Positions 1 through 64,000 of a DNA stretch of 64,000 nucleotides are shown piece after piece. Both the position numbers and the translations under genes were made by a program. The stretch comes from Candidatus Bathyarchaeota archaeon (GTDB lineage Archaea > Thermoproteota > Bathyarchaeia > Bathyarchaeales > Bathycorpusculaceae). The notes under the pieces are model-generated. The model ran no database searches. It saw only the letters and a program-made list of their open reading frames with translations, and was not told where the DNA came from. How positions within the stretch are numbered: the first letter of the stretch is position 1; each line of letters starts with the position of its first letter. The stretch is from contig CAWHDT010000005.1 of the NCBI GenBank assembly GCA_963828195.1, positions 640,001 through 704,000 of the forward strand. Direction: 5' to 3'.

Positions 1-849
1 GTCAATTAATGAAGCTTGTTTTCTTAGTGCCTCTTCAACTTTATTGCGTTCTGTAATGTTTCTTGCCACATGCACTGAGCCAATCAGGTTTCCCTTTGCG
101 TCCCTAATCGGTGTAGTGCTGACTAAGAAGTCGCCTCCAAGGCGGGATTCATGCACTTCAGCTGTGTGTTCTTTTCCGTCTTTTAGGGTTTGTGCGTGTG
201 GACAAAAATCGGGCGGATAATCTAAGCCATGAACACACTCGTAACAGACCAGTCCTATGGCTTTTTCTGGAGTTACTCCTAGCTGTCGCGCCATGGCTTG
301 GTTGGCACGCACGATTTTATACTGGTTATCAAGGATGGCAATGAAATCTGGAAAGCTGCCGAAAGTGAGTTCCCAATCATTCTTTGCCGCCCAAAGCTCA
401 TGCTCGGTCTTTTTGCGTTCGCTTATGTCCTCGAAAACAACTGCGAAATAGCCTTTTTGCGGGCAATACGCAGAGATAGAGAACCACTTGTTCAGGGGCT
501 TAAAAAATATTTCAAACTTTTCTGCCCTACAAGTTAACGCTACTCTGCCATAGATTTCAAATAAGTCGGGGTTTGCTTTTTCAATTCCAGGGATCGCTTC
601 AGTAACCCTTTTTCCCACGATAGCGTCTCTTTTCAGACCAGTTAAACGCTCAAACGCGTCATTAATTTCGAGATATTCGAAGTCAACGGGGTTATTTTGT
701 TTGTCAAAGATCATTCTGCAGTAAGCAAAGCCATCTAACATGTTCTCAAATAAAGCACGATACTTTTTTTCAGATTTACTCAGGTTAGATTTTGCAACGG
801 TGCGATCTGCAAGGTTTTTACTTGTTGTATGCTTTATTGTTGCAGGCAA
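1..849 (-). CDS. PAS-domain S-box sensor protein (3' end runs off window)
   Basis: Manual translation from TTG at 849: MPATIK...SEKKYRALFENMLDGFAYC; a second PAS repeat follows (VHVARNITERNKVEEALR). Not in the ORF track because it is truncated. Confidence 0.8.
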   Translation of the reverse strand, partial: MPATIKHTTSKNLADRTVAKSNLSKSEKKYRALFENMLDGFAYCRMIFDKQNNPVDFEYLEINDAFERLTGLKRDAIVGKRVTEAIPGIEKANPDLFEIYGRVALTCRAEKFEIFFKPLNKWFSISAYCPQKGYFAVVFEDISERKKTEHELWAAKNDWELTFGSFPDFIAILDNQYKIVRANQAMARQLGVTPEKAIGLVCYECVHGLDYPPDFCPHAQTLKDGKEHTAEVHESRLGGDFLVSTTPIRDAKGNLIGSVHVARNITERNKVEEALRKQASLID

Positions 850-1069
850 AAAAAATAATCAGTCCTTACTAAAAAAAAGTACCGTACTTATTTAAAAAGT
901 TACCGTACGCACCTAATACGCTTATTTTTCCGTTGAAAATCACAAATAAGAAACAGGTTTCAAAGTACCCGCAAAAAAAATAAGAGCTAAAGAAAACGCC
1001 CGTATATTTTAGTCAACACTGATTGGACCTGCAAAATTGGGATAAAACAAGTTGGGCAGTGGTAGGAAC

Positions 1070-1822
1070 CTATGGCATAACTGCTGCGCCGATTAGGGTG
1101 ACGGGTGTCACTGGCTGAGATACTTCGCCGCTGTATGCTGCACTGGCTTCCACTTGCACATTGGAGATTGCCATTACGACGTTTTGGCCGTATATTACTT
1201 GACCGAAGACCGTGTATGAAGTGTCGAAGCTTGGGTAGAGATTATTGTTGTTTGCAACGTTGATGAAGAATTGTGTGCTTGCTGAGTTCGGCTGGCCCGT
1301 GTTTGCCATGGCTATTGTCATATTGCTGTTCACGTTATCGTTGCCTATCTCGTCTTGAATCGTAGGTTCAGAGGTTGCGCCTTCTCCGCCCTGAATCATG
1401 AAGCCTGCAAGGACTCTTTGGAAGACAGTGTCGTTATAGTATCCTTCCTTAACCAAGTTTACGAAGTTGGTTGTGGTTATGGGTTTGTCGTCTCGCATCT
1501 GAATAACTATGTCGCCCATGGAAGTTACGAAGAGAACCTGTGTTCCTCCTGCACTGTACTCGCCTGTCGGAGAAGTCAGCGGAGTCACGGAGGGAATACC
1601 TGTTGATGAAGTTGCAGTCGGTGAAGCGGTGGGAGATGGTGAAGAGGTGGTTACCGCCTCATTAGGACTTGCCTTATGCGAGATACTTTGATCAATAACG
1701 CCGTAAGCGATAATTGAAATGGCGATAACCGCTATAATCGCATATGCAATCATCTTTCGGTTTTTCCCCCGCGTTTTAGGATTGTAAGTTTTAACTTTAA
1801 CTTTGCTTTTTTTAGAGCTCAT
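1070..1822 (-). CDS. Membrane-anchored cyclophilin-type peptidyl-prolyl isomerase
   Basis: FQRVLAGFMIQGG, IAMANTGQPNSASTQFFIN and YTVFGQV motifs; N-terminal TM and S/T/P linker; likely start MSSKK at 1822. Confidence 0.9.
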   Translation of the reverse strand: MSSKKSKVKVKTYNPKTRGKNRKMIAYAIIAVIAISIIAYGVIDQSISHKASPNEAVTTSSPSPTASPTATSSTGIPSVTPLTSPTGEYSAGGTQVLFVTSMGDIVIQMRDDKPITTTNFVNLVKEGYYNDTVFQRVLAGFMIQGGEGATSEPTIQDEIGNDNVNSNMTIAMANTGQPNSASTQFFINVANNNNLYPSFDTSYTVFGQVIYGQNVVMAISNVQVEASAAYSGEVSQPVTPVTLIGAAVMP

Positions 1823-2000
1823 GACCAGAATTATAAAACATTTTTTATTTAAACATTTCAGATTTTCGCTCACAACGACGGCGTTCCCCAAGTTTGCTGA
1901 AAAACTCTGGGAAATCGAGCCAGATCATCTTGAGATTTTATTTCATTTGTTTCAAGAGAAATTGTCTTGGCTCTAAAGAGTTGGAAAGTGTGGTTTTTGG

Positions 2001-2594
2001 CTAGAAGGGGAATCCTCTGCGACGCCCGGATTGCCGCTGCTGGTCTGGTTGTCTTGCTGCTGGGAATCTGGAGAGGTGCTCGTGTATTATTTTCCAGGTT
2101 GAGTCTTGTTTTTTCAGAACGGCGGTGACTCGTGAAGTTACGTCAAACTGCTCGTTTCTCATGGTTGCCTTGTAGTTTATGGTGAAGGTGGCTAAGGCTG
2201 CGTCGCCGAGAACTGTTTCTTTGAAGTCTTTAAGTTCGTACGTGTAGTTGGAGAGGACTTTGAAGGCGGCGAACTCTGTCTGCAATGCTTGTGCACGCTC
2301 CTGCCGCTGATAGGGAGGCCAATCGTCAAATCTGCTGTAGTTCTCATCCAAAACCGCTGTAATTGTTTTTTCATCTTTGTTCTTTAACGCATCAAACCTC
2401 AAGACTATAACGCCTCTGACCTCATCTCCAGCGCCAGTTGAAGGCGGGTTTACAGGCGAGTTTTGAGAAGCAACCTGACTTTGAGGGCTTGAAGCAGCTG
2501 ACGGGCTTTGGGTTGAGGCGGTCAGTTTACTTCCGCACCAGTTGCAGAAAACGTTTCCTTCGTCATTTTCTTTTCCGCATGTTGGGCACAGCAT
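2001..2594 (-). CDS. Zinc-ribbon + NTF2/SnoaL-like (DUF4440-type) protein
   Basis: CPTCG...CNWCG N-terminus; C-terminal WKIIHEHLS typical of NTF2-like folds. Confidence 0.75.
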   Translation of the reverse strand: MLCPTCGKENDEGNVFCNWCGSKLTASTQSPSAASSPQSQVASQNSPVNPPSTGAGDEVRGVIVLRFDALKNKDEKTITAVLDENYSRFDDWPPYQRQERAQALQTEFAAFKVLSNYTYELKDFKETVLGDAALATFTINYKATMRNEQFDVTSRVTAVLKKQDSTWKIIHEHLSRFPAARQPDQQRQSGRRRGFPF

Positions 2595-2761
2595 TTTATT
2601 TTCTCCGTCCTGAAGGGTTTTCTTGCTTATAATTCAAGGCAATCTTAAGTATATTTTCCCAGCAAAAAAACTGAAGATCATTTTGCCAACGAGTTCGCAG
2701 GGAAAAAAAGGCGGTTGCGTCCGTTTTGCATATTAACAAGAAATGTTACATAAATTTGGCA

Positions 2762-3571
2762 ATGAAGAAATCGTTACTCATCGCGATTGTTGCGGCATTA
2801 ATCATTATTGTTTTAGCAGCTTCAATACTTGCGATTAACAGAATTGACGCTGCACCAAAATCCACTGTGACAAATTACACTTACACTGTGGTTAACACGT
2901 ACCCTCATGATACTAGCGCCTTCACCGAGGGGCTCTTTTACTCAGATGGTTTTCTCTACGAATGCAGCGGCAGCGGAAACCTACCCGCCATTTCGACTTT
3001 GCGCCGCGAGAATTTGACCTCTGGCACCATCTTGCAGGAGTACACTTTGCCAACTCAGTACTTCGGCGAAGGCATAGCAGTAGTCAACGGCACAATTATA
3101 CAGCTAACTTGGCAGTCAAACATAGGCTTCATTTACAACCAAACCACATTTGCTCTGATAGGAAACTTTACTTATCCCACGCAGGGTTGGGGGTTAACCT
3201 TTGACGGAAAAAACCTCATTATGAGCGACGGCACCGACCACCTTTACTTCTTGAATCCCACAAGTTTTCAGCAGACAGGAGAAATCCAGGTTCTTGACGG
3301 AAACACGCCTGTATTAAACATCAACTCGCTAGCCTACATCAACGGCGAAATCTACGCCAACATTTGGTTCACGAACACAATCGCCATAATCAACCCCGAA
3401 AATGGACAAGTTAAAGCCTGGATTAACCTCGCGGGACTCCCAGACGAAAACAATTCAAACCTCAACGCCGTGCTCAACGGCATAGCCTACGACCAACAAA
3501 ACAACAGGCTATTTGTAACAGGCAAAGACTGGCCAAACCTCTACCAGATAAAACTAGTACCGCAAAACTAA
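2762..3571 (+). CDS. Glutaminyl-peptide cyclotransferase (bacterial/plant type)
   Basis: YPHD..AFTEGL, FGEGI, QLTW, GWGL, MSDG, LNGIAYD and TGKDWP motifs; signal anchor. Confidence 0.88.
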   Translation: MKKSLLIAIVAALIIIVLAASILAINRIDAAPKSTVTNYTYTVVNTYPHDTSAFTEGLFYSDGFLYECSGSGNLPAISTLRRENLTSGTILQEYTLPTQYFGEGIAVVNGTIIQLTWQSNIGFIYNQTTFALIGNFTYPTQGWGLTFDGKNLIMSDGTDHLYFLNPTSFQQTGEIQVLDGNTPVLNINSLAYINGEIYANIWFTNTIAIINPENGQVKAWINLAGLPDENNSNLNAVLNGIAYDQQNNRLFVTGKDWPNLYQIKLVPQN

Positions 3572-3663
3572 CCAAACAACTTAACACAGTGGTCCTAAAA
3601 ATAATTAAAGTTTTTCTTCCACATTTTTTAGGGTTAAACTGATGGTTTGTTACCGAAGCTGCC

Positions 3664-4455
3664 TTAACGTTTCGCTATGTAGAAAGATGCGGCAGCTAAT
3701 GGAGCCACAATGGCGTAGGAAACTGCAGTGCCCAGCCAGATCCCCCAAATTGGGTACAGGTACCTGACAGCTACACAGAAGGGAATAATCGTTAAAATGC
3801 CCGACAACACCAGAGGCTTAGTTACCGATCGCGAAAACTCCGTTCCCCTGCTCCTGTTCAAAATTACCAAAGTCGAAGTAAAAACTGCTGGAAACGCAGC
3901 CGCAATCCCGCCCAACACAGGACCGCCAATTTGACTTAAAACCACAGAAAGCAAAACAAGCGATCCAGCGCCGACTCCACGCAGCACAACATCACGAAGC
4001 CTGTAGTCTCTGGTTTCACCCGTTTGCTTTGTTAGTTTCAGCTTTTTAGCGAAGGCAAGATAGGTTAAAACTGAAATCGCCGCTCCCGCAACTAAGCAAA
4101 CTGCAAAATCTTTCAGGCCAGACGCAACAATCAAGCCGGAAAACACAAACCATAAGGCGAGGGAAAACGTGATTCCGCGGCTGAACCCTTTCTGGGCGAA
4201 AAAAGCGTAGAAGAAAAGATACGCGCTTGTTATGCCGAAGGCTAAGGGAAACACGGTTGTGGCTTGAACTGCCGCGGCTGAAGATTGGTTGATGCCGATG
4301 AAGAAAAACGAGAAAGCCGACGTGGAGGGAAGACCGCCGAGGATTCCGCCTAAGACGCTTCCTTTCTTTTCTGCAACGATCGTGATTATGGTGACCCATA
4401 GGCTTCCGACGGCGAATGCGAGAAAAAGATGCAGTAGAAACGAGTCGGTAACCAT
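3664..4455 (-). CDS. Polytopic membrane protein with internal duplication (DUF3147-like)
   Basis: Two similar halves (LGGILGGLP / LGGIAAAFP), about 8 TM segments. Confidence 0.6.
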   Translation of the reverse strand: MVTDSFLLHLFLAFAVGSLWVTIITIVAEKKGSVLGGILGGLPSTSAFSFFFIGINQSSAAAVQATTVFPLAFGITSAYLFFYAFFAQKGFSRGITFSLALWFVFSGLIVASGLKDFAVCLVAGAAISVLTYLAFAKKLKLTKQTGETRDYRLRDVVLRGVGAGSLVLLSVVLSQIGGPVLGGIAAAFPAVFTSTLVILNRSRGTEFSRSVTKPLVLSGILTIIPFCVAVRYLYPIWGIWLGTAVSYAIVAPLAAASFYIAKR

Positions 4456-4689
4456 GTTTGAGCCTTTGCAACATATGGCAGATTAGGGATTAATTAATTC
4501 TTCCAAGGAATTTTGATAAAGGTCAATTGAAAAAAGGCTGTTTCAGACAGACATACTGCAGCGGAGTAGGTTTTGAAGCAACGGTATTTTATTATTACAA
4601 AAAAACGTGATGTTAGAGTTAAGTAGCGCTTAGCGAAAAATAGAAATCTCAGTAGAGCAACTCATAGAAAGTATTCTGGAGACTTTGGC

Positions 4690-5157
4690 TTGCCAAACGA
4701 CGCAGATGTGAAGCTTGAAGACACAACTTTCAGTGTTTACTTGTACGTGGCTAAAGAACGCAAGCCCGTTGGCCCCCGAGAAGTCATGCGTGGCGCACAT
4801 CTTAGCAGTCCGAGCGTGGCTTATCGGCATCTTCAGAAACTTGAAGACTCGGGGCTGCTAAAGAAAAACGAGTACGGCGAATACCTCCTTAAAAAGAAAA
4901 TGAAGGTCAACGGATACCGCTGGCTTGGACGAAGACTGCAGCCTAACGCAACGTTCTACTTCTATTTTTTCCTGGCGCTTTTCATCGCCGAGGCTGTGAT
5001 TTTAGCACTCCACTATAGGGTCGAAACCGACGAGTTCAAAATCTTCTTCGCACTTGGTCTCACGATAACTGGAGCAGCCATGGTCCTTTTCCTTAAAGAA
5101 GCAAGGACGCTAACTAAGAAACTGTGGAAAACTCCAGCCAATAACAAAGACGAATAA
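4690..5157 (+). CDS. Winged-HTH regulator with two C-terminal TM helices
   Basis: VGPREVMR..LSSPSVAYRHLQKL wHTH followed by two hydrophobic helices. Confidence 0.7.
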   Translation: MPNDADVKLEDTTFSVYLYVAKERKPVGPREVMRGAHLSSPSVAYRHLQKLEDSGLLKKNEYGEYLLKKKMKVNGYRWLGRRLQPNATFYFYFFLALFIAEAVILALHYRVETDEFKIFFALGLTITGAAMVLFLKEARTLTKKLWKTPANNKDE

Positions 5158-5233
5158 TTCCTAACTTCCTCATTAAAGTCGGATCTTCCTCTTGAAATTG
5201 GACTAAACTTGACATTCTAAAATATGCAAGTGC

Positions 5234-5282
5234 GTGTTCTTCTTGTGGAACACTGTGTTCTTTGGGGAGAGCTATATACCGC
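5234..5282 (+). promoter_or_regulatory. Conserved 49-bp upstream element with GAACA-N3-TGTTC palindrome (copy 1)
   Basis: 38/49 ungapped identity to the reverse complement of 12597-12645; both precede secreted-protein genes. Confidence 0.65.
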
Positions 5283-5320
5283 ATGCGTAGCAATATCCCT
5301 TGGTGTAGGAGAGAAATCTC

Positions 5321-7228
5321 ATGAAATCAAACATAAAACGGTTCGTTCCTGCTCTTCTTCTCATAACTCTAATCATGATAATGAGCGCGCCGGAATATGC
5401 GTCTGCGTCTTCCAGTTTTTCCCCCGGCCCGTCGGCTCCAAACGATTCCGTGGTCACCGCAAACTCTTCGGTAGCTGCCAAAACAATAACTGTCCCCGAA
5501 GACTACCCGACCATTACCGATGCGATCGGAAACGCTTCGGCAGGCGACACGATTCTGGTTCAAAGCGGAACCTATTTTGAAAACCCAGTAGTCGATAAAC
5601 CGTTAACGCTGCAAGGTGAAAACAGCGCGAACACCTTAGTGGTGGGAGCAGGCGGCTACGTGGGAGCCAGCGTTTTCACGGTTACGGCGGATAACGTGGT
5701 GATTTCAGGCTTCACAATTACAAGCCTTAACTATTCATCTTCTTCGAGCTACGCATACGGCGTCATGATACAGGCAGATAAATGCACGATAACAGGCAAC
5801 AACATCGTTAACACGGCATCGGGTATTTACTGCTCCGTTCAATCCTCCGCCATGATCGCTCAAAACAATATAACTGAAAATCAACACAACGGCATCATGT
5901 TCTTCGGCGGCTCAGACAACACCATATCAGACAACAACATATCAGGCAACACGGGATCCGCCATCACGCTTGAAGGCTACTCAGATAACATAACGGAAAA
6001 CACCCTGTCCCAAAACACCATGGGCATAGGGATGAGCGCAACTTACTCAGTGATCTACGGGAACAACATGACTGGAAACAGCAATTCAGGCATTTACCTA
6101 ACAGGCGCCTACAACGTCATAGCAGCCAACTACCTCGCCGACAACAAATACGGCATCTACATAGTCCCAAGCTTCGGCTTAGCCAGCGACAACACAATAT
6201 TCCACAACGACTTCACAGACAACCAGCAAAACGCCTACTCCACCTCCCCGTTTAACATCCAAGTTTGGGACAACGGATCCCAAGGAAACTACTGGAGCGA
6301 TTACTCTACGACTTGCCCTAATGCAATTGAGACTGGCAACTCTGGAATAATGAATCAGCCCTACACGATTTGCGCCAACAACACCGACAAATACCCGCTC
6401 ATGGCACCTTTTGATGTCTCAACCGCCACCGGCTCGCCAAGCGAAAAAACTCCGCCAGCCGCCGGCTCCAACAATGTTGTCGCTTCATGGAGCCTAGATA
6501 ACGTTCAAGGAAACAACGTTACACTGGACTCGACTGGAGCTAACTCCGCGGTTTTGGGGCTTGAGCAAGGCAACATTTCCTATACTCCGCCGCTGGTCCA
6601 GGGAAAATTCGGCGAAGCCATGTACTTTGACGGGGGCGGCTACGCATACGTTCCGTCTTCACCCAGCTTAAACATCCCTGCAGACATCACCATCGACGCA
6701 TGGGTTAACGTAAACCAATTCAAAGACGTGGAATACAACAACATAGTGATTGAGTTCGTGAATACCCCCGCCAAGTATCCAACTCGGATTCTTGGACTCG
6801 CCATAAACGGATTAGCACCCAGCAACAGCAGCTCCCCAGCGCTGGGAGACTTAATCGGCTACGTAACAACCGACACAGGAGGCTTCAACCAGATAATAAC
6901 CACCCAGCCGATTCCCCTAAACCAGTGGATCCAGGTCGAGTTCGCCCGCAGCACCCAAACAGGCATGCACATCTACGTGAACGGGGTAGAACAGAACGTG
7001 ACAGTCACAAACGGAGTGCAGAACCCCACCGGATCAATATTGCAGGCGACGGGACTGTACTTTGGGCATGACTCAATAACCACCCTCGAAGACATCCAAA
7101 TCCTCAACGTCGCCTCGGCACCCGGAGGCACGCCTGATTGGCAACAATGGTGGTTCTGGACTCCCGTAGCCGCCATTTTCGCCGTATTAGTTGCAGCAGC
7201 ATACTACGTAAGCAAAAAACGGCATTAA
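5321..7228 (+). CDS. Cell-surface NosD/parallel beta-helix + LamG-like protein
   Basis: Signal peptide, VPEDYPTI, N-rich beta-helix repeats, GNYWSDY, GKFGEAMYFDG LamG motif, C-terminal TM. Confidence 0.8.
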   Translation: MKSNIKRFVPALLLITLIMIMSAPEYASASSSFSPGPSAPNDSVVTANSSVAAKTITVPEDYPTITDAIGNASAGDTILVQSGTYFENPVVDKPLTLQGENSANTLVVGAGGYVGASVFTVTADNVVISGFTITSLNYSSSSSYAYGVMIQADKCTITGNNIVNTASGIYCSVQSSAMIAQNNITENQHNGIMFFGGSDNTISDNNISGNTGSAITLEGYSDNITENTLSQNTMGIGMSATYSVIYGNNMTGNSNSGIYLTGAYNVIAANYLADNKYGIYIVPSFGLASDNTIFHNDFTDNQQNAYSTSPFNIQVWDNGSQGNYWSDYSTTCPNAIETGNSGIMNQPYTICANNTDKYPLMAPFDVSTATGSPSEKTPPAAGSNNVVASWSLDNVQGNNVTLDSTGANSAVLGLEQGNISYTPPLVQGKFGEAMYFDGGGYAYVPSSPSLNIPADITIDAWVNVNQFKDVEYNNIVIEFVNTPAKYPTRILGLAINGLAPSNSSSPALGDLIGYVTTDTGGFNQIITTQPIPLNQWIQVEFARSTQTGMHIYVNGVEQNVTVTNGVQNPTGSILQATGLYFGHDSITTLEDIQILNVASAPGGTPDWQQWWFWTPVAAIFAVLVAAAYYVSKKRH

Positions 7229-7281
7229 ACGAAACGACCCAATCGCCGAGCCTCAAGATTAAATTGCCTCTTAGTTTTTTC

Positions 7282-7590
7282 CTATTTTTCTATTAAAATG
7301 TTTGATTTAACTCGTTTTCTTTTTGATACTCCGAACAGCTCATAAATCACAGCATATAAAATAAGAAAAACGATGAAACCTGTTGAAATTGCTGCATCAG
7401 AAAAATTTGAATACAAGATTAAAACAATGCAAATTGACGTAAGTATTATCGTGTAAACAGGGAAAATCCACCGGTCCGCTTTGGAGTTTCTGAATTTTGA
7501 AACTCTATTTTCAACCGGCATTTTAGTAACATTCGGTTCTTTAGGAAGCCAACCTCTAATTCGATTTTCCAAACTTTTTCTAACGTTCAT
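7282..7590 (-). CDS. Small two-TM membrane protein
   Basis: ENRIRGWLPKEP N-terminus plus 2 TM; overlaps stop of the upstream HTH gene (ATGA). Confidence 0.6.
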   Translation of the reverse strand: MNVRKSLENRIRGWLPKEPNVTKMPVENRVSKFRNSKADRWIFPVYTIILTSICIVLILYSNFSDAAISTGFIVFLILYAVIYELFGVSKRKRVKSNILIEK

Positions 7591-8069
7591 GTTTTCAACT
7601 CTGGAATAAGTTGGGTGAAAATCATGTGTGCCAGTTTAGCTGGATGAATTTCCGTTGCATTTTCTATTTCTATGCCTCTTTCTTTGGCGATCTCCATGAG
7701 GTATTGTCTTGTTTGGTTTAGGAAGGCTGTGTCGGTTACTTCTTCGGGGTTGTCGTGCCAGTACCAGACTTTTAGTCCGTGGCTGGTTGTGTAGGTGATG
7801 ATGGCTTTTTGTTTGAGTGCTGGGTGGTAGCCGAGCAGGATGGCTTGTTTTGGGATAAGTTTTGTTACTTGGAGGTCATTTACTTGTGCGACGTCTAGAA
7901 GTGTTGTTGCCAGTTTGGCTTCGGCGGCTAATCTGGTTTGGTTGACGTATTGTCGTGTTGTGCTGAGTTTTTCGGCTATGTTTGAGACTGAGAAGCCTTC
8001 GCAAATTAGTGCCCAAACAGTTTTTTGGCTTTGGCTTAATGGCGAAGAGATTGAACAGCTTGGACTCAT
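7587..8069 (-). CDS. HTH (sigma-70 region 4-like) DNA-binding protein
   Basis: GFSVSNIAEKLSTTRQYV HTH; GTAAATA...TATTTAC palindrome upstream (8079-8098). Confidence 0.6.
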   Translation of the reverse strand: MSPSCSISSPLSQSQKTVWALICEGFSVSNIAEKLSTTRQYVNQTRLAAEAKLATTLLDVAQVNDLQVTKLIPKQAILLGYHPALKQKAIITYTTSHGLKVWYWHDNPEEVTDTAFLNQTRQYLMEIAKERGIEIENATEIHPAKLAHMIFTQLIPELKT

Positions 8070-8249
8070 AATTCATCTGTAAATAGTTACATATTTACTA
8101 ATATTTAAATTTAATCTGTGCGATGACATAGCCCTGCTTTATTGAGAAACTGGATTCTCGCCGCAAAAAAATTTTGATGGAAATATTGTTTAAATTTTGT
8201 TGAAAAGTATTAAATACTGTTAGCGCTGACTAAGGGGAAGGGGATTCGT

Positions 8250-8954
8250 TTGAGTGGGGAAGAAAAAGCAGTATCTAAAACAGAAAATAAGTATCCTTGG
8301 AGCAATTATACTTTAAAATGGGGCAGAGGAGAACCCGTCTCGACAACGCAGTACGTGCTCTACGCTGTGCAGATAGCAGCTGTCATAATTCTGTCATACC
8401 TTAGCGTCGTATTACTGGGTCCACTAAGCTACTCTGGCATTTCACTTTTCTACTTCGTTTACCCCTTCTTCCTTGTCTTCACCATGTGGTGGGGAATTTG
8501 GGGAATCGTCGGAGCATACGTTGGATGCGTCATAGGCGCTGGCTTAATGGTGGGTTTAGGACCCGTTGCATCCGCAGCTTACGCAATCAGCGATTTAATT
8601 CCGCCATTGCTTGTCTTCATAATTTACCGTGGCTTTCTCGCAAACAGAGGCATCGACCCGCTTTGGAGGGACTTAACGGAGAAAGAAGTTGCAGGCGTCA
8701 AAACAAAAAGAGTAACCGCTTGGATTCTGTTCATCGCGATAAATGGGCTGATCCTCAACGCAATCAGTGCAGAGATGGGCGTCGGAATAGAGAACGCTCT
8801 TGGGCTGATTCCGTCAGGTGCATACTGGGGATGGTGGGCAGGATGGTTCGCAGGAGACTTAGTAGCCATGATAATAATTACGCCAGTGCTGGTCAAAGGA
8901 CTCACAAACCTTGTCGAACGTCAAGGACTCATAAACGGCGGATGGTTCACTTAG
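8250..8954 (+). CDS. Probable ECF transporter substrate-specific membrane component
   Basis: About 6 TM; first gene of an operon with EcfT and a double ATPase. Confidence 0.6.
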   Translation: MSGEEKAVSKTENKYPWSNYTLKWGRGEPVSTTQYVLYAVQIAAVIILSYLSVVLLGPLSYSGISLFYFVYPFFLVFTMWWGIWGIVGAYVGCVIGAGLMVGLGPVASAAYAISDLIPPLLVFIIYRGFLANRGIDPLWRDLTEKEVAGVKTKRVTAWILFIAINGLILNAISAEMGVGIENALGLIPSGAYWGWWAGWFAGDLVAMIIITPVLVKGLTNLVERQGLINGGWFT

Positions 8955-8992
8955 CAGTCGCACACTTAAGCTAAAAACTACAGGGATCTTAT

Positions 8993-10054
8993 TTGGCAAG
9001 GGACGACGTTGAAGCACGTACTTCAAAGAAGTATGTGCGCACCTTCATTTTTTCTATGAAAACGGGAACCCCAATCGAGAAACTACACGTTATCACTAAA
9101 TTCTTCATGATAGCCGCAATGTCGGTTTTAGCCCTCTACATGTTCGACATACCCGTCTCAAAAGGCGGCCCTGACATATCGGGTCTCATATTTTTGCTCA
9201 TCATCGTTTTCGCACTGCTGATTATTTCTGGAACCTCAAAATACTTAGCTAACTCGTACCTTCTCCTGGCTTTGCCGGTGCCGATAAGCGAATTTATTTG
9301 GTGGCTTTTTCTCAACGGAAAGCTGCCCGGAGCAAAAGAAGCATTTTACCTGTGGCCAGGGTTCTTTCCAATCGGAATTTCAACAATAGTGTTAATAGGT
9401 GTTTTCGGAGTGGTTTATTACCGCACAAAAAGCTTTATCATAGCTATTATACCCGCAGTTTTGCTTTGGTGGCTCACCTGCATATCGGGGGCGGTGGATT
9501 TTTCGCTATTGACCACGTGGATTAGGATTCCGCTGGGACCCGCATCAAGCTTCATGCTGCCAAGCTGGGCAGCAACAGTTGCTTTATCGAAGGCTTTGGG
9601 ATTCGCCGTGTTGATTTACACTTCATTTCTCTTTCTGCTTACAACAAGAGATTCGGAGATAGCTGGAGCGATGAGGCAGATCGGTCTCTCATTCAAAAAA
9701 GCCTTTTTCATCGCGTTGATTTTCAGGAGCCTAAACACGCTGCTAATAGATTACGAAAATATCAGGATGGCGCAGACAGCGCGGGCAGCGGGTGTAAATA
9801 GAAAAAACGTTTTTTCAAAAATAATTGATTTGGCCTACGTGTCGATACCGCTGGTTGCAACGATGATCCGTCGGTCAACGGAGATGGGTGTTGCGCTGTA
9901 TGCAAGAGGGTTTGAATCGTCCAAGAAGGTGACTTCATTTAGGGAAACTAAAGGAATAAGCTACATGGATGTTATAGTCATCGTGATTCTGAGCGTTTTC
10001 CTAATATATGAGGTGTTCCTTGGGCACACCATAAATAGCTTGTTCATAAGGTGA
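8993..10054 (+). CDS. ecfT: ECF transporter transmembrane T component
   Basis: AQTAR and ALYARGF conserved Arg motifs; LLTT...AM. Confidence 0.82.
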   Translation: MARDDVEARTSKKYVRTFIFSMKTGTPIEKLHVITKFFMIAAMSVLALYMFDIPVSKGGPDISGLIFLLIIVFALLIISGTSKYLANSYLLLALPVPISEFIWWLFLNGKLPGAKEAFYLWPGFFPIGISTIVLIGVFGVVYYRTKSFIIAIIPAVLLWWLTCISGAVDFSLLTTWIRIPLGPASSFMLPSWAATVALSKALGFAVLIYTSFLFLLTTRDSEIAGAMRQIGLSFKKAFFIALIFRSLNTLLIDYENIRMAQTARAAGVNRKNVFSKIIDLAYVSIPLVATMIRRSTEMGVALYARGFESSKKVTSFRETKGISYMDVIVIVILSVFLIYEVFLGHTINSLFIR

Positions 10055-11850
10055 CCAAGATGCCCGTGCTGGAGGTTAAAGATTTCTGGTGGAAGTACCG
10101 ATCATTTGTTGGCGTAGAGAACCCCTACACGCTCAAAGGATTATCGTTCACGGTTGAAAAAGGAGAATTCTTAGGCATAATTGGCCCAAGCGGCGCGGGA
10201 AAAACAACCCTCTGCTACGCCATCGCCGGAATCATACCGAAAGTCTTCACCGTGCCATTTGGCAAAGAAAACGAACACGTCAAAGGCGAAATCAAACTTT
10301 TCGGCGAAACACTAACGAAAGTCGAAAAAGTAAATGACCCCAAGACTGGAAGAATGGTTGATAAAATAGTTGGTATGAAGCAGGCGGCGCCTAGAGTTGG
10401 GCTTCTTCTGCAAGATCCTGAGAACCAATTTTTGAGGATGGATCTTTTGCATGAAATCAGCTTCGGCATGGAGCTTCTGGGGCTGTCGGAAGGGGAAATC
10501 GAGAGCAGAGCAAAAGAAGCCTTGGAGATAGTCGGATTGGGTCCTTTGTGGCCGATCGCAGATCTTGTTCATCCCTCCGAGTTGTCCGGGGGGCAGAAGC
10601 AGCGGGCTGCCATCGCTTCCTTCATTGCACTGCGTCCTGAAGTCCTCGTTTTGGATGAGCCCACCTCTAACTTGGATCCCGAGGGGAAACTTGGGATAAT
10701 TCAAGCTATAGACAACATAAAAAAAGAGTATGATATAACGATAATTCTTGTTGAGCACAACCCCGAAGTGATACAGAAGTACGCTGACAAAGTGTTGGCG
10801 ATAAACGATGGGCAAGCAATTGCATATGGCACCACTGAAGAAGTTTATTCTCAATGCAAAATGTTTGATGACAATGGGCTCTACTCCTCAGACATAGCGA
10901 GGATAGGTTGGAGGGCAGGCTTAAGTTACAACGGCAGAGTCCCCTTCACCGTTGATGAAATGCTGCAGTCAATGGATGGCAGAACACAGAAGCCTCTATT
11001 GCCTAACCCAGAAGATGACCCCGTGGACCAGTCAGCTCAGGAAATAATAAGCGTTAAAGACCTCAGTTTTTCCTACGAAGATGGAACGCAAGCACTGAAA
11101 GGGGTAAATTTCACGATAAAACAGGGAGAATGCGTCGGGCTCATTGGGCAAAACGGGGCAGGCAAGTCAACGGTATCAAAGATAATCAGCGGCTTGTACA
11201 AAAAGTTTCAGGGCGAGGCAACGGTTATGGGGAAGAACCTGCGAGACCCAAAGGTGGTTCAGAAAATACCCTGCTACGTCGGATACGTTTTTCAGAACCC
11301 TGACAACCAGATTTTCATGAGAAAAGTCTATGATGAAGTCGCTTACGGACTCAAGAACCTCAAGGTGCCGCAGCAGGAAATTGACCAAAGAGTCAAGGAG
11401 GCATTGAAGAGTGTTGGTTTACAATCAAAGATCGACGAGGACCCGATGTTTTTAGGTAAAGGCGAAAAAAGAAGGCTTACGGTGGCGTCGATTCTCGCGA
11501 TGAACCCGAAGATAATGATTGTCGATGAACCCACGACGGGTCAGGACTTCAGGATGTCAGAAGATATAATGTGCCTGCTTGACGAACTAAACAGGTCAGG
11601 CACCACAATCCTTGTCATCACCCATGACATGACCCTGGTTTCAGAACATACCAAAAGAGTCATAGTAATGCACAACGGCGCCGTACTCTACGATGGCTCC
11701 ACAAGAGGCTTCTTCTCAAACGAAGAACTACTCGACAAAGCCGACATCATTCCGCCTATGGCAGCAAGATTCAGCCTTGAATACAAGAAAAAAAATCCGC
11801 TTGCGCCAGACCTAATGAATGTAAAAGAATGGGTCACGGCACTAAAATAG
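10051..11850 (+). CDS. ECF transporter duplicated ATPase
   Basis: Two ABC domains: GPSGAGKT/LSGGQKQR/LDEPT and GQNGAGKS/QNPD/DEPTTGQD. Confidence 0.92.
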   Translation: MTKMPVLEVKDFWWKYRSFVGVENPYTLKGLSFTVEKGEFLGIIGPSGAGKTTLCYAIAGIIPKVFTVPFGKENEHVKGEIKLFGETLTKVEKVNDPKTGRMVDKIVGMKQAAPRVGLLLQDPENQFLRMDLLHEISFGMELLGLSEGEIESRAKEALEIVGLGPLWPIADLVHPSELSGGQKQRAAIASFIALRPEVLVLDEPTSNLDPEGKLGIIQAIDNIKKEYDITIILVEHNPEVIQKYADKVLAINDGQAIAYGTTEEVYSQCKMFDDNGLYSSDIARIGWRAGLSYNGRVPFTVDEMLQSMDGRTQKPLLPNPEDDPVDQSAQEIISVKDLSFSYEDGTQALKGVNFTIKQGECVGLIGQNGAGKSTVSKIISGLYKKFQGEATVMGKNLRDPKVVQKIPCYVGYVFQNPDNQIFMRKVYDEVAYGLKNLKVPQQEIDQRVKEALKSVGLQSKIDEDPMFLGKGEKRRLTVASILAMNPKIMIVDEPTTGQDFRMSEDIMCLLDELNRSGTTILVITHDMTLVSEHTKRVIVMHNGAVLYDGSTRGFFSNEELLDKADIIPPMAARFSLEYKKKNPLAPDLMNVKEWVTALK

Positions 11851-11897
11851 AATGGCGCCACAGCCATTTGCCGTATTTTTTGAGCGCTGAACCGTTT

Positions 11898-12548
11898 TCA
11901 AGCTTTAGTTTTTGCTCTTTTTCTCAGCATAGTCACTATTGCAAGGCTAACCATCACTAGGAGTATCGGCAAAACTACCAATGGAAACTCTGGAGTGCTG
12001 GGGGTCGGTGTGGCTGCTGGAGAATCGGTTGGGGCGGGCGAAGCAGTTGGGTTTGTTGCAGCATAGCTCGTGTTTATTGAGAAATCAACTGTGTCTACCC
12101 AAGCGGCATAATAATCTGCACTCCCGGGACCAGCTGGTTTGAAGGGTGCGCCAGGCGGGTTTGCGCTGTAGTAATTGTTGAGGTTGGCTTCTTCAATAAT
12201 TGTTAAGCAGTGTGAGCCATTGGATAATTCTGGCAGCTGCACTGTTCCTGATGCTGTGGCGATAATTAAGCCCAACTCGGGGTTTTCCAGCGTTAAAGGT
12301 ACAGGTCCTCCATAGTTTCCATCAATGGTGTAGTTCAACGAGCACTGCAAGCCTTCGCCCCACTCGAAACTGACGTTTAGCGTTAAAAAATTGGATTCAT
12401 ATGTGGTGTTTACAGGAGACAATAAAGTGACTCCTCCAGAGAAAACAATTGAATCCGCAGAATCCGCCTTAACAGCTTGAAAGCCCACTCCGAGCGAAAC
12501 AAGTAACAGGGAAACAACGAGAATTGTCAAAACCATTTTCAGATTCAT
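11898..12548 (-). CDS. Secreted protein with PEF-CTERM-like sorting tail
   Basis: Signal peptide, P/T linker, TPEFP + TM + basic tail. Confidence 0.7.
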   Translation of the reverse strand: MNLKMVLTILVVSLLLVSLGVGFQAVKADSADSIVFSGGVTLLSPVNTTYESNFLTLNVSFEWGEGLQCSLNYTIDGNYGGPVPLTLENPELGLIIATASGTVQLPELSNGSHCLTIIEEANLNNYYSANPPGAPFKPAGPGSADYYAAWVDTVDFSINTSYAATNPTASPAPTDSPAATPTPSTPEFPLVVLPILLVMVSLAIVTMLRKRAKTKA

Positions 12549-12596
12549 GTTTCACCAAGACTCCATCGATCAGCGATACCTATCTCTAACATTCAA

Positions 12597-12645
12597 GCGG
12601 CATATTACTCTCCTCATGGAACAGTCTGTTCCGCAAAAAGAACAC
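12597..12645 (-). promoter_or_regulatory. Conserved 49-bp upstream element (copy 2)
   Basis: GTGTTC...GGAACAGACTGTTCC...GGAGAG..ATAT.CCGC on the minus strand; matches 5234-5282. Confidence 0.65.
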
Positions 12646-12754
12646 CCCTAACCCCGCAACCAATAAAATGGCACGCATCATCTATAATTTTTAGACTCAT
12701 CTGCTCCGCCAAAAATCCGATTTTGGATTGAAAATTTAAAATTATATATAATGG

Positions 12755-13234
12755 TTGTTACAGTCTCATGAAAGTACATTAACGTATGTTGGTGGAGAGA
12801 CGTTGGACGAAGTATTAGATATGTTGGATAAAACTGCTAAGCGGATACAGAAGGTTGTTGACGAGACAAAAGAGGCAACTTGGAAGCAGTCAGCGCTTTA
12901 TGAGCAAATTATGCTGGCGCCGGACGCTTCAGATGAACAGAAAATTAAAGCCTTCATCAAGAAAGCACGCTATTTAGACCAGCTTGAAACGTTAAATTCG
13001 CAGCTAAGCCTGCTTTACATGCTTCAGATATTCGCGTTTAAAGTTAAAGTGCTTGAGGTAACAGTCGGAAACATCAACCAGCAGCTTACAAAATCGGGAA
13101 TTCTCCTGAAAACAGACGAAATAGAAAACATAAAGACCAACATTGACTCCCTCAAAATCCTAATTGAAGCCCAATACGAATCGATGAAGGAAATCAGAGA
13201 AACAAAAATCAAAGCGTTAGACTACATCCACTAA
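12755..13234 (+). CDS. Hypothetical coiled-coil protein
   Basis: Helical, heptad-rich ORF; true start may be TTG at ~12802. Confidence 0.55.
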   Translation: MLQSHESTLTYVGGETLDEVLDMLDKTAKRIQKVVDETKEATWKQSALYEQIMLAPDASDEQKIKAFIKKARYLDQLETLNSQLSLLYMLQIFAFKVKVLEVTVGNINQQLTKSGILLKTDEIENIKTNIDSLKILIEAQYESMKEIRETKIKALDYIH

Positions 13235-13416
13235 ACATTTCCCACTTTATTCTTACTTTTCAGATGTTTTTATTTGCGAACAAAACCAGCAGCATCCATA
13301 GGCAACAAAATTACAAAACGGACAAAAAGAGAAATGGCTGCTAAAATAAAATTAAATAAAAAGGGCAGCCTGGTGGTTTTCACCACTCATGCGTGCAATG
13401 TCGGTTTTTGTCCGGC

Positions 13417-14340
13417 TTAATCTACGATCTTTTCCCAGCTTGTAACTAAGTCAAGAACTTCTTGTCCTTGTTTGCCGCCGTAACTCTTGAGGCGTTCGCG
13501 CGTGTCTTTTTGTGCGATCATTGCTTTCTGGAACTCTACCATCTGAGCTGCTTTGTCTGTTAAGTAGAGGATTCCGTCTACGCCTGCTCGTGCCATGCGG
13601 ACTGAAACTGTCAATATTTCGCTCGGGGTTGGTGTTTCTCTTGGGTCGTCTCCGGGTCCAATAACGTATAATGCAATGTTTAGTTTGACGTCTTTGAAGA
13701 GTTTCTTGAAGTTGCGTGTTAGCATTTCCCAATACCAAGGTGTTGCATAGTTTTTGCTGAACATAACGACGAGAAATTCGTCGGTTAGAGGGGCTAAGTC
13801 ATCAAAATTAACGCCGAAGCGTTCATAATTGGTAACTGGGTCTGGAAGGACACCGATGACAAATTTGCTTTTTGCTCTGTCGCGTACTCGTTCGCTTACT
13901 AATGCCATGTAGTCGGTGATTTCTTTTCGTCTCCATTCGTACCGGCTTAAGCCGCTTTTCTTGTGGAGTTCGTTGCAGCGTGGGCATGTGCAGTGACCGT
14001 GATCTGCGAAGTGGATGCTGTTTAGCCAGATTCCTGGGCTTTTACGTGCGACGTCTTCGATGTAGTCGAGTTGTTCTGCGCGGTGTTCAGGTTGGGTTGC
14101 ACAGAGAATGTCCCATCTGACGTTGAAGTTGTCGTTTGTTCTCCATGCTGGACCAAGGTCTGACTGTGAGATCCAGTCCGGGTGGTTTCGTGCGGTTACG
14201 TTGTCTCCGAAAATTGCGATGTTGCTGTGCATGTCGGGTTTTGGCGGTAAACGTCTGCCTACTTCTGGTTTAACACGGAAAAGGTCATAGTCGAAGCCTG
14301 GAACTTTTTTTGCTTCAAACATGTATGTGCCGAATTTCAT
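13417..14340 (-). CDS. Glycoside-hydrolase-like TIM-barrel protein with CxCxxC motif
   Basis: HPDW, GIWLNSIHF, CTCPRC and GVDGI motifs. Confidence 0.5.
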   Translation of the reverse strand: MKFGTYMFEAKKVPGFDYDLFRVKPEVGRRLPPKPDMHSNIAIFGDNVTARNHPDWISQSDLGPAWRTNDNFNVRWDILCATQPEHRAEQLDYIEDVARKSPGIWLNSIHFADHGHCTCPRCNELHKKSGLSRYEWRRKEITDYMALVSERVRDRAKSKFVIGVLPDPVTNYERFGVNFDDLAPLTDEFLVVMFSKNYATPWYWEMLTRNFKKLFKDVKLNIALYVIGPGDDPRETPTPSEILTVSVRMARAGVDGILYLTDKAAQMVEFQKAMIAQKDTRERLKSYGGKQGQEVLDLVTSWEKIVD

Positions 14341-14570
14341 CTTGATTCTACCTTTTTAGAATCCAAAACGTTTGGCGGCGTTATAAAGTTTTGCGTAATC
14401 CATATCTTAACGCTTAAGTGGTTGCTTAAACCAGACGACCTGCGGTTCCTCCACGATTGTGAAGAAACAAAGTTGCGGCAGGTTAGAACTTAAGAAAATC
14501 CTCTTCAGAAGCACGTAACTTTTAAACCTAAACAGCCCTATACACTGCCATTAAGGAAGAGGGTTGGAGT

Positions 14571-14975
14571 ATGCCGATAAAGTATTTTGAAGCGCCGGAA
14601 ATTAAAAAGCAGGTTGACCAGTTGGCGGAGGAATGCGAGTTCTACCATGTTGTGCCACAGTTTGTTTTCTGCGTAAGAAGCAGAGGCTCCAAAGCCAGGC
14701 GTACAATCGCGCGCATTCACGGTTTAGGCAGAATTTGGCAAGGAGTCCTTAACCTGCCGCCCTCCTACACCATCGAGGTTATTTCGGAGATTTATGACAG
14801 AATGTCCGCTGAAGATAAAGAGAAAACCTTGATTCATGAACTCATGCATATTCCAGGCGGCTTCTCCGGTGGTTTTCGCCCCCACAAAGGCTACGTTGAA
14901 CGCAAAAACGTTGAGGCGGTTTATAAGAAGCTGCAGAGTGATCGGGCTGCTAAAAAGCAGAGAACGTTGATGTAG
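14571..14975 (+). CDS. Predicted HExxH metallopeptidase
   Basis: RSRGSKARRTIARIHG, TLIHELMHIP, GGFRPH. Confidence 0.8.
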   Translation: MPIKYFEAPEIKKQVDQLAEECEFYHVVPQFVFCVRSRGSKARRTIARIHGLGRIWQGVLNLPPSYTIEVISEIYDRMSAEDKEKTLIHELMHIPGGFSGGFRPHKGYVERKNVEAVYKKLQSDRAAKKQRTLM

Positions 14976-15149
14976 CTGGTTTTTCCCAGAAAACTTTGCC
15001 GTTTTCCGCTATAAGTTTTTAAGCGTCGGTGAACGGTTATGGAAAGTCGCAGCTTTAACACTGTCTCTAACCGAAAGGCAGAAAAACAATGTTTAAGCAT
15101 GTATGCAAACAAGTTAAAGTCATTTGCCAACAATATTGAGGTTTAACTG

Positions 15150-16814
15150 ATGAAACACGTTATGAAAAACTTGAAGCATAACGGGATATTTGTTCCAATT
15201 TACGATTACAAAGGCTTCAGCGTCAAAATCGACGGCCAAACCGTGAAGCTGACGCCGAAAAGCGAGCAAATGGCGGTCGCATGGATAAGAAAAAGCCTAT
15301 CCACCGTTTCTCCGCCAGACAACGTTTTCAAAAAGAACTTCATGCGGGAATTCCTCGGGCAACTCAAAGAGGAGAACCCGTCGGCAAATTTCTTGGATTC
15401 CTTTTGCTCAAAGTACTTAGCCAGCATTGACAATCCGCTTGCAACCCAAAATAACGGATCACAGCCGATGCCTCAAGGAATCGACTTCACCCAGATCTGC
15501 AGCTCCATTGAAAGCGAAAAAGCAAAGAAAGAAGCCCTGACTAAAGAACTTAAAAAGCAGCAGGCTGAAGAACGCAAAGTCAAGCGTTTGGCGTTTAAAG
15601 AGAAATTTGGTTATGCGGAAGTTGATGGGCAGAAACTGGAGATTGCCAACTGGACTTCGGAGCCGTCATGCCTTTTCGCTGGACGCGGCGATCATCCGCA
15701 ACGGGGAAAATGGAAGGACGGACCAAGCGAGGAAGACATTGTTTTGAATTTGCCGCCTGATGCCACCGTTCCCGCTGGGCATTGGAAAGGCGTGGTTTGG
15801 GAACCCGACAAGATGTACGTTGCTAAGTGGGAAGACAAGCTCACAGGCAAAATCAAGTACGTCTGGTTCAGCGACACAGCATTTCTCAAGCAGAACAGAG
15901 AAAAAGAAAAGTTCCAGAAAGCCGAAAACCTGGGCAAACAAATCAAAACCGTTGAGCAGCACATTCAGAGAAATCTGGATTCAAAGGATGAAGAGAGACG
16001 TAAAGTCGCCACTGTTGCATGGCTTATTTTTGCCGTTAACATGAGGGTAGGCGACGAAAAGGATCCTGACGAAGCAGACACCGTGGGCGCAATTACTCTT
16101 AGGGCGGAACACGTGAAAATCAATGGAAACCAACTGAACTTCCATTTTCTAGGCAAAGACAGTGTGGAATGGGACAAAACCCTTCCAGCGCCGCCAGAGG
16201 TTATTCGGAATATTCAAAATTACATGCAGACAAGCAAACAATACCTCTTCGAAGGCGTCAACTCAAAAAAGGTTGCTCGTTTTCTCTCTGAGAAAGTCCC
16301 AAAACTCTCCGCCAAAGTGTTCCGCACTTGGAAATGCACCACTACCCTTGAAACAGCTCTTAAAAATGAAACCGAGAGGGAAAAAGTAGCGAAGGATAGT
16401 CCTGATTACAAGAAAGCCTACGTCGCAAAGATGGCTAATTATGAAGTCGCGGTCGTGGCGAACCACAAGAAGAAGGTGCCGCCGACTTTTGACCAGCGCC
16501 TCGAGAAAAAAGAAGACAGCCTCAAATCTCTTCAACAGTTGCTTGAAACGAAGAAGGCTGAGGGCAAAAAAACGGAGTCGCTTGAAAACCGAATAGAGCG
16601 GGCTAAGCTTGACTTGGAATTGACAAAGCTAACCAAAGAATACAACTTGGGCACGTCGCTGAAATCCTACATTGACCCGACTGCATACGTGAAGTGGGCG
16701 AAAAAAGTAAAGTTTGACATCGAAAAATTCTACCCCAAAACCCTGCGCAACAAATTCAGCTGGGCACTGCAAAGCAGCAAAGCATCGCAAGCCGCCGAGT
16801 GCATAACCGCATGA
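15150..16814 (+). CDS. DNA topoisomerase IB (eukaryote-like archaeal type)
   Basis: LKHNG, GRGDHPQRG, MRVGDEKD..EADTVG, FLGKDS, AKVFRTW, NH and catalytic GTSLKSYIDP. Confidence 0.95.
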   Translation: MKHVMKNLKHNGIFVPIYDYKGFSVKIDGQTVKLTPKSEQMAVAWIRKSLSTVSPPDNVFKKNFMREFLGQLKEENPSANFLDSFCSKYLASIDNPLATQNNGSQPMPQGIDFTQICSSIESEKAKKEALTKELKKQQAEERKVKRLAFKEKFGYAEVDGQKLEIANWTSEPSCLFAGRGDHPQRGKWKDGPSEEDIVLNLPPDATVPAGHWKGVVWEPDKMYVAKWEDKLTGKIKYVWFSDTAFLKQNREKEKFQKAENLGKQIKTVEQHIQRNLDSKDEERRKVATVAWLIFAVNMRVGDEKDPDEADTVGAITLRAEHVKINGNQLNFHFLGKDSVEWDKTLPAPPEVIRNIQNYMQTSKQYLFEGVNSKKVARFLSEKVPKLSAKVFRTWKCTTTLETALKNETEREKVAKDSPDYKKAYVAKMANYEVAVVANHKKKVPPTFDQRLEKKEDSLKSLQQLLETKKAEGKKTESLENRIERAKLDLELTKLTKEYNLGTSLKSYIDPTAYVKWAKKVKFDIEKFYPKTLRNKFSWALQSSKASQAAECITA

Positions 16815-17083
16815 GCATAACCGAAACCAAAGACGGCGTCATCATCACAATTTTTGTAAAACCGAACGCTAAAAAATTCAGCGTGGAACTTGACGGGGAC
16901 GAAATCGTTGTGCACTCCACTGAAGAGCCTATTAAGGGAAAGGTGAACAAAGAGATTTTAAAGGAGTTTCAGAGGATTTTGAATGCAGAAGTCGAGCTCG
17001 CATCGGGCGCGACATCAAGACAGAAGCAATTGTTCGCCAGAGGTACCACCAAAATCCAAGCTGAGAAGCTGTTGAGCCATTAG
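16811..17083 (+). CDS. DUF167/YggU-family protein
   Basis: VKPNAK, P..GKVNKE, GATSRQK; ATG overlaps the topoIB stop. Confidence 0.85.
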   Translation: MSITETKDGVIITIFVKPNAKKFSVELDGDEIVVHSTEEPIKGKVNKEILKEFQRILNAEVELASGATSRQKQLFARGTTKIQAEKLLSH

Positions 17084-17297
17084 CCTATCTGTACAACAGG
17101 ATATATTACGAGAACCGAAATATCGCTTTTAAACCAAACCAGCACTTAAGACAAGTGGAAAGAATTGTAGTTCAAGGGAGAGGGGCAAACCCCCAACACC
17201 TTACCCCAAAAACACGTGATATACTTTTTTAAGCAGTTTAAAAAAGAAACCCATCGCCATTTCTTATTAAGATGTTACAGTTGAGGTGTCAAGTTAA

Positions 17298-17720
17298 TTA
17301 GAGGTTTTTGGTGAAGTCTGTGGGTTCTATTCTTGTTATTCCTTTGATTTTGTCGTATATATGTTCTGTACTTAGGATTGTTTTGTCTTTTGATATTGCT
17401 GTTGCCGCGTGGTAGGCGTCGAAGGGTGAGGTGTTGTACTCGCTTATCAGCAGTGAGGCAGTCAGGCATATTTCTGGAGTTAATGGGATCCATTCGACGT
17501 TTCGCAGGCGGATGAGAACATTCATTGCTTTGGTAAGATCATCTAATAATTGTCTGTTGTAGAACCAAAATATGATTTCCTGAATTGCGGCAGTTGAAGC
17601 ATAAACGCCTTTGAGTTCGCCGAGGTCTATTTTCCCGATGATTTTCTCTGCTGCAGGCTTCAATCGGTCTTCTTTTTTTAAGGCGGCTAGCAGCAAATCC
17701 GATTCGATTAAGATTCGCTT
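17298..17720 (-). CDS. vapC: PIN-domain VapC toxin (5' end anomalous)
   Basis: (K)RILIESD..., QE, FDAYHAATA, ILSTEHIYD; no in-frame canonical start before the first acidic motif. Confidence 0.75.
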   Translation of the reverse strand, partial: KRILIESDLLLAALKKEDRLKPAAEKIIGKIDLGELKGVYASTAAIQEIIFWFYNRQLLDDLTKAMNVLIRLRNVEWIPLTPEICLTASLLISEYNTSPFDAYHAATAISKDKTILSTEHIYDKIKGITRIEPTDFTKNL

Positions 17721-17978
17721 TCACCGCTTTAATTTTCTATCGACTAGCTTTTGAGCCGTTTCTAAGGCTTCTGTCTTCATTTCATGAACTGAATCTTTAA
17801 CATCAATCTGTATTTTCTTTAGTTCCTCAAGTGGGTGTCTGGGAACAGGCAGCATAGCAATGTGGTCGCCTAAGTCAATGTAGATTACGCTGTCTCCTTC
17901 ATCAATGTTGTATTTTTTCCTGATTGCTTTGGGAATTGTGGTTTGGCATTGACGGGTAACTTTAACTTCGTAAGCCAT
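17721..17978 (-). CDS. AbrB/SpoVT-type antitoxin
   Basis: VKVTRQCQTTIPKAIRKKYNIDEGD; upstream TACTAAATTAGTA near-palindrome. Confidence 0.85.
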   Translation of the reverse strand: MAYEVKVTRQCQTTIPKAIRKKYNIDEGDSVIYIDLGDHIAMLPVPRHPLEELKKIQIDVKDSVHEMKTEALETAQKLVDRKLKR

Positions 17979-18109
17979 ATTTCTTCACTACTAAATTAGT
18001 AAGTAAAATACTATAAATCCTTTGCTTTTACTATATGTATTTCTGACAATAAAATAAAGGATGGCGAAGGATAACGCTTTTACGGGAAAAGAGGGTATAA
18101 TTAGCCGCT

Positions 18110-18795
18110 ATGAAACCTGCTGACAAGGCACAACCGACAAAAAGACATAAGCAAAAAAACAAGTGGTTAGTCATTTTCTATGCGGCGCTGCTTATTGCAG
18201 TGATTGTTACGGTCGCGTTTGTTTGGGATCCTGCCCATAACAAGTCAACGAATAATTCTCAGAGCAACGAGTTGAATAGCGAGTTGAACAGCATGCCAGT
18301 TGGCTTCAAAGCTTTTGCAGAAAACTACTTGGGCGTAATGGAGAACTTGAATTCAAGTCAAACCAAAGCCAAAATGGCAGCGCTTCTTGACCCAAGCTGG
18401 AATCAGACGGATCTTTTCGCTTGGGAGGGAAGTAAGCTAACCTTCGCCAATGATCCATCGGGCTCTTTTGAAGATCCATTCCAAATTTTAGACAGCGGCG
18501 ACGGCATTTGCCTGCAATGGAGAGCATAGTTTACGTGTCCGCATGCCTTGCCCTCGGCTACCCGTGCAGGCTCGTCGTAGCTGCTGACACGTCAACATGG
18601 ACTTTCATTCACGTTTGGGCTGAAGACTACTACAACGGAACCTGGGTTCCCGTTGACCCATCCGATAAAGCGTGGAACAGCCCCTCAACCTACTTAAGCT
18701 GGGATTGGGGACCATACATCGGGTCAACTGTCAGGATTTACGCTTTTGAAGACAGTTCATTCCAAGATATAACCGCCACCTACAGCGCCAGCTAA
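18110..18795 (+). pseudogene. Transglutaminase-like membrane-anchored protein split by a 2-bp insertion
   Basis: GDGICLQW|SIVYVSAC...HVWAE...WVPVDPS gives a C-H-D triad; TGG-AG-AGC-ATA at ~18518-18528 breaks the frame. Confidence 0.75.
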
Positions 18796-18867
18796 ATATT
18801 TATTTAAGCTAAGAGCGGAATATTTATTTAAGGTGAATCCCGACGGCTACTAAATACAACAAGACTC

Positions 18868-19150
18868 TTGAGCACCTCGCTAAACCTTTCGTGGAGAGCG
18901 GCGTCTATGAGTCAACGGCTGCTTTTAAGTGACCTTTTGAAGGATGTAGCGTCAAGAAAAATCAAGGCATATAACGCAAAAATCAGGAGATATGAAGTAA
19001 AATACGGCAGCTTTGAACAGTTTAGCCCAAAAAATATGCGGCAAAGCTACGCCTCTGCAAGAAGATAAGTGGCTGGAGTGGGAAGTTGCCATAAACATGC
19101 TTAAGGCATGGAAATCTGTGCATAGCGAGCTAGGTTCAAGTGCCTCCTAA
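18868..19150 (+). pseudogene. Frameshifted antitoxin-like gene remnant
   Basis: YEVKYGSFEQFS continues in another frame as QKICGKATPLQEDKWLEWEVAINMLKAW...; break near 19025. Confidence 0.55.
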
Positions 19151-19258
19151 CGACATTCTCCGCACGAGGTCAAGAAAGTGGTTGAATCAGAAAAAATAAC
19201 GGTTGAAAAAGTGCTAGAAAAATTAAAGTTAATTATGAAATGAAGAGTTTTTTGAATG

Positions 19259-20632
19259 CTAAAAGTCTTCCAAGTCGAAGGCGAGATAGCCTTTTGCTTT
19301 GAGTTTTTCTTTTTGGTGAATCTTTCTTGCAACTATTCCTATCTGGATGTTTTCAGGCAGTTTCGGGACGAATTTTACTTTACTCGTTAGGGTTCCCAAA
19401 ATTTTCTGGGCTTCAATGCATTGAAGTTCCTGCCATTTGAATTCGAATGCATATGTTGTTTTTTCGCTGGTTCCTATTAGATCAATCTCGTAGATTTCAC
19501 TGCCTTTTGCCGCCATAGGCATTTTCCCCCATTGCTTGTGTGCTCTTAATAAGTCTAGCTTTGTGATTAGAAACTCCTTTGCGGCTCTTTCAAAGGCTCT
19601 TCCGTAGTAACAACTGAGGTTTTCCTTAAACTTACAGATAAACTGGGGATTCCTAGAGGCATAGTCGGAGAAGTTCTTGTATATCTGGTTGAACCAGAAT
19701 TCAAGCAAGGGGTGCTTTATTACATATATCCCTCTTTTACCATAAAATGGCATCTCGGTATCTATTAACTCGAAGTTATCTTTCAATTCGCCCATTTGCC
19801 GTGTTATAGATGTTGCAGGAACGTTGAGGTAGCCAGCAATTGAAGATAATCTGTTGTTTCCAATAGCTATAGCTTCGAGAATTGAGTAATAGATTCCGCT
19901 TCTTCCACCAAACTCCTGAGATAGAATTGTGTTCACTTCTTCTTCAAGGGGCGCACTCTTGCTCAAGAACAGATAATCTATAATTTCTAAAGTTGTTTTT
20001 CCTTTTAAGCCAAAGTCTTCGACCGCAACATAATATTTCGGGTATCCCCCGAACAAGAAATACAACTCCAGCAGTTCAGTTTTTTGCAAGTTGAGTTCTT
20101 GCCCTATTTCAAAGCATGATGTTAGGCTAAGGGGGTTTATCTTGTAGCCGCGTTTTATTCTCCCATAAAGAGGCTCTTTTGAATGCTGAAACATTTTTTT
20201 CATCAAACCAATAAGCGACCCAGCTAGAACTATCATAGCTGGATTGCTCTCATGCAGATCCACTTGCTTTTGTAGGGAGCCCAAAATGGAGGGGTCTACA
20301 TCTACAAAGTTTTGGAATTCATCAAAAACAATTGGCGGCGTTTGTCTGGTGATGCAGATTTCAAAGAATTTGTCCCATGAGGGCAGAGTCTCCAATTCGC
20401 CTAGAACCTTTTTTGTCTTAAGTATTTCTTGGAATTCCAGAAGCAAGTCGTCTGATGTCTTGTTTCGGTTTACAAAGAAATAGATGCCGTTTTCTTTGAG
20501 GAACTCAAGTAGGAGCCGGGTTTTTCCGACTCGTCGAAGACCGTAAATGGCGACTAAGAATAGTTTGTTTTGGGATAGCTTTTGGAGATTGTTTAATTCG
20601 TCTAGTTCCGTTTTGCGGTCAATGAATCTCAA
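19259..20632 (-). CDS. Archaeal ATPase with DUF234/PD-(D/E)xK C-terminal domain
   Basis: FIDRKTEL, GLRRVGKT, FDEFQ, GGYPKY, EIDL..FEFKW; TTCAGTAACTGAA palindrome upstream (20656-20668). Confidence 0.85.
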   Translation of the reverse strand: MRFIDRKTELDELNNLQKLSQNKLFLVAIYGLRRVGKTRLLLEFLKENGIYFFVNRNKTSDDLLLEFQEILKTKKVLGELETLPSWDKFFEICITRQTPPIVFDEFQNFVDVDPSILGSLQKQVDLHESNPAMIVLAGSLIGLMKKMFQHSKEPLYGRIKRGYKINPLSLTSCFEIGQELNLQKTELLELYFLFGGYPKYYVAVEDFGLKGKTTLEIIDYLFLSKSAPLEEEVNTILSQEFGGRSGIYYSILEAIAIGNNRLSSIAGYLNVPATSITRQMGELKDNFELIDTEMPFYGKRGIYVIKHPLLEFWFNQIYKNFSDYASRNPQFICKFKENLSCYYGRAFERAAKEFLITKLDLLRAHKQWGKMPMAAKGSEIYEIDLIGTSEKTTYAFEFKWQELQCIEAQKILGTLTSKVKFVPKLPENIQIGIVARKIHQKEKLKAKGYLAFDLEDF

Positions 20633-20737
20633 TTATATTCACTAACTGAATAATTCAGTAACTGAATATATTTAAATTTTAAGGTTGTATTGCCGCCTAA
20701 GCTCTTTCCAACATCTTTGACTTCAATACCCGAAGGT

Positions 20738-22009
20738 TTAGCTTTGCTGCTGTTTGAATCTGAGCATAGCTGCGATGCCGCCAAAAGCGTTCTTGAGCAT
20801 CTGACCTTCTTCGGTCTCCGTCGAAATTACCTCGACATCCGTGTTTGACATCTCCGCTAGCTCAGCCAAGTCGTCTATGACATCTTTTTTTTCGAGAATA
20901 GTCATGGATGGTGCACTGCATTTTGGGCAAGGTTTCCCGGTTAAGCTCTGCTCGAAACCCGCGACTTCTTGGCTTTTAATGGTGTGCTGCTCTTCATAGC
21001 CGCAGGCGCTGCATTTAACGGTCACGCGAACCAGATCCAGACTCTCAGACATGATAAGTAAACGAATTGCTCCCGCCTGCAAGAGCCGCCTCACCTCGGC
21101 TTCACCGTAAGTTATCATGCCCGTGTCATGGCCAACTTCGTAGAGGAATTTCTGCATGATATCTTTCTCTTCAATGTATCGGACTTTCTTCATTATCTCA
21201 GGCGCTTTATCCATCACTTCCTTAACGCCCTGCTCCTCCACATAAGCCGTGTCAACGACATCGAGAATTTTATCTTTCAACTGATAATTCAAGTAACCGC
21301 CTTTCTCAAAATCATATTTTGTGGGTCCAGGACCGCCAAGAATGATCCCTTTTAGGGTGTCAATGGGAAGGAAAGTTTCGTTCGCATGTGCGCCAACACG
21401 GGTAAAATACTCGTTTAGCTGCATGTCCCGCAGCCGTTCATATCGTCTAGATGATTGCCCACCTGCCTTAGTTTTACCCGTAACCCCGGAGTGCATTTGC
21501 CTGACGATTTCCATGTGTTTACCTTGCAAGGTGGCGATGGTAGCGTTATTGGCATCCACCAGCAAGATTCCGTAGGTTTCTTTCTCCCGCAACATCTCTT
21601 GCAGATGCTCAGTATGAAAACGAGAGTCACAGCGATAAAGAAAAATCCTGATAGGCTCAGGCGGAACAATCACGTAGGATTCCATGCGTTCAGTGCCTGG
21701 AGCGCCTCCTTCCTGCAGAAGAGCACCTGTAAAAATCACTATGCCTTTTTCGCCTGGGTCTTTGAAGAGCTTGAGTTTCTGCTGGGCTTTAGTGATGGCG
21801 TCGAGTACGTTTTTGCGGGTTACGTTGGATTTGATGTTGCTGGCTGTTCCATATTCGTTTCGCAGAAGGTTCAAAGCGTCGCTGATTTGTTTGCCCGGCG
21901 GAACATAGACGGTGATGAGTTCGGTGTGGCTGCCCTCTTTACTGGCTAGGGCGTTAAGTGTTTTTCTTAGCCGAAATAGCTCAAGAGACGATTTTTTCTC
22001 TGTACTCAA
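20738..22009 (-). CDS. prf1: Peptide chain release factor aRF1
   Basis: NIKS, YRCDSRF and GGQS motifs; Zn-ribbon minidomain. Confidence 0.96.
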   Translation of the reverse strand: MSTEKKSSLELFRLRKTLNALASKEGSHTELITVYVPPGKQISDALNLLRNEYGTASNIKSNVTRKNVLDAITKAQQKLKLFKDPGEKGIVIFTGALLQEGGAPGTERMESYVIVPPEPIRIFLYRCDSRFHTEHLQEMLREKETYGILLVDANNATIATLQGKHMEIVRQMHSGVTGKTKAGGQSSRRYERLRDMQLNEYFTRVGAHANETFLPIDTLKGIILGGPGPTKYDFEKGGYLNYQLKDKILDVVDTAYVEEQGVKEVMDKAPEIMKKVRYIEEKDIMQKFLYEVGHDTGMITYGEAEVRRLLQAGAIRLLIMSESLDLVRVTVKCSACGYEEQHTIKSQEVAGFEQSLTGKPCPKCSAPSMTILEKKDVIDDLAELAEMSNTDVEVISTETEEGQMLKNAFGGIAAMLRFKQQQS

Positions 22010-22091
22010 ATAACTTCACTAATTACTAAGTCAATCGGATAACTAACGTTAAAAGGAATCAAATAAAAGTTCCGACATAAAAAGCGGGAGA

Positions 22092-23102
22092 TTAGGCTTT
22101 TGGCTTAACTGGCGGTGCCGCTGGCTCAGACATCGGTGCCCCAATGGCTTCTCTGAGATAAGCCTTGAATGGACCCAGCTTCCCACCATAGTTACCAGAC
22201 GAAATCTTAACTATGCCGGGCACGCCGAGGGCTGCGGTTACGCCTTCTTTCATGCCTTTTTTGACTGCGTCCAAGGTTAAGCCGTTCATAACAATTTCGT
22301 AAACGCATTTGACGCCTTCTGGCACAACAGAGTCAGACACAAGTGTGCGCAGCGTTGGGCAGTACGGGTGGTTAGTTGAGGCTTTAAGTTTGTATTTAAG
22401 CGAGCCAGCCTTGCTTCCTGAACGGCAGACTCCTCCTGGAAACTGCATAATCACATCAGGAGCATTTGCGCGGATTGCATCTGCCGCCGCTTCAGCCGAT
22501 TTCAATCCTGATGGCTGATCTTCAGCAAAAATCATAAAGTTGCCGCCTGCAACCGCTTCCATAGCGCCAAAACCGTTTTCAACGATAAATTCGCCTTCCA
22601 TCACGGGAAGCTTCCAGCATTTTCTTCCTCCAACCATGGCTTTTTTCTGGTACCCATCGCCGAAGTATCGTAAGCTGTTGCCAACGTCCAATGTTCGTTT
22701 GCCGACTAACCCGTTGAAGGCTGCGGTTGTTGGACAAGTCAAAGTGCATTGACCAATACGCTGCATAAGTTGGTGCTTGAGTTCAAATCGGTCACGATTA
22801 TAAATTTGAATTAGCACACCTGGCCGCTTGTCAGGGGTCTGGTCTGCTGGAACAGTCCGCTCGATTGCTGCTTCCGCAGTTGCCTCAATTACGCTCGTGG
22901 CAAAACCCGTGGTTAAACTCGCGGCGATTAATGCCCACTTCTCGTTTTGAGCGGTAATTAAAACTCTTCCGACCCAAAGAGGAAACATTTCTGCAAAGGT
23001 ATCTTGAACCTTCACAACGTTTCCCATGGGCGATTTTACAAGGAACATTTTTTCTTTATCGTCATAGCTTTGGATTTCAACCGCGTTAGTGTTTGATGAC
23101 AT
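22092..23102 (-). CDS. ftr: Formylmethanofuran:H4MPT formyltransferase
   Basis: DTFAEMF, GFATSVI, TPDKRPG, RIGQCTLTCPT, AGGNF, SGSK, GNYGGKLG; start MSSNT at 23102. Confidence 0.92.
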   Translation of the reverse strand: MSSNTNAVEIQSYDDKEKMFLVKSPMGNVVKVQDTFAEMFPLWVGRVLITAQNEKWALIAASLTTGFATSVIEATAEAAIERTVPADQTPDKRPGVLIQIYNRDRFELKHQLMQRIGQCTLTCPTTAAFNGLVGKRTLDVGNSLRYFGDGYQKKAMVGGRKCWKLPVMEGEFIVENGFGAMEAVAGGNFMIFAEDQPSGLKSAEAAADAIRANAPDVIMQFPGGVCRSGSKAGSLKYKLKASTNHPYCPTLRTLVSDSVVPEGVKCVYEIVMNGLTLDAVKKGMKEGVTAALGVPGIVKISSGNYGGKLGPFKAYLREAIGAPMSEPAAPPVKPKA

Positions 23103-23332
23103 TGAGAGACCTTGCAGTTCAGTTGGGAATTGTATAGTTTCAATACCTTTATTATTGATATTTAAACTATTAATCCCTATCAACTTTATCTGCGTCCCTC
23201 TTAGTCGGATTATTCATTAATTAACTTTACTGAATGAATCTTAACCCTTGAATTTACTCGGTAATAACCCTAACCGCTTTAACCCACTTTTTTCCATAAG
23301 CATGGTTGACGATAGCACATACCCTTAAATTA

Positions 23333-23833
23333 TTATGAAATTTTGAAACCCCAAACATAATTAATAATATATGGATTGAAAGAAACTTGTTGCTCGGCAG
23401 TAATAATTTGAGTACTGTTACTTCCATAATCTTGAGTTATGTATATAGAGTTTGTAGAATTAAGAATATAGTAAGTGTCCATTAAATCCCAACCATCAGC
23501 AACATATACACGAACAGGAAAGGTTTGATTGTTTGTTATTATCAAACTTAGAACATTTGGTATTATCTGAATTAAAGCACTTCCATTTACAGGTGTAAGA
23601 GCATAATAAGGTGTACCATTATAGCAATTACAATATAAGAGTGTTAAGTTCTGAACAGTGAAAGGTAAGGGATAAAGTGTTACTCCATAAACTTCCTTTG
23701 CAGTTTGTGGAGTAATTGGGGTGTTTGCTGTGATTCTGATTATTGAATTATGATTTAAAGTAACTGAAATACCTGCTATTGTACTTGCAACTATAAGAAT
23801 TATCAAGATTGATATAACTATTTTTTTATTCAA
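23333..23833 (-). CDS. Membrane-anchored extracellular protein (element cargo)
   Basis: MNKKIV signal anchor; N/T/Y-rich with several N-x-S/T sequons; very AT-rich. Confidence 0.55.
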   Translation of the reverse strand: MNKKIVISILIILIVASTIAGISVTLNHNSIIRITANTPITPQTAKEVYGVTLYPLPFTVQNLTLLYCNCYNGTPYYALTPVNGSALIQIIPNVLSLIITNNQTFPVRVYVADGWDLMDTYYILNSTNSIYITQDYGSNSTQIITAEQQVSFNPYIINYVWGFKIS

Positions 23834-23950
23834 TTCTATCTCTAATATTCCAATTTACGCTTTTCAGATTTAAAACTTATCATCAATGAAAAATAGCAGT
23901 GCTACCGAGAACAAAAATACTCTCTAATAGCGGTTAGGATAACGCTAAAT

Positions 23951-24205
23951 ATGCAGCCTAACAAACTATGTTTTGGTGAGAATATGAACAAGATAGTATT
24001 AACAGAAAAAAGTAAGGGTTTTGTTATAGATAAACAAGAATGCCTTAATTGTAAAGCTGAATTCTTTTTTAAAATTAAAGACAATGCACTAATCGAGGCG
24101 AAGGGGTATGCAAAAAAGAAATCTGACAAAATTATTAGCTGTAAAATTTGTAATTCGGAATATAGTTTTGAAGTTAAAGGGTTTTCTGGTCGTGTTGGTC
24201 TCTAA
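23951..24205 (+). CDS. Small Zn-finger protein (CxxC...CxxC)
   Basis: CLNC and CKIC pairs; convergent with terL; start may be MNKIVL. Confidence 0.5.
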   Translation: MQPNKLCFGENMNKIVLTEKSKGFVIDKQECLNCKAEFFFKIKDNALIEAKGYAKKKSDKIISCKICNSEYSFEVKGFSGRVGL

Positions 24206-25677
24206 CTCCTTGAAAATAATCCTTTTTTATTTTGGTTAAGACGATTAGTGATAACAAAATTTCTATTGATAATAGGATGAATAGTGTTAGACTGCTTACC
24301 GAAATTACTCCAAGTTTCACCAGTGTTCATGTCATGAATAACTATTCTTCCACCTGTCGCTGGTTTAATAGGAAATTGCTGTTCATCCCAGAAGTTTAGC
24401 AACAAAAGAGAATCGACTAAATCGTCGTAATGCGGATTGCCTTGTTTTTTATAAGACTTCATTTCTTGAATTAAATCGTCATATTCTGATGATATCTCTA
24501 ACCCTTGACTCTCTATTACATGGCTAAGTTGTCCTTGCATGACTTCTTTGTAATAGCGTGAATTGACAGAGAAAACTTTGCTCTTACCGTAAGCTTCCGA
24601 TATGAGGTCAGACCACATAATGGGCAGACTATCAACCTTAACAAGCTGTACTTTATAGGACTTTAGAAACTCTGCTATTTCTGCAACTGCACCGTTAATC
24701 TGTTCAAATCCCCATGTCTTACGGAAGAGAACTTTAAGCTTATACTTACCGTTTTTCTCCCCTATTGTTAAGGCTAATTTGTCTCGGTCAGTGTGTCCAG
24801 TTCCACCACCGTCTATTCCAGCCCATCTAATACCTCCTTCGCTTAGTACCTGTTCTCTAATAGCTTTGTTAATTTGCTCTGTGTCCCATAGTAACTTAAT
24901 GCTGCTCTCGGATATTTCCCCGAGTACATCCCTTTTCCACTCATCTTCCGTCATTATCGTTTTCTTATTGCTTAGTTCTTCTTGACTATGCCAATCACAG
25001 TCTATTTCGCTCCACTTGAAAAGAGTAAAATTGTATTTCTTTGGGTTTTTGAGTATCTCATTAAACTTAGAATATCGAGAACTCGGAGTGCCTAAGACTA
25101 CCAGCTTAATCTTTTTACCGCTAAGATTTCCGTAAGCTGTAGATAGTGTTTCAGAAGGCATTAATTCAGCCTCATCTAAAAAGAGAATGCTTGCACTTGC
25201 TCCCCGTATGCCTTTCTCGGAAGAGGATAATAGCTGTACCTTGCTACCGTTCTTTAAAGAGTAGCCGTCTTTAGGAATAATGTTAGCTACCCCTTCCCAA
25301 CTTACATACTGTCTAAGCTCTGGGTTACTGCTAAAGATGTCTGTTATGTGTTGATAAACGTAGTTCTCTTTAGCAGAGACTAAGCACACTTGAATCTTGT
25401 TTTTGAGTGTTAAGTAAATGGCTGCTACTGCACAGCAAAGGCTCTTTCCAGTCTGTCTTCCAGCACTGATAAGAACATTCGTTAGCTCTGGGTTTTCTAA
25501 TCCCTGTAAGACCTCTACTTGTTTAGCGGTAGGAATTAGCTCTGTAATCTTAGTAAAAAATTCTGTTATGCTGAGACTGAGAAGGCTATTAACTTCTTTA
25601 GTTATTGCTAAGTTACCTTCTTTAGCCTTCAATCGGTCTCGATATTTTTTCTGCTTCTCAGCGTTAGTCATAGGCAT
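24202..25677 (-). CDS. Terminase large subunit-like ATPase-nuclease
   Basis: PTAKQ, AGRQTGKS (Walker A), IRG, LFLDEA (Walker B), LGTP, WAGIDGG and HYDDLVDS RNase H-like nuclease motifs. Confidence 0.85.
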   Translation of the reverse strand: MPMTNAEKQKKYRDRLKAKEGNLAITKEVNSLLSLSITEFFTKITELIPTAKQVEVLQGLENPELTNVLISAGRQTGKSLCCAVAAIYLTLKNKIQVCLVSAKENYVYQHITDIFSSNPELRQYVSWEGVANIIPKDGYSLKNGSKVQLLSSSEKGIRGASASILFLDEAELMPSETLSTAYGNLSGKKIKLVVLGTPSSRYSKFNEILKNPKKYNFTLFKWSEIDCDWHSQEELSNKKTIMTEDEWKRDVLGEISESSIKLLWDTEQINKAIREQVLSEGGIRWAGIDGGGTGHTDRDKLALTIGEKNGKYKLKVLFRKTWGFEQINGAVAEIAEFLKSYKVQLVKVDSLPIMWSDLISEAYGKSKVFSVNSRYYKEVMQGQLSHVIESQGLEISSEYDDLIQEMKSYKKQGNPHYDDLVDSLLLLNFWDEQQFPIKPATGGRIVIHDMNTGETWSNFGKQSNTIHPIINRNFVITNRLNQNKKGLFSRS

Positions 25678-25693
25678 TAAAGAATAACCTTCT

Positions 25694-25837
25694 TTATTTC
25701 TTGGATTCTGGGTTTGGTTGTGGTTGATTTAAAAGATTCCCATCTGCATAGAGTTTCTTGTAGAACTCAAGGTTCTTTTTACTTAATCCAATTTGGGTTA
25801 GAATCTCTTCCTTGACTTCTTCGCTGCTTTTGGTCAT
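25694..25837 (-). CDS. 47-aa hypothetical protein (not in ORF track)
   Basis: MTKSSEEVKEEILTQIGLSKKNLEFYKKLY...; ATGA-coupled to the upstream gene and directly before terL. Confidence 0.5.
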   Translation of the reverse strand: MTKSSEEVKEEILTQIGLSKKNLEFYKKLYADGNLLNQPQPNPESKK

Positions 25838-26508
25838 TTAAAAATTCCCTTTCTCTTAGTCTTAGCTTCCTTAGATGCATCCGCCCGTAACTGTTCTTCT
25901 GCATCATGTTTCGCTTTCTGTTCTGCCTCGTATATGCCTTTAGGAATCCATTGCCCTGTGTCTTCTCGTCTAACAAAACCAAAACCAGTCATTCCAAAAT
26001 CGTCTGGATATTTCTTCTTAGCTTCTGGTTGCTTTGGTTCTTGTAATGTAGCTGCATTTTTCACTGTTAGAAACTTAGCTATAATTGGGTCGTTAATTGG
26101 TGCAATCTTAAGCATGTAAACGTAATCGACTGTCTCGCCTTGAGTATCTGAGTTCATAGTTCCGACTTTTACTTTAGCTGTTGAGTAATCCTCTGACCAT
26201 TCTATATCCGAGCTTTTGTATATGCTGCCTTCGTAGAAATCAAAACGACCGTTCCCATTGTATCTTAGACTATACCGACCGTTTCCATCACTAAGACTAA
26301 TTGCAACCCCGACTGGTAATGTTGCTACTAAAAGCTCGCTGCGTGGCATTGATTGATACTCTGCTATCAGGTCGTTTAGTCGTTTTATAGCTGCCTTCTG
26401 TGCCTCTACCGAGGGATAGATAACACTCGGGTTTCCTACACTATTCTGTAGAGTTTCTATTTCTGTTAGAAGCTCTCGTTTCTTAATTTTTAATTCTTCT
26501 TGATTCAT
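25834..26508 (-). CDS. Hypothetical protein upstream of terL
   Basis: 224-aa ORF with purine-rich AAGGGG upstream; helical N-terminus, beta-rich middle, charged C-terminus. Confidence 0.6.
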   Translation of the reverse strand: MNQEELKIKKRELLTEIETLQNSVGNPSVIYPSVEAQKAAIKRLNDLIAEYQSMPRSELLVATLPVGVAISLSDGNGRYSLRYNGNGRFDFYEGSIYKSSDIEWSEDYSTAKVKVGTMNSDTQGETVDYVYMLKIAPINDPIIAKFLTVKNAATLQEPKQPEAKKKYPDDFGMTGFGFVRREDTGQWIPKGIYEAEQKAKHDAEEQLRADASKEAKTKRKGIFK

Positions 26509-26514
26509 TTTGAT

Positions 26515-26715
26515 TTATACCCCTTTTTTATTCTCACTATCATGAAATGAGAAATTGGAATTGTAAACACTCGCTCCCTGAGTAACTACTGGAAACTTTG
26601 CTAATCTCCTTAGTTCTCTGGGAGACTTTGTTTGGTTTGGACAATGCTTTCTTATAGAATAACCTCGCCTTTCCGTATCTTGTCTATACTGAAAACCTCT
26701 TAATTCCCTGCTCAA
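26515..26715 (-). CDS. Small basic hypothetical protein
   Basis: Overlap-coupled within the element operon. Confidence 0.4.
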   Translation of the reverse strand: MSRELRGFQYRQDTERRGYSIRKHCPNQTKSPRELRRLAKFPVVTQGASVYNSNFSFHDSENKKGV

Positions 26716-26927
26716 TGTGACCTACACTCCCCAGAATCACAAAGTTTCTGATAATAGTATTTTATATCCAATTTACTATTAGCGATAGGAGAAGGTAGAC
26801 CGAACTTAGTTAAGAGAGCTATATCATTCTCTAACTTTGATATGGTCTTCATTCTTTCCCGTCTAACTGGACACGTAGAAGAACAACTTTTCTCTGGAAA
26901 GGCTCTTTTCTTAATTGAGTGGGTCAT
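26712..26927 (-). CDS. Small Cys-containing hypothetical protein
   Basis: CSSTC...CDSGEC; ATGA coupling at both ends. Confidence 0.45.
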   Translation of the reverse strand: MTHSIKKRAFPEKSCSSTCPVRRERMKTISKLENDIALLTKFGLPSPIANSKLDIKYYYQKLCDSGECRSH

Positions 26928-27166
26928 TGTTCCCTACTCCAATCTCTCATTTCTGGATATACTTCGTTTCGTAACCAGACTAATCTATTAGAATTTCTTA
27001 TTTCGGTGTGCCATTGATAGGCTTCATTAATAGACTCTGCTTCCCCGTCAAATTCTAAATAACAGCCCATTGAACAGAAAAGGTCAGTCTCTAACTCTGG
27101 CTCGTAAAGTTTACCACATTGAACACATTTCCGTTTAATTACGGCTAATGAGCCTAAGTTTGCCAT
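26924..27166 (-). CDS. Treble-clef/TRASH-like Zn-finger protein
   Basis: CVQCGK...FCSMGC; start ATG overlaps the upstream stop (TAATG). Confidence 0.55.
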   Translation of the reverse strand: MANLGSLAVIKRKCVQCGKLYEPELETDLFCSMGCYLEFDGEAESINEAYQWHTEIRNSNRLVWLRNEVYPEMRDWSREQ

Positions 27167-27330
27167 TAACAAAACTTCCCCTGAGTGCTCCGTTTTCTTG
27201 GGATAGGATGGTCTCTTTTACATCTATTACCGCAACATACTTTTTTAGGGTCATAAGTTTGGAAGATTGTATCGCACCGAATACACTTCTTTGTTAAAAT
27301 AATCGATGAAATAGGAGCTAAGATTTCCAT
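27166..27330 (-). CDS. 54-aa treble-clef-like Zn-finger protein (not in ORF track)
   Basis: MEILAP...KKCIRCDTIF...VCCGNRC; same Cys pattern as the downstream gene. Confidence 0.55.
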   Translation of the reverse strand: MEILAPISSIILTKKCIRCDTIFQTYDPKKVCCGNRCKRDHPIPRKRSTQGKFC

Positions 27331-27332
27331 CA

Positions 27333-27515
27333 CTAAACACTTACTGCCTTGATTGCTGCCTTCTGTACTTTTGAAAGGTTAAGAAGCTTACAATTATCAG
27401 AAAGCATATTGTTTACTAAGTTATCTGGTAAAGTAACATTCATTTGAACTGGATGCTTGTTTCCACACTCGGGGCATACAGCATCAATAACAAAACTATG
27501 GGTCTTAGTTCCCAT
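27333..27515 (-). CDS. Small CPxCG protein
   Basis: MGTKTHSFVIDAVCPECGNKH...; coupled start (TAATG) at 27515. Confidence 0.5.
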   Translation of the reverse strand: MGTKTHSFVIDAVCPECGNKHPVQMNVTLPDNLVNNMLSDNCKLLNLSKVQKAAIKAVSV

Positions 27516-27640
27516 TAGACCACATCCCCTAACATTATTCTGCCACAATCGGCGCAGAGAAATCTTTGTTTCTTTCCCTGTCTGGTAATCTGCTTACCAG
27601 CTTTAACGATATGGCTACTGCCACATTGACATTTTTTCAT
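27515..27640 (-). CDS. IS1 InsA-like zinc ribbon, 41 aa (copy 1; not in ORF track)
   Basis: MKKCQCGSSHIVKAGKQITRQGKKQRFLCADCGRIMLGDVV; AT-rich TATA-like sequence upstream. Confidence 0.75.
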   Translation of the reverse strand: MKKCQCGSSHIVKAGKQITRQGKKQRFLCADCGRIMLGDVV

Positions 27641-27755
27641 TGTAGGCTACCCCTAATATATTGATTGATAGAAAGATATATTAAAGCTTCATGGTACTTA
27701 ATTATACCCTAAACTTAATAGTTCTGTGGTCGTAGAAAAATTAGCTATTCAGTTA

Positions 27756-27816
27756 TCCCTTTTTGCATTTTTCATACCCTTAAAATATCTACATCTTGCT
27801 ATGCAAAAAAGGGAAC
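27756..27816. repeat. Palindromic unit E1 (TCCCTTTTTGCAT...ATGCAAAAAAGGGAAC)
   Basis: Imperfect inverted arms around a TACCCTTAAAATATCTACATC core; similar to 30915-30986 and 31387-31464. Confidence 0.75.
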
Positions 27817-27826
27817 ATTCTTGTAA

Positions 27827-29287
27827 CTATGTCGATTCTTTTCTCTTTCTCGTTTGCTGTTCTCTTATCATTTTAGCTGTTTTTTCTTTTCCGAAAAAAA
27901 GGTACGAAGTGCGAGCATTATCATAATTTAAGCTCGGTTCTGAACCTTCTTTTAAAAGCATAAGCGTATCGCAGCTTGAGCACCGTTTAGGTCTACCGAT
28001 GTCTGTAGTCTGATATTCAAATTTCTCGTAGCAGTTGGAACAGTGACCATAACCAAAACCAAAATCAAGCCTCTTAACTAAACAATCAATAGTTATTTCT
28101 GGTACGAAACCAACATTTGCTTTATTACTGGTTTTGGCTTTTCTTTTAGATTCTTCACTTAGAATAAGAGTATTTAAGTCTTCCATAACCCTATTTAGAC
28201 CGATAGTGTAAAGGTCGGGGTTCTTTGTCTTCATATCTTCCATTTTCTTTCTAAACCGTTCCACTGCATCTTTACCGTAATAATATTCTATCGCCTTTCT
28301 GGTAATTTTTTCTGCTATTGCTAAAGTGTCTCGGGATATGAATAACGCATCTGCTTCGCATTTCACTGCACCGTATTTTTCTATAAAATCAGCATGCTTG
28401 AGTTTCTTGGTATACTTTAGTTCTGGATTATCTCTAAATTTGTTTACTTCCTTCATTAATTCAATGTCTTCGACTAATGGAAGATTGTATCTTTTTATAT
28501 CCTCTATGTTTAGACCAACTCGTTTAATTACTAATTTCTCTGGGTCATATCTCGTACTTGGTTTTATTTCCTCTAAGTATTCTTTGAAATTATCTGACAT
28601 CTGCCGACCAACAATATCGAAATCGTAAAAAAGTAGTAGTACGGGAGTGAGTTTATTCTCTTCGGCTTTCTGTGCCAACTTTGCTATGTGGTCTAATATT
28701 AACAGTGGCGCTCTTCCTTTAGTGCTTACGATTGGTATATGGTACTCTTGGCAAATAGGCGCTAATACTTCTTTAAGGTCTCCTTTTTCAACAGACATCA
28801 TAAGATAATACTTTTCGTCTTTCCAGAATCCAGTATTAGATTCAGCTATGTTATTCATTTTATCGGTAATGAGTTCTTGAATTTCCATAAGTCCTTCTGT
28901 TGGGTCTGTTTCTTCGATTATGCCTTTAAAATGTCGAGTCTCGTCTTGGTCTTCTTTAACAAAGTCCATAGGTAACAGGTTTGCTTTTCTACAAACTGCA
29001 ATAGCAGCACCACATTTTTTAAATTCTGCTTCTGTTTTAGCTATTTTTCCCTTAGATTCTAATAAATAACCCCAACCTCTAACATTACGCTTGATACCTG
29101 TTTCTGCATCAAAAGCCTTAAGGTCGTTAGCAAAGCGCCAATACCTTTCCCTATTATCGGGGTCACTAATGCTTCCTGTTGGAATATACCCTTTCAGTTC
29201 TTTAGGTTTTGTATAGACAGCATTGTATTCTTTCCCGAACATCTTAGTCGTAGCACTTTCAAACACTTTTTTGATAGCGTCATTCAT
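27827..29287 (-). CDS. Type IIB topoisomerase A-subunit-like (Mini-A/Topo VIII-A-like) Toprim protein
   Basis: VRGWGY winged-helix Tyr motif, SVEKGD, STKG, YDFDIVG (DxD), RVGLN, EADAL; C-terminal CxxC..CxxC. Confidence 0.72.
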   Translation of the reverse strand: MNDAIKKVFESATTKMFGKEYNAVYTKPKELKGYIPTGSISDPDNRERYWRFANDLKAFDAETGIKRNVRGWGYLLESKGKIAKTEAEFKKCGAAIAVCRKANLLPMDFVKEDQDETRHFKGIIEETDPTEGLMEIQELITDKMNNIAESNTGFWKDEKYYLMMSVEKGDLKEVLAPICQEYHIPIVSTKGRAPLLILDHIAKLAQKAEENKLTPVLLLFYDFDIVGRQMSDNFKEYLEEIKPSTRYDPEKLVIKRVGLNIEDIKRYNLPLVEDIELMKEVNKFRDNPELKYTKKLKHADFIEKYGAVKCEADALFISRDTLAIAEKITRKAIEYYYGKDAVERFRKKMEDMKTKNPDLYTIGLNRVMEDLNTLILSEESKRKAKTSNKANVGFVPEITIDCLVKRLDFGFGYGHCSNCYEKFEYQTTDIGRPKRCSSCDTLMLLKEGSEPSLNYDNARTSYLFFGKEKTAKMIREQQTRKRKEST

Positions 29288-30621
29288 TGGAGAACACCTT
29301 TAGCGTAATCATCGTACTTTACTGCTGGACACATGAAATGATAGATAACAGTCATTGGCGCAGTAGAATACTTCTTTGTAGAAAGACGGGTTTCTATTGG
29401 ACAGCATTTTAAGAAGACTTGTTGGGGTGCTGACATGTGATTAACACATAGATATAGCTGTAAGCCTTTGTTGTCTTCTGGTCTAAGAATCTTAGCGATT
29501 TCAAGGGCAAAGGGATATTCTACGTGTGATAGGTCTTTACAATCTTTATGTTCTTCCATTGATACCCTACAATCATAAGCCACTCCAATATTGAGCGAAT
29601 ACCCGTTATCGCATAATGTCCAGCCATTCTTCTCGCATCGTTTTTCAAATGCTTCTTTACCAACGATACCCAACACTGATTTAACAGTGCGTGAGTCCTC
29701 AATGGGTTTAGTTAACACTTTCATATTTGCATAGAGTTTTTCTATTCCTTCTTTGGATACTTTTGTTAGTAAGGTGTCTGCACCGTTTTTATAAAGTGAG
29801 TCTTGTAAGAAGGGATAGGTAATTTCATGACTTTGAAAACCCCTGAACATTGATGTTATGAACCTTTTAAGGGTTAAATCTGGACATGAAGCTGCATAAT
29901 CCAAAAATAACTCTGTAAACTCTTCGAGCTTGTACCAGAGAGCACTCGTTTCTTGTATTGGGTCTTTTCCGTCTGTAATTCTGTCGTAGACCGTTTCTTT
30001 ACCCATAAACTCATAGGTAATCTTTTTTGTTGGATTAACTAAGGCTGTAGCTTCAATGCTTCTCTCTATTTCCTTAGTGTCTAAATAATTTTGAACTGGA
30101 AACTTTACGGATATTACCGTTCCCCTGTCTATCCTTTTTGAAATTTGGATACTCGGGGGATTCATTCTTACATTGTCATGTGATAACGTTATAGTAAACT
30201 TGGAAGCTCCCGATTCTATGATGATAGACGGTATAGGCAGATTCTTAAGTTCAGCCGATATGTAGGAAAACCCAAAGATGCACTTTAATGCGTTACCTAT
30301 TCGACCTCTGCTAAGGCGCATTAATCCCCTGTTGGAGCTTGCTTTGTTATCAAAATCAAATATTTGGTCTATGACCTTTGGGGTTAACTTTGTTTCCCCA
30401 TCATTGGTTACGGTTACGGTATAGAAGTCTTTATCGCTGGTAATTGATACTCTTACTTTAACGGAGCCTTTTACATCTAAACCGTTAGCTAACATTTCCC
30501 TTACAGCAAAGTTTATCGCATGGTCTAAATCTGTTCCCGTTCTCAATCGTAGCTGTTCAGGTTCTATAAAATCTAAACTTCTCGGCAGACCCTTACGGAC
30601 TTCATTTATTAAAGATGTCAT
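29284..30621 (-). CDS. Type IIB topoisomerase B-subunit-like GHKL ATPase (Topo VIII-like)
   Basis: REMLANGLD (N box), VTNDG, SRGRIGNALK, GTVISV; C-terminal PFALE and DYAKG resemble the transducer; ATGA-coupled to the A-like gene. Start reassigned to MTSLINE. Confidence 0.75.
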   Translation of the reverse strand: MTSLINEVRKGLPRSLDFIEPEQLRLRTGTDLDHAINFAVREMLANGLDVKGSVKVRVSITSDKDFYTVTVTNDGETKLTPKVIDQIFDFDNKASSNRGLMRLSRGRIGNALKCIFGFSYISAELKNLPIPSIIIESGASKFTITLSHDNVRMNPPSIQISKRIDRGTVISVKFPVQNYLDTKEIERSIEATALVNPTKKITYEFMGKETVYDRITDGKDPIQETSALWYKLEEFTELFLDYAASCPDLTLKRFITSMFRGFQSHEITYPFLQDSLYKNGADTLLTKVSKEGIEKLYANMKVLTKPIEDSRTVKSVLGIVGKEAFEKRCEKNGWTLCDNGYSLNIGVAYDCRVSMEEHKDCKDLSHVEYPFALEIAKILRPEDNKGLQLYLCVNHMSAPQQVFLKCCPIETRLSTKKYSTAPMTVIYHFMCPAVKYDDYAKGVLQ

Positions 30622-30626
30622 GCTTC

Positions 30627-30773
30627 TCACGATTTGTTTTCTTCGATTGTTGGGTTTAGCACTCTGCCACATTCTTGGCATAGATACCTCTGGATTTTAC
30701 CCTTACGTGTAGTTCTGAATCCGAGCTTCACGATATGGGTACTTCCACAGATACATTTAGCTGGTTTACTCAT
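30627..30773 (-). CDS. IS1 InsA-like zinc ribbon, 48 aa (copy 2; not in ORF track)
   Basis: MSKPAKCICGSTHIVKLGFRTTRKGKIQRYLCQECGRVLNPTIEENKS; paralog of 27515-27640. Confidence 0.75.
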   Translation of the reverse strand: MSKPAKCICGSTHIVKLGFRTTRKGKIQRYLCQECGRVLNPTIEENKS

Positions 30774-30914
30774 TCTTCGTACTCTTCTACACTATAAATA
30801 GGTATATCTATAGATATAAGGATTATGGGTAATTAAGATATAATATATGGTCAAAGTGGTTCAAAATGAAATTCCCTATTATGCTTTAGTTCATGCTGTC
30901 AGCACCTTAACCTC

Positions 30915-30986
30915 TTCCCCTTTTTTGTATTTATTATACCTCTAAAAGATGTAGACCAGCCACTACAAAAAAGGGAACTTTCCCAT
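30915..30986. repeat. Palindromic unit E2
   Basis: Perfect 12-bp IR CCCTTTTTTGTA (30918-30929) / TACAAAAAAGGG (30964-30975), followed by AACTTTCCCAT. Confidence 0.8.
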
Positions 30987-31386
30987 TAGATTGGAAACAC
31001 CTGAAACACCTTACTTCTACAGGTAAACAAGCTAATCCAATAAGACATTAATTATCTATTAGTTTTTTAATTCTAACAGACAGAGAAACTCTATATCTAA
31101 TAATTTACTAAATTAAGAGACATAGAAACACCTTACTGGATGTTTATTGTCCAGCTATCTTACTACAGGTTGAGGTCGTTATTAGTTCTTAATATCCTGA
31201 AGCCTTGATGAAGGGGAACTAACCATTTAGCCACTTTATAACCGAAGTAACCTTACTGGTTCGGATAGACTTTTTTCCAATGCGATTCACCAATAAATAA
31301 ACAGCTAACGCATTGGGAGAATTAGCTGCCTACCTACTGATTACTAACCACTTTCTCGGGGAGCATAAAAAGTTTTATGGTCTTTG

Positions 31387-31464
31387 CCCTTTCTGCATTT
31401 TCTACGCTAAAAACATCTACATCGTAAACTTGATTGCCTAAGCAAAAAAGGGGAACTTACCCAT
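31387..31464. repeat. Palindromic unit E3
   Basis: CCCTTTCTGCATTTT...TAAAAACATCTACATC...GCAAAAAAGGGGAACTTACCCAT; aligns with E1 and E2. Confidence 0.75.
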
Positions 31465-31893
31465 CTGATAATAAAGTGAGGTAGTTGTTTAATTTTATAT
31501 TTTTTATAGTGTGCAGTATTCCTTACTGCACTTGGCGTTTCAAGCATTAATGAAGCATATTTCTAAGTTCTCCGTGCTGACTCTTGATACTCCTAAATGC
31601 TAAGAGATTGAGTATTAGAATTAGATTAGATGTTTATTGATGCCTGAGTGGTGGCATGGAGAACCATAGTAAAAGACCATGCTTGGAGACTAATAGAAAG
31701 ACCGTACCCACAATAAGAGGAATGTTAGCCTTAGAAACTTGATAGTTTAACGTTAAAAACTGTACTTGTTTCTTTAATGTATTAGAGCAATAGCGGAGTG
31801 TAAACGAGCTGGCGCATAGCCCTATTGCATAGTACAATTACTAAAAGCATGGGAAAATAATGATTGTCGGTAACAGTTTAGTTACTTGAAAGG

Positions 31894-33042
31894 TTACTCT
31901 TCTTTCAGTATATCGTCTGCTTGTTTGTCTCTCTCTTCTTGGTCATGAATTATCTCTTCCAGTGTGTAATCTTTAGCTAACAATCCACGTTCTTTGAAAG
32001 CTGAGAGCAGAGAATTAAAAGCATATTTTAGAGTAGATACTTCATTCTGTAAATCATCAAGTTTCTTAACCTGTTCCTTATTGACACCAGAAGTACCTTT
32101 GAAGTCTATGTTTAAGTAATCATTGTAAACAGTAGGGTACTTTTCTTCTATCTCACTCTGTAGGGTTTGAAGATAGGTAGAGTCTGAGATGTTAATTGAC
32201 TTACCCATTAGATACTTTATTTGAAACTCGTTAAAGCCACATCTTGATAGACGAGACATTAGCCATTTCCGTATATTGTGGAATCTCAAGCTCCCTGTAG
32301 TCTTTAGACCTGACTGCATCGCTAAACGGTAAAGCATCTTTTGAACTCCATCTTGGGTTATCGGGAACAGCCTTGAATCATTGTCTTTTCTAATGGCTAA
32401 GTATTTTGTCAGCCACTCGATAGCTAAGGGATTAAGAACACAAAAACGTGCTACTCCTGTCTTCTGCCGTGTATTGGCAAAGAAGATAAACTTCTCACTG
32501 TTTTGGGTAGCATGAGCTAATCTTTTTGTTATTACTTCTTTGTCTTGTTCTAAGAACGCTGATATTTCCCAACCTTCACTAACTGCAGTTGCTAAGAGAG
32601 CTTTCTCAAAAGTATCTCCTACCTCGAAAAGTAGCTTTAAGTCACCATTAGTAAAAACATGGCTGTTGTTATCAGCCTCTAAATTGAGTAGTTGTCCTTT
32701 TCTAAAAGTGACTACCTTATCAATCGTTAAGAGATAAGAACGCATGGCTGTAATTATGCTTAAGATTCCATTGTTCTTGAATCCCTTTTTTGTTTGCTCT
32801 CCTTGAAAAGTCAAAAAGAGCTTTTTGATTTCTTTACTATCCATCTCTTTTAAATTGGCTATAGAGACATTGGTTGCTTGTAGAAACCTTACTAATCTGC
32901 TTGCATATTGATGTCTTGTACTCTTTTTGTTAAACTCACTCAGCCATGACTCTATCGAAGGGTCACTATTCAAGATTTTTAGCTGTTCATCCGTAAAGTT
33001 AGACCAATCACTGTCTAAAACTCTATCTTTAAATTCTGACAT
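31894..33042 (-). CDS. Tyrosine recombinase/integrase
   Basis: STRHQY N-domain, RQKTG (catalytic K), FHNIRK (HxxR), YLMGK and DSTYL (catalytic Y); C-terminal coiled coil. Confidence 0.9.
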   Translation of the reverse strand: MSEFKDRVLDSDWSNFTDEQLKILNSDPSIESWLSEFNKKSTRHQYASRLVRFLQATNVSIANLKEMDSKEIKKLFLTFQGEQTKKGFKNNGILSIITAMRSYLLTIDKVVTFRKGQLLNLEADNNSHVFTNGDLKLLFEVGDTFEKALLATAVSEGWEISAFLEQDKEVITKRLAHATQNSEKFIFFANTRQKTGVARFCVLNPLAIEWLTKYLAIRKDNDSRLFPITQDGVQKMLYRLAMQSGLKTTGSLRFHNIRKWLMSRLSRCGFNEFQIKYLMGKSINISDSTYLQTLQSEIEEKYPTVYNDYLNIDFKGTSGVNKEQVKKLDDLQNEVSTLKYAFNSLLSAFKERGLLAKDYTLEEIIHDQEERDKQADDILKEE

Positions 33043-33052
33043 TTCTCAGACT

Positions 33053-33123
33053 CTCAGTATTAGTATAATGGCAGACCGATTAATAAAGTTAGCGAGATTC
33101 TAATACTGATTATCTCAGTACTG
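33053..33123. promoter_or_regulatory. Inverted-repeat operator upstream of integrase
   Basis: TCAGTATTAG (33054-33063) / CTAATACTGA (33100-33109) is a perfect 10-bp IR around a TATA-like sequence; third half-site CTCAGTA at 33114. Confidence 0.6.
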
Positions 33124-33248
33124 TATAATTTAAGAGTTTTCATGAGCAACCAACGTTTTCTAAATTTCTAAGGCTATTCAAAACGCAAACGGGGGGAACA
33201 TCAAAAACCAGCTTCCGAAGGGAAATATCCTTTGAAAAGTCTAAGCCG

Positions 33249-33953
33249 CTATTTTTCTACTTTGATTATATGCGGGATTTTACCTGCAGTGCCAACCTGA
33301 CCTTTGTAGATAATTAACACCCCTTCAACCCCTTCAATCGATAACCCCCTATTGATTCCTGCTTTTATCGCGGCTTCCACATTTTCGCCTTTAACAACGT
33401 TCCCCACGGCTGTCGCAGCTGCATCAGCAAGTGAGGCGTTTTTGCAGAAAACCGTTGCAGCTTCTGCGTCACCGAAACTTAGCGCGTGGCTGAAGCGTCC
33501 AGAACTGGTGGCGACTCCGATTGGGAACTCTGTTAGCCGAAAGCCGAAGCGTTTCGACAGGGGTTCTTCTCCGGCGGCAACTGCGACATCTACAGGCATG
33601 TTGGATTGCGCTGAGATTTCTCCGCCGTCCTCAACCACAGCCACCTCACAGCCCACGTCTTCCATATCGCCCACCGCTAAGTCCGCTATGACTCCAGCGA
33701 CAGCTGCCATAGGTCCGACGCCCACTTTTTGTGCAGCTAAAGCCATCAATTTCGCCACAAGCGGCTTTTCCGGCGGAGGGATCGGTTTAAGGGTGTACAA
33801 GAATTTGGGGTTTGCTCTGACATAGATTTCGAGTTCTTGCCTGTTGCGTTTGATTGATTCTTTTGCGGTTTCAATTGCTTGTTTTTTGTCAGAAATTATT
33901 GTGCATTGGGTTTCTTTCAGGGTGAAGTTTTCTTTGAAAAGGTTTCTAGTCAA
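33249..33953 (-). CDS. UPF0280 (ApbE-superfamily) protein
   Basis: VGPMAAVAG, EDGGEI, ATSSG...SFGDA, ADAAAT. Confidence 0.88.
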   Translation of the reverse strand: MTRNLFKENFTLKETQCTIISDKKQAIETAKESIKRNRQELEIYVRANPKFLYTLKPIPPPEKPLVAKLMALAAQKVGVGPMAAVAGVIADLAVGDMEDVGCEVAVVEDGGEISAQSNMPVDVAVAAGEEPLSKRFGFRLTEFPIGVATSSGRFSHALSFGDAEAATVFCKNASLADAAATAVGNVVKGENVEAAIKAGINRGLSIEGVEGVLIIYKGQVGTAGKIPHIIKVEK

Positions 33954-34384
33954 CGTTTATTTTTTCCTTTGGTTGCTGATTGCTCATTGTTTTGCTTAAC
34001 GGATTTTATTGCTCTGGCTGGGCACGCGTCAACGCAGATGCTGCAGGTGCTGCCGACACATTTTTCCCTATCAAAACTCACTGACGAATCCTTATCCACG
34101 CTTATTGCTTCTACGGGGCAAAGTGCCACGCAGCTTCCGCAGCTGAAACATTTTTCTGAGTCAACTTCGATTAGCTTGGGCACTATGACTGAGATGCCTC
34201 TTTCTCTGAAAGCTTTTATTATTTTTTCCTGCTGTGCATCTGGGATTTCGACGAGTATTTCGCCGCCCTTAGAGTTTACTTGCGCAGACAAAATAACCAT
34301 AGGCACCTTGTACTCTATGATTATTTGCGAAGCTATCGGCTGCGGAACTTGTTCTTCGGTGAATCTTAAAAGAAGTCTTACCAT
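33950..34384 (-). CDS. NIL-domain 4Fe-4S ferredoxin (MA1822-like)
   Basis: NIL N-domain plus CxxCxxCxxxCP motifs; adjacent to the DUF39-CBS gene. Confidence 0.85.
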   Translation of the reverse strand: MVRLLLRFTEEQVPQPIASQIIIEYKVPMVILSAQVNSKGGEILVEIPDAQQEKIIKAFRERGISVIVPKLIEVDSEKCFSCGSCVALCPVEAISVDKDSSVSFDREKCVGSTCSICVDACPARAIKSVKQNNEQSATKGKNKR

Positions 34385-34387
34385 GCT

Positions 34388-35890
34388 TTACCGCCCTAAC
34401 AGTTTAGACACATCTTCAGAAGTGACTATTCCAAGAACTTTCTTTTCTATATCAATCACTGGCAGCGCCGAAATGTTGTGCTGAGCCATCCGTCTTGAAG
34501 CGATCTCAAGCGGCTCATCAGGTTTAGCAGTCACAACGTTATGCGTTTCGATGTCCGCTAACGCTTTTTTGCCTTCAGCCATAGCCCGAGTGACATCCCA
34601 AGACGTAACTATCCCCAGCAGCTTGCCAGCGTCGTCAACGACGACAATGTGGTTTACTGATTTGGTGACGATTCGCTCGGCAATGGCGCGTATTTCTTCG
34701 TTTTCGGTGCATGTGACGGCTGGATGCATAACATTCATGACGAACGGGATTTCCTCTGTTTGCCGCATAGGCTTAAAAACGCTGTCTGTGGGCAACCGCT
34801 CAACAGGCGAGGTTAAATAAAACGAGCCTTCCTCAATCCACGATTTTAATGTCTGGGAAACCTTCTTAGCCATCTTTATGCTGGATAAGCTGCTGACCCT
34901 GACTTTCTTGTCATTAATCGTTATTGAGCCGGATTTCAACTCTTTATAGCTCACTTGCCTCAGCTTCGGGCGGTCTCTACGCGGCACGCTGTAATCAACC
35001 ACATCGGTCATGATTTCGCTGTCCCGAATCGCTGTCTTCTTTGCTAAACCCTCATTCAAAATAGGAATAGGAATGCCTAAGCCTACATACATTGAGGTGC
35101 CATAACCCGTGAAGGCAGCGCCCTGCAGGAATTCAGGCGACATCTTCTTGGCGTCGCCTTTCACCATCAAGGTGCCGTTTAGGTTTTTGGGGCTATGCTG
35201 CGTTCCCTCGCCAATAACGTAGCCCTGTGCGCCCCCAAGAAAAATTCTGGAGCCCATGCCGATGGTTTCGTAGTCAGGGTCGTTCATAAGCGGGTTTAAT
35301 TCGCCTGCGCCAGAGAACGTGGCGTTACGCAGTCTGGGCAAGAGCTTGCTCATGTAAGTGTAAATAGTTTCGTCGCTTGTGTTTACTGCGCAGTTGTAGC
35401 GTTGGTAGCAGTTGCGGAAGTTAATTAGGTAAAACTGGTTTAAATCGTCTTTTGTCAATGAGGTTTTAAGCTGAGTTCTCGGGTAACAATCGGTTCCATA
35501 TGCTTCAGCGCGAAGCTCAACCTCTTTGCCCGCCACGAGATCTTGAATAACGTGTCCGCCGCCGTATTCGAAAGGCTGCTTCTCAGACATGTTAGTTGCT
35601 CCTATAAACAGGTCTACTGCCGCACCTGGATGGCAAACTTGAACATCATTCAGCCATGCATGGTCAATCTTTATCGGCGGATCAGAGTGCCCCAAGTTAA
35701 CCACTGCGCCAGATGAGCACATAGCGCCGAAAGTTCCTGTTGTAACCACATCAACTTCTTTAAAGGCAACTTCAACGCCGCTGCTTTCCACAAGTTTTTT
35801 CATTTCTTCAGCGGTTAAAACCTGAACATCGCCCTTGCGAATTTTTTCGTTAATCTCTTCTAAACTGCGGGTTTTAGTCGTTTTAGACAA
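34388..35890 (-). CDS. DUF39-CBS homocysteine synthesis protein (aspartate-semialdehyde sulfurtransferase, MA1821/MJ0100-like)
   Basis: EINEKI, VDVVTTGTFGAMCSSG, YGGGHVI, GTDCYPR, NDP; C-terminal CBS pair. Confidence 0.9.
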   Translation of the reverse strand: MSKTTKTRSLEEINEKIRKGDVQVLTAEEMKKLVESSGVEVAFKEVDVVTTGTFGAMCSSGAVVNLGHSDPPIKIDHAWLNDVQVCHPGAAVDLFIGATNMSEKQPFEYGGGHVIQDLVAGKEVELRAEAYGTDCYPRTQLKTSLTKDDLNQFYLINFRNCYQRYNCAVNTSDETIYTYMSKLLPRLRNATFSGAGELNPLMNDPDYETIGMGSRIFLGGAQGYVIGEGTQHSPKNLNGTLMVKGDAKKMSPEFLQGAAFTGYGTSMYVGLGIPIPILNEGLAKKTAIRDSEIMTDVVDYSVPRRDRPKLRQVSYKELKSGSITINDKKVRVSSLSSIKMAKKVSQTLKSWIEEGSFYLTSPVERLPTDSVFKPMRQTEEIPFVMNVMHPAVTCTENEEIRAIAERIVTKSVNHIVVVDDAGKLLGIVTSWDVTRAMAEGKKALADIETHNVVTAKPDEPLEIASRRMAQHNISALPVIDIEKKVLGIVTSEDVSKLLGR

Positions 35891-36093
35891 TTAGCCTTAC
35901 CTTAATGCCAATCGAAAAGGCAGCGCACGTTAATATTTTTTGCGCAAACAACCGTGAAACCTCGGCACGTTAGCAATTAAGACTTTCATTGTTTTCTATC
36001 ATAGATTCTAGCCGATGCTTTAAGAACTCACAGGTTAAACGGTTCAAAATTAAACCCCCTTTTGCTTTTCCAGACCTTTGCGGTTTAGGTGAA

Positions 36094-38478
36094 TTAGGAA
36101 GCAAAAAGCGGTAACTTCTTTAATAGTTGCACGCATTTTTTTGCCAGCTGATACAGAAAGCTGCTGATTGCAACGGCGAAAGCTGGAAAAGCAGGCAGGA
36201 TATACCAGAAAAGTTTTGTTTGAGCAAAAGTGAACACTAAAAGAACTGTTAACATCCATAAGAGGATTAAAGAATCTTCTTTCACGCGTTTGATGACCGC
36301 GTTGAATACGCAAAGACCTGCCGCAAAAGGCAGCAGGATTACCCAGGGCAAGTTTTCGTTGTTAGCTATGTAGCTAAAATAGTAAAGGTAACCTCCAGAG
36401 TGGGTCTCAACGGGGCTAACTGTCCGCATAACCACATTGAACCCGAAATATCCCTGCCAGAAAATCCCTCCAAAACTAATAGACATGTAGATCAGCCAAG
36501 GAGAAAAAACCAGAAGCCCAACTCCCAAAAAAAGACCAAACTGTTTCGTAAAGAGAAACCTGACGCTTCGGTTTGTAGCAACGACGTAAAAAAGGAGAAT
36601 AAGCGGAACCAGCAAAGCCTCAATCTGCTTGGTCATTAACGCCAAACCAAAAAACACGCCGCTTAAAGCTGCATATCGACTAGTTTTCTCTGTTTTTTCG
36701 GTTAAAACAAAAAAGTATATGCTGGCTAAAATGAAGAAGATTAAAGGAACATCTGTCATGGCAAGCCGAGCAAACAAGTAGAATGTTGTGAACGTGCCTA
36801 AAACTAGAGCCGACAGAAGCCCCACTGTAGAGTTATAAAGTTTCTTCCCCAAAAAGAAAACCAGAACCAAAGACAAAGCGCCAAACACCGCACTCCAAAT
36901 CCTAGAGGCAAAGTTGTTAACGCCGAAAACCTGGTAAGCAAGAGACATAAGCCACATGTTAAGAGGCGGTTTGCCGATCCAAAAATTTACAATGCCAAAA
37001 GCCCAAGGGGTCAAGTAGTCTCCACTCTTAACCATGTGGAATGCCCACTGAGAATACGTTTGCTCGTCAGTAGCCTTGAGAGCGCCGCTTCCCAGATTCA
37101 CGAAGAATATTGCGGAAAAACCAAGAATCGCCAAAACACAAAGAGCGTCGGCGTGTGCTTGAAACCAAGCCATTTTTTTGCCAGAAACATTTGCAGCGTC
37201 AACGTTTCGCTTACCCCGCCTATTCGAGTGTACAATGCGGGCGGCTGCAAAAATAATCACGGCGGCTACAGCGAACGCAGTTGCGTCAAGGGCTATGGTC
37301 GTCCAAGGCAGGGAGCTGGTAGATTGCAGGGATACGGTTTCAGCAGTTGAATTGTATAGGGCAAAAGCGTAGAGGTTATTGTCATCAGAACCAACAAACA
37401 GAGTATTATTGAAGATAGCTGGGGAAGACTCTACAAAATTTCCAGTCTCGTAACTCCACTCCTTCGCTCCCGTGGAAGCGTTAATGCAATAAACGTTGTA
37501 GTCATCAGAACCCACGTAGACGTTGCCCGCTGCAACCAAGGGCGAAGACCAAACCCAATACCCAGTTCGGCTCTGCCATATTTTCAAGCCGTCAGAAGCG
37601 TTCAAGCAATAAACGTTGTTGTCCTCGGAACCCACATAAACGCATCCATAAGCAACAGCAGGAGAAGAGGTCACCGCATCTTGGGTTTGATATCTCCAAA
37701 TCTGAACACCATTTGAAGCATTTAAACAACAAACGTAACCGTCGATTGTGCCGATGTAGACGCATCCGTTGGATACGCTGGGGGAGGAGACGGTGCTTCC
37801 AGTGGGGCTACTCCATATTTCGCTGCCAGTAGATGAGTTGAGTGCATAAACGAAATAGTTATCAGAAGAAACATAAACGACGCCTCCCACAACCGCAGGA
37901 GATGAATCAACACTTGTACCTATGGTGCAACTCCAAAGCTTCACCCCGTTGGAAGCATTTAATGCGTAAACGTTTCCGTCATAGGAGCCGACGTAGACTA
38001 CTTCGTTGACAACTGCAGGGGAAGAATAAACCTCGCCGCCTGTTGTGTAATTCCAAAGTTTGTCTCCATTAGCTGCATTCAATGCGTAAACATTCCCGCC
38101 CTCGCAGCCTACATAGACGCATCCGTCGCAGATGGCAGGCGAGGAATCCACTTTGCTTTCAGTTGAGAAATACCAGACAAGTTGACCGCTGGAAGAGTTG
38201 AGACAGTAAATGGCTCCGTCTTCGGAACCAACCCAAACGTAGCCGTTAGCCGCTGCGGGAGAAGACAAAACACCCTGCATTGTCGTGAAATTCCATAAGA
38301 GTTCAGCGGAATTCGCGGGTCCGCCTGAATTTGTAGTGCCGCTGCGGCTCGGGTCATTTCGGAACATCGGCCAGTTTCCGCTGCTTGAACTCGCAGCGGT
38401 ACATGAGGCTACTGACACGCTGTAGGAAATTAAAAGAACGGAAATTAGAATGACAAGTGCCCAGTTGAATTTTCTCAT
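36094..38478 (-). CDS. PQQ-like beta-propeller fused to PMT/ArnT-type (GT-C) glycosyltransferase
   Basis: WPMFRND, about 8 SSPAV..VYVGS.D..VYALNA repeats, then DEQTY, KPPL..W and YILP multi-TM domain. Confidence 0.82.
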   Translation of the reverse strand: MRKFNWALVILISVLLISYSVSVASCTAASSSSGNWPMFRNDPSRSGTTNSGGPANSAELLWNFTTMQGVLSSPAAANGYVWVGSEDGAIYCLNSSSGQLVWYFSTESKVDSSPAICDGCVYVGCEGGNVYALNAANGDKLWNYTTGGEVYSSPAVVNEVVYVGSYDGNVYALNASNGVKLWSCTIGTSVDSSPAVVGGVVYVSSDNYFVYALNSSTGSEIWSSPTGSTVSSPSVSNGCVYIGTIDGYVCCLNASNGVQIWRYQTQDAVTSSPAVAYGCVYVGSEDNNVYCLNASDGLKIWQSRTGYWVWSSPLVAAGNVYVGSDDYNVYCINASTGAKEWSYETGNFVESSPAIFNNTLFVGSDDNNLYAFALYNSTAETVSLQSTSSLPWTTIALDATAFAVAAVIIFAAARIVHSNRRGKRNVDAANVSGKKMAWFQAHADALCVLAILGFSAIFFVNLGSGALKATDEQTYSQWAFHMVKSGDYLTPWAFGIVNFWIGKPPLNMWLMSLAYQVFGVNNFASRIWSAVFGALSLVLVFFLGKKLYNSTVGLLSALVLGTFTTFYLFARLAMTDVPLIFFILASIYFFVLTEKTEKTSRYAALSGVFFGLALMTKQIEALLVPLILLFYVVATNRSVRFLFTKQFGLFLGVGLLVFSPWLIYMSISFGGIFWQGYFGFNVVMRTVSPVETHSGGYLYYFSYIANNENLPWVILLPFAAGLCVFNAVIKRVKEDSLILLWMLTVLLVFTFAQTKLFWYILPAFPAFAVAISSFLYQLAKKCVQLLKKLPLFAS

Positions 38479-38704
38479 CGCTATTCATTCATGAGACCAG
38501 TGTGAGAATAGAATATATTAAATTAATTCAAGTTCAAGAACATAAGTTTTGAAAAAACATCTGCACTGAAAAAAAATCAAAGCAAATCGGAATCGCATCA
38601 AAATCACCTTTAATTTTACGAATAAAACAAAAAAAATCGGGTGGGAGAATTTTGCAGAGGCTATTTTAAGTGAAGTTTAGTGCAAAGCTGATTGGAACGG
38701 CTTC

Positions 38705-39103
38705 TCACCAAGACTGCCTAATGGGGCAAATCTTCTGCGCCATTCCATACACGGTGTTTGCTTTTTTGCGTTCGCGTTCGTTGTCGGTTTTCAATCCGAC
38801 GTTCATGTTGAAGTGCACGTTTGTGAAGATTAGTTTCTCCATGCCTTCGATGTTCATTTTGACGTTTGCTTTTGTTTCTAGGTTTTTGAGTTCTAGCTGG
38901 CTGTTTTTTGCGATTAAAAGAAACAGCGTGTTGATGCATGAGGCTAAGGCAGCGGCGAATATGTCTTCGGGTACGCAGTAGCCTTCTTTTCCTCCAAACA
39001 TGGGTGGTGGACTGACAGTTATGAGTTCTTTGCCTTTTATTGACAGGGCGCATTCTGTTCCGCCTTTCCAGGTGGCTGTTCCTTCAAAATTCATTTCGGG
39101 CAT
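38705..39103 (-). CDS. OsmC-family protein (ends at TGA 12 codons before the next stop)
   Basis: PPMFGG..PEDIFAAALASC...CP two-Cys motif. Confidence 0.85.
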   Translation of the reverse strand: MPEMNFEGTATWKGGTECALSIKGKELITVSPPPMFGGKEGYCVPEDIFAAALASCINTLFLLIAKNSQLELKNLETKANVKMNIEGMEKLIFTNVHFNMNVGLKTDNERERKKANTVYGMAQKICPIRQSW

Positions 39104-39225
39104 TTTTACACATCCTCTTACAGACATTCTATTATTAGAATATGTTAACTTATTTATGTCTTTTCAAACCCGAAAAATAAGCCACCGTCTCCTATCTAAA
39201 AATCACTGGTCGGAAAACGCTCTCT

Positions 39226-39579
39226 TTATTGCTGGTTCAATTGAGCAGCCAAGCTCTTTGACAATTCCTGCCTTCGCCCAAGCGACTCAATAAGCAACTC
39301 ACGTACAAGATCGCAAGCCATGTTAATTTTGGGGTAAGCAACGCTGTAGTAAATGTTGGAGCCCTGTTTTCTCGCCTTCAAAATCTGGGCTTGCCTCAGA
39401 ATGGAGAGATGCTGAGAAAGATTCGACTGCCTCAACCCGAGCAGACCTGTCAGTTCACCCACAGATTTTTCCCCCTCTCTTAGAGCATGAAGTATCCTTA
39501 GCCGCGTAGGGTTAGCCAAGGTCTTGCAGATGTCAGCTTGCATCTCAAAGACATCCGCATCAATTTTTGCGTTATCCAT
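39226..39579 (-). CDS. ArsR-family regulator
   Basis: LANPTRLRIL, SVGEL, SNLSQHL; ATATTCGAATAT palindrome upstream (39594-39605). Confidence 0.9.
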   Translation of the reverse strand: MDNAKIDADVFEMQADICKTLANPTRLRILHALREGEKSVGELTGLLGLRQSNLSQHLSILRQAQILKARKQGSNIYYSVAYPKINMACDLVRELLIESLGRRQELSKSLAAQLNQQ

Positions 39580-39786
39580 GAAGCAATCTCCACATATTCG
39601 AATATTCTAAAGCACAGGGTTCTTTTATTGTTTACCTGTGATCCAATGCTCATCTGCGGTTCATCGGACAGTTCCCGCCTCGTCTAAGTCCTCGTCGACT
39701 GCCATCATCAAATATAGTTTTTTTGTTTTTTCAGTACATCCTAATGTACTGATAATTTAAATATTAGTACATTGCAATGTACACAT

Positions 39787-41121
39787 ATGATAAATTCGAG
39801 CCTTCTACAGAGGTTTAATCTCCAGTGGAGCACTGGCAAAATCTCAGAAGATTTAGCTAAGCCCTTCAGAAGATCCGTCTACTTTGACGCCTTGGACAAG
39901 TTAGAACGCCGGCAGGTTGTGGTCATCACAGGATTAAGGCGGGTTGGAAAAAGCACAACCATGTTCCAGCTAATTCAAGAGTTGCTGTCAAAAGGCGTTG
40001 CGCCTAGAAATATTTTGTATTTTTCTTTTGATGACGAAAAAAACACGGTTGATGAAGTACTGGAAACTTATGAGCGGGACGTTTTGACAAGGAGTTTTGG
40101 AGCCCTCGAAGAGAGAATATACATTTTTCTTGACGAGGTACAGTATTCAAAAGGGTGGGAAGGCAAACTAAAAACGTTTTATGACCTTTACCCAAAAATC
40201 AAGTTCGTCGTATCAGGCTCGGCGTCGCTGCTTGTTGAAAAATCTGTTAGGGAAAGATTGGCAGGAAGGTTTTTCACTGTACCCGTTTCGCCGCTTGATT
40301 TCAGGGAATTTTCTGCAATGAAAAACGCCCCGCTTGAACAGGTCGAGTTTAACTTAGCCAAACTTAAAGAAGCATTCCTGAAACAAACGGTTGCGCTGCC
40401 GTTGTTCTTGGAATTTGTAAGAAAGGGAGGCTTCCCCGAGCTCACGTCGGAAAGCAACGAAATCATTGTTGCAGAATACATAAGAAACAGTGTTGTTGAC
40501 AGAGTGGTTTTCAAAGACTTCGCGTTGCTGGCTGACAAAAGAGATTTTGAACTTTTCGAAAAAATAATCAACTTAACATGCGCTAGCCCTGGAATGCTGA
40601 CTAACTACGTAAACATTTCAAACGATTTGAAGCGAGACAGACGAACAATCTCAAACTATTTCCGCCTCCTAGCCTATGCAATGCTGCTTTTTCAAACGTC
40701 AAACTACCGAAAAGGCGCAGTTTCAATCAGAAAACTCCCAAAAACATACGTCGCATCTACAGGAATCATCTTCTCATTTTACCCCCAAAACTTCACCGAA
40801 AAAGAAACGCTATCAAGAATAATTGAAAATTTGGTTGTGGTCTCCTGCAAGGCAAAGTATTATTGGCGGCGTGGAAAAAACGAGGTCGACATAGTTCTTG
40901 AACAAAATCAGAAGCTTATTCCGATAGAAATAAAATTCCGCAAAGAAATCGAGAACAAAGACCTGAAGGGAATTCTCAGGTTCATGGATGAAAACAATAT
41001 AGATTTCGGAATTATTGTAAGCGAAGCAGCACTTAACGAAATTAAGCTCAATAAGAAGACCATCTGGATAATTCCAGCATGGCTTTTCCTCCTAGTTAAT
41101 GGAGGAAGTATTAGTGACTGA
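39787..41121 (+). CDS. AAA_14 ATPase with DUF4143 domain
   Basis: GLRRVGKS, LDEVQ, SGS, GGFPE, EVD..PIEIK; tandem GTACAT..ATGTAC palindromes upstream (39733-39780). Confidence 0.85.
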   Translation: MINSSLLQRFNLQWSTGKISEDLAKPFRRSVYFDALDKLERRQVVVITGLRRVGKSTTMFQLIQELLSKGVAPRNILYFSFDDEKNTVDEVLETYERDVLTRSFGALEERIYIFLDEVQYSKGWEGKLKTFYDLYPKIKFVVSGSASLLVEKSVRERLAGRFFTVPVSPLDFREFSAMKNAPLEQVEFNLAKLKEAFLKQTVALPLFLEFVRKGGFPELTSESNEIIVAEYIRNSVVDRVVFKDFALLADKRDFELFEKIINLTCASPGMLTNYVNISNDLKRDRRTISNYFRLLAYAMLLFQTSNYRKGAVSIRKLPKTYVASTGIIFSFYPQNFTEKETLSRIIENLVVVSCKAKYYWRRGKNEVDIVLEQNQKLIPIEIKFRKEIENKDLKGILRFMDENNIDFGIIVSEAALNEIKLNKKTIWIIPAWLFLLVNGGSISD

Positions 41122-41327
41122 TTGAAGGCTGTTGCCGCCTCCCGAAATTTAGTCATTTATAAAAGGCACATTTCGAAACAAAACCCAAACAGAAACCGCC
41201 AAAAACCCGAGCCTGCGTTTAATCAGAGCTTCCACTTATTTCTTGATTATAATGGGAAAAATGGGTTTAATTATGGGTAAAATTTAAGAACATCTTTATC
41301 TCCATTTAGGTGCAATCTGTTGGTGAA

Positions 41328-42407
41328 TGTGTGTATTGTCAAAAATGTGGCGCTCAGCTTCCTGATGATGTGGCTTTCTGCACTAAATGTGGAGCTAGCA
41401 CATCGGTAAACGCTTCTAAGCCATCTCAAGCGGCTTCCAGTGGACCTGTTATTGCTCCTTCGGGTGTGTCATCGCTTAAATGCCCCAGCTGCGGAGCACC
41501 TATCGCCCCAAAGTTCGGCGAGATGGTTATAACCTGCGCGTACTGTGGCAGCGGAGTCACTTTGGGAAGTCAAGGCTGGACTAACATCCAGAAGCAGACG
41601 ATGCTTACTTTGAAGGTCGCCACCGTTGAGCAGGCGAACGCGATAATCAAGCCTTTAGTAGATAATGGTTTTCTGCATAGGAACCGTTTCAAAGATTCTA
41701 AGCAGGAGGAAATAAGCCTCACTTACGTGCCTTACTGGATTGTAAGCGTCTCTGCACGCACAAGCATCAGCGTGGCGAACCAAAACGCGCAGCTCGCACA
41801 GACCGCTGCATCCGCTGCAGTGCTGGGAGTAATACTTGGCGGCATGGGCGGAGGTTTCGGAGGCGGCGGAGGAGGACGCAGAGGTGGCGGACGCAGACGC
41901 GCTTTCGAAGCAGACTCTGAAGTTAGCCGTTCGTTTGCGTGTATTCTTGGGTTGAAGCGGATACGGATAATGGGTTTTGGGATGGGCATGGGGCGCGGAG
42001 GCGGCGGCGGAAACAAAAAAGCTGAGCAGATGGATGAGAACTATAATTTTCCTGTGATTGCGCTTAAGGCTCTCACGGATTATCAGCCGCAGAACTACCA
42101 GTTTAATCTTGAAGGCAGAGAACTCTTTGACATTGCAAAGTTGCCTAAGCAGGTGAAGATTCTTAACGGGGACATCAGTGAAGACGGCGCTAAAACTCAG
42201 GCGAAGACGCTGGTTGATCAGTTGCAGTCGCAGAAGGCACACGCGAAATACCAATCTATTCAGTCTATGAATACTGAGTGTGATGTGGGGGATGTGGAGC
42301 TTTTGCATGTTCCAGTGTGGTTTGCAAGGTACGACCACAAGGGCGACAAGATTATGCTGGTCATCGATGCTAACTCGGGCAAAGTAATCAACAGCCACGG
42401 ACTATAA
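41328..42407 (+). CDS. Double zinc-ribbon protein with Gly-rich segments
   Basis: CQKCG..CTKCG, CPSCG..CAYCG, YVPYW, HVPVW...IDANSGKV. Confidence 0.7.
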   Translation, partial: CVYCQKCGAQLPDDVAFCTKCGASTSVNASKPSQAASSGPVIAPSGVSSLKCPSCGAPIAPKFGEMVITCAYCGSGVTLGSQGWTNIQKQTMLTLKVATVEQANAIIKPLVDNGFLHRNRFKDSKQEEISLTYVPYWIVSVSARTSISVANQNAQLAQTAASAAVLGVILGGMGGGFGGGGGGRRGGGRRRAFEADSEVSRSFACILGLKRIRIMGFGMGMGRGGGGGNKKAEQMDENYNFPVIALKALTDYQPQNYQFNLEGRELFDIAKLPKQVKILNGDISEDGAKTQAKTLVDQLQSQKAHAKYQSIQSMNTECDVGDVELLHVPVWFARYDHKGDKIMLVIDANSGKVINSHGL

Positions 42408-42457
42408 CCACGCGCCGCAACAAAACTCCCGCTGAAAACCTATCTTCCACACCATAA

Positions 42458-42603
42458 TGGTACTTTTGGGTACGCAGCCTGCAACTGATTTAAGCTTTGC
42501 CGCAAAAAAGCAACCGGGCACAAACGCATCCAAAAACAAAATTAATTTTTCTTCTTCCAAAAAAAGAAAAAACCTCAACAGCCACTTTGTCAACGCTGCG
42601 AAA
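42458..42603 (-). repeat. 146-bp dispersed repeat, copy A
   Basis: Near-identical reverse complement of 54388-54533. Confidence 0.92.
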
Positions 42604-42652
42604 AAGCAGCCGAAAACATTTGTAATTGGGTCTTTGCCATTTATTGCTAAAT

Positions 42653-44059
42653 CTAAATCTTGTCCAAGTTGAATTCTTCATGGATGGCTCGGACAACTGC
42701 AATGCCGTCTTTTTCTTTGACAACGAATGAAATGTTCAGTTCTGAGCTGCCTTGAGCGATCATGCGGATGTTTATGCCTTTTTTTGCGACGGTAGCGAAG
42801 ATTTTGGAGGCTATACCTAGGGTTCCCTTCATGTTGGCGCCCATGACGGCTATTACGGCAACATCGTCTTCCGCCGTAACTTCGCTGACTAAGCCGCCTC
42901 TGTCTAAGAGCGCAATTTCAAGAGTACTAATAGCCCTACCTAAAAGCCCTCGACGGATAATCATTGAAATGTTCGCTTCCGAAGCAGCGGTTGATATCAT
43001 CATGACGTTGATGTTGTTTTTGCCTAAAACCTCAAACACTTTAGCGTAGCTTCCGGGAGCACCAACCATCCCTGCGCCGCTAACGTTAAGCATGGCAACA
43101 TCCTTGATCAATGCTACCGCTTTCACGGCTTCCTTAGCATTCCCATCTGGCTCTTTAGTTATTAGTGTCCCTTGGTTTTCGGGGTGGAAAATGCTGCGTA
43201 TCCTAACCGGAATGCCTTCTTTTATTACTGGTTCCAGAGCGCGTGGGTGCATGGCTTTGGCGCCGAAAATTGCCATTTCAGCCGCTTCTTGGTAGCTGAG
43301 TAGGGAAAGCATTTTGGCTGAAGGAACAATTTTTGGGTCAGTGGTCATTATGCCATCGACGTCTGTCCATATCCAGATTTCATCGGCGCCTAAACCAACT
43401 CCTAAAATGGTTGCGGTATAATCTGAGCCGCCGCGGCCAACGGTGGTTACAACGCCATCTTGGTTTGCCGCAATAAATCCTGTGACAACTGGGATGATTT
43501 CTTTTTCCAGTAGTGGCGCTAGTCGTTCTCGGATGAGGTGAGTGGTGTAATTCATGAGGGGGTCGGCTTCGCCGAAGTTGGAGTCGGTGACGATGCCTGC
43601 TTCTTTGCCTGTGAACCATTGTGTTTCAAACCCTTTGTCTTTTATGGTTCCCCAGACAATAGGTGCAGACAATCTCTCGCCGAAGGAAACTACGTAATCT
43701 TTAGATTTTGGGGTAAGTTCGCCGACGTAGCAGATGCCTGTTAAAACCTTCTCCAGCTCAACAATTGTTTTCTCAACGGTTTCGGTAACTTCTTTTTGCA
43801 ACTGTTTACTTTTGATGGCTGTTGAAATCGTCTCTAAATGTTTTTTCAGCAGTTCTTTGGTGAAGGCTTGGATGCGTTTTTCATCGCTTTTTTTGGCTAA
43901 CTCAGCAATTTCAATTAGGCTATTAGTTACACCTGCCAAAGCTGAGACAACCACGGTAACTTTGTCTTTTTTAGCGTTTTTAATGACTATGTCAGCTACA
44001 TGACGTATATTTTCGCCTGTGCCAACGCTGGTGCCGCCGAACTTCATTACGATTTTCAT
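42653..44059 (-). CDS. lysC: Aspartate kinase
   Basis: KFGGTSV, GERLS, GRGGSDYTA, two ACT domains. Confidence 0.95.
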   Translation of the reverse strand: MKIVMKFGGTSVGTGENIRHVADIVIKNAKKDKVTVVVSALAGVTNSLIEIAELAKKSDEKRIQAFTKELLKKHLETISTAIKSKQLQKEVTETVEKTIVELEKVLTGICYVGELTPKSKDYVVSFGERLSAPIVWGTIKDKGFETQWFTGKEAGIVTDSNFGEADPLMNYTTHLIRERLAPLLEKEIIPVVTGFIAANQDGVVTTVGRGGSDYTATILGVGLGADEIWIWTDVDGIMTTDPKIVPSAKMLSLLSYQEAAEMAIFGAKAMHPRALEPVIKEGIPVRIRSIFHPENQGTLITKEPDGNAKEAVKAVALIKDVAMLNVSGAGMVGAPGSYAKVFEVLGKNNINVMMISTAASEANISMIIRRGLLGRAISTLEIALLDRGGLVSEVTAEDDVAVIAVMGANMKGTLGIASKIFATVAKKGINIRMIAQGSSELNISFVVKEKDGIAVVRAIHEEFNLDKI

Positions 44060-44062
44060 TTT

Positions 44063-45106
44063 TTAGGACTCCAAATAGTTATTTAACATTCGATCCGCTA
44101 ACTTGTGTCTTATATCTAACAGGTCTCTTAAAACTGCGCTGGCAGTCTCAATTCCGCCTGCGCCTCTGCCGATAAGGGTTTGTTCTGCCGCGTACTCGGT
44201 CGAGAATGTTATCGCGTTTAAAACTCCGCTGACGCACAGGGGGTTGTTTTTCGCTATTTCTGTGGGTTTAACCGATGTGGTATTGCCGTCTATTGAACCT
44301 ATAAGCTTGATTGTGTTACCCCTGTTTGAGGCTTCATCAAGCGCTTGTAGGGATACGTCGCGGATGCCTGTTCTATCCACGTCTTTTAACGTTATTTTCT
44401 TGTTCAATATCCAGTTCGCCAGAATAACTACTTTGCAGGCGGTATCAAATCCATCAATGTCCATTGACGGCTCCCTCTCGGCGTAACCAAGCCTCTGAGC
44501 ATTTGCTAACGCTTCCTGGAAGGTCACGCGGTTTTGAGACATTTCAGTTAGAATGTAGTTAGTTGTACCGTTCAGTATGCCGCGTATGGCTAGTATTTTG
44601 TCGCCTGCGAGGCACCGTTTGGCAAACTCCAGCATGGGTGTTCCGCCGCCGACCGTTCCGCTGAATCGCAGGTAAACGTTATTGTACTCAGCTAATTCCG
44701 TGAGGGCCGGCATAGCTAGGGCCAAGGGTCCTTTGTTGGTTGTAACAACATGTTTCCCCGTTTTGAATGCTTTAGTTATGTGTGATAGGGCGGGCTCACC
44801 GGTTTTGATGTTGACGGGCGTGACTTCTACCACTACCTCCGCCTCAACTGACTCAATGACCTCTAACGCTGGCATTCCGGGGTGCCCAAACTCTGGGTCG
44901 GCGGATATCGGATAACCTCTTTTCTTAATCTCCTCTAACTTTTCAGGGCTTAACCCTTTCGGGTTTATAACCGCGCCGTCTATATCGGCGATGGCAACGA
45001 TTTTTGGGTTAAATCCGTAATCTTTCACCTTTTCCGTGTATCTTTGAGCCAGAATGGTGGTTACACCCTTCCCCACTACGCCATAGCCAACTAAGATAAT
45101 CCTCAT
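44063..45106 (-). CDS. hom: Homoserine dehydrogenase
   Basis: GYGVVG, TTNKGP, GILNGTTNYIL, GAGG.ETASAV. Confidence 0.95.
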   Translation of the reverse strand: MRIILVGYGVVGKGVTTILAQRYTEKVKDYGFNPKIVAIADIDGAVINPKGLSPEKLEEIKKRGYPISADPEFGHPGMPALEVIESVEAEVVVEVTPVNIKTGEPALSHITKAFKTGKHVVTTNKGPLALAMPALTELAEYNNVYLRFSGTVGGGTPMLEFAKRCLAGDKILAIRGILNGTTNYILTEMSQNRVTFQEALANAQRLGYAEREPSMDIDGFDTACKVVILANWILNKKITLKDVDRTGIRDVSLQALDEASNRGNTIKLIGSIDGNTTSVKPTEIAKNNPLCVSGVLNAITFSTEYAAEQTLIGRGAGGIETASAVLRDLLDIRHKLADRMLNNYLES

Positions 45107-45113
45107 TTCATAT

Positions 45114-46364
45114 TCACCTTGCCAAAATAACTCTTGACGTTTTTAATCCTAAAGCCTGCTCTATGGCGGATAGTTCAGCGTCAACCTCAATGGGTTTTTC
45201 GCTCTGTTTAATCGCAGTGTCAGGGTCCTTTAGTCCGTGCCCTGTCGTTATGCAGACGACTCGTTCATCTCTGCCGACAACGCCATTCTTAACAAGCTTC
45301 ATCATTCCAGCAATAGAAGATGCACTTGCAGGCTCTACAAAAATACCTTCAATACGTGCAAGCAATTTCTGCGCCTCCAAAATCTCCTCATCCGTAACGG
45401 TTTCAGCAGTTCCATTTGATTCTCGGATAGCGTTCACTGCTTTTTTCCAGCTTACTGGAGCGCCGATTCTTATGGCTGTGGCGACGGTTTCAGGGTTCTC
45501 AACAGGGATGATTTTGTCGCTGTTTGTTTTGATCGCTTGCGCTATTGGTGCAGAGCCAGCTGCTTGTATACCCGTCATTTTTGGCAGAGTTTTTATGAAG
45601 CCGAGCTGATGGAATTCTGTTAGGCCTTTCCAGACGGCACTTATGTTTCCAGCGTTGCCAACGGGGATGATTATTCTGTCTGGTGCTTCATTGCTTAATT
45701 GTTCGCAGATTTCGTAACCAAGAGACTTCTGTCCCTCGATGCGGAAGGGGTTAATTGAGTTGAGAAGGTAAATGTTTTTGTGCTTCTCGGCCAGTTTAAG
45801 CACGAATTCTAAGGCTTGATCAAAGTTACCGCGCACCTGCAGTACTTTGGCGCCGTGAATCATGGCTTGCGCCAACTTGCCGTAGGCAATTTTGCCTGAG
45901 GGAATAAGAACGGTGCAATTTATTCCTGCTCTTGCGGCATAAGCAGCTAAGCTTGCGCTGGTGTTGCCTGTTGAAGCGCAGATTACGTGTCTTGCACCTA
46001 GTTCAACGGCTTTCGTTACGCCAACTGTCATGCCTCGGTCTTTGAAGCTGCCTGTGGGGTTTTCTCCCTCATTCTTGACGTACAGTTGTTTTAGTCCTAA
46101 TTCATCGCCTAAGCGTTGGGAACGATGCAGACCCGTGCCGCCCTCGTTTAAAGTGACTATGCGTGTGGTTTCGTGGATGGGCATAAAGTCTCGGTACCGC
46201 CAAACGGACAGGGGCTTTGTTTTCCAATCACTGCCTTTGAGAGTTTCAGCCAACTCTTTCAGGTCAAATTTTACTTCAAGGATGTCTCCACATCGCTTGC
46301 AGAAATAAATAATCTCGTCAATATTGTATTTCGCTTTGCAGTTTATGCATTCTTGATGCGTCAT
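45114..46364 (-). CDS. thrC: Threonine synthase
   Basis: NPTGSFKDRG, ASTGNT, PVGNAGN, TGHGLKD. Confidence 0.95.
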   Translation of the reverse strand: MTHQECINCKAKYNIDEIIYFCKRCGDILEVKFDLKELAETLKGSDWKTKPLSVWRYRDFMPIHETTRIVTLNEGGTGLHRSQRLGDELGLKQLYVKNEGENPTGSFKDRGMTVGVTKAVELGARHVICASTGNTSASLAAYAARAGINCTVLIPSGKIAYGKLAQAMIHGAKVLQVRGNFDQALEFVLKLAEKHKNIYLLNSINPFRIEGQKSLGYEICEQLSNEAPDRIIIPVGNAGNISAVWKGLTEFHQLGFIKTLPKMTGIQAAGSAPIAQAIKTNSDKIIPVENPETVATAIRIGAPVSWKKAVNAIRESNGTAETVTDEEILEAQKLLARIEGIFVEPASASSIAGMMKLVKNGVVGRDERVVCITTGHGLKDPDTAIKQSEKPIEVDAELSAIEQALGLKTSRVILAR

Positions 46365-46470
46365 GGTTCCATTCTCCTTTAGATAAGCGCCTTTTCAGGG
46401 CACAGTAACGTAAGCTGTAGCTGAAGTATCAACTGCGGCATTATTAATTTTGTTGTTTCCATGAAGCTTA

Positions 46471-47049
46471 TTAACCAACCATGCTGGACAAAACCTCATA
46501 AGTTTTTAGGCTGTCTTTTTTCTCAACCACCATTATAGTTTCAGTCCAGCATGAAATGAACTCAATAATGTTCACGTTCTGTTCCGCCAGCAACGTCGCA
46601 AGGAACGCGACAACTCCCGGAGTTAACTCTAATTCCTCGGGCGAATGAACGACAATCATGGTACAGTTGTCATGCTTAACAAGAGTGCTTATGCGTTCAG
46701 GCAAATCGCTCCTGTCCAAGAGGTAAACGAATTTATCCATTAAATCAACTTTCATGCCGGTTTTCGAATCAATTTCTTTACCTGTTATTATAACTGATTT
46801 TCGGTCATAAACGGCTATGCCGCTTCGCTTTAGCAGTTGAAGAACTTTTTCTTCTCTTTTCTGCTTATGTTTTTGCAGTTCTTCTGAATATCGCCGCAGG
46901 GCTGCTTTTATGGCACTTATGTCATCGGTTTCCAGGTCTTTTTGTATTTGTCTTGACAGCTCGCTCAGGTTAACTATGCCTTTTTCCAGTGCTTCAAGCA
47001 GGTACGGTTTGTTTCGCAGGTAGTTTCTTACGTTTTGAGCTATTGTCAT
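46471..47049 (-). CDS. HTH + ACT-like amino-acid-responsive regulator
   Basis: GIVNLSELSR..IKAALRR HTH; TPGVVA..NI.EFISCWTET ACT-like; divergent from argG. Confidence 0.7.
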   Translation of the reverse strand: MTIAQNVRNYLRNKPYLLEALEKGIVNLSELSRQIQKDLETDDISAIKAALRRYSEELQKHKQKREEKVLQLLKRSGIAVYDRKSVIITGKEIDSKTGMKVDLMDKFVYLLDRSDLPERISTLVKHDNCTMIVVHSPEELELTPGVVAFLATLLAEQNVNIIEFISCWTETIMVVEKKDSLKTYEVLSSMVG

Positions 47050-47175
47050 AATAGCTACTGATTGTATCAAATGGCACATTTAAATTTTATTAAGTAACAA
47101 AAAAGTCACAATGTTTAAAAATACAACATTGAAGGTTAGGGGAATAATTTACAGCAAAAATGGGGGAGTAGAAAA

Positions 47176-48399
47176 ATAGCCGAAAAAATCGTGTTAGCTT
47201 ACTCAGGCGGATTAGACACATCCGTCTTAATCAAGTACCTCCAAGAAAAATACAACACACAAGTAATAACTGTAACCGTAGATGTTGGACAACAAGAAGA
47301 CCTCAAAGCAGCCGAGGAAAAAGCCATAAAACTCGGCGTTTTCAAACATTACTCAATCGATGCAAAAGACGAATTTGCAAAAGACTACATTTTTCCCGCC
47401 ATAAAAGCCAACGCCCTCTACGAAGGGAAATATCCCATAAGCACAAGCCTGTCGCGCCCATTGATTGCCTCAAAGATGGTTGAAGTTGCCGAGAAAGAAG
47501 GCGCCACAGCCCTAGCTCACGGCTGCACAGGAAGAGGCAATGATCAGGTACGCTTTGACGTGACCCTTGGCTCCTTGGCACCGGACAAAAAAATTATTGC
47601 GCCCGTACGCGAATGGGGCATGACACGCGAAGAAGAAATCGCTTACGCAAAAACCAAAGGCATCCCCGTTTCCCACGCGGCTAAAAAGTACAGTATAGAC
47701 GCGAGCGTTTGGGGAAGAGCAATTGAATGCGGGCTGCTTGAAGACGCGAGCCAAGCGCCACCTGAAGACGCTTACGAATGGACTGTTTCAGCTGAAAAAG
47801 CGCCGAATACCCCTGAAATTGTCACTTTAAAATTTGAGGCTGGAGTGCCAGTAGCCGTTAACAATGAAAGCCTGAAGCCACTTGAACTTATAGAAAAAAT
47901 GAACAAAATCGCTGGCCAAAACGGTGTTGGACGTATAGACCATATTGAAGACCGTTTAGTTGGGATAAAATCAAGGGAAGTGTACGAGTGCCCAGCAGCT
48001 ACCGTAATTTTGGAAGCCCACAAGGACCTTGAAAAAATGGTCATGACGCGGCACCAAGTCCTTTTCAAGCAGCAAGTCAACGCAGAGTGGGTTTTCTTAG
48101 CTTACGCTGGTTTATGGGTTGACCCATTAAAAGATGACCTTGACGCTTTCATCAACAAATCCCAAGAAAACGTCACAGGCGAAGTTAAACTGAAACTCTA
48201 CAAGGGCGGCATGCAAGTTATCGGACGCTCCTCGCCAATGTCGCTTTACGATAAAAACCTTGCCAACTACAACATCAAAACGACGTTCAACCAGTCCTAT
48301 TCTAAAGGTTTCATTGAATTGTGGGGGCTACAAACCAGAATGTATAACGTTCTCAAAAAGAGAAGCGAAAAAGAGGCCCAGAAAACAAAGAACGCCTGA
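47176..48399 (+). CDS. argG: Argininosuccinate synthase
   Basis: LAYSGGLDTS, HGCTGRGNDQVRF, GIKSREVYE; probable ATA start at 47176. Confidence 0.96.
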   Translation: MAEKIVLAYSGGLDTSVLIKYLQEKYNTQVITVTVDVGQQEDLKAAEEKAIKLGVFKHYSIDAKDEFAKDYIFPAIKANALYEGKYPISTSLSRPLIASKMVEVAEKEGATALAHGCTGRGNDQVRFDVTLGSLAPDKKIIAPVREWGMTREEEIAYAKTKGIPVSHAAKKYSIDASVWGRAIECGLLEDASQAPPEDAYEWTVSAEKAPNTPEIVTLKFEAGVPVAVNNESLKPLELIEKMNKIAGQNGVGRIDHIEDRLVGIKSREVYECPAATVILEAHKDLEKMVMTRHQVLFKQQVNAEWVFLAYAGLWVDPLKDDLDAFINKSQENVTGEVKLKLYKGGMQVIGRSSPMSLYDKNLANYNIKTTFNQSYSKGFIELWGLQTRMYNVLKKRSEKEAQKTKNA

Positions 48400-48434
48400 A
48401 TAGTTAATATTAATGAGCAAACCGAGGGTGAATA

Positions 48435-49946
48435 GTGTCAAAAATATTGCATGGCGGACGGCTGTCCTCTGTAAGGGAAGACGTAGCTAAGTTTACTTCT
48501 TCAAGAAAAGATGACGACTGCTTAGCCGCCGCTGTAGTTGACATCAATAAAGCCCACGTAATTATGCTTATGGAACAGCAGATAATCCAGTGGCGAGACG
48601 GCGCAAAAATTCTTAAAGCGCTCTTGAAACAATCCAAAAGTAGGCTTGATCCTTCGGCTGAAGATGTTCACATGGCCGTAGAAGAGGGGGTTCTTCAAGA
48701 AACTGGACCTGAAGTTGGCGGCAACTTGCACATCGCAAAAAGCAGAAATGACCAAGTCACAACTGCCATCCGCATGCAACTCAGAAATGAACTTGTTTAC
48801 TTGATGCTTAAGGTTTTGGAGCTGCAGCAACGCCTCATAGAAACAGCCAGCAAACACGTTAGCACGGTCATTTTGGAATATACTCATCTGCAGCCGGCGC
48901 AGCCTGTCACATTTGCACATTATTTACTTTCGCATGTTCAAGGGTTAAACCGCGATTTGGAGAGACTTCAGGGCGCTTACGGACGGGTTAATCTATGCCC
49001 TCTGGGCTCGGGAGCATTAGCTACAACAAGTTTCCCGATAAACCGCAAAAGAACCGCAGAGCTTTTAGGTTTTAAAGAAGTTTTGGAGAATTCGATCGAT
49101 GCAGTTGGCAGCCGAGACTTCATACTTGAAACTCAAGCCGCGTTAACTTTGCTTGCAGTAAATTTAAGTCGCTTTGCTGAGGATTTGATAATTTGGAGTT
49201 CACAAGAGTTTGGCACAGTTGAGTTGCCAGACGATTTCACCTCAACAAGCAGTATAATGCCGCAAAAAAAGAATCCTGAAGTGCTTGAAGTCATCCGTGC
49301 AAGAGCCAGCTACGCGCTCGGCGATTTTGTCGCTTCAGCTGCTGCCCTGAAGAGTTTGCCGTCAACCTATAATCTTGATTTCCAAGAGGTAACGCCGAAA
49401 CTTTGGGCAACAACAAACAACTTAGGCAACTCGTTAAGCATATTGACAGAGCTAATGCCCAACTTGAAAGTGTCAACAAACGTTGAAAGCAAAGCTGAAT
49501 CAGGCTTTGTTGGCGCAACTGAACTTGCCAACATGCTTGTACGCAAATACACTATTGCTTTCCGAACCTCACATAAAATAGTTGGTGCCCTTGTTAAGTT
49601 GCTAATCGATTCAAAGCAAACTTTAGCGGATGCTACTCCTGAACTGCTGCAAGAGGTAGCTCAGCAGGCGGTCGGCGTCAAATTAGTAGTTAAGAAAGAG
49701 GATATGGTTGAATGCACAAATCTACGCAAAATAATCGAAACATATAAAGTGCAAGGTGGTCCTTCACCCGTCGAGGTTGAAAGAGCCATAGCAACACTAA
49801 AAAAGAAGATGATGACTTTCAAAAACAATGTAGTTGAACTCAAACGGAACGTCGTTGACGCAGAAAGCACCCTTAACGCAATTGCAGGATCTTACTCTCT
49901 TTCGAATTCTCCAGTAAACGTAAGACTTAAAAATCCAGACTTATAG
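48435..49946 (+). CDS. argH: Argininosuccinate lyase
   Basis: SRNDQV, YTHLQPAQP, SSIMPQKKNP. Confidence 0.96.
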   Translation: MSKILHGGRLSSVREDVAKFTSSRKDDDCLAAAVVDINKAHVIMLMEQQIIQWRDGAKILKALLKQSKSRLDPSAEDVHMAVEEGVLQETGPEVGGNLHIAKSRNDQVTTAIRMQLRNELVYLMLKVLELQQRLIETASKHVSTVILEYTHLQPAQPVTFAHYLLSHVQGLNRDLERLQGAYGRVNLCPLGSGALATTSFPINRKRTAELLGFKEVLENSIDAVGSRDFILETQAALTLLAVNLSRFAEDLIIWSSQEFGTVELPDDFTSTSSIMPQKKNPEVLEVIRARASYALGDFVASAAALKSLPSTYNLDFQEVTPKLWATTNNLGNSLSILTELMPNLKVSTNVESKAESGFVGATELANMLVRKYTIAFRTSHKIVGALVKLLIDSKQTLADATPELLQEVAQQAVGVKLVVKKEDMVECTNLRKIIETYKVQGGPSPVEVERAIATLKKKMMTFKNNVVELKRNVVDAESTLNAIAGSYSLSNSPVNVRLKNPDL

Positions 49947-49959
49947 GTAGAATAGGGCT

Positions 49960-51105
49960 TTGGTCCCACAACATAGCACGTCCAACAAAAATAAAAAAGC
50001 GATTCTGCTTCTTGAAGACGGAACGTCATTTATCGGTAACGGTTTTGGGACAACAGGAAAAATCAGCGGCGAAGTGGTATTTTCAACCCAGATGGTTGGT
50101 TATCCCGAAGCCCTTACCGACCCATCGTATAAAGGTCAGATTTTAACTTTAACTTATCCGCTTATAGGCAACTACGGCGTTCCTTCAAACGAGATAAACT
50201 TGGGGCTTCCGCTTTACTTCGAGTCAGATCACATCCAAGTACAAGGCTTGGTGATTCATGAGTTATGCCAAGAACCCTTCCATTGGGCTTCAACAAGAAC
50301 TCTGGACAAATGGCTGCTTGATGAAGGTGTCCCAGGAATCTACGGTGTTGACACCAGACGTTTAACCAAGAAGCTTAGAACTCACGGTGTCATGCTTGGA
50401 ATTTTAGAGGTCTTTGAGGCTGGCGAAGAACCTGATTTGGACGCACTCCTAAAAATGGGCAAAGAAATTGCTGACCCTAACACGACTGATTTAGTCAAGG
50501 AAGTGTCAGTGAAACTGCCTGTTAAATATAGCGTGGACGGCAAAAAAACCGTTGTTCTGCTTGACTGCGGAGCCAAATACAGCATTATCCGCAACCTGCT
50601 TAAACGAGGCATAAACGTTATACGCGTTCCCTACGACACTTCAGCCAGCGAAGTGATGGCTTACCATCCTGACGGAGTCTTCTTGAGCAACGGTCCAGGC
50701 GACCCAAAGAAATGCGTGAAAACAATCGAGTGCGTGCGCGAAGTAGTTGATAAGGTTCCATTTATGGGCATATGCCTTGGCGCTCAAATACTGGCGCTGG
50801 CGTTAGGTGGAGATACGTACAAGTTAAAGTTTGGTCACCGAGCCCAAAACCAGCCCGCCCTCGACCTGATAAACCGCCGCTGCTACATTACAACTCAGAA
50901 TCACGGTTACGCAGTAGACATAGAATCTTTAAAGAAAACCCCCTTGGAAACTTGGTTCATAAACCCAAACGATAAAACCACTGAAGGCATCAAGCACAAA
51001 AACAAACCTGTTTTTGCGGTACAGTGGCATCCAGAAGCCTCTCCGGGACCCTACGATACGGAGTTGCTGTTTGACAAGTTTTCAAAGATGCTGGAGGTCA
51101 CTTAA
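49960..51105 (+). CDS. carA: Carbamoyl-phosphate synthase small subunit
   Basis: TDPSY.GQ, SNGPGDP, GICLG, QWHPE. Confidence 0.96.
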   Translation: MVPQHSTSNKNKKAILLLEDGTSFIGNGFGTTGKISGEVVFSTQMVGYPEALTDPSYKGQILTLTYPLIGNYGVPSNEINLGLPLYFESDHIQVQGLVIHELCQEPFHWASTRTLDKWLLDEGVPGIYGVDTRRLTKKLRTHGVMLGILEVFEAGEEPDLDALLKMGKEIADPNTTDLVKEVSVKLPVKYSVDGKKTVVLLDCGAKYSIIRNLLKRGINVIRVPYDTSASEVMAYHPDGVFLSNGPGDPKKCVKTIECVREVVDKVPFMGICLGAQILALALGGDTYKLKFGHRAQNQPALDLINRRCYITTQNHGYAVDIESLKKTPLETWFINPNDKTTEGIKHKNKPVFAVQWHPEASPGPYDTELLFDKFSKMLEVT

Positions 51106-51107
51106 CC

Positions 51108-54100
51108 ATGCCGAAGTTTGACTGGATAAAGAAAGTGCTGGTTCTCGGAAGCGGCGCCATAAAAATCGGTGAAGCAGCTGAATTTGACTACTCAGGAAGC
51201 CAATGTCTTAAGGCTCTGCGGGAAGAAGGCATAGAGACCGTCTTGGTTAATCCTAACATAGCCACTATTCAGACGGATCCGCGTTTATCTGGAAAAGTGT
51301 ATCTTCTCCCAGTCACACCTGAATATGTCGAAAAAGTTATAGAAAAAGAACGCCCCGACGGTATCCTCTTGGGGTTCGGCGGACAAACCGCGTTGAATTG
51401 CGGTCTTGAACTGGAGAAAAAAGGCATCCTGCAGAAATATAACGTTAAAGTTTTAGGTACTCCTGTCCACGCGATAGAGGACACCGGCGACCGAGAACGT
51501 TTTCGTCAAGCGATGCTTAAAGCAGGTGTTCCTCCGCTAAACAGCAAATCAGCAACCAGTGTAAAAGCCGCTTTGGAAGTGGCGGATGAAATTGGGTATC
51601 CAGTCATAATCAGGGTTGCCTTCACTCTCGGCGGCAAAGGTGCAGGCGTCGCTCATACTCCTGAAGAATTAAAGGATTTGGCAACTGTCGGTTTAGCCCA
51701 AAGCCGAATAAGCCAAATCCTCGTTGAAGAGTACGTTGGGCACTGGAAAGAAGTTGAATACGAAGTTATGCGGGACTACGCAGACAACTGCTTAACCGTC
51801 TGCAACATGGAAAACTTCGACCCCATGGGCGTCCACACTGGGGATTCAATAGTTGTAGCTCCCTCGCAAACAATGTCCAATCGCGAGTACCACCTTATCC
51901 GCTCAACTTCAATAAACGCCATACGCAGCTTAGGCATCGTGGGCGAATGCAACATTCAATGGGCGTTGAATACCAAATCTGAAGAGCACCGTGTAATCGA
52001 AGTTAACTCACGCATGTCCAGAAGCTCCGCCTTAGCAAGCAAAGTAACGGGGTACCCATTAGCATACATAGCCACAAAACTGACCTTGGGGTATTTGCTG
52101 CCGGAACTCATAAACAAAGTAACTGAAGTCACTACAGCTTGCTTTGAACCAGCCTTAGATTACATAACGGTGAAAATTCCCAGATGGGACCTGCAGAAAT
52201 TTAAGAATGCTGACCGACATGTTGGTCCACAGATGCGAAGCGTCGGCGAGGTGATGGCTATTGGCCGCTGTTTTGAAGAGGCACTGCAGAAAGCTGTGCG
52301 CATGTTGGACACTGGCAAGATAGGCTTAGTTTGCAACCCTGAAGATTCAGAGCCCGAAACTGAAGCGAAAATACGTGATGAACTTGCAAACCCTACGGAT
52401 GAGAGACTCTACAAGATTGTTAAAGCATTAAAAATGGGTATTCCCATAATGGAAATTTATCGTTTAAGTGGTGTTGACCCATTCTTCCTCTACAAAATTC
52501 AAAATATCATCAATATGGAAGAGGTGCTTCGCCAGCTCAATCTTGCAGATCGCTCGGCAGCAGAAGTCATTCGGGAAGCTAAACGTATAGGCTTTTCTGA
52601 TAAGCAAATTGCCAAGTGCCAATGCTCTGACGAATCCGCGATTCGAGCCTATAGGAAAACCGCAAATATTCTTCCAGTTGTCAAGCAGATTGATACTTTA
52701 GCTGCAGAGTGGCCAGCTAAAACCAACTATCTCTACCTGACTTACGGGGGAGACGAAGACGACATTGAATTAAAAAGCGGCATAAGCAAAGTTATCGTTT
52801 TGGGCGCAGGCGTCTTCAGAATAGGCTCCAGCGTAGAGTTTGACTGGTGCGGCGTCAACACCATTTGGGCGCTCAAAAAGAACGGCATTCAAGAAGCCAT
52901 AATGGTTAATTACAATCCAGAAACAGTCTCCACAGACTACGATGTCTCCGACAAACTGTATTTTGAGGAGCTTTCAACAGAACGAATCCTCGATATCTAT
53001 GAAAAAGAAAACCCCTTAGGCGTCATAACCAGCGTCGGCGGCCAAATCCCAAACAACATAGCTATGAAACTCTCCAACTTAGGAGTTAAACTGCTGGGCA
53101 CTTCAGCTGAAAACGTTGATTTAGCGGAAGACCGCTCAAAATTCAGCGCGCTATTAGATCAACTGCAGATTTCTCAGCCAAGCTGGAGCAAACTCCTCTC
53201 CATCAACGAGGCAAAACGGTTCGCCGAGAAAATCGGTTACCCCGTCATTGTGCGTCCAAGCTACGTGCTCTCCGGTTCAGCTATGCGGGTTGCCTATGAT
53301 GAAACGTCACTGGAGAATTTTCTCAAGTTAGCCGCGAAGGTTTCACCTGACCACCCAGTTGTTATCAGCAAATTCATAAATCAAGCCAAAGAAGTTGAAG
53401 TTGACGGCGTCTCAGACGGGGAAAACGTGTTAATCGGCGCCATAATGGAGCATGTTGAAAACGCGGGTGTCCACAGCGGCGACGCAACCATGACTATCCC
53501 GCCTCAAGCCTTAAAGGTTGAAGTTCAGAAGAAAATTGAGGATTGCACGTACAGCATAGTTAAAGCGCTCAACATTCATGGCCCCTTCAATATCCAGTAC
53601 CTTGTCAAAGACGACGTAGTCAACGTCATCGAATGTAACCTGCGCGCTTCACGTTCAATGCCGTTTGTAAGTAAAACACGGGGAATAAACCTCATCGAAC
53701 TCGCGACACTGGCGATGCTGGGCAAGAAAATCGACGGCGTTAAACTTTCCCCGATGACCATTGCTCCCCACGTCGGCGTTAAGGTTCCACAGTTCAGTTT
53801 CATGCGTTTAAGCGGCGCCGACCCTGTTCTCGGAGTAGAAATGCTCAGCACAGGCGAGGTTGCGTGTTTGGGCGAAAATTTCTCCGATGCCTTCTCCAAG
53901 GCTCTGCAGTCCGCAGAATTTAACATTCCAGCCAAAGACGGTGCAATTTTCATAAGTGTGGGCGGCAGCGAAGAACGTAAAAAGCGGGTTGTGCCGATAG
54001 CCAGGGCTTTTGCTAATATGGGTTTTAAAATCTACGCCACAAAGCATACAGCTAACGTTCTCAACGAGGCAGGTGTTAACGCTGCGGTGCTCTACAAAGC

Positions 54101-54383
54101 CCGAGAGGCTGAAGCTAACCCTAACATTATGGATTACCTGCAGGAACGTAAAATCGACTTAGTAATCAACGTGCCTATGGCTAATCGGCAAAACAGTTTC
54201 TCAGACATCTTAACCGACGGCTACATAATCAGGCGCCAAGCAGTAGAATTCAACGTGCCAGTCATAACGAACCTGCAGTTAGCCGCCGCGCTTGTGGAAG
54301 TGCTAAAGCAGAAGGGACAAAACGGCAACTCCATCCGCTCCTTAAACGAATACATGGACGACTTACCCTGGAAACTCTGGTAG
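51108..54383 (+). CDS. carB: Carbamoyl-phosphate synthase large subunit
   Basis: GSGAIKIG..EFDYSG, two ATP-grasp halves, MGS domain. Confidence 0.97.
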   Translation: MPKFDWIKKVLVLGSGAIKIGEAAEFDYSGSQCLKALREEGIETVLVNPNIATIQTDPRLSGKVYLLPVTPEYVEKVIEKERPDGILLGFGGQTALNCGLELEKKGILQKYNVKVLGTPVHAIEDTGDRERFRQAMLKAGVPPLNSKSATSVKAALEVADEIGYPVIIRVAFTLGGKGAGVAHTPEELKDLATVGLAQSRISQILVEEYVGHWKEVEYEVMRDYADNCLTVCNMENFDPMGVHTGDSIVVAPSQTMSNREYHLIRSTSINAIRSLGIVGECNIQWALNTKSEEHRVIEVNSRMSRSSALASKVTGYPLAYIATKLTLGYLLPELINKVTEVTTACFEPALDYITVKIPRWDLQKFKNADRHVGPQMRSVGEVMAIGRCFEEALQKAVRMLDTGKIGLVCNPEDSEPETEAKIRDELANPTDERLYKIVKALKMGIPIMEIYRLSGVDPFFLYKIQNIINMEEVLRQLNLADRSAAEVIREAKRIGFSDKQIAKCQCSDESAIRAYRKTANILPVVKQIDTLAAEWPAKTNYLYLTYGGDEDDIELKSGISKVIVLGAGVFRIGSSVEFDWCGVNTIWALKKNGIQEAIMVNYNPETVSTDYDVSDKLYFEELSTERILDIYEKENPLGVITSVGGQIPNNIAMKLSNLGVKLLGTSAENVDLAEDRSKFSALLDQLQISQPSWSKLLSINEAKRFAEKIGYPVIVRPSYVLSGSAMRVAYDETSLENFLKLAAKVSPDHPVVISKFINQAKEVEVDGVSDGENVLIGAIMEHVENAGVHSGDATMTIPPQALKVEVQKKIEDCTYSIVKALNIHGPFNIQYLVKDDVVNVIECNLRASRSMPFVSKTRGINLIELATLAMLGKKIDGVKLSPMTIAPHVGVKVPQFSFMRLSGADPVLGVEMLSTGEVACLGENFSDAFSKALQSAEFNIPAKDGAIFISVGGSEERKKRVVPIARAFANMGFKIYATKHTANVLNEAGVNAAVLYKAREAEANPNIMDYLQERKIDLVINVPMANRQNSFSDILTDGYIIRRQAVEFNVPVITNLQLAAALVEVLKQKGQNGNSIRSLNEYMDDLPWKLW

Positions 54384-54387
54384 GTTC

Positions 54388-54533
54388 TTTCGCAGCGTTG
54401 ACAAAGTGGTTGGTTGCGCTTTTTTCTTTTTTGGAAGAAGAAAAATTAATTTTGTTTTTGGATGCGGTTGTGCCCGTTTGCTTTTTTGCGGCAAAGCTTA
54501 AATCGCTCGCAGGCTGCGTACTGAAAAGTACCA
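54388..54533 (+). repeat. 146-bp dispersed repeat, copy B
   Basis: Begins a few bp after the carB stop; contains T-tracts and GCTTAAAT TATA-like sequence; runs into the GTAC array. Confidence 0.92.
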
Positions 54534-54573
54534 GAAAGTACCCTTGCGTACCTGCGCATACCCAAAAGTACCC
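54518..54573 (+). repeat. 10-bp-phased GTAC(C) array (6 units)
   Basis: GTAC at 54518, 54528, 54538, 54548 and 54568; ATAC at 54558. Confidence 0.8.
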
Positions 54574-54591
54574 AGGTAAGAGAGGATAAAG

Positions 54592-54870
54592 TTGCCGCTA
54601 ACACAAAAAGTCACCTTCAGAACAATGCTGCAGAAGAAAAATCGGTTTCAAGTGCCAAAACTGGTCCGCTGGCAGTACAAGCTGGAGACCTCCGAAACCC
54701 TAAAAGTCCACGTAAGCGTCATCCGCCAGTTTGGATCGCACGAGAGTTTTTACGCTAAAATGCAGAAAAGCGGACGCATAACCATCCCAAAAATCACGCT
54801 AGCCCTGCCAAAAAATGACAAGCCCACCCTCGAAGGATACCCTATAGAAGTCACCTTGGAACCAGCGTAA
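54592..54870 (+). CDS. Tandem AbrB/SpoVT-like DNA-binding protein
   Basis: Two repeats: FRTMLQKKNRFQVPK and FYAKMQKSGRITIPK. Confidence 0.7.
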   Translation: MPLTQKVTFRTMLQKKNRFQVPKLVRWQYKLETSETLKVHVSVIRQFGSHESFYAKMQKSGRITIPKITLALPKNDKPTLEGYPIEVTLEPA

Positions 54871-54979
54871 ATTGCAGGTTACGCGCGCTTCCAATCAAAA
54901 AAGTGGGTAAACCATTTGGTCGCTTGGTTAACGCTGTCTTCTTGCGGAGAAACTCAACTGTCTTGGCTGCAGCGTCTAA

Positions 54980-55084
54980 TTATAAAATCACAACTATGGC
55001 AATAACCAAGACAATAACTACAACTGTGAGTATCTTATTTGCCTTTTCCAATCTTTTAACCGTATTTTCTAAGGAATTTTCCAT
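54980..55084 (-). CDS. 34-aa tail-anchored peptide (not in ORF track)
   Basis: MENSLENTVKRLEKANKILTVVVIVLVIAIVVIL; GGAG upstream. Confidence 0.5.
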   Translation of the reverse strand: MENSLENTVKRLEKANKILTVVVIVLVIAIVVIL

Positions 55085-55123
55085 TTTTCACGTCTCCATC
55101 CATTTAAAGATTTTCCGTCATTT

Positions 55124-55417
55124 TCAGAATAAGAAAATGATAACCAAGACAAGGAGCACTACCGATAAACCTACAGCTATGTAGCTTAACTGCTCGTTTC
55201 TTTTCAAAGCTTTTTCAAGCCTACTCGATAGTTGAGAATCGGAGTTTCCGCTTGACCATGAAGTGGAACCAGAATTTGAAGATTGACCAGATGAACTTGT
55301 TTGAGACTGAAAGGTATTAGACGCCTGAGGCTGAGTAGAAACTAGTGAACCTCCACATTTACCGCAGGCAATTGCGCCATCAGGAACGGTCGCGCCACAA
55401 TAAGGACAGGTAGGCAT
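55124..55417 (-). CDS. Zinc-ribbon protein with C-terminal TM anchor
   Basis: CPYCG..CGKCG, Ser-rich linker, RLEKA helix, TM tail. Confidence 0.7.
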   Translation of the reverse strand: MPTCPYCGATVPDGAIACGKCGGSLVSTQPQASNTFQSQTSSSGQSSNSGSTSWSSGNSDSQLSSRLEKALKRNEQLSYIAVGLSVVLLVLVIIFLF

Positions 55418-55648
55418 TCAAATCAACATCCATTACTAAACCAATTTACAACTGTGTTTCAACAACCAAGCGGTAATATATAAACAATACTTTCCGCGGT
55501 TTCGGGTAACTTCATCCGCAAGGGTTTTTTGTTAAAAGGCGCATAAACTCATTACGTGGTGACTTGGGATTGGATTGTTTTTTGCAGATGTCAGCGCAAC
55601 ATTCTAAGGGGAGATCTTCATTACGGTACATTACCGCACCTGATTGAC

Positions 55649-55774
55649 ATGGTCAAGTGTCCTAAATGTGGCAAAGACATTGCTGAACCCGATAAGTCAT
55701 TTAAAAACAGGATTTTTTCTGTTGAAACATACTCATGCAAGGAATGCGGAACCAAATTCAAAGTGACGGATTAA
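55649..55774 (+). CDS. 41-aa CPxCG Zn-finger protein (possibly Cren7-like)
   Basis: MVKCPKCGKDIAEPDKSF...YSCKECGTKF. Confidence 0.55.
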   Translation: MVKCPKCGKDIAEPDKSFKNRIFSVETYSCKECGTKFKVTD

Positions 55775-55863
55775 ACCAAAAGTTTTTAGATGCTTGGTTA
55801 CTTAACTTAAAATTATTTTTTTTTCGATTTACCATTTACTCCTTAAACCTTTAAAACGAAATT

Positions 55864-57933
55864 TTAGTGTTTTTCCTGTTTCACTCCTAGCTGCTCAAGC
55901 ATCGCCATTATGCTGTTTGTGGGAGGAAGACATGTTTGGTCGCGGCAGACGTAGGCGGTTGCTTTGCCTTCAATTTGCGGGTAGCCAAAGCCAGCTTTGT
56001 CAGGGTGCTTTAGCGCAATAACTGCGTTTGGCAGATACTGCTTTCTTATTGACTTCAACATTTCTTGTGTTTCGGTCTCCTTCAAATCGCCAATTATGGT
56101 CACGCTGTAGGATGAGCCGATAAGTAAGGCAGCTGTAGAGAGGAAGAAAGTGTAAGCTTCAGGCGCACCCTCTATTTCTTGCGCGAATGTTTTGGTCATT
56201 TGAGCCGCCATCACGTCGTTTGCGGGTTCATCGGTTAAACGGCTGAGCCACACCAGGTCCAGTAGCGCTACCGAGTTGCCTGATGGAGTTGCGCCGTCGT
56301 ATAACTGCTTGATTTTTGGCGTGGCAGCCTCGCTATTTTGCGTTTGGTAAAACCCGCCGTTCTTTTGATCCCAAAATTTAGTCACCATGTTTTTCGTTAA
56401 AGAGGACGCGGCTTGGAGATATTTTTCTTCGTAGGTTGCTTCATAGAGCTCAATTAGGCCAAATATGAAGAAGGCGTAGTCGTCCAGAAAAGCTTCAACG
56501 GCAGTTTCGCCTTTTGCGTAGCGGTGATAGAGCACGCCACTTTTGAACATCTCGGTCAGGATGAAGTCGGTTGTTTTCTTTGCAGCGTCCACATACTTTG
56601 CTTCGTTGAGAACACTGCCTGCTTTTGCCAAGGCTGCGATCATTAAGCCGTTCCAGTCAGTTAAAACTTTATCATCTATTGCCGGAGGCACCCGTTTTTT
56701 TCTTGCCTCAAAAAGCGCCTCCCTTATGCCGTGCACGCGTTCTATGAGTTCTTGCAGGGTTAAGCCTTTGTAGGGCGCAAGCTCCTCTAAAGATTCGGCG
56801 ATGTGCAGTATGTTTTTGCCGCTTTGTCTTCCGGCTTCAATGAAGTTGCCTTCTGGCCGCAGCCCATATATGTGGACTGCTAATTCCGCGTCGGCAGGGG
56901 ACAGGGTGTCGAGTACTTCGTCTAGGGTCCACAGGTAGAATTTGCCTTCTTCGCCCTCTGTGTCAGCATCTTGCGCTGAGTAAAATCCGCCTTGAGGCGC
57001 CGCTAAATCGCGTAGAACATAATCCATTGTTTCATGGGCTGCTAATGCATAGCGTTTGGCGCCTGTCCCCTGAAACGTTTCTATGTAAGCCATTGCTATT
57101 AGCGCTTGGTCGTAGAGCATTTTTTCAAAGTGGGGAACCAGCCATTTTTCGTCGGTGCTGTATCTGTGGAAGCCAAAACCCAGTTGATCGTATATGCCGC
57201 CTAGACGCATTTGCTGAAGCGTTTTTTCGACCATAGCAAGCGCGTTATCGTTCCCTGTCCGCGCATAGTGGCGCAGCAGAAATAGGAGGTTGTGCGGTCT
57301 TGGGAATTTCGGTGCCGTGCCAAAGCCGCCGTTTTCTTTGTCAAAATCCAAGGTTAAGCGGTCGTAAGCGTCTTGGAGGACGTCTTTGCCGAGTTCTTGC
57401 GGAGTTCTAGTTTCCATCGCTTCTATGCGGCTCTTTATGTCTGCTCCCACAATTTCCAGTTGAGAACGCTGCAGTTTCCATATCTGCATTACTTGAGGAA
57501 TAAGATCCAGCATGCCCGTCAAGCCTCTTCCGTTGTGTTTTGGGATGTAGCTTGCGGCGAAAAACGGGTTAAGTTTGGGCGTCATGAGTATGTTCAGTGG
57601 CCAACCGCAGTTCCTGCCCATAGCTTGACAGACAGCCATGTATGCTGCGTCTAAGTCTGGTCTTTCTTCTCGGTCAACTTTAACGCAGACAAACGCTTGG
57701 TTGAGCAGGTCTGCAACTTCCTTATCGCTGAAGCATTCTTCTTCCATAACGTGGCACCAGTGGCAGCTGGAGTAGCCTATGCTCACGAAAAGGGGTTTGT
57801 CCTCAGCTTTCGCTTTTTCTAAGGCTTCTTGACCCCACGGGTACCAGTCAACGGGGTTGTAAGCGTGCTGGAGAAGATAGGGGCTTTTTTCTTTAATCAG
57901 CCTGTTCGGCTTGTTTTCTATGTTTGGCTGCAA
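55864..57933 (-). CDS. Thioredoxin-domain + alpha/alpha-barrel protein (YyaL/SPATA20, DUF255)
   Basis: [48 protein letters not shown]. Confidence 0.93.
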
Positions 57934-58090
57934 AAACGTATCCTTCCTACTACAATTACTTACTGCACACGTTTTTATTAAACTGTTCGAGTACGAGCAG
58001 GTGGGTCATTTTTTTCCATTTTGTTTTGTTTGTTGTGCGTTGGGTTGCTTTTTTGGTTTAGCGTTTGTTTTTTTGGCAGGTTGCGTTTTT

Positions 58091-58150
58091 TCCCGTTCGC
58101 TTCCGTCGCATTCCGTTGTATCCCGTTGCGCCCCGTTTACCAGCGTTTAT
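58091..58150 (+). repeat. 10-bp-phased CCGT array (5-6 units)
   Basis: tcccgttcgc/ttccgtcgca/ttccgttgta/tcccgttgcg/ccccgtttac/cagcgtttat. Confidence 0.75.
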
Positions 58151-58324
58151 CGTCATCGCGTGCAATCGATGAGTTGGAAAATAGTACGCCGATTGCTGAA
58201 AAAGTCAGGAGGGTGCCGACGCCAGAGCAATAAAATGGGTTTTCTAAAATGAAAGATTTGGATATGTACAAGTGCTCTTAATTGCTGCTTCATAACAGAT
58301 AAATCGATTTTAGCCGATATACCG

Positions 58325-58525
58325 ATGGTTACATTCATGGTCGCTATAGGTAGCAATTCAGAAATTCCCTGTTCTGCCTGCCACAAGTGGGACACAAAGG
58401 CGAAAAAGTTCTCATGTAAACCAGGCGAATGCCAAATGCTCTCCCAATGGCTTCTTGACCACGCCCAAAGAGAGCCTACGAAAAACATGCAATTCGTGGT
58501 AGCACCAATACAATATGTGGTTTAA
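58325..58525 (+). CDS. Small Cys-rich hypothetical protein
   Basis: CSAC...C...C pattern. Confidence 0.45.
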   Translation: MVTFMVAIGSNSEIPCSACHKWDTKAKKFSCKPGECQMLSQWLLDHAQREPTKNMQFVVAPIQYVV

Positions 58526-58559
58526 AAATTTCCTTAAACTAGTTCTCTTTCCAATGTTT

Positions 58560-58904
58560 TTATTTTTTTGTTAAGGTTTCTGGGTCGATCGGGTTTGGTT
58601 TTCCATTTTTGTCCATCACATATAACTGAAAGTCGTATTCTTTGCAGTAGTTTTTAAAATCGCGGTATTGGGTTTTGTTGCCTTCAAAATCTTTCTCACT
58701 GACTATTTGACAGACCCGTTTTAGGCAACCCTTATGCGCTATAACGTCTGGGATGACACCGCCGATTTCAGAAGGTTTCTCCCAACCCTGAGTATTCGCT
58801 TTTACCAGCCAATTGTCCTTTTTGAGGTCTTCAGCAATAGTTCTTACGCATTGGTCATGGGTTTTTGGTTCTTCAGGTTTTTTCTTTGCCAATTCTACCA
58901 CCAT
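58560..58904 (-). CDS. Hypothetical protein, restriction-endonuclease-like fold possible
   Basis: H..V..IA.L, IPDVIA motif. Confidence 0.5.
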   Translation of the reverse strand: MVVELAKKKPEEPKTHDQCVRTIAEDLKKDNWLVKANTQGWEKPSEIGGVIPDVIAHKGCLKRVCQIVSEKDFEGNKTQYRDFKNYCKEYDFQLYVMDKNGKPNPIDPETLTKK

Positions 58905-59145
58905 ATTAATCTAATATTGGGAGTGTTTAATTAAAGGTTTGAAAAATAGACTTCAACTTATCCGATAAAAACAATTTGTCATTGTCCCCAGCGAGCATTT
59001 ATCTGCTTTTTGCATTATTTATTTTTGATTATGTAATTCTATGTTAATATACATACCTCTATTGATTTTATATATAGTCTATAGGGTTTATGGAGAACAC
59101 ACTCTTATAATAAAGACTAAATAGGCTTAATCGAAGGTTAAAAAA

Positions 59146-60483
59146 ATGAAAAGCACATATATAATTATTGCAGCAATCGTCGTAATCATCGTCATCGTCG
59201 GAGGCGTCTTCGCTTACATATCTCTATCAGGCTCATCAAATGCGACACCGACAGCAACTCCGACAACAGCGCCAACAGCAACACCTACGACTGCGCCAAC
59301 AGCAACACCAACAACGGCCCCAACAGCAACACCCAAAGCTACAACAACACCTACTTCAACACCAACTCCAACAACAACCCCAACTCCGACAACAACGCCA
59401 CTAGCCACAGCAACAATAAACGGGGGCGGAGGTACACTTGTCGCCCCGCTAATGTCTGTTTGGCAAGGCGCCTACGGGTCAGCCGAACCGCAAATAACAG
59501 TTAACTACAATGCAGAAGGAAGCGGCGCGGGAATTACTGATTTTAAGAATCAAGTAGTCAATTTCGGTGAATCAGATGCACCTATGACCGCAGCACAGTA
59601 CGCGGCACTTCCCTCAGGCACAACCGCATTAACAATCCCAATAACCGCAAGCGCAGTGGTGCCAGCATATAATCTAAAGCTTCTCAACGGTTCAATTTGT
59701 CAGAATGGCCTTAATTTCACTGGCACAGTTCTTGCAAATATTTTCTTGGGAACTGTAACAACTTGGAATGACCCTTCAATCCTAGCTTTACAAAGTCCAG
59801 ACGTGGCAGCTCAATTGCCTAGTACGCCTATAATCACTGTTCACCGATCTGACGGAAGCGGAACCATGTTCGCCTTCAGCGATTTCTTATCTGACTCAAG
59901 CTCGCAATTTAAGACAACCATTGGAGAGAGCACAACCCCTAATTGGGTAACTACTTCAGGCGGTACTATAGCAGCTCCCAAAAATGCCGGTGTAGCAGCA
60001 GCCATTTCCGGAAATAATGGAGCAATCGGTCCACTTGAAATAGCCTATATACTCGAGAATACAGGTCAAACCTCACTTTACTACGGCACTGTCGAAAATG
60101 CCGCAAGCAACTTCATCTTAGCTAACGTAACAAACATTGCAGCAGCCCTTTCAGCCGGAGCCTCTACAGGTCTTCCAGCAGGAAGTGCCTCATGGACAAG
60201 CGTATCAATAGTCAACAACATATTCAGCAATACATCAGCCACAACTGTGTATCCCATTGCAACCATGACCTATGCGCTAGTATATCAAAACCAGACTCCA
60301 TCAACCATAACTAACGCTGCCTCAGCCGCAGCTCTCGTCAACTTCCTACAGTGGATTGTAAGCCCCGCCGGTCAATCATTAGGATCAGGTTTAGGATACG
60401 TTCCGTTGCCAGCCAACGTAGTCGCAGTAGACACAGCATCAATCGATACAATAACCTACAACGGTGGAGCACCAATAGTTTAG
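59146..60483 (+). CDS. pstS: Phosphate ABC transporter substrate-binding protein
   Basis: GSGAG, FGESDAP, TWND, HRSDGSGT, GYVPLP; N-terminal anchor plus T/P repeat stalk. Confidence 0.93.
   Translation: MKSTYIIIAAIVVIIVIVGGVFAYISLSGSSNATPTATPTTAPTATPTTAPTATPTTAPTATPKATTTPTSTPTPTTTPTPTTTPLATATINGGGGTLVAPLMSVWQGAYGSAEPQITVNYNAEGSGAGITDFKNQVVNFGESDAPMTAAQYAALPSGTTALTIPITASAVVPAYNLKLLNGSICQNGLNFTGTVLANIFLGTVTTWNDPSILALQSPDVAAQLPSTPIITVHRSDGSGTMFAFSDFLSDSSSQFKTTIGESTTPNWVTTSGGTIAAPKNAGVAAAISGNNGAIGPLEIAYILENTGQTSLYYGTVENAASNFILANVTNIAAALSAGASTGLPAGSASWTSVSIVNNIFSNTSATTVYPIATMTYALVYQNQTPSTITNAASAAALVNFLQWIVSPAGQSLGSGLGYVPLPANVVAVDTASIDTITYNGGAPIV
59242..59400 (+). repeat. Coding tandem repeat (TATPTTAP/TTTP) in PstS stalk
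   Basis: Degenerate 24-nt units ACAGCAACWCCNACNACNGCNCCN. Confidence 0.75.
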
Positions 60484-60550
60484 CTATAATTTAATAGCTA
60501 TTCTTCCCTATCTTTTTTAAATTAACCCAAAAATACTGAGGACCGCAAAA

Positions 60551-61480
60551 TTGCGATTCAAACTGCTAAGAGGAGATGTAATACTAAAAATCCTTCTTGC
60601 AGCAGCAGCTTTGTTTGTTATCGGTGTTGTTGTTGGACTTGCCGCTGAACTTTTTCTCGGCTCAGCGCCATCATTATTTAAATTCGGGCCAAGCTTTTTG
60701 GTTGGATCAAAATGGCAACCAAGTAATAACGTATTTGGTGCTTGGCCGTTTATTTACGGAACATTGGTTTCTTCGGCAATTGCCATTGTAATCGGTTTCC
60801 CAATTAGTCTGGGAATAGCTGTTTTCATAACTGAGAAGCTCAAGAGCCACCTAACCTTTGGTTATATATTAGGAACACTTGTTGACCTTTTAGCGGCTGT
60901 ACCCAGCGTGATTTACGGTTTATGGGGGGTTTTTGTCTTAATTCCCCTCATACGCGATTATGTAGAAAGACCCTTAAGTAAGTCTCTTGGCTACATCCCC
61001 TTATTCTCAGGGCATCCCTTTGGATACGATTTTCTTACTGCGGGAGTCATATTAGCAATAATGGTTATTCCAACAATGTCAGCAGTTACCAGAGATGTGT
61101 TAAATGTGGTTCCAAATAGTCAGCGTGAAGCAATGTACTCGCTCGGAGCCACAGACTGGGAAGTTACGCAGAAAAGCGTCCTGCCCTATGCCCGCTCCGG
61201 CATATTTGGCGCCTTCATTTTGGGGCTGGGACGGGCCTTCGGCGAAACAATGGCTGTCACAATGGTGATAGGGAACATTCCTTCAGTTTCTTCAAGTTTG
61301 TTTTCACCCGGCGCCACTTTATCTTCAATTATCGCCAATCAATTCGGCGAGTCTTCAGGGGTTTTTCAAGGGGCTTTAATCGAATTAGGTTTAATCTTGT
61401 TTTTTGTAGCGATATTAATTAACGGTCTTGCTCGACTATTGCTTTGGAGGATGACTCGTGGAACACAAGTTAAATCTTGA
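60551..61480 (+). CDS. pstC: Phosphate ABC permease
   Basis: LLAAVPSVIYGLWG, GRAFGETMAV. Confidence 0.94.
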   Translation: MRFKLLRGDVILKILLAAAALFVIGVVVGLAAELFLGSAPSLFKFGPSFLVGSKWQPSNNVFGAWPFIYGTLVSSAIAIVIGFPISLGIAVFITEKLKSHLTFGYILGTLVDLLAAVPSVIYGLWGVFVLIPLIRDYVERPLSKSLGYIPLFSGHPFGYDFLTAGVILAIMVIPTMSAVTRDVLNVVPNSQREAMYSLGATDWEVTQKSVLPYARSGIFGAFILGLGRAFGETMAVTMVIGNIPSVSSSLFSPGATLSSIIANQFGESSGVFQGALIELGLILFFVAILINGLARLLLWRMTRGTQVKS

Positions 61481-62369
61481 GAGGGATTTGTTGACAACAA
61501 AACCTCATCTGCCCGCGAGTATTTCACTCTGGCGAAAAATCGTTAATAAATTAATGACTGTATTAGTGATAATAGCTGTTGCCCTAGCCATAATACCCTT
61601 AATACTCATACTTGGAGACGTTTTCATGCGAGGGGCACCCGCTCTAAGCATAGGTTTTCTTACCCGTGCGCAGAACCCACTAAATATTTCAAGCGGAGGA
61701 ATAGCCAACGCAATAGTTGGAACTTTCACGATGGTGGGCATAGCCACTCTAATTTCTGTGCCGATTGGCGTCGGAGCAGGTATATTCTTTTCAGAATGGT
61801 CAACTTCTAAGCTTTCCGCAATTTCAGGTTTTATGAACGATGTACTTACCGGGTTTCCTTCAATTGTTTTAGGCTTGTTCGTTTTCGTTATAATTGTTTA
61901 TCCCACTAAACAGTTTTCTGCTTTTGCAGGTGGCATCGCTTTGAGTTTTGTGATGCTGCCTATCATCGCAAGGACAACAGGTGAATCTCTTAAGCTTGTT
62001 CCGAACACGTTGAGGGAAGCGTCGCTGGCTCTGGGGATCCCCCGATGGAAAACTGTTATCAGAATCGTTATAGGCACAGGGAAAAACGGGCTCTTAACGG
62101 GCATATTGTTGGCCGTGGCGCGTGCAACAGGAGAAACAGCTCCAATCCTTTTAACGGCTTCTACAAGCATTTACTTTGCAAAAAGTATATTTCAGCCAAC
62201 AGCTTCAATGACAATCCTCATCTACAACTACGCTACCTCTCCGTATTCATCTCAGCAAACGCAGGCGTGGGGAGCAGCTTTAGTCCTAATACTTATTATG
62301 CTCGCGTTGAATCTTTTGGTTAAGCTTACCGTAGGAAGAAAAGTAAAAGGAGCAAGGATGTATGCGTAG
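61458..62369 (+). CDS. pstA: Phosphate ABC permease
   Basis: GGIANAIVGT, PSIVLGLF, ARATGETAP. Confidence 0.94.
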   Translation: MEHKLNLERDLLTTKPHLPASISLWRKIVNKLMTVLVIIAVALAIIPLILILGDVFMRGAPALSIGFLTRAQNPLNISSGGIANAIVGTFTMVGIATLISVPIGVGAGIFFSEWSTSKLSAISGFMNDVLTGFPSIVLGLFVFVIIVYPTKQFSAFAGGIALSFVMLPIIARTTGESLKLVPNTLREASLALGIPRWKTVIRIVIGTGKNGLLTGILLAVARATGETAPILLTASTSIYFAKSIFQPTASMTILIYNYATSPYSSQQTQAWGAALVLILIMLALNLLVKLTVGRKVKGARMYA

Positions 62370-62407
62370 GATAACGACTAAAAATTCAATAGGTCCAATG
62401 CAAAATC

Positions 62408-63214
62408 ATGTTAGGAGGGACAATTAAAATAAGCAAATATAAAAACCTTGATTCAACGACGGTTAAGCTATCAACGAAAGACTTGAAAGCCAATTTTGGG
62501 AAAGTACAAGTTCTAAAGGGGATCAACTTAAGCTTCCCTGAAAATAAGGTAACTGCAATTATGGGCCCTTCTGGATGTGGAAAAACCACATTGATAAGAT
62601 GTCTCAACCGAATTCATGAATTGACGCCGAATGCAAAAGTCGAAGGGGAGGTCATTTTGGATGGAGTGAACATTTATTCGCCGCAGGTTGATCCAGTTGC
62701 TATTCGCAGAAGAATTGGAATGGTTTTCCAGAAGGCCAATCCTTTCCCTACAATGTCCATTTACGATAACGTGGTGGCAGGCTTGAAACTCGCTGGTGTA
62801 AGAAACAAGGAGACACTTGACAGCGTGGCAGAAAGGAGTCTTAAGATGGCGTTTCTTTGGGATGAAGTAAAAAATGATCTCAAGAAATCCGGAATTGATT
62901 TGTCTGGGGGGCAACAGCAGAGACTATGTATAGCGCGGGCTCTTGCGGTTGAGCCTGAAGTTATTCTTATGGATGAGCCTTGCTCCGCTCTTGACCCTAT
63001 TGCCACCGCTAAAATTGAAGAGTCTATTGTTGCACTTAAGAAGGAGTTTACGATTATAATTGTTACGCATAATATGCAGCAGGCAGCTCGTATTTCAGAT
63101 TACACCGCTTTCATGTATCTAGGCCAACTCATCGAGTTCGACGCAACCTCAGAAGTGTTCGAGAACCCCAAAAGTGAGTTAACAGAAAAATACATAACGG
63201 GAAAGTTCGGATAG
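62408..63214 (+). CDS. pstB: Phosphate ABC ATPase
   Basis: [41 protein letters not shown]. Confidence 0.96.
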
Positions 63215-63221
63215 TGAAAGT

Positions 63222-63866
63222 ATGCAAAGACTGTTAGATAAGGGATTAGAAGAATTAACAACCACGGTTTACAGGATGGGCAAAGTCGCCGAGAAAGCCG
63301 TAGCAACGTCAATCAGAGGCTTCCTTGAAGGCAAAAACACAACCAACAATGCACATGAACTCTCCGAGATTCTCGTAGGCAACACCCTTGAGATTGAAGA
63401 AAAAGCCTTCAGCTTAATAGCGAAGTATCAACCCGTGGCTTCTGACTTAAGAATCATAAATTCCTACATGAAAGTCGCATATGATTTCGAACGTTACGGA
63501 AGATATGCTTGGGACATATCGTTCGTCAGCACCCGATTCAATAGGCAAAGCAAATGTGATGAATGGATATTTGAGTATATTGATAAGATGGCTGAGCAAG
63601 TTTTGAAAATGGTCACCATAAGCATTGAATCAATAAAAAGCCTAGACGCAGAGTTCGTCAAGAAACTAACTACAACCGAGCAAGGAGTGGACGACATGTA
63701 CCTTGAGTTCCTCGACAAGCTGGTGAATCAGGCAGGCATAACCACTGAATGCACAGTCTCAAGCACACTCATAGTAAGATACCTTGAACGCATAGCTGAT
63801 CACGCCACTTATATTATGGAAGATGTAGTCTACATTGCCACCGGAGAAAAAATCACCCTAAGATAA
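63222..63866 (+). CDS. phoU: Phosphate uptake regulator
   Basis: QPVASDLR, ERYGRYA, LERIADHA. Confidence 0.93.
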   Translation: MQRLLDKGLEELTTTVYRMGKVAEKAVATSIRGFLEGKNTTNNAHELSEILVGNTLEIEEKAFSLIAKYQPVASDLRIINSYMKVAYDFERYGRYAWDISFVSTRFNRQSKCDEWIFEYIDKMAEQVLKMVTISIESIKSLDAEFVKKLTTTEQGVDDMYLEFLDKLVNQAGITTECTVSSTLIVRYLERIADHATYIMEDVVYIATGEKITLR

Positions 63867-64000
63867 AAAAATAAAACAAGGCGGCTAACCAGCAGCCCAA
63901 CTACTCTTTTCGCCGTGGGTTTTCTTTAAAAAACAAAGCAACATTCAAAAGCAACGTCGCAGCCTAAAATCAGAATAATGATACCTCTTCTGGATGTTAA

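What the first reader, a model, noticed from the sequence alone, without database searches (positions are those of the whole stretch)
23300..33150. Compact integrated element with terminase large subunit but no recognisable capsid, portal or replicase: possible archaeal virus satellite
Seen: integrase, type IIB topoisomerase-like pair, micro-ORFs and an intact-looking TerL in <10 kb, with coupled genes and no evident decay. Known: head-tail proviruses normally keep terL next to portal and capsid genes, while PICI-type satellites usually encode TerS rather than TerL. Inference: a satellite supplying its own packaging motor to hijack helper capsids, or a repurposed TerL. The TerL N-terminal basic helix (MTNAEKQKKYRDRLK) may be a fused DNA-recognition module replacing TerS.
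Basis: partly seen in the sequence, partly recalled or inferred. Interest (0 to 1): 0.72.

Follow-up and report, generated by a model that had tools for sequence, protein, structure and literature searches.

The report
Capsid-less archaeal mobile element with terminase
A 10 kb mobile element sits in an archaeal chromosome and keeps a working-looking virus DNA-packaging motor but has no capsid or portal genes, so it may be a parasite of head-tailed archaeal viruses, though this is not shown.

Summary
A 9,991-bp low-GC element (window 23137-33127) is inserted about 30 bp upstream of ftr. It is flanked by a 6-bp repeat (TGTATA), and four congeners have uninterrupted sites. It encodes a tyrosine integrase, a GHKL Topo VI-B-like protein coupled to a Topo mini-A-like protein, a coupled run of zinc-ribbon micro-ORFs, an unknown 224-aa protein and an intact TerL. 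No capsid or portal gene was found.

It belongs to a small, monophyletic TerL clade (55-94% identity). Sibling elements are equally compact but carry other genes in the topoisomerase slot: a ParB-N-domain protein or a PrimPol-helicase. TerL is the most constrained gene (dN/dS 0.08 against a sibling at another site). TerL and the protein encoded upstream share a rare C-terminal tail (basic run, then G-L/I-F). The nearest TerLs with capsid and portal neighbours are only 29-37% identical.

The same genome holds a head-tail provirus with portal, capsid and tail genes but no TerL, about 86 kb away.

The satellite reading is the best explanation but is unproven: no helper, excision or packaging evidence was obtained. 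One comparable element is in print, NitKor-E1, called "enigmatic" by its authors.

The parts
23131..23136 (.). attL core (TGTATA), left copy of the 6-bp direct repeat
   Evidence: Comparison of both junctions with uninterrupted sites in L049, L044, L051, L052, L046 and L072
23137..33127 (-). Integrated element, 9,991 bp, counted with the right copy of the core
   Evidence: Homology to congeners stops at about 23140 and resumes at 33122; low GC
23333..23833 (-). p166: predicted secreted or membrane-anchored Asn-rich protein; variable cargo not shared with sibling L008
   Evidence: ORF; no family or PDB match; its flanks lie side by side at G000 C7:11489-11604
23951..24205 (+). p84: zinc-ribbon protein, the only plus-strand gene; not shared with L008
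   Evidence: Weak Zn-ribbon Pfam hits; no match in L008
24202..25677 (-). TerL, terminase large subunit, 491 aa, ending in a basic run followed by G-L-F
   Evidence: phrog_2 3.3e-25 over residues 43-430; Terminase_6N over cut-off; T4 gp17 is the best PDB sequence match; G77, K78 (Walker A) and D168, E169 (Walker B) invariant, S79 at 90% or more; acidic residues D349, D418, D419, D422 invariant and D289 at 90% or more; dN/dS 0.08
25694..25837 (-). p47: micro-ORF coupled to p224 and TerL
   Evidence: 80% identical in L008; dN/dS 0.18
25834..26508 (-). p224: helical hairpin, small beta domain and a basic C-terminal helix ending in G-I-F; unknown function, proposed TerL partner
   Evidence: 23 relatives among 1.84 billion representatives; AF2 pLDDT 78.5; no fold match; C-terminal motif
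26515..27548 (-). Coupled micro-ORFs p66, p71b, p82, p55 and p71a, mostly Cys-rich zinc ribbons
   Evidence: ORFs; homologues in L008 and the metagenome loci (p82 in 8 of 13, p71b in 5 of 13); dN/dS 0.26-0.31 for p82 and p71b
27515..27640 (-). zf41: InsA-like zinc ribbon, paralogue of zf48
   Evidence: 62% identical to zf48; weak Zn_ribbon_InsA hit; preceded by the 64-nt repeat D1
27827..29287 (-). Type IIB topoisomerase A-like protein (mini-A-like core at about 46-353, plus a C-terminal 4-Cys ribbon)
   Evidence: phrog_6247 3.1e-44; R70, E77, E167, D222, D224 and G227 invariant, Y74 at 90% or more; Topo VI A fold; 33% identical to Cellulophaga phage proteins
29284..30681 (-). Topo VI-B-like GHKL ATPase, overlapping the A-like gene by 4 nt
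   Evidence: NF003218 2.2e-10 over residues 55-347; B-A fused homologues P0049, P0062 and P0081
30627..30773 (-). zf48: InsA-like zinc ribbon
   Evidence: 81% identical in L008
30774..31893 (.). 1.1-kb non-coding region with repeated motifs; candidate origin or regulatory region
   Evidence: Repeats D1 and D2; 31113-31893 lies within a stretch about 69% identical to L008; no Rfam match
31894..33042 (-). Tyrosine integrase, next to attR
   Evidence: 65% identical to the integrase of L008
33122..33127 (.). attR core (TGTATA)

Best explanation
This is an intact, mobile, roughly 10 kb integrative element of an archaeon congeneric with a MAG deposited as 'Candidatus Bathyarchaeota'. It belongs to a small family with three kinds of part. 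The conserved core is a terminase large subunit, a coiled-coil/beta protein encoded upstream of it, and a few zinc-ribbon micro-ORFs. A tyrosine integrase is also present. The gene(s) in the topoisomerase slot differ between members. Here that slot holds a two-subunit type IIB topoisomerase-like enzyme, which is inferred to start or resolve replication of the excised circle. Most likely mechanism (inferred): the integrase excises the element. The element is then copied through its own module. Its TerL, helped by p224 and the zinc-ribbon proteins for DNA recognition, cuts and pumps element DNA into procapsids made by a co-resident head-tailed virus. The shared basic-G-L/I-F C-terminal tails of TerL and p224 would dock on a common partner such as the helper's portal or procapsid. 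That would make it a satellite that brings its own packaging motor. Shown: the limits of the insertion and the uninterrupted sites; the gene content; the absence of recognisable capsid and portal genes; the family and its differing genes in the topoisomerase slot; purifying selection; the shared tail motif. Inferred: replication role, packaging, helper dependence and docking.
For: Real mobile element. Uninterrupted sites with ftr and UPF0280 side by side occur in 4 of 29 congener loci, and none of the 29 carries the element. A sibling element sits at a different site in G507, whose own ftr-upstream site is uninterrupted. TerL looks functional. G77, K78 (Walker A) and D168, E169 (Walker B) are invariant, with S79 at 90% or more. 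D349, D418, D419 and D422 are invariant and D289 is at 90% or more, in 12 sequences. Against L008, dN/dS is 0.08 over 407 codons, with differences 17/12/73 at codon positions 1/2/3 (cross-check). The compact layout is conserved rather than accidental. L008 shares int, zf48, zf41, p71a, p55, p82, p71b, p224, p47 and TerL (34-92% identity). It has a 549-aa ParB-N-domain protein where the topoisomerase pair sits. L038 has a PrimPol-PriCT-DUF927 protein upstream of the core. The TerL clade is monophyletic (98/98 support). It is separate from the TerLs at 29-37% identity, whose contigs carry an HK97 capsid and a portal, as in L009. The tail motif is found at the C-terminus of only 3 of 3,464 ORFs of 100 aa or more in the genome, and two of them are the near-adjacent TerL and p224. 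Five sibling loci have an unrelated 217-238-aa protein of the same build, 4 of 5 ending in a basic run then G-L-F-R. Possible helpers exist. There is a portal + capsid + cement + tape-measure cluster at C5:555.7-577 kb of the same genome. The portal family occurs in 16 of 61 congeners and at 3 loci in G507.
Against: No excised circle, concatemer or uninterrupted site of the same strain was seen. Only fragmentary contigs of four runs could be laid. No helper is identified. The TerL type that sits next to the resident portal family in congeners is only about 23% identical to this TerL, so portal compatibility is doubtful. TerL is interrupted in 2 relatives: a 1-nt insertion in L008 and two pieces in L037. 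No TerS was recognised. As far as I recall, described satellites that carry a TerL also carry head genes. L034 (TerL 55%) has tail-fibre-like giant proteins, so some clade members may build particles of their own. The clade was not found in IMG/VR above 37% identity.
Confidence: 0.42

Rival explanations
1. TerL has been repurposed. The element is a plasmid-like integrative element in which the ATPase-nuclease serves a function other than packaging. Candidates are resolving replication concatemers, excision, or interference with packaging by infecting head-tailed viruses, which would be a defence-like benefit to the host.
For: No capsid, portal or TerS anywhere in the element or in sibling L008. 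TerL is strongly conserved in this setting. The same genome has another solitary intact TerL, at C6:21793-23190, in a host-like neighbourhood, with homologues in 3 congeners. Solitary TerLs therefore recur in this genus. The authors of PMC6563490 (passages read) state that a terminase had not been seen in non-viral elements, and they left NitKor-E1 unexplained.
Against: No known non-packaging role of TerL (recalled). PADLOC gave no defence-family match for TerL, p224 or the topoisomerase pair. Both the ATPase and the nuclease halves are conserved as in packaging enzymes.
Confidence: 0.2
2. A relic. The element is a deletion derivative of a head-tailed provirus that has lost its structural genes and is no longer functional as a virus. 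TerL is retained by chance or only recently orphaned.
For: This is the reading given for NitKor-E1 in PMC6563490 (passages read). TerL is interrupted in L008 and L037. The genome holds other degraded proviral remnants, for example a TerL fragment and a split portal at C9:166.9-169.5 kb.
Against: The same compact gene order occurs at two different chromosomal sites in two species, with precise limits. All shared genes are under purifying selection, TerL most of all. Different genes fill the topoisomerase slot around a constant core, which implies a long history as small elements. The nearest capsid-bearing TerL relatives are only 29-37% identical.
Confidence: 0.15
3. An autonomous virus of an unrecognised kind. 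The capsid and any portal-equivalent would be encoded by proteins without detectable similarity to known ones: p224 or the p233 family in the compact members, and the giant proteins in L034.
For: p224 has no known fold and a basic C-terminal tail like many nucleic-acid-binding capsid proteins (recalled). L034 has a 1113-aa protein with a Peptidase_S74 tail-fibre chaperone domain. It also has a 1002-aa protein that resembles Uroviricota tail or baseplate proteins by language-model features.
Against: All known terminase-using viruses have an HK97-fold capsid and a portal (established knowledge; also stated in PMC6563490). p224 is absent from five sibling loci, which have an unrelated protein instead. 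About 10 kb with only five ORFs over 200 aa leaves little room for a virion module.
Confidence: 0.1
4. Two-part arrangement. The element supplies TerL in trans to the resident head-tail provirus at C5:555.7-577 kb, which lacks a TerL. The two loci would then depend on each other.
For: The provirus cluster has a portal, capsid, cement and tape-measure genes but no TerL by PF03237, PF03354, phrog_2 or the element's TerL. In six congener loci (L087, L088, L089, L091, L092, L096) the homologous portal is directly preceded by a TerL.
Against: The TerL type cognate to that portal family is the C6/C9 type, and an intact copy lies at C6. The provirus may simply be defective. There is one genome only, and no co-variation data.
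Confidence: 0.05

Closest known systems
NitKor-E1, a cryptic integrated element of Ca. Nitrosopumilus koreensis AR1 (PMC6563490; passages read)
   Same: An archaeal integrated element with a tyrosine integrase and a terminase, but no other head-tail virus genes. Its authors called its function enigmatic.
   Different: NitKor-E1 has a recognisable TerS plus VapBC and a restriction endonuclease, and it was a single case read as a relic. Here no TerS is recognised. A family of at least 12 TerL relatives exists, TerL is under strong purifying selection, and different genes fill the topoisomerase slot. No sequence comparison with NitKor-E1 was made.
Bacterial phage satellites (P4, PICI, cf-PICI, PLE, PICMI); features recalled, with references listed in 10.1101/2025.02.15.638363
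   Same: Small integrative elements with an integrase and their own replication module but no full virion module. They are spread by hijacking helper capsids and often carry packaging-specificity genes.
   Different: From recall, these carry a TerS or TerS-modifying proteins, or a complete head module with terminase (cf-PICI). A TerL alone without capsid genes is not a described type. No homology to their genes was found here.
Archaeal satellites pSSVx/pSSVi and the SRCE elements of halophiles (10.1101/2025.02.15.638363, passages read); NMV2S of an Asgard virus (10.64898/2026.08.12.739948, passages read)
   Same: Plasmid-derived replication modules joined to an incomplete morphogenetic module, for example the packaging or assembly ATPase only.
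   Different: pSSVx, pSSVi and the SRCEs parasitise spindle-shaped viruses and use AAA+ ATPases, not a terminase. NMV2S is tied to a head-tailed virus but carries a helicase-primase, a Cas4-like nuclease and an Arc-like regulator, with no TerL described in the passages read.
Topo mini-A and Topo VIII, the mobile-element branches of type IIB topoisomerases (PMC7671362, passages read; 10.1101/2021.07.29.453957, passages read)
   Same: The A-like protein keeps Arg + Tyr, the Toprim Glu and DxDxxG. It is encoded on a mobile element and is 33% identical to phage mini-A-sized proteins. Mini-A has been proposed as a replication initiator of small archaeal viruses.
   Different: The mini-A paper found no B partner ('Mini-B'). 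Here a Topo VI-B-like GHKL gene overlaps the A-like gene by 4 nt, and B-A fusions exist among homologues. The A-like protein is 486 aa with a 4-Cys ribbon. Its C-terminal box (K-C-E-[AS]-[DN]-A-L) fits neither the published mini-A motif nor the Topo VIII motif exactly.
Head-tailed Bathyarchaeia viruses such as Fuxivirus and Kunpengvirus (10.1101/2023.08.24.554615, passages read)
   Same: Same host group, TerL of the same superfamily, integrase in some. A Cas4-like nuclease is present, as in the IMG/VR contigs whose TerLs are nearest to this clade.
   Different: Those genomes are about 32 kb or more and have an HK97 capsid, a portal and tail genes. This element has none of these.

Membership tests
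Terminase large subunit (T4-type, Terminase_6N) | N-terminal ASCE ATPase with Walker A and B motifs | tested here: met
   PF03237 28.4 bits (cut-off 22), phrog_2 3.3e-25. G77, K78, D168 and E169 invariant, S79 at 90% or more, in 12 sequences.
Terminase large subunit (T4-type, Terminase_6N) | C-terminal RNase-H-like nuclease with conserved acidic residues | tested here: met
   The phrog_2 match runs to residue 430. D349, D418, D419 and D422 are invariant and D289 is at 90% or more. Assigning them to catalysis is inferred, not tested.
Head-tailed provirus (Caudoviricetes) | HK97-fold major capsid protein and portal encoded with TerL | tested here: not met
   No capsid or portal family hit for any of the element's ORFs in Pfam, PHROGs or NCBIfam. 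The same libraries found both in L009 and in the C5 provirus.
Phage/virus satellite | Integrase and own replication module, lacking a complete virion module | tested here: met
   The replication role of the topoisomerase-like pair is inferred from its position and from the literature.
Phage/virus satellite | Mobilised and packaged only with a helper virus | not testable with these tools
   Only assembled contigs of four low-depth runs were available, and they showed no junction of an excised form. Candidate helpers exist in the genome.
Phage/virus satellite | Gene that redirects helper packaging or capsid size (TerS, Sid/Cpm-like) | tested here: inconclusive
   No TerS family hit. p224 has no known fold. 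TerL itself could play this role.
Type IIB topoisomerase, mini-A subfamily | 5Y-CAP Arg + Tyr and Toprim Glu + DxDxxG | tested here: met
   R70, E77, E167, D222, D224 and G227 invariant, Y74 at 90% or more, in 16 sequences. Topo VI A chains are the eight best fold matches.
Type IIB topoisomerase, mini-A subfamily | Stand-alone A-like protein of about 300 aa without a B subunit; C-terminal box xWELDAL (PMC7671362) | tested here: not met
   486 aa. A B-like GHKL gene overlaps it by 4 nt, and fused B-A homologues exist. The box reads K-C-E-[AS]-[DN]-A-L.
Type IIB topoisomerase, Topo VIII subfamily | B and A moieties together (fused or split); box RVELNAM; Arg three residues after the catalytic Tyr (PMC7671362) | tested here: inconclusive
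   B + A together: met. Box and the Arg after Tyr: not seen (Y74 is followed by L-L-E). No phylogeny with reference Topo VIII sequences was made.
Tyrosine recombinase | C-terminal catalytic domain | tested here: met
   PF00589 26.9 bits, just under its cut-off of 27.1; phrog_216 2e-7; NF040815 5.7e-10. An H-x-x-R motif is visible in the translation. Precise att-bounded insertion.
NitKor-E1-like cryptic integrated element | Integrated element with a terminase as its only head-tail virus gene | tested here: met
   Gene content as above. The comparison rests on the description in PMC6563490, not on sequence.

The most novel reading that the evidence does not exclude
These elements would be the first satellites of head-tailed archaeal viruses, and of a type not described in any domain. 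They carry their own packaging motor (TerL) instead of a TerS or capsid genes. The motor and a partner protein would dock on helper procapsids through a shared C-terminal basic-G-L/I-F tail. In this genome the element may even complement a resident head-tail provirus that has no TerL of its own.
Probability: 0.33. Interest if true: 0.85.

Novelty: new variant of a known kind. Interest (0 to 1): 0.64.

Why it matters
Terminases are regarded as a signature of viruses with HK97 capsids. The one earlier report found of a terminase in a capsid-less archaeal element was set aside as a probable relic. Here the same situation appears as a family. The layout is compact and conserved, different genes fill the topoisomerase slot, and selection on TerL is strong. 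That makes 'relic' unlikely and gives a concrete, testable candidate for satellites of tailed viruses in an uncultivated, globally abundant archaeal group. It also supplies a natural B partner for a mini-A-like type IIB topoisomerase, which the paper that defined mini-A looked for and did not find. Finally, it points to a short C-terminal peptide that could be used to fish for the motor's docking partner.

Tried and rejected
- Complex prediction of TerL with p224: no verdict, score 0.00. This is not evidence either way.
- Laying public runs X1-X4: only Logan contigs, low depth and fragmentary. No joint of an excised circle was seen. Contigs of related organisms in X3 and X4 run on at 23140 into sequence like that beside attR, as an uninterrupted site would. 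No RNA holder was listed.
- att search by repeats: no direct repeat of 14 nt or more. The 6-bp core came only from comparison with uninterrupted sites.
- tRNA target: none in the window.
- Rfam: only a sub-threshold miRNA match.
- Bacterial promoter and terminator scan: at shuffle level, and not suited to archaea.
- PADLOC: no defence family for 6 proteins.
- p224:
  - Foldseek against the PDB: nothing at E <= 0.001.
  - VIA wide: only helical-hairpin matches, Z below 8.
  - PDB profile search: nothing.
  - ESM Atlas: no usable hit.
  - IMG/VR scan with the p224 alignment: none (after one search failed because the alignment was too diverse).
  - hhalign of p224 against the p233 family: only the 14-column tail aligned, probability 1.4%.
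- CRISPR: one array in G000; none of its 14 spacers hits the element or any fetched locus.
- Homologues of the L034 giant proteins, p233, the PrimPol protein, the L009 capsid and portal, and the L008 ParB-N protein: none in G000.
- An uninterrupted site for L008 in G000 could not be defined, because the left flank is a multi-copy surface-protein family.
- First dN/dS script: gave an impossible TerL value. It was discarded and redone.
- Supplementary tables of the cited papers were not seen and may list similar elements.
- 'Not in print' rests on searches only.

Full report
**What is there**

Window 23000-33200 is a low-GC island: 0.31-0.40, against 0.45-0.49 on both sides. It lies between ftr (22092-23183 as listed; NF002554 4.4e-118) and a UPF0280/PRK04334 gene (33249-33953). 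An aRF1 gene next to ftr was read by eye from the translation. With ftr it marks the host as an archaeon.

The ftr region is 85% identical to that of genome G507. The record title of G507 reads 'Candidatus Bathyarchaeota archaeon'. That identity lies within the range seen for same-genus genomes.

**Limits of the element**

A 401-nt probe across the ftr start matched 38 of 41 genomes (37 of the 40 sampled congeners). In all of them homology stopped at window 23135-23158.

- Of the 29 loci fetched, four (L044, L049, L051, L052) have the UPF0280 gene within about 110 bp of ftr.
- L053 has it within 524 bp, and L047 after a 1.3-kb insert.
- The others show other sequence or end.
- None of the 29 carries the element.

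Aligning the uninterrupted sites with both junctions shows that the only sequence common to attL, attR and the uninterrupted site is TGTATA (23131-23136 and 33122-33127). The insertion is therefore 23137-33127, or 9,991 bp, about 30 bp upstream of the likely ftr start codon.

**Gene content**

All genes but one are on the minus strand and are tightly coupled, with 4-nt overlaps at four junctions (coordinates).

- The integrase is a weak but consistent tyrosine recombinase.
- The 465-aa protein matches Topo VI subunit B over residues 55-347 (NF003218, 2.2e-10, far below the equivalog cut-off).
- The 486-aa protein matches phrog_6247 'DNA topoisomerase' at 3.1e-44.
- Among 16 aligned homologues of the 486-aa protein, R70, E77, E167, D222, D224 and G227 are invariant and Y74 is at 90% or more.
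- Its AF2 model (pLDDT 77.7) finds Topo VI A chains as its eight best PDB matches, with probability 0.99-1.00 and E from 3.3e-4 to 1.9e-2. TM-scores are low because the domains sit differently.
- Its core is 33% identical to roughly 300-aa proteins of Cellulophaga phages.
- Three homologues (P0049, P0062, P0081) are B-A fusions, so the two genes work together.

The paper that defined mini-A reports that no B partner was found next to mini-A genes (PMC7671362, passages read). This group therefore differs from both published mobile-element subfamilies.

**TerL**

TerL matches phrog_2 over residues 43-430 (3.3e-25) and Terminase_6N above its cut-off. T4 gp17 is the best solved relative. G77, K78, D168 and E169 are invariant, and S79 is at 90% or more. 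D349, D418, D419 and D422 are invariant and D289 is at 90% or more.

**No capsid or portal**

No ORF of the element hits a capsid, portal, protease, scaffold or TerS family.

p224 is the one large unassigned ORF. It has 23 relatives among 1.84 billion representatives. Its model (pLDDT 78.5) is a helical hairpin, a small beta domain and a basic C-terminal helix. It has no significant fold match and is too small for an HK97 capsid or a portal.

**The family**

TerL has 12 relatives in the 5.8-billion-protein collection: ten at 55-90% identity, a 285-aa fragment at 55%, and P0013 at 34%.

- It was found in no other genome among 200 of the order at comparable identity.
- It was found in none of 400 of the class at E <= 1e-30.
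- Scans returned one genome locus (L008), 12 metagenome loci at 55-73% best-segment identity plus one distant locus (L039, 25%), and IMG/VR contigs at 37% or less.
- In a tree of 33 TerLs the clade is monophyletic (98/98).
- The separate group formed by the IMG/VR contigs at 29-37% identity includes L009, which has an HK97 capsid (phrog_544, 5.5e-13) and a portal (phrog_9232, 1.2e-9) around its TerL.

L008 lies at a different chromosomal site in G507 and is about 9 kb.

- It shares ten genes with the window's element.
- It has a 549-aa ParB-N-domain protein in place of the topoisomerase pair.
- It has other small genes downstream of TerL.

L038 carries a 653-aa PrimPol-PriCT-DUF927 protein upstream of the core.

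p82 homologues precede TerL in 8 of the 13 metagenome loci, and p71b occurs in 5.

Between the window and L008, dN/dS is as follows (codon-position check):

| Gene | dN/dS |
|---|---|
| TerL (407 codons) | 0.08 |
| p47, zf41, zf48 | 0.18-0.19 |
| p71b | 0.26 |
| p82, p224 | 0.31 |

Against this, L008's TerL has one 1-nt insertion and L037's is in two pieces.

**A shared tail**

TerL ends in a basic run followed by G-L-F-S, and p224 in a basic run followed by G-I-F.

- A pattern for this tail is met by only 3 of 3,464 ORFs of 100 aa or more in the genome. Two of them are these near-adjacent genes.
- In five sibling loci p224 is replaced by an unrelated 217-238-aa family of the same build: coiled coil, beta domain, linker.
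- Four of those five end in a basic run followed by G-L-F-R. hhalign aligns only the tail.
- The TerLs of the capsid-bearing IMG/VR contigs did not match the pattern.
- L008's TerL has Glu in place of the Gly.

I read this tail as a docking peptide for a common partner. That is inference.

**Relatives with virion-like genes**

L034 (TerL 55%) has two giant proteins upstream of TerL. One is 1113 aa with a Peptidase_S74 tail-fibre chaperone domain. The other is 1002 aa and resembles Uroviricota tail proteins by language-model features. No capsid or portal lies in the 10 kb visible.

**Possible helpers**

G000 has a head-tail cluster at C5:555.7-577 kb.

- It holds a portal (phrog_9232, 2.1e-28), a capsid (phrog_1650, 1e-15), a cement protein, a tape-measure-like protein and a 944-aa lectin-domain protein.
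- No TerL was found there by four searches.
- The portal family occurs in 16 of 61 congeners. In six loci it is directly preceded by a TerL of another type.
- G507 has three portal loci.
- G000 also has a solitary intact TerL on C6, and a TerL fragment with a split portal on C9.

**Reading**

The element is a real, recently mobile member of a family built around a terminase module. The satellite explanation fits most of the facts but remains untested. Repurposed TerL, relic, unknown virus type and a two-part arrangement with the TerL-less provirus are kept as rivals.

The nearest published case is NitKor-E1, described as enigmatic and probably a relic (PMC6563490, passages read). Satellites of archaeal viruses known so far are tied to spindle-shaped viruses, or to one Asgard virus, and none is described with a TerL (10.1101/2025.02.15.638363 and 10.64898/2026.08.12.739948, passages read).

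Noticed in passing
G000 C5:555700-577000 (outside the window, about 86 kb upstream of the element); loci L075, L076: A head-tail provirus-like cluster with portal, HK97-type capsid, cement, tape-measure-like and lectin-domain proteins, but no TerL. The gene upstream of the portal is a 212-aa unknown, followed by SecY. In six congener loci the homologous portal is directly preceded by a TerL.
   Followed up: partly
G000 C6:21793-23190 (L002): A second, unrelated solitary TerL (465 aa, phrog_2 4.5e-42) in a host-like neighbourhood with no capsid or portal nearby. Homologues of 490-514 aa occur in three congeners (G027, G120, G171).
   Followed up: partly
G000 C9:166931-169515: A 254-aa TerL ATPase fragment followed by a portal split into two ORFs. 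This is a degraded provirus of the same portal family.
   Followed up: no
window 27827-30681: A mini-A-like type IIB topoisomerase A protein with a coupled B-like GHKL partner, and with B-A fused homologues. The paper that defined mini-A reported finding no such partner.
   Followed up: partly
window 23239-23282 and 23828-23884; G000 C7:11489-11604: The sequences flanking the p166 gene lie 16 bp apart at another place in the genome. The first recurs in several congeners. p166 therefore looks like a small cassette inserted between two conserved segments.
   Followed up: partly
window 27757-27820, 30919-30982, 31444-31462: A 64-nt repeat (73% identical) precedes each of the two paralogous zinc-ribbon genes zf41 and zf48. 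Its 19-nt core occurs a third time in the 1.1-kb non-coding region. These are candidate operators or iterons.
   Followed up: no
window 23131-23136 / 33122-33127: The att core is only 6 bp and lies in an intergenic promoter region, not in a tRNA gene. The insertion separates ftr from its upstream region. In many congeners something other than UPF0280 lies upstream of ftr, so the site may be a hotspot.
   Followed up: partly
L034:3089-9522: A clade member with TerL 55% identical carries two giant tail-fibre or baseplate-like proteins (1002 and 1113 aa, the latter with Peptidase_S74). No capsid or portal lies in the visible 14 kb.
   Followed up: partly
G000 C3:403196-404183: A CRISPR array of 15 repeats of 30 nt. 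Two spacers are duplicated. No spacer matches the element family.
   Followed up: yes

Follow-up and report, generated by a model that had tools for sequence, protein, structure and literature searches.

What does a palindromic unit do when it recurs upstream of two operons in an integrated archaeal element: does it delimit a movable gene cassette beside a tyrosine recombinase, as proposed by a first-pass annotation of this locus, or does it form the boundary between transcription units? We addressed this question in a stretch of 64,000 nucleotides of a Bathyarchaeia chromosome (the window), in which composition, empty sites and open reading frames (ORFs) delineate an integrated element of ~10 kb (about 23137-33121, minus strand). 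The GC content of the element is 36-40% versus about 44-47% in the flanks, and all of its long genes are located on the minus strand. Homology to four genomes of the same genus breaks at 23140 and returns at 33122, revealing an empty site in these sister genomes, and a loose contig end at 23140 in run X3 runs on into the right flank, which likewise represents an empty site. The left junction repeat ATTGTATAGTTT (23129-23140), in which the host sequence ends within TGTATA (23131-23136), and the right junction repeat ACTGTATAATTT (33120-33131), placed by empty-site comparison, have in common only a short A[T/C]TGTATA[G/A]TTT core that is dissimilar to the palindromic unit, hereafter E. A search for the element DNA in 200 genomes of the family yielded short matches only, in two genomes.

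The element comprises two co-directional operons. The first consists of Zn2, a 48-aa stand-alone zinc ribbon (30627-30773, minus strand) whose stop codon lies 5 nt before the next start, followed by the genes for a type IIB topoisomerase B-like subunit (29284-30621, 445 aa) and A-like subunit (27827-29287, 486 aa, with a four-Cys ribbon at the C-terminus). The second starts with Zn1, a 41-aa stand-alone ribbon (27515-27640, minus strand) whose stop codon overlaps the next ATG, and continues with five small, mostly Cys-rich ORFs (71, 55, 82, 71 and 66 aa; 26515-27548) that match none of the families scanned, and with a block (24202-26508) composed of a 224-aa ORF, a 47-aa ORF and a terminase large subunit-like gene (24202-25677, 491 aa). 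The latter is recognized by Pfam Terminase_6N (28.4 bits, cut-off 22) and by PHROG 2, terminase large subunit (E 3.3e-25). The gene for a tyrosine recombinase (31894-33042, minus strand, 382 aa) starts 80 nt from the right junction. This protein matches PHROG integrase families as well as Pfam Phage_integrase (E 4.9e-6; 26.9 bits, slightly below the cut-off of 27.1), and it has no Zn ribbon domain. The longest non-coding part of the element, 1.1 kb in length, separates the integrase gene from Zn2.

The start of the B-like gene was set at the ATG at 30621 based on the N-termini of relatives. Its product matches the NCBIfam model of Topo VI subunit B (E 2e-10; 39.9 bits, under the cut-off of 274) and the GHKL ATPase model Pfam HATPase_c (E 2.9e-4; 21.7 bits, under the cut-off of 26.4), and a PDB sequence search returned no match. 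The A-like protein matches PHROG 6247 'DNA topoisomerase' (E 3.1e-44). The top Foldseek matches of its predicted structure (pLDDT 77.5) are Topo VI A, namely 1d3y (E 1.4e-4, probability 1.00) and then M. mazei chains, at TM-scores that are low (0.24-0.38). Residues E167, D222 and D224, which we take to be the acidic residues of the Toprim motifs, are invariant in 20 sequences, and the A-like subunit is predicted to have the Topo VI A fold (5Y-CAP plus Toprim) with the acidic Toprim triad. Among 94 related topoisomerase loci, the B gene is kept adjoining the A gene in 81. The B/A pair is found in varied contexts, and relatives carry both split forms and fused B/A frames of 887-1001 aa (L006, L011, L012, L016 and G245). 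A B-like and an A-like subunit encoded by an integrated element resemble Topo VIII and the mobile type IIB topoisomerases, as far as these are covered in the consulted parts of PMC4117785, PMC7671362 and PMC8185306. Unlike in fused Topo VIII, B and A are split here. Split Topo VIII forms have been reported as well (PMC7671362); Bathyarchaeia do not occur in the consulted text of that source.

Zn1 and Zn2 are paralogous ORFs on the minus strand (21/34 residues identical, 62%, E 6e-16), as the first-pass annotation had stated. Both pass the curated cut-off of 28 bits of NCBIfam NF050000, the N-terminal zinc-binding domain of IS1/IS1595 transposases, with 31.6 bits for Zn1 and 33.3 bits for Zn2. 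Four Cys are conserved in two knuckles, the first of which is a derived C-x-C (C-P-x-C in aligned homologues), and the proteins end 6-12 residues past the last Cys. The InsA protein of IS1 is a repressor of transcription and transposition that binds to the ends of IS1. Zn1 and Zn2 share with InsA the zinc-binding domain and, as small proteins, the first position in an operon of a mobile element, but differ from it by their length of 41-48 aa, the absence of a helix-turn-helix, the C-x-C first knuckle and the outcome with Pfam Zn_ribbon_InsA, which gives 16.1 bits for Zn1 (cut-off 26.1) and no match for Zn2. Unlike in IS1, a transposase is absent from the element, and the repeats here are palindrome copies in direct orientation, not terminal inverted repeats. 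Six transposase-like frames (about 378-463 aa) in the same genome contain the zinc-ribbon domain as well.

In the 94 related loci, the Zn ribbon was seen only as the N-terminal domain of an integrase whose gene directly follows the A gene (eight loci at HMM E-values up to 0.0013, and two further loci more weakly). Lambda Int possesses an arm-binding N-terminal domain, and Xis is a small directionality factor. The ribbon at the N-terminus of the relatives' integrases is reminiscent of the former, and a stand-alone small Zn protein of the latter, as it might compete for or organise integrase-type sites. The resident integrase lacks such a Zn-ribbon domain, and the E sites are not located in arms adjoining the crossover site: the right junction is at least 1.6 kb away from E3 and 5.3 kb away from E1.

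E is a palindromic unit of roughly 65 nt with an invariant sense-strand core, GTTCCC followed by six T. Repeat and alignment analyses locate E1 at 27757-27826 (palindrome 27757-27813) and E2 at 30919-30995 (palindrome 30919-30975, with the conserved 5' flank GGGAAAGTTCCC), both on the minus strand. E1 (27757-27820) and E2 (30919-30982) constitute a 64-nt direct repeat of 73% identity, 3162 nt apart. That they are copies of one unit, as suggested before, is borne out far above chance by self-BLAST within the element (E 1.9e-7), by global alignment (z 7.3; 0/300 shuffles as good) and by an upstream-versus-downstream repeat test (z 13.6). E1 starts 6 nt past the A-like stop codon, which agrees with its earlier placement close behind this gene, and the distances from E to the downstream Zn start codon, 116 nt (E1 to Zn1) and 145 nt (E2 to Zn2), are in accordance with the earlier values. 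The bracketing pair seen in the first-pass annotation is real, yet a third full copy and a decayed fourth were overlooked. E3 (31387-31465, minus strand) aligns with E1 at z 7.3 and with E2 at z 5.4 (0/300 shuffles as good), and the decayed copy (about 31211-31233, minus strand) retains its left flank and arm, ATGGTTAGTTCCCCTT, with the T-run and right arm absent. The copies are about 70% identical to one another. One arm pair covaries (C:G in E1 versus T:A in E2), and a contig of run X3 spans E1 unchanged (27668-27852). All three copies of E in the 2.83-Mb assembly reside in the element, and generic T-run/A-run palindromes are rare in this assembly. The exact E pattern was found in 0/400 other genomes of the order and in none of the viral contigs.

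Over 34 codons, Zn1 and Zn2 differ with a pN of 0.27 and a pS of 0.77, and their synonymous sites are saturated, from which it follows that the duplication is old and that purifying selection acts on both genes. The E-to-Zn spacers align at chance level (z 0.8). As E has kept about 70% identity while synonymous sites became saturated and the spacers fell to chance, E is under selection too. Judged from these comparisons, E and the Zn genes are the sole parts of both modules that selection has kept. The duplicated palindrome-promoter-Zn module that had been proposed thus stands for its palindrome and its Zn gene, but not for a conserved promoter segment between them. Putative TATA-like boxes can be read about 13-36 nt before each Zn ATG. 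Since Zn1 directly follows the A-like gene, which is where relatives carry the Zn domain of their integrase, the derived copy is probably the one that precedes the B-like gene.

If E sites were recombination sites, the 3.16 kb between E2 and E1, containing Zn2 and both topoisomerase genes, would be a cassette open to excision or capture by the resident integrase or by a Zn-ribbon-guided recombinase. We consider this very unlikely. The arrangement of palindromic copies as direct repeats around the topoisomerase module points towards it, as do the Zn ribbon as N-terminal integrase domain in related elements, the varied contexts of the B/A pair and a variant contig of run X2 that parts from the window sequence at 31492, immediately beyond E3 towards the integrase gene. 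A tyrosine-recombinase core site, however, has inverted binding arms that flank an overlap region of 6-8 bp, whereas the arms of E are 31-45 nt apart, and the junctions actually used by the integrase have a TGTATA core unlike E. Moreover, three to four E copies are present instead of a single bracket; E3, the decayed copy and E2 make up a loose array in the 1.1-kb non-coding stretch, with a period of about 240 nt that is too short for cassettes. E also resembles integron attC sites, being an imperfect palindrome of about 60-80 nt in direct orientation around a module near a tyrosine recombinase gene. Typical attC sites carry the complementary end boxes RYYYAAC ... GTTRRRY. By sequence inspection, GTTCCC is present at just one end of E, and the other ends read GGGATAAC, GGGGAAGAGG and GGGCAAAGACC. 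The integrase is not IntI-like either: its sole NCBIfam match is the XerA-type NF040815 (39.2 bits versus a cut-off of 220), and its gene is co-directional with the supposed cassettes. In contrast to an integron cassette, the module comprises three genes along with a promoter region of its own. Integrons as such have been reported in Archaea, according to the consulted part of 10.1101/2022.02.06.479319. No E1/E2 hybrid junction was listed in four public contig sets, which is a low-power test, and E was seen in none of the 94 related loci. Direct repeats do surround the B/A pair at two unrelated loci, L070 (66 nt, 82% identity, over 3175 nt) and L058 (49 nt, 80% identity, over 3731 nt), but these are pieces of coding sequence and not palindromes. 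They leave room for gain of the module by recombination at flanking homology. It is nevertheless improbable in our view that the topoisomerase pair is a mobile module exchanged between archaeal elements at flanking repeats, with E as dedicated hairpin sites recognized by the integrase zinc ribbon in stand-alone form and the repeats of L058 and L070 as scars.

With the cassette unsupported by these tests, the alternative already named in the first-pass annotation, a shared terminator/operator read by the Zn ribbons, is favoured, as selection has preserved only E and the Zn genes of the two modules. We tentatively regard E as an operon-boundary element, at somewhat less than even probability: a U-tract terminator that is probably also a site read by the Zn ribbons and that was duplicated long ago. 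The module resembles a common unit of control and termination more than it does the ends of a movable cassette. Both operons are headed by one and the same arrangement, E and then a Zn ribbon about 115-145 nt downstream. The sense-strand U-tract in the E hairpin may stop transcription arriving from the upstream unit, either the integrase gene or the topoisomerase operon, while the conserved E sequence may serve as a site for the Zn-ribbon proteins, which are encoded first in each operon. Acting through E, these proteins would regulate whether transcription reads through or initiates into the operon that encodes them. The E-plus-Zn pair was duplicated long ago, and the derived copy would have given the topoisomerase genes a regulated promoter of their own.

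The T-runs of E are suited to termination, as U-tracts are the archaeal termination signal in the part of PMC8716108 consulted; a run of at least five U at the end of the unit is present as T6 in E1, E2 and E3. T6 or T7 runs on the sense strand are also found inside the terminase-like and A-like genes, so that a T-run alone is no mark of operon ends. This counts against termination at E both with and without a role for the Zn ribbons, and the RNA hairpins of E are no stabler than those of shuffles (z -0.7 to -1.1). For E as an operon-boundary element speak its specificity to the element and the location of E1 between the A-like stop codon and Zn1. Against it, E precedes the putative TATA boxes by roughly 90 nt or more, a long distance for an archaeal operator, a ribbon of 41-48 aa without helix-turn-helix may not bind DNA specifically, and related elements carrying E were not found. 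The distance of E3 from the integrase stop (about 430 nt) is odd for a simple terminator. Neither E3 nor the decayed copy has a Zn gene behind it, which argues against the operon-boundary element and instead suits E as a plain terminator or insulator unrelated to the Zn ribbons, which would then do other work, such as acting with the topoisomerase or modulating recombination. E1 directly past the A-like stop, the invariant sense T6 and the T5-6 of the opposite palindrome strand, together with the U-tract rule, agree with such a plain terminator. The conservation of about 65 nt including loop motifs, despite saturated neutral sites, exceeds what a U-tract needs, and the E-like design is absent at other gene ends of the element and the host; we therefore deem a plain terminator unlikely. 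A/T tracts and palindromes are common in replication origins, and the E array, with E1 as an outlier, could also be the origin or partition site of an excised circle, in which iteron-like E copies are bound by an element or host protein and the topoisomerase acts. The array occupies the longest non-coding stretch, where CAGTAAGG(T) also occurs five times (with up to one mismatch) along with a tandem of GAAACACCT, and family scans recognized no replication initiator in the element. Conversely, E1 is positioned alone between two operons at 3.1 kb from the array, Rep, primase and helicase genes are absent from the element, and no GC-skew or other origin signal was seen at element scale, which makes an origin quite improbable.

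To our knowledge, essentially nothing is known about the regulation of mobile elements in Bathyarchaeia. As an operon-boundary element, E together with a minimal zinc-ribbon protein, both kept by selection at two operon heads, would offer a testable pair for archaeal transcription control and termination. The same zinc ribbon at the N-terminus of the relatives' integrases links the DNA-binding domain of a recombinase with a possible stand-alone regulator. Should the cassette hypothesis hold after all, E would represent a new way to move gene modules in archaeal elements, and exchange of the topoisomerase pair as a mobile module would imply an integron-like or Campbell-type capture system so far undescribed in Archaea.

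Every long gene of positions 23100-33100 lies on the minus strand, as do the small ORFs described here. First in transcription order is a tyrosine recombinase gene (33042..31894), and the 1.1 kb between it and Zn2 (30773..30627), a 48-aa stand-alone zinc ribbon, holds no convincing ORF. Zn2 heads the topoisomerase operon, which continues with the genes of the B-like (30621..29284) and A-like (29287..27827) type IIB topoisomerase subunits. The second operon is headed by the 41-aa zinc ribbon Zn1 (27640..27515), followed by five small ORFs, mostly Cys-rich, ORFs of 224 and 47 aa and a terminase large-subunit-like gene (25677..24202). Last in order, at the element's left end, comes a 166-aa ORF whose N-terminus is hydrophobic. 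The GC content of ~44-47% drops to 36-40% across roughly 22-34 kb. The host flanks are a formylmethanofuran-tetrahydromethanopterin formyltransferase gene and a conserved 234-aa gene that adjoins a homocysteine-biosynthesis gene and is present in 40/41 same-genus genomes.

Homology to the window breaks off at 23140 in four same-genus genomes and restarts at 33122 in three of them (BLAST table); in the fourth, the continuation was seen by sequence reading. In genome G255 the two flanks abut, giving the empty site GGGAATTGTATAATTTAAGAG, to be compared with the left junction ATTGTATAGTTT (23129-23140) and the right junction ACTGTATAATTT (33120-33131). A contig of the public sequencing run X3 likewise passes from 23140 directly into the right flank. 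Based on these homology breaks, the empty site and the X3 contig, the element measures ~10 kb (23137-33121), and its integration site is a short core centred on TGTATA; its integrase starts 80 nt from the right junction. In two sister genomes, other insertions of ~1.6 kb (genome G303) and ~3.7 kb (G264) lie between the same host genes beside this site (window 33176-33255 versus loci L033 and L034), possibly marking a hot spot for insertion. The 166-aa ORF has a short intergenic motif on either side (23239-23275 and ~23856-23892; also 11495-11531 on contig C7 of the source genome). The 36-nt motif has one further occurrence in the source genome and 1-3 copies in 5/60 other same-genus genomes; matches to the second motif fall at these same loci, the motif borders coincide with loose ends of public contigs, and no tRNA was found. 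An Rfam scan of 23000-33300 returned no credible family, and a bacterial promoter and terminator scan, which does not apply to archaea, stayed at shuffle level.

The A-like protein has no Pfam match, yet it matches PHROG 6247 'DNA topoisomerase' (E 3.1e-44). The best structural matches of its model (20 homologues, pLDDT 77.5, pTM 0.61) are Topo VI A subunits (1d3y, E 1.4e-4, probability 1.00), followed by M. mazei Topo VI A chains and, lower, a Spo11 core complex, all with low TM-scores of 0.24-0.38. E167, D222 and D224, which we take to be the Toprim motif residues, are invariant in 20 A-like sequences. The C-terminus of the protein (27827-27990) carries its own four-Cys ribbon (C416, C419, C436, C439), nearly invariant in the family and with a weak LysW-like match in a PDB sequence search. 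The B-like protein matches Topo VI subunit B weakly (E 2e-10) and Pfam HATPase_c, both under cut-off. Separately, a host gene at 15150-16814 codes for a topoisomerase IB of the eukaryote type in which all three Pfam domains are present. The terminase-like gene passes the Pfam Terminase_6N cut-off; its protein matched in 35 of 401 genomes of the class at E ≤ 1e-8 (best non-self identity 28%) and in none of the viral contigs. It is complete (24202-25677), and neither a capsid nor a portal gene was recognised in the 10-kb element, which may be satellite-like or defective.

A search with the A-like protein alone gave nothing in genome or viral contigs, its profile (A1) found none in viral contigs, and the element DNA yielded merely short matches, in two others of 201 family genomes. 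The collections searched thus hold no close relative of the element, and its function is therefore something we infer. More distant loci were collected with the A-like profile: 13 in Bathyarchaeia-type MAGs (out of 141 pattern matches), 109 metagenome stretches (out of 346 pattern matches), with 80 retained, and one further locus from a same-genus genome, making 94 loci for comparison. Their A-like proteins share at most 46% identity with that of the window, and B-like precedes A-like in 81/94. The two moieties are split or fused (fused frames of 887-1001 aa), an arrangement like that described for Topo VIII in the available text of PMC7671362, which does not name Bathyarchaeota. Besides the Zn ribbons, tblastn (E ≤ 1e-3) across the 94 loci gave no match to the terminase-like gene or small ORFs; the integrase type was matched in seven. 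These loci reveal a large Bathyarchaeia B/A family (L006-L018, L057-L136), split or fused, whose usual neighbour immediately downstream is an integrase: in some loci a fusion of zinc ribbon and integrase, in others a 159-aa ORF together with a second integrase type; the available texts of PMC7671362 and PMC8185306 do not mention it. In L133 (8256-8441 and 12867-12929; L134 is the same), a 42-63-nt direct repeat occurs in three copies, placed immediately behind one integrase and shortly ahead of another; these resemble the attachment sites of elements arranged in tandem or nested.

Zn1 and Zn2 are indeed paralogs, as the first-pass annotation had proposed (21/34 residues identical, E 6e-16). 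Over the 34 aligned codons pS is 0.77 and pN 0.27; judged by these values, silent sites have reached saturation, both proteins are under constraint and the duplication is old. Each scores above the curated cut-off set for the IS1/IS1595 N-terminal zinc-binding domain, so 'InsA-like' is a fair description of the ribbon, but not beyond it: InsA has a helix-turn-helix, whereas Zn1 and Zn2 have none. A Zn1+Zn2 HMM run against six frames of the related loci hit eight of them at E ≤ 0.0013 (L093, L057, L009, L089, L086, L121, L007 and L008) and two more weakly (L126, L084). All matches sit in a long frame directly 3' of the A-like gene, and these frames are tyrosine integrases (including by Pfam); Zn1 therefore occupies the conserved position of the integrase zinc-ribbon domain. 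A second group of loci has the 159-aa ORF and a different integrase type directly 3' of the A-like gene, with an 80-aa degenerate ribbon ahead of them in L006. Only the window showed stand-alone ribbons of the Zn1/Zn2 kind with the common C-x-C knuckle, and Zn2 found no candidate among the 26-84-aa members of a 5.8-billion protein set, a search of low sensitivity for so short a query. Six transposase-like frames of ~378-463 aa on source-genome contigs C1, C3, C5, C6 and C8, two of them identical over the part shown, combine by sequence reading a Cys/His motif resembling SWIM, a zinc ribbon of this same type and a stretch similar to a helix-turn-helix.

E1 (27757-27820) and E2 (30919-30982) are, as first described, copies of one palindrome: a 64-nt direct repeat with 73% identity, 3162 nt apart, in which a 31-33-nt loop separates the arm CCCTTTTTTG(C/T)A from its complement. 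The spacings had also been read correctly, with 6 nt from the A-like stop to E1, 116 nt from the E1 end to the Zn1 start codon and 145 nt from the E2 end to that of Zn2. A regex search of the 2.83-Mb assembly located the unit with the GATGTAGA loop motif at three sites, namely E1, E2 and E3 (31387-31452, flank extending to 31465), in addition to five unrelated sites. A decayed copy near 31211-31233 retains only left flank and arm. E3, the decayed copy and E2 follow each other at ~240 nt intervals, with a loose alignment across the first ~100 nt of the three units, five copies of CAGTAAGG(T) (one mismatch allowed) and tandem GAAACACCT in the same stretch. E thus forms a loose array ahead of Zn2 plus one outlier ahead of Zn1, and is not a simple bracket of the topoisomerase genes as the first-pass annotation had assumed.

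GTTCCC, T6 and G of the left flank and arm are identical in E1, E2 and E3; conservation is lower in the right arm and in parts of the loop, and one arm pair is altered on both sides between E1 and E2. The copies align pairwise with z 5.4-7.3 (0/300 shuffles as good), while alignment of the two E-to-Zn spacers is at the level of shuffles (z 0.8). Because the copies are still alike with Zn silent sites saturated and spacers at chance, E is a maintained sequence element, more than a fading duplication; selection has acted on the E units as on the Zn genes. The E RNA hairpins are no more stable than shuffles. Beyond the element, the E pattern was found in 0 stretches of the viral contigs and 0/400 other genomes of the order, and no E was seen in the 94 related loci (E regex on L004 and L005 only, tblastn and self-BLAST, not E-specific, on the remainder). 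Two leads were discarded: a 16-nt similarity between the E1 loop and 23318-23333, at chance level by our estimate and with flanks unlike E; and a likeness of the E1 loop to the right junction (13/15, 2-nt gap), expected several times by chance, again by our estimate. A strict repeated-palindrome screen of 95 loci missed the window's own E copies and is given no weight.

The arrangement had suggested a discrete topoisomerase cassette with E1 and E2 as recombination sites, excisable by E1xE2 recombination, which we consider the least probable of the readings weighed here. An upstream-versus-downstream repeat test around the B/A pair of 67 loci, including the window, does single out the window (z 13.6) and L070 (z 34), with a weak signal for L057 (z 6.6, 23-nt repeat), and self-BLAST added L058 as a locus with direct repeats around the pair. 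The very high scores of L082 and L121 were indexing artefacts of truncated contigs. The repeats of L070 (66 nt, 82%) and L058 (49 nt, 80%) are small-ORF fragments, duplicated so that one copy precedes the B gene and another follows the A gene, and could be scars of module insertion via recombination at flanking homology. Such cases are three among ~70, and their repeat sequences are unrelated. The known substrate of the integrase, the TGTATA-centred junction core, is unlike E, and the E arms lie 31-45 nt apart, unlike a core-type site. Integron attC sites have complementary end boxes that E lacks, and the integrase has no integron-type match. The ~240-nt array spacing is too tight for cassettes, and no related element with E was found for a comparison of cargo. 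The element is covered piecewise by contigs from four soil metagenome runs belonging to three studies; no E1xE2 joint is listed among them and one contig bridges E1 unchanged, a comparison of little power since contigs drop rare forms, so that no listed joint does not show absence. The three joints listed all fall at 25650-27138 in a ~93% variant of run X2. This variant extends from the terminase-like gene as far as the small ORFs; it differs by indels and, at 26837-27138, by a replacement of 300 nt. An X2 contig also leaves the window sequence at 31492, just before E3, which may be a breakpoint or merely divergence. No public RNA run is listed as containing the element stretch. The cassette interpretation is not supported; the observation itself holds and is a little richer than the first description.

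The better reading is the fallback of the first-pass annotation, a shared terminator/operator: tentatively, E would be an operon-boundary terminator read by the Zn ribbons, with termination, binding and promoters all predicted. Some E copies lack a Zn gene, T6 runs also occur inside genes, and E lies roughly 90 nt or more from the putative TATA boxes, all weak points of this boundary reading. A plain terminator unrelated to the Zn ribbons is unlikely; few T-run/A-run palindromes of the E design exist elsewhere in the genome (five other sites, from 11 regex hits), so E is not what the host normally uses to mark gene ends. It is very unlikely that the E array is an origin or partition array. U-tracts are the archaeal termination signal according to the available text of PMC8716108, on which the predicted termination at E is based. 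In the boundary reading, the sense-strand U6 within the E hairpin would end the transcript arriving from upstream, and the conserved unit would be read by the Zn-ribbon proteins. As the first product of each operon, these could jointly set read-through or initiation for the topoisomerase and terminase-like operons.

What the first reader, a model, noticed from the sequence alone, without database searches (positions are those of the whole stretch)
30900..31890. Structured, quasi-periodic ~1-kb non-coding array directly downstream of a tyrosine integrase
Seen: in an otherwise tightly packed element, ~1 kb lacks a credible ORF. AAGGG(G)AACTWW(C)CCAT recurs with its GGGAAC at 30973, 31214 and 31451 (spacings 241 and 237). 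CCTTACT recurs at 31009, 31131, 31251 and 31521 (first spacings 122 and 120). Three of the CCTTACT copies sit in or beside the loop of a hairpin whose stem sequence differs each time: ACCTG..CAGGT, CCGAA-GTAA..TTAC-TGG-TTCGG, and the perfect GTGCAGTA-ttcct-TACTGCAC. GAAACACCTTACT occurs exactly twice (31003, 31125), each followed by CTACAGGT. Inference: conserved short motifs with different but still pairing stems suggest selection on structure, i.e. a multi-unit ncRNA/ssDNA array co-oriented with the integrase. It could be guide/scaffold RNAs, packaging RNA or folded recombination sites. I recognise no CRISPR or other named array here.
Basis: partly seen in the sequence, partly recalled or inferred. 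Interest (0 to 1): 0.85.

Follow-up and report, generated by a model that had tools for sequence, protein, structure and literature searches.

The report
Structured non-coding RNA region in archaeal element
The gene-free kilobase after the integrase of a 10-kb virus-like element in a Bathyarchaeia genome looks like a control region that encodes folded RNA, read in the same direction as the integrase, rather than an array of guide RNAs or folded recombination sites.

Summary
The gap (30774-31893) lies inside a ~10-kb low-GC integrated element (~23135-33127, core TGTATA). Its attP side is upstream of the integrase, not in the gap.

A sister element (L001) has a homologous 1.3-kb gap with conserved blocks. 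A third element in the same genus (L168), with an unrelated integrase, shares a ~70-160-nt core.

Evidence for selected RNA structure on the integrase-sense (-) strand:
- Two 7-bp and 4-bp helices, 33 of 33 cells paired, 3 compensatory pairs.
- A long hairpin replaced by a different sequence at the same place (z -4.1 and -3.7). It depends on G-U pairs and is lost with DNA parameters or on the other strand.
- An 8-9-bp hairpin with 2 double changes.

Not supported:
- The ~240-nt "array": its motif is absent from L001.
- A link to the integrase family: the gap matches 1 of 57 other related integrase loci.
- Complementarity to the att sites.
- ssDNA folding.

No Rfam family matches, no RNA-seq run holds the stretch, and the RNA ends and function are inferred. 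My best guess is a regulatory or immunity-type ncRNA gene between the integrase and the early operon. It is a new, rare motif: 3 of 120 genomes in the genus.

The parts
23135..33127 (.). Integrated ~10-kb low-GC virus-like element. The junctions are host ..GGGAATTGTATA|GTTTCAATACC.. on the left and ..CAGTACTGTATA|ATTTAAGAG.. on the right, with shared core TGTATA. Borders are good to a few bases.
   Evidence: GC is 0.32-0.39 here against ~0.45 in the flanks. Same-genus genome G077 has an empty site, with the two flanks 107 bp apart. A contig of run X3 runs from ~23140 straight into AAGAGTTTTCAT, the right flank.
31894..33042 (-). Tyrosine integrase, 382 aa, at the right end of the element and transcribed inward.
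   Evidence: Pfam Phage_integrase E 4.9e-6 (26.9 bits, just under the 27.1 cut-off). PHROG integrase families, E 2e-7. Relatives found.
30774..31893 (-). The 1.1-kb gene-free gap. It is homologous to L001:9075-10239, with patchy conserved blocks.
   Evidence: 65% identity over 830 nt plus two further pieces; alignment A1. No conserved reading frame longer than ~25 codons.
31870..31885 (-). Hairpin GTAAC-TAAACT-GTTAC, 8 nt after the integrase stop codon and followed by a T-rich stretch. It lies inside a ~65-nt block almost identical in L001. It is probably the end of the integrase transcript (inferred).
   Evidence: Alignment A1, columns 55-120; folds.
31487..31564 (-). Conserved block B. It holds a 29-nt stretch identical in L001 (31536-31564), hairpin H2 (31511-31531) and an A/T-rich TATA-like tract (31487-31509).
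   Evidence: H2 is GTGCAGTA/TACTGCAC in the window and ATCCAGTAT/ATACTGGAT in L001, so two pairs changed on both sides. z is -4.04 and -3.47. The TATA-like 8-mers read on the + strand are conserved in both elements. H2 could equally be a palindromic operator.
31443..31467 (-). On the - strand it reads ATGGGTAAGTTCCCCTTTTTTG, with a T6 at 31444-31449. It is a candidate oligo-T terminator and the 5' arm of a 13-nt perfect long-range complement to 30915-30927.
   Evidence: I5; duplex -23.7 kcal/mol. L001 has a T5 at the matching place (9477) but not the motif.
31364..31371 (-). Conserved CTTTTTATG, a candidate TATA box for the ncRNA (inferred). The start would fall near 31341.
   Evidence: It is conserved in L001 at 9557. 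Host genes show TATA-like hexamers such as TTTATA, TTAAAT and TTTTAT about 40-45 nt before start codons (930 genes). L168 has TTTATATT at 9654, ~130 nt before its core motif.
31277..31341 (-). Long hairpin H4 (31289-31341; 18 pairs in its main stem, 5 of them G-U). It is interleaved with a conserved alternative pairing, CCAATGCG (31309-31316) with CGCATTGG (31277-31284).
   Evidence: As RNA on the - strand: -27.9 kcal/mol, z -4.13. On the + strand: -13.2 with a different fold. L001 has a 15-bp hairpin of unrelated sequence between the same conserved anchors: -24.4, z -3.73. As DNA the window hairpin is not formed (-7.4, z -1.8).
31172..31240 (-). Core motif shared by three elements. P1 pairs 31216-31222 with 31182-31188. 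P2 pairs 31211-31214 with 31203-31206. A 14-nt loop, CUUCAGGAUAYUAA (31189-31202), is invariant but for one C/U position.
   Evidence: Alignment A4: 11 pairs, 33 of 33 cells paired, and 3 pairs changed on both sides. Slid controls pair 24-52% of cells. RNAalifold finds the same helices. Model R1 scores 94, 92 and 86 bits.
31003..31136 (-). Small hairpins lie beside them.
   Evidence: L001 also has two exact copies, at 9800 and 9867. L168 has none.
30915..30989 (-). It is a candidate terminator or insulator module ~145-210 nt upstream of the Zn-ribbon gene.
   Evidence: I8; D1: 73% identical to 27757-27820, which sits at the same distance before the second Zn-ribbon gene. L001 has a T5 at the matching place, 10018.
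30792..30818 (-). Promoter region of the downstream operon. On the - strand it holds TATA-like CTATTTATAG and the 16-bp palindrome TATATCTATAGATATA.
   Evidence: Conserved block D in A1; sequence.
30627..30773 (-). 48-aa Zn-ribbon protein, the first gene after the gap. A paralogue lies at 27515-27640.
   Evidence: NCBIfam IS1/IS1595 N-terminal zinc-binding domain, E 5e-8 and 2e-7. 81% and 83% identical copies in L001.
27757..27820 (-). Second copy of the inverted-repeat/T6 module, lying between the topoisomerase-like gene and the second Zn-ribbon gene.

Best explanation
The gap is the non-coding control region of a small integrated virus-like element. It lies between the integrase and the first downstream operon (Zn-ribbon protein plus a topoisomerase-VI-like pair).

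It encodes at least one structured RNA, transcribed in the same direction as the integrase and the other genes (the window's - strand). I place this RNA roughly between 31341 and the T6 at 30972, about 370 nt. If the flanking complementary arms at 31443-55 and 30915-27 belong to it, it is up to ~560 nt.

From 5' to 3' the RNA contains:
- a long G-U-rich hairpin that competes with a conserved alternative pairing;
- a small variable hairpin;
- a conserved core (7-bp P1, 4-bp P2 and a 14-nt nearly invariant loop);
- two GTAAGGTGTTTC sites.

Oligo-T tracts before and after would end the integrase transcript and the RNA.

Inferred function: a regulatory, immunity-type RNA or leader that controls expression of the early operon. 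It probably works with a host factor, because the core is the only thing shared with a third element that has no protein in common. The palindromes and GTAAGGTGTTTC repeats around it are probably DNA sites for the element's own small Zn-ribbon proteins.

Shown: conservation, covariation, strand-specific folding, position in the element. Inferred: transcription, RNA ends, function.
For: 1. Homologous gap in the sister element L001, which has the same gene order: 65% identity over 830 nt, in sharply conserved blocks.

2. Core motif in three elements. All 33 of 33 cells pair, 3 of 11 pairs changed on both sides and 1 on one side. Slid controls pair 24-52% of cells, and 23 of 500 shuffles reach the observed values. 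RNAalifold finds the same helices unprompted.

3. Hairpin H4. Unrelated stem sequences lie between identical anchors in the window and L001, with z -4.13 and -3.73.

4. Strand and chemistry. H4 has 5 G-U pairs among the 18 of its main stem (my count from the fold). The opposite strand gives -13.2 against -27.9 kcal/mol. With DNA parameters the hairpin disappears. A further 7-bp helix next to the core has 3 wobble pairs in the window and 2 in L001.

5. H2 keeps pairing through two double changes.

6. Folding of the gap's - strand is beyond the shuffles and beyond 40 control windows.

7. T-runs lie at matching places in the window (31449, 31371, 30972) and L001 (9477, 9557, 10018).

8. In all three elements the core lies on the integrase-sense strand, in a ~1.1-1.3-kb ORF-poor stretch between the integrase side and a run of small genes.

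9. No frame-specific conservation. Translated matches of similar strength appear in several frames and on both strands.
Against: - No transcript evidence. No RNA run holds the stretch, so start, end and even transcription are inferred.
- Only three sequences, all from one genus, so the covariation statistics are thin: 23 of 500 shuffles match them.
- The proposed RNA contains or abuts T5-T6 tracts that may themselves terminate archaeal transcription.
- H2 is a perfect DNA palindrome beside a TATA-like tract and may be an operator rather than an RNA hairpin.
- The core overlaps a short reading frame kept in all three: MVSSPSSRLQDIKN*, MARSPSLRLQDTKNGIRPQPQVI* and MASSPRHRLQDIKN* (my reading of A4).
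- The invariant loop has no pairing target above a shuffled-loop null in any of the three elements.
- No function can be tied to any known RNA class: Rfam gives 0 matches at gathering level and only E 2.8 and 3.8 below it.
Confidence: 0.55

Rival explanations
1. A double-stranded DNA control region or replication origin. The A/T-rich tract, the repeated GTAAGGTGTTTC sites and the palindromes would be binding sites for the element's proteins or for host replication proteins. The hairpins would be by-products of palindromic sites.
For: - GTAAGGTGTTTC is present twice in both the window and L001.
- There are perfect palindromes at 31511-31531 and 30803-30818, and an A/T-rich tract at 31487-31509.
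- No replication initiator was recognised among the element's ORFs scanned against Pfam, PHROGs and NCBIfam. An origin served by host proteins therefore has to lie somewhere.
- Two small DNA-binding-type Zn-ribbon proteins are encoded just downstream.
Against: - H4 is not a DNA palindrome. 5 of the 18 positions in its main stem pair only as G-U, and it forms on one strand only and not with DNA parameters.
- P1 and P2 covary across an element (L168) that shares no protein with the window's element. tblastn with 15 proteins gave no hit at E 0.01.
- The helix next to the core needs two to three wobble pairs.
- This rival can be true for H2 and the repeats at the same time as the RNA reading.
Confidence: 0.2
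2. Coding or formerly coding sequence. The conserved core would be a 14-codon micro-gene (M..SP..RLQDIKN), or the gap would be the wreck of a longer gene.
For: - An ATG-led frame of 14, 23 and 14 codons is kept in the three elements (A4).
- The best translated match of any stop-free piece of the gap is this frame: 80% over 25 residues to L001 and 63% over 19 to L168.
- The 20-mer GGCTTCAGGATAYTAAGAAC also occurs, in frame as ARLQDIKN, inside what looks like a thymidylate synthase ThyX gene of one viral contig. ThyX is my reading from recalled motifs, not a search result.
Against: - Of the variable codons only one change is synonymous. The others change the residue (V/A, S/R, S/R, S/L/H, I/T), and the stop codon is lost in L001.
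- Each of these changes is explained by pairing in P1 and P2.
- I see no purine-rich ribosome-binding site of the host type (GGAG ~13 nt before starts) in front of it.
- The ThyX-like protein gives no collinear similarity to any of the three gaps beyond those 7-8 residues (best E 0.45). By my rough arithmetic, a single exact 20-mer in a collection of that size is within chance.
- The 67-aa ORF is not conserved.
Confidence: 0.08
3. One reading: an array of guide or scaffold RNAs, or of folded single-stranded recombination sites, working with the adjacent tyrosine integrase. A variant is an invertible segment flanked by inverted repeats, flipped by the integrase.
For: - It is adjacent to and co-oriented with the integrase in all three elements.
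- Stems vary while still pairing.
- The ~515-nt (window) and ~545-nt (L001) central segments are bracketed by complementary arms of different sequence: 13 of 13 nt, and 35 nt at 86%.
Against: - The gap is found beside 1 of 57 other related integrase loci. Model R1 hits none of the others (best E 2.9).
- The third element's integrase is unrelated.
- The att core (TGTATA) and attP lie at the element ends, 1.2 kb away on the other side of the integrase gene.
- Matches between the gap and 91-nt att regions are 9 and 11 nt, within the null.
- The window's main hairpin does not form as DNA.
- The repeated motif is missing from L001.
- No strand-changing joints were seen, but only low-depth contigs could be laid, so that is not evidence either way.
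Confidence: 0.05

Closest known systems
Regulatory RNAs of temperate phages and satellites (satellite P4 CI RNA, P1/P7 c4 RNA); from my own knowledge, not checked in a paper here
   Same: A non-coding stretch between the integration or lysogeny side and the early operon of an integrated element. It has a structured RNA in the sense orientation, with repeated short motifs and terminator-like tracts around it.
   Different: Those RNAs act by pairing with repeated sites in the leader. Here the nearly invariant loop has no target above a shuffled null. There is no sequence or Rfam relation. The host is an archaeon, where termination and initiation signals differ.
Large structured RNAs of unknown function carried by prophages (GOLLD, ROOL); recalled. 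Both are Rfam families
   Same: A several-hundred-nucleotide, multi-hairpin RNA candidate inside an integrated virus-like element. It is conserved in structure more than in sequence and is shared by elements with different gene sets.
   Different: No match to any of the 4227 Rfam models at gathering score. The candidate is smaller and archaeal, and only three copies are known.
Integron attC sites and CTX-type folded single-stranded att sites
   Same: Variable stems with kept pairing, next to a tyrosine recombinase.
   Different: The element integrates as a unit through a TGTATA core at its ends. There are no cassettes. The main hairpin needs G-U pairs and is not stable as DNA.
Bridge or seek RNAs of IS110/IS1111 elements
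   Same: A structured non-coding RNA beside a recombinase gene at the edge of a mobile element.
   Different: Those recombinases are DEDD-type, from my own knowledge, whereas this one is a tyrosine integrase. There is no complementarity to target or element ends beyond chance. The RNA does not travel with the integrase family.
fim-type invertible promoter switches
   Same: A recombinase gene followed by a ~0.5-kb segment bracketed by inverted repeats that may hold promoters.
   Different: The same short repeat also occurs as local modules at 30915-30989 and 27757-27820. The segment has the same orientation in the window and L001. No inversion could be tested.

Membership tests
Any Rfam 15 RNA family | Score at or above the family's gathering threshold | tested here: not met
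   0 matches in the whole window. With permissive filters on 30600-32000 there were only snoR16 (20 bits against 45, E 3.8) and mir-87 (16 bits against 49, E 2.8).
Integron (attC array) | Sites that fold as single-stranded DNA hairpins | tested here: not met
   With DNA parameters the window's H4 is not formed (-7.4 kcal/mol, z -1.8). The core region has z +0.36 and -0.25 on the two strands.
Integron (attC array) | Gene cassettes between successive sites, with the integrase next to attI | tested here: not met
   No conserved ORF lies between the motif copies. The integrase serves a 10-kb element with ends at ~23135 and ~33127.
IS110/IS1111 bridge or seek RNA | RNA loops complementary to the target and to the element's ends | tested here: not met
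   The longest shared words with the two att regions are 9 and 11 nt. In the null, 163 of 288 random segments reach 9 and 18 of 288 reach 11.
IS110/IS1111 bridge or seek RNA | DEDD-type recombinase | tested here: not met
   The adjacent protein matches the tyrosine-type Phage_integrase and PHROG integrase families.
P4 CI-like or P1 c4-like immunity RNA | RNA segment complementary to repeated sites in the operon leader | tested here: inconclusive
   The invariant loop's best duplexes (-14.3 to -16.9 kcal/mol) equal the shuffled-loop null (means -15.3 to -16.1). The T-run arms do pair with 30915-27, but that is not conserved in L001.
Archaeal chromosome- or plasmid-type origin (ORB/iterons plus initiator gene) | Initiator gene (Orc1/Cdc6, Rep, primase) next to repeated boxes flanking an A/T-rich stretch | tested here: inconclusive
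   No initiator family was found in the ORFs scanned. Two conserved 12-nt repeats and an A/T-rich tract exist. ORB consensus was not tested.
Invertible promoter switch | Both orientations of the IR-flanked segment present in a population | not testable with these tools
   Only assembled contigs at depth 2-6 could be laid.
Structured ncRNA (general) | Compensatory changes that keep helices across homologues | tested here: met
   P1 and P2: 3 pairs with double changes and 33 of 33 cells paired. H2: 2 double changes. H4: whole stem replaced, with both versions stable.
Structured ncRNA (general) | Transcript detected | not testable with these tools
   No listed run is on record as RNA.

The most novel reading that the evidence does not exclude
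A new class of 0.4-0.6-kb structured RNA gene carried by small integrating, satellite-like elements of Bathyarchaeia. A long-range helix closes it. It is built around a 45-nt core with a nearly invariant 14-nt loop, which elements with no shared proteins keep. It would act through a host or helper-virus machine, for example by priming replication of elements that have no initiator of their own, or by marking them for a helper's packaging or processing apparatus. This would make it an archaeal counterpart of the large prophage RNAs of bacteria.
Probability: 0.18. Interest if true: 0.7.

Novelty: new variant of a known kind. Interest (0 to 1): 0.5.

Why it matters
Non-coding RNAs of archaeal mobile elements are almost unexplored, and Bathyarchaeia are uncultivated, so sequence is the only handle. 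This locus gives a concrete, testable candidate. It has a defined element with exact ends, a sister element for comparison, a core motif with a working covariance model (R1), and a strand prediction.

If transcribed, it would be a regulatory RNA of an archaeal integrating element that elements with different integrases and gene sets share. That would point to a host-directed function.

If not, the region still maps the control architecture (terminator modules, palindromes, repeated sites, Zn-ribbon regulators) of a new small element. That element carries a terminase and a topoisomerase-VI-like pair.

Tried and rejected
**Searches for more homologues**
- tRNA scan of the window: 0 genes, so there is no tRNA-linked att site.
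- Viral contigs: the integrase and terminase queries and a first DNA pattern found nothing.
- Phylum-wide DNA search with the gap, 401 genomes. Apart from the window itself, the only matches were a 27-nt second match in G000 and 20-54-nt matches in 18 other genomes, at E 8.6e-4 to 8.6e-3. I treat these as chance.
- Class-wide search for the 21-mer, 401 genomes, up to 3 mismatches. 38 genomes matched, against a similar scatter in the reversed-pattern control. Only the window and G694 matched exactly. I read the flanks of the 28 other loci fetched and none has the motif. 9 further places, all with 3 mismatches, got no locus and were not read.
- The phage collection gave only a 46-nt A/T-rich match to Campylobacter phages.
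- Terminase relatives: 58 of 401 class genomes match, but at 28% identity or less, so they give no further sister elements.

**Gap length after related integrases**
- I measured 34 of the 57 other related loci. I left out 23 that were truncated or short, chosen by eye from the tables.
- 7 of the 34 have 600 nt or more before the next ORF of 80 aa or more. A long gap is therefore not a family trait.

**Expression and reads**
- No RNA holder was listed for the stretch.
- Laying four DNA runs gave no variants in the gap, no circle junction and no strand-changing joint, at depth 2-6.

**Other ideas tested**
- Guide-RNA idea: the att complementarity test was negative.
- Trans-target idea: the loop duplex scan was at the null.
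- Box C/D and k-turn readings of the core: I checked by eye. The UGAUGA on the + strand is not conserved in L001 or L168.
- ThyX-fragment idea: rejected.
- The sigma-70 promoter and terminator scan does not apply to archaea and was at shuffle level.

**Literature**
- Two full-text searches and term look-ups in PMC4158269 and PMC10848311 (passages only, 0 hits) found no description of such an RNA or element.
- I read only search listings and abstracts of the other papers. Supplementary files were not opened and could list such elements.

**Tool problems**
- MAFFT put the two H4 hairpins out of register, so RNAalifold on the pair did not show H4. I rely on separate folds instead.
Full report
**Setting**

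The window is contig C5:640001-704000 of a 2.83-Mb, 96%-complete genome. Relatives of its integrase sit in Bathyarchaeota MAGs. The flanking genes are archaeal C1-pathway and sulfur genes: formylmethanofuran-H4MPT formyltransferase at 22092-23183 and HcyBio at 34388-35890.

GC drops from ~0.45 to 0.32-0.39 between 23 and 33 kb. In same-genus genome G077 the two flanks are 107 bp apart. Comparing the junctions gives ...TTGTATA|GTTTCAATACC on the left and ...ACTGTATA|ATTTAAGAG on the right, against ...TTGTGTAATTTAAGAG in the empty site. A contig of run X3 runs from ~23140 straight into the right flank.

The insert is therefore an integrated element of ~10 kb (~23135-33127) with a TGTATA core. 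Other genus members carry 1.3-3.5 kb between the same flanks, so the site is a hot spot.

Apart from one 84-aa ORF on the + strand (see the last section), the element's genes are on the - strand:
- integrase (31894-33042);
- the gap;
- a 48-aa Zn-ribbon protein;
- a distant topoisomerase-VI-B-like ATPase (NCBIfam E 2e-10, far below the cut-off);
- a protein matching PHROG "DNA topoisomerase" (E 3e-44);
- a second Zn-ribbon protein;
- several small ORFs;
- a 224-aa protein;
- a terminase large subunit (PHROG E 3e-25);
- a 166-aa protein.

The integrase is transcribed inward from the right end, so attP lies upstream of it and not in the gap.

**The observation**

The 17-mer occurs three times, and only here (0.07 expected). 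CCTTACT is not over-represented in the window as a whole, but four copies cluster in 520 nt.

The gap has no ORF above 67 aa. It folds better than shuffles on the - strand in two sub-regions, with z of -3.45 and -3.63. None of 40 control windows elsewhere reached -2.8. The periodicity, however, rests on three copies.

**Related sequences**

I collected 6 genome loci and 51 metagenome loci with related integrases (34-91% identity). Only L001, in a Bathyarchaeota MAG, shares DNA with the gap, so 1 of 57.

L001 is a sister element. It has the same order of integrase, 1.3-kb gap, Zn-ribbon gene, second Zn-ribbon gene, small ORFs, 224-aa protein (72% identical) and terminase (93.6% identical over residues 72-491). 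A ParB-like 549-aa protein replaces the topoisomerase-like pair. It sits at a different chromosomal place.

The two gaps align in sharply conserved blocks separated by diverged stretches:
- block A, just after the integrase stop;
- a CTTTTTATG..CCGAGAAAG block;
- a ~160-nt block C;
- the promoter and start of the Zn-ribbon gene.

Copy 3 falls in a deletion, copy 1 is diverged, and only copy 2 survives, because it is part of block C. The CCGAA..TTCGG hairpin is not conserved either.

Searching the genomes behind L001-L003 turned up a third copy of block C. It lies in another low-GC element of the genome that also holds L003 (locus L168). That element carries a 295-aa integrase with no meaningful similarity to the window's, an AbiV-type HEPN protein, a membrane protein, a 1.1-kb ORF-poor stretch with the motif on the integrase-sense strand, then small ORFs and an HNH nuclease. 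None of 15 window-element proteins hits it.

A covariance model of the 69-nt core (R1) finds exactly these three copies in the 120 genomes of the genus. It finds nothing else in 59 sources. Class- and phylum-level samples added nothing.

**Evidence for structure**

- *Core.* In the three-way alignment of the core, a 7-bp helix P1 and a 4-bp helix P2 pair in 33 of 33 cells. Three pairs changed on both sides and one on one side. Sliding the partner by 1-3 columns drops pairing to 24-52%. RNAalifold predicts the same helices. Between P2 and the 3' arm of P1 lies a 14-nt loop, CUUCAGGAUAYUAA, invariant but for the one C/U position.
- *Long hairpin H4.* Upstream, between the conserved anchors CCGAGAAAG.GGTTA, CCAATGC and GCATTGG, the window has a long hairpin H4 whose main stem is CAGTAGGTAGGCAGCTAA/TTAGCTGTTTATTTATTG (18 pairs) and L001 has a 15-bp hairpin of unrelated sequence. 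Both are far more stable than shuffles (z -4.13 and -3.73). The conserved CCAATGC(G)/(C)GCATTGG pair is an alternative to this hairpin in both elements.
- *Helix next to the core.* A 7-bp helix beside the core (GGUUACU/AGUGGCU) has three wobble pairs in the window and two in L001.
- *Bracketing arms.* The central ~515-nt (window) and ~545-nt (L001) segments are bracketed by complementary arms of different sequence. These are 13 of 13 nt at -23.7 kcal/mol, and 35 nt at 86% and -43.9 kcal/mol. In L001 each arm is also a local hairpin, and in the window the arm sequence recurs in local modules, so I rate this as suggestive only.

**RNA or DNA, and which strand**

The window's H4 has five G-U pairs. 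On the + strand the region folds differently, at -13.2 instead of -27.9 kcal/mol. With DNA parameters the hairpin is not formed at all. L001 shows the same direction of asymmetry (-24.4 against -17.9).

This points to RNA of the integrase-sense strand. It argues against cruciform DNA or folded single-stranded DNA sites.

**Proposed anatomy (inferred)**

T-runs lie at matching places in the window (31449, 31371, 30972) and L001 (9477, 9557, 10018). Host genes show TATA-like hexamers 40-45 nt before their starts and GGAG about 13 nt before (930 genes).

I read the pieces as follows:
- The first T-run is the end of integrase transcription.
- CTTTTTATG is a possible TATA box.
- The last T-run is the end of an RNA of ~370 nt (window), ~430 nt (L001) or ~320 nt (L168: TTTATATT at 9654, T5 at 10000).
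- The core begins ~100-130 nt from the predicted start in all three.

An alternative start after the A/T-rich tract of block B would include the bracketing arms.

It occurs again at 27757-27820 before the second Zn-ribbon gene. Its middle copy is the 5' half of the core.

**Function**

Nothing ties the RNA to the integrase. The invariant loop has no pairing target above the null.

Two things shape my guess. The RNA sits between the integrase side and the early operon. Its core is shared by elements with no common proteins. My best guess is therefore a regulatory, immunity-type RNA or leader that works with a host factor. The palindromes and GTAAGGTGTTTC repeats would be DNA sites for the element's own Zn-ribbon proteins.

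The main rival is a DNA-level origin or operator region, and it may be true in part. A 14-codon frame overlapping the core is a minor rival. Its variable codons change the residue, and its stop is lost in L001, while every change keeps P1 and P2 paired.

An exact 20-mer match inside what looks like a viral thymidylate synthase ThyX gene (my reading from recalled motifs) does not extend beyond 7-8 residues. I take it as chance.

**Comparison and novelty**

No Rfam family matches, and the two literature searches found no description. The closest known kinds are the regulatory RNAs of temperate phages and satellites, and the large prophage RNAs of unknown function. It is not a member of any of them.

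I rate it a new variant of a known kind. It is real as a conserved structured region, unproven as a transcript, and rare (3 of 120 genomes of one genus).

Noticed in passing
window 27827-30681 (-): The element carries a gene pair that looks like a very distant type IIB topoisomerase. The 465-aa protein matches topoisomerase VI subunit B (NCBIfam E 2e-10, 40 bits against a 274 cut-off; Pfam HATPase_c E 3e-4). The 486-aa protein matches PHROG 6247 'DNA topoisomerase' (E 3e-44) and, by eye, has VEK.. and DxD motifs of a Toprim fold. In the sister element a ParB-like 549-aa protein takes their place.
   Followed up: partly
window 23135-33127; L001 7974-16500: This is a 10-kb integrating element with a terminase large subunit (93.6% identical over residues 72-491 between the two elements) but no recognisable capsid, portal or replication initiator. 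It may be a satellite-like element or a very small provirus. In L001 the terminase is read in two frames near residue 72-83, which is either a frameshift or an assembly error.
   Followed up: partly
window 23100-23140 and 33120-33135: The intergenic site between the formyltransferase gene and the 234-aa gene is an insertion hot spot in this genus. The flanks are 107 bp apart in G077, but 1.3-1.7 kb apart in G751, G744 and G753, and 3.5 kb apart in G745 and G624. G748 and the metagenome contig L031 carry a 91%-identical integrase N-terminus at the same flank.
   Followed up: partly
window 30627-30773 and 27515-27640 (-): Two paralogous 41-48-aa Zn-ribbon proteins (IS1/IS1595-type N-terminal zinc-binding domain) each open an operon. 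Each is preceded at ~145-210 nt by the same 64-nt inverted-repeat/T6 module. They are likely small DNA-binding regulators.
   Followed up: partly
L168 7131-14300 (G758/G694 contig C13): This is a second, different low-GC element in a genome of the same genus. It carries a 295-aa integrase, an AbiV-type HEPN protein, a membrane protein, a 1.1-kb ORF-poor stretch with the shared RNA core, small ORFs and an HNH nuclease.
   Followed up: partly
L172 4220-4240 (-), viral contig: The invariant 20-mer of the core occurs exactly once in the viral contig collection. It sits in frame (ARLQDIKN) inside a 208-aa protein that carries RHR..S..S.RY-type thymidylate synthase ThyX motifs (my reading from recalled motifs). 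There is no further similarity to the gap, so it is probably chance.
   Followed up: yes
L001 9507-9541 and 10087-10121: Two ~32-nt near-palindromic hairpins, 79% identical to each other, bracket the sister element's central gap segment. Together they can form a 35-nt duplex of -43.9 kcal/mol. The window has a different pair of arms at the same places.
   Followed up: partly
window 23951-24205 (+): This is the only + strand ORF of the element (84 aa, two CxxC pairs, weak Zn-ribbon matches). It lies between the terminase gene and the last gene.
   Followed up: no
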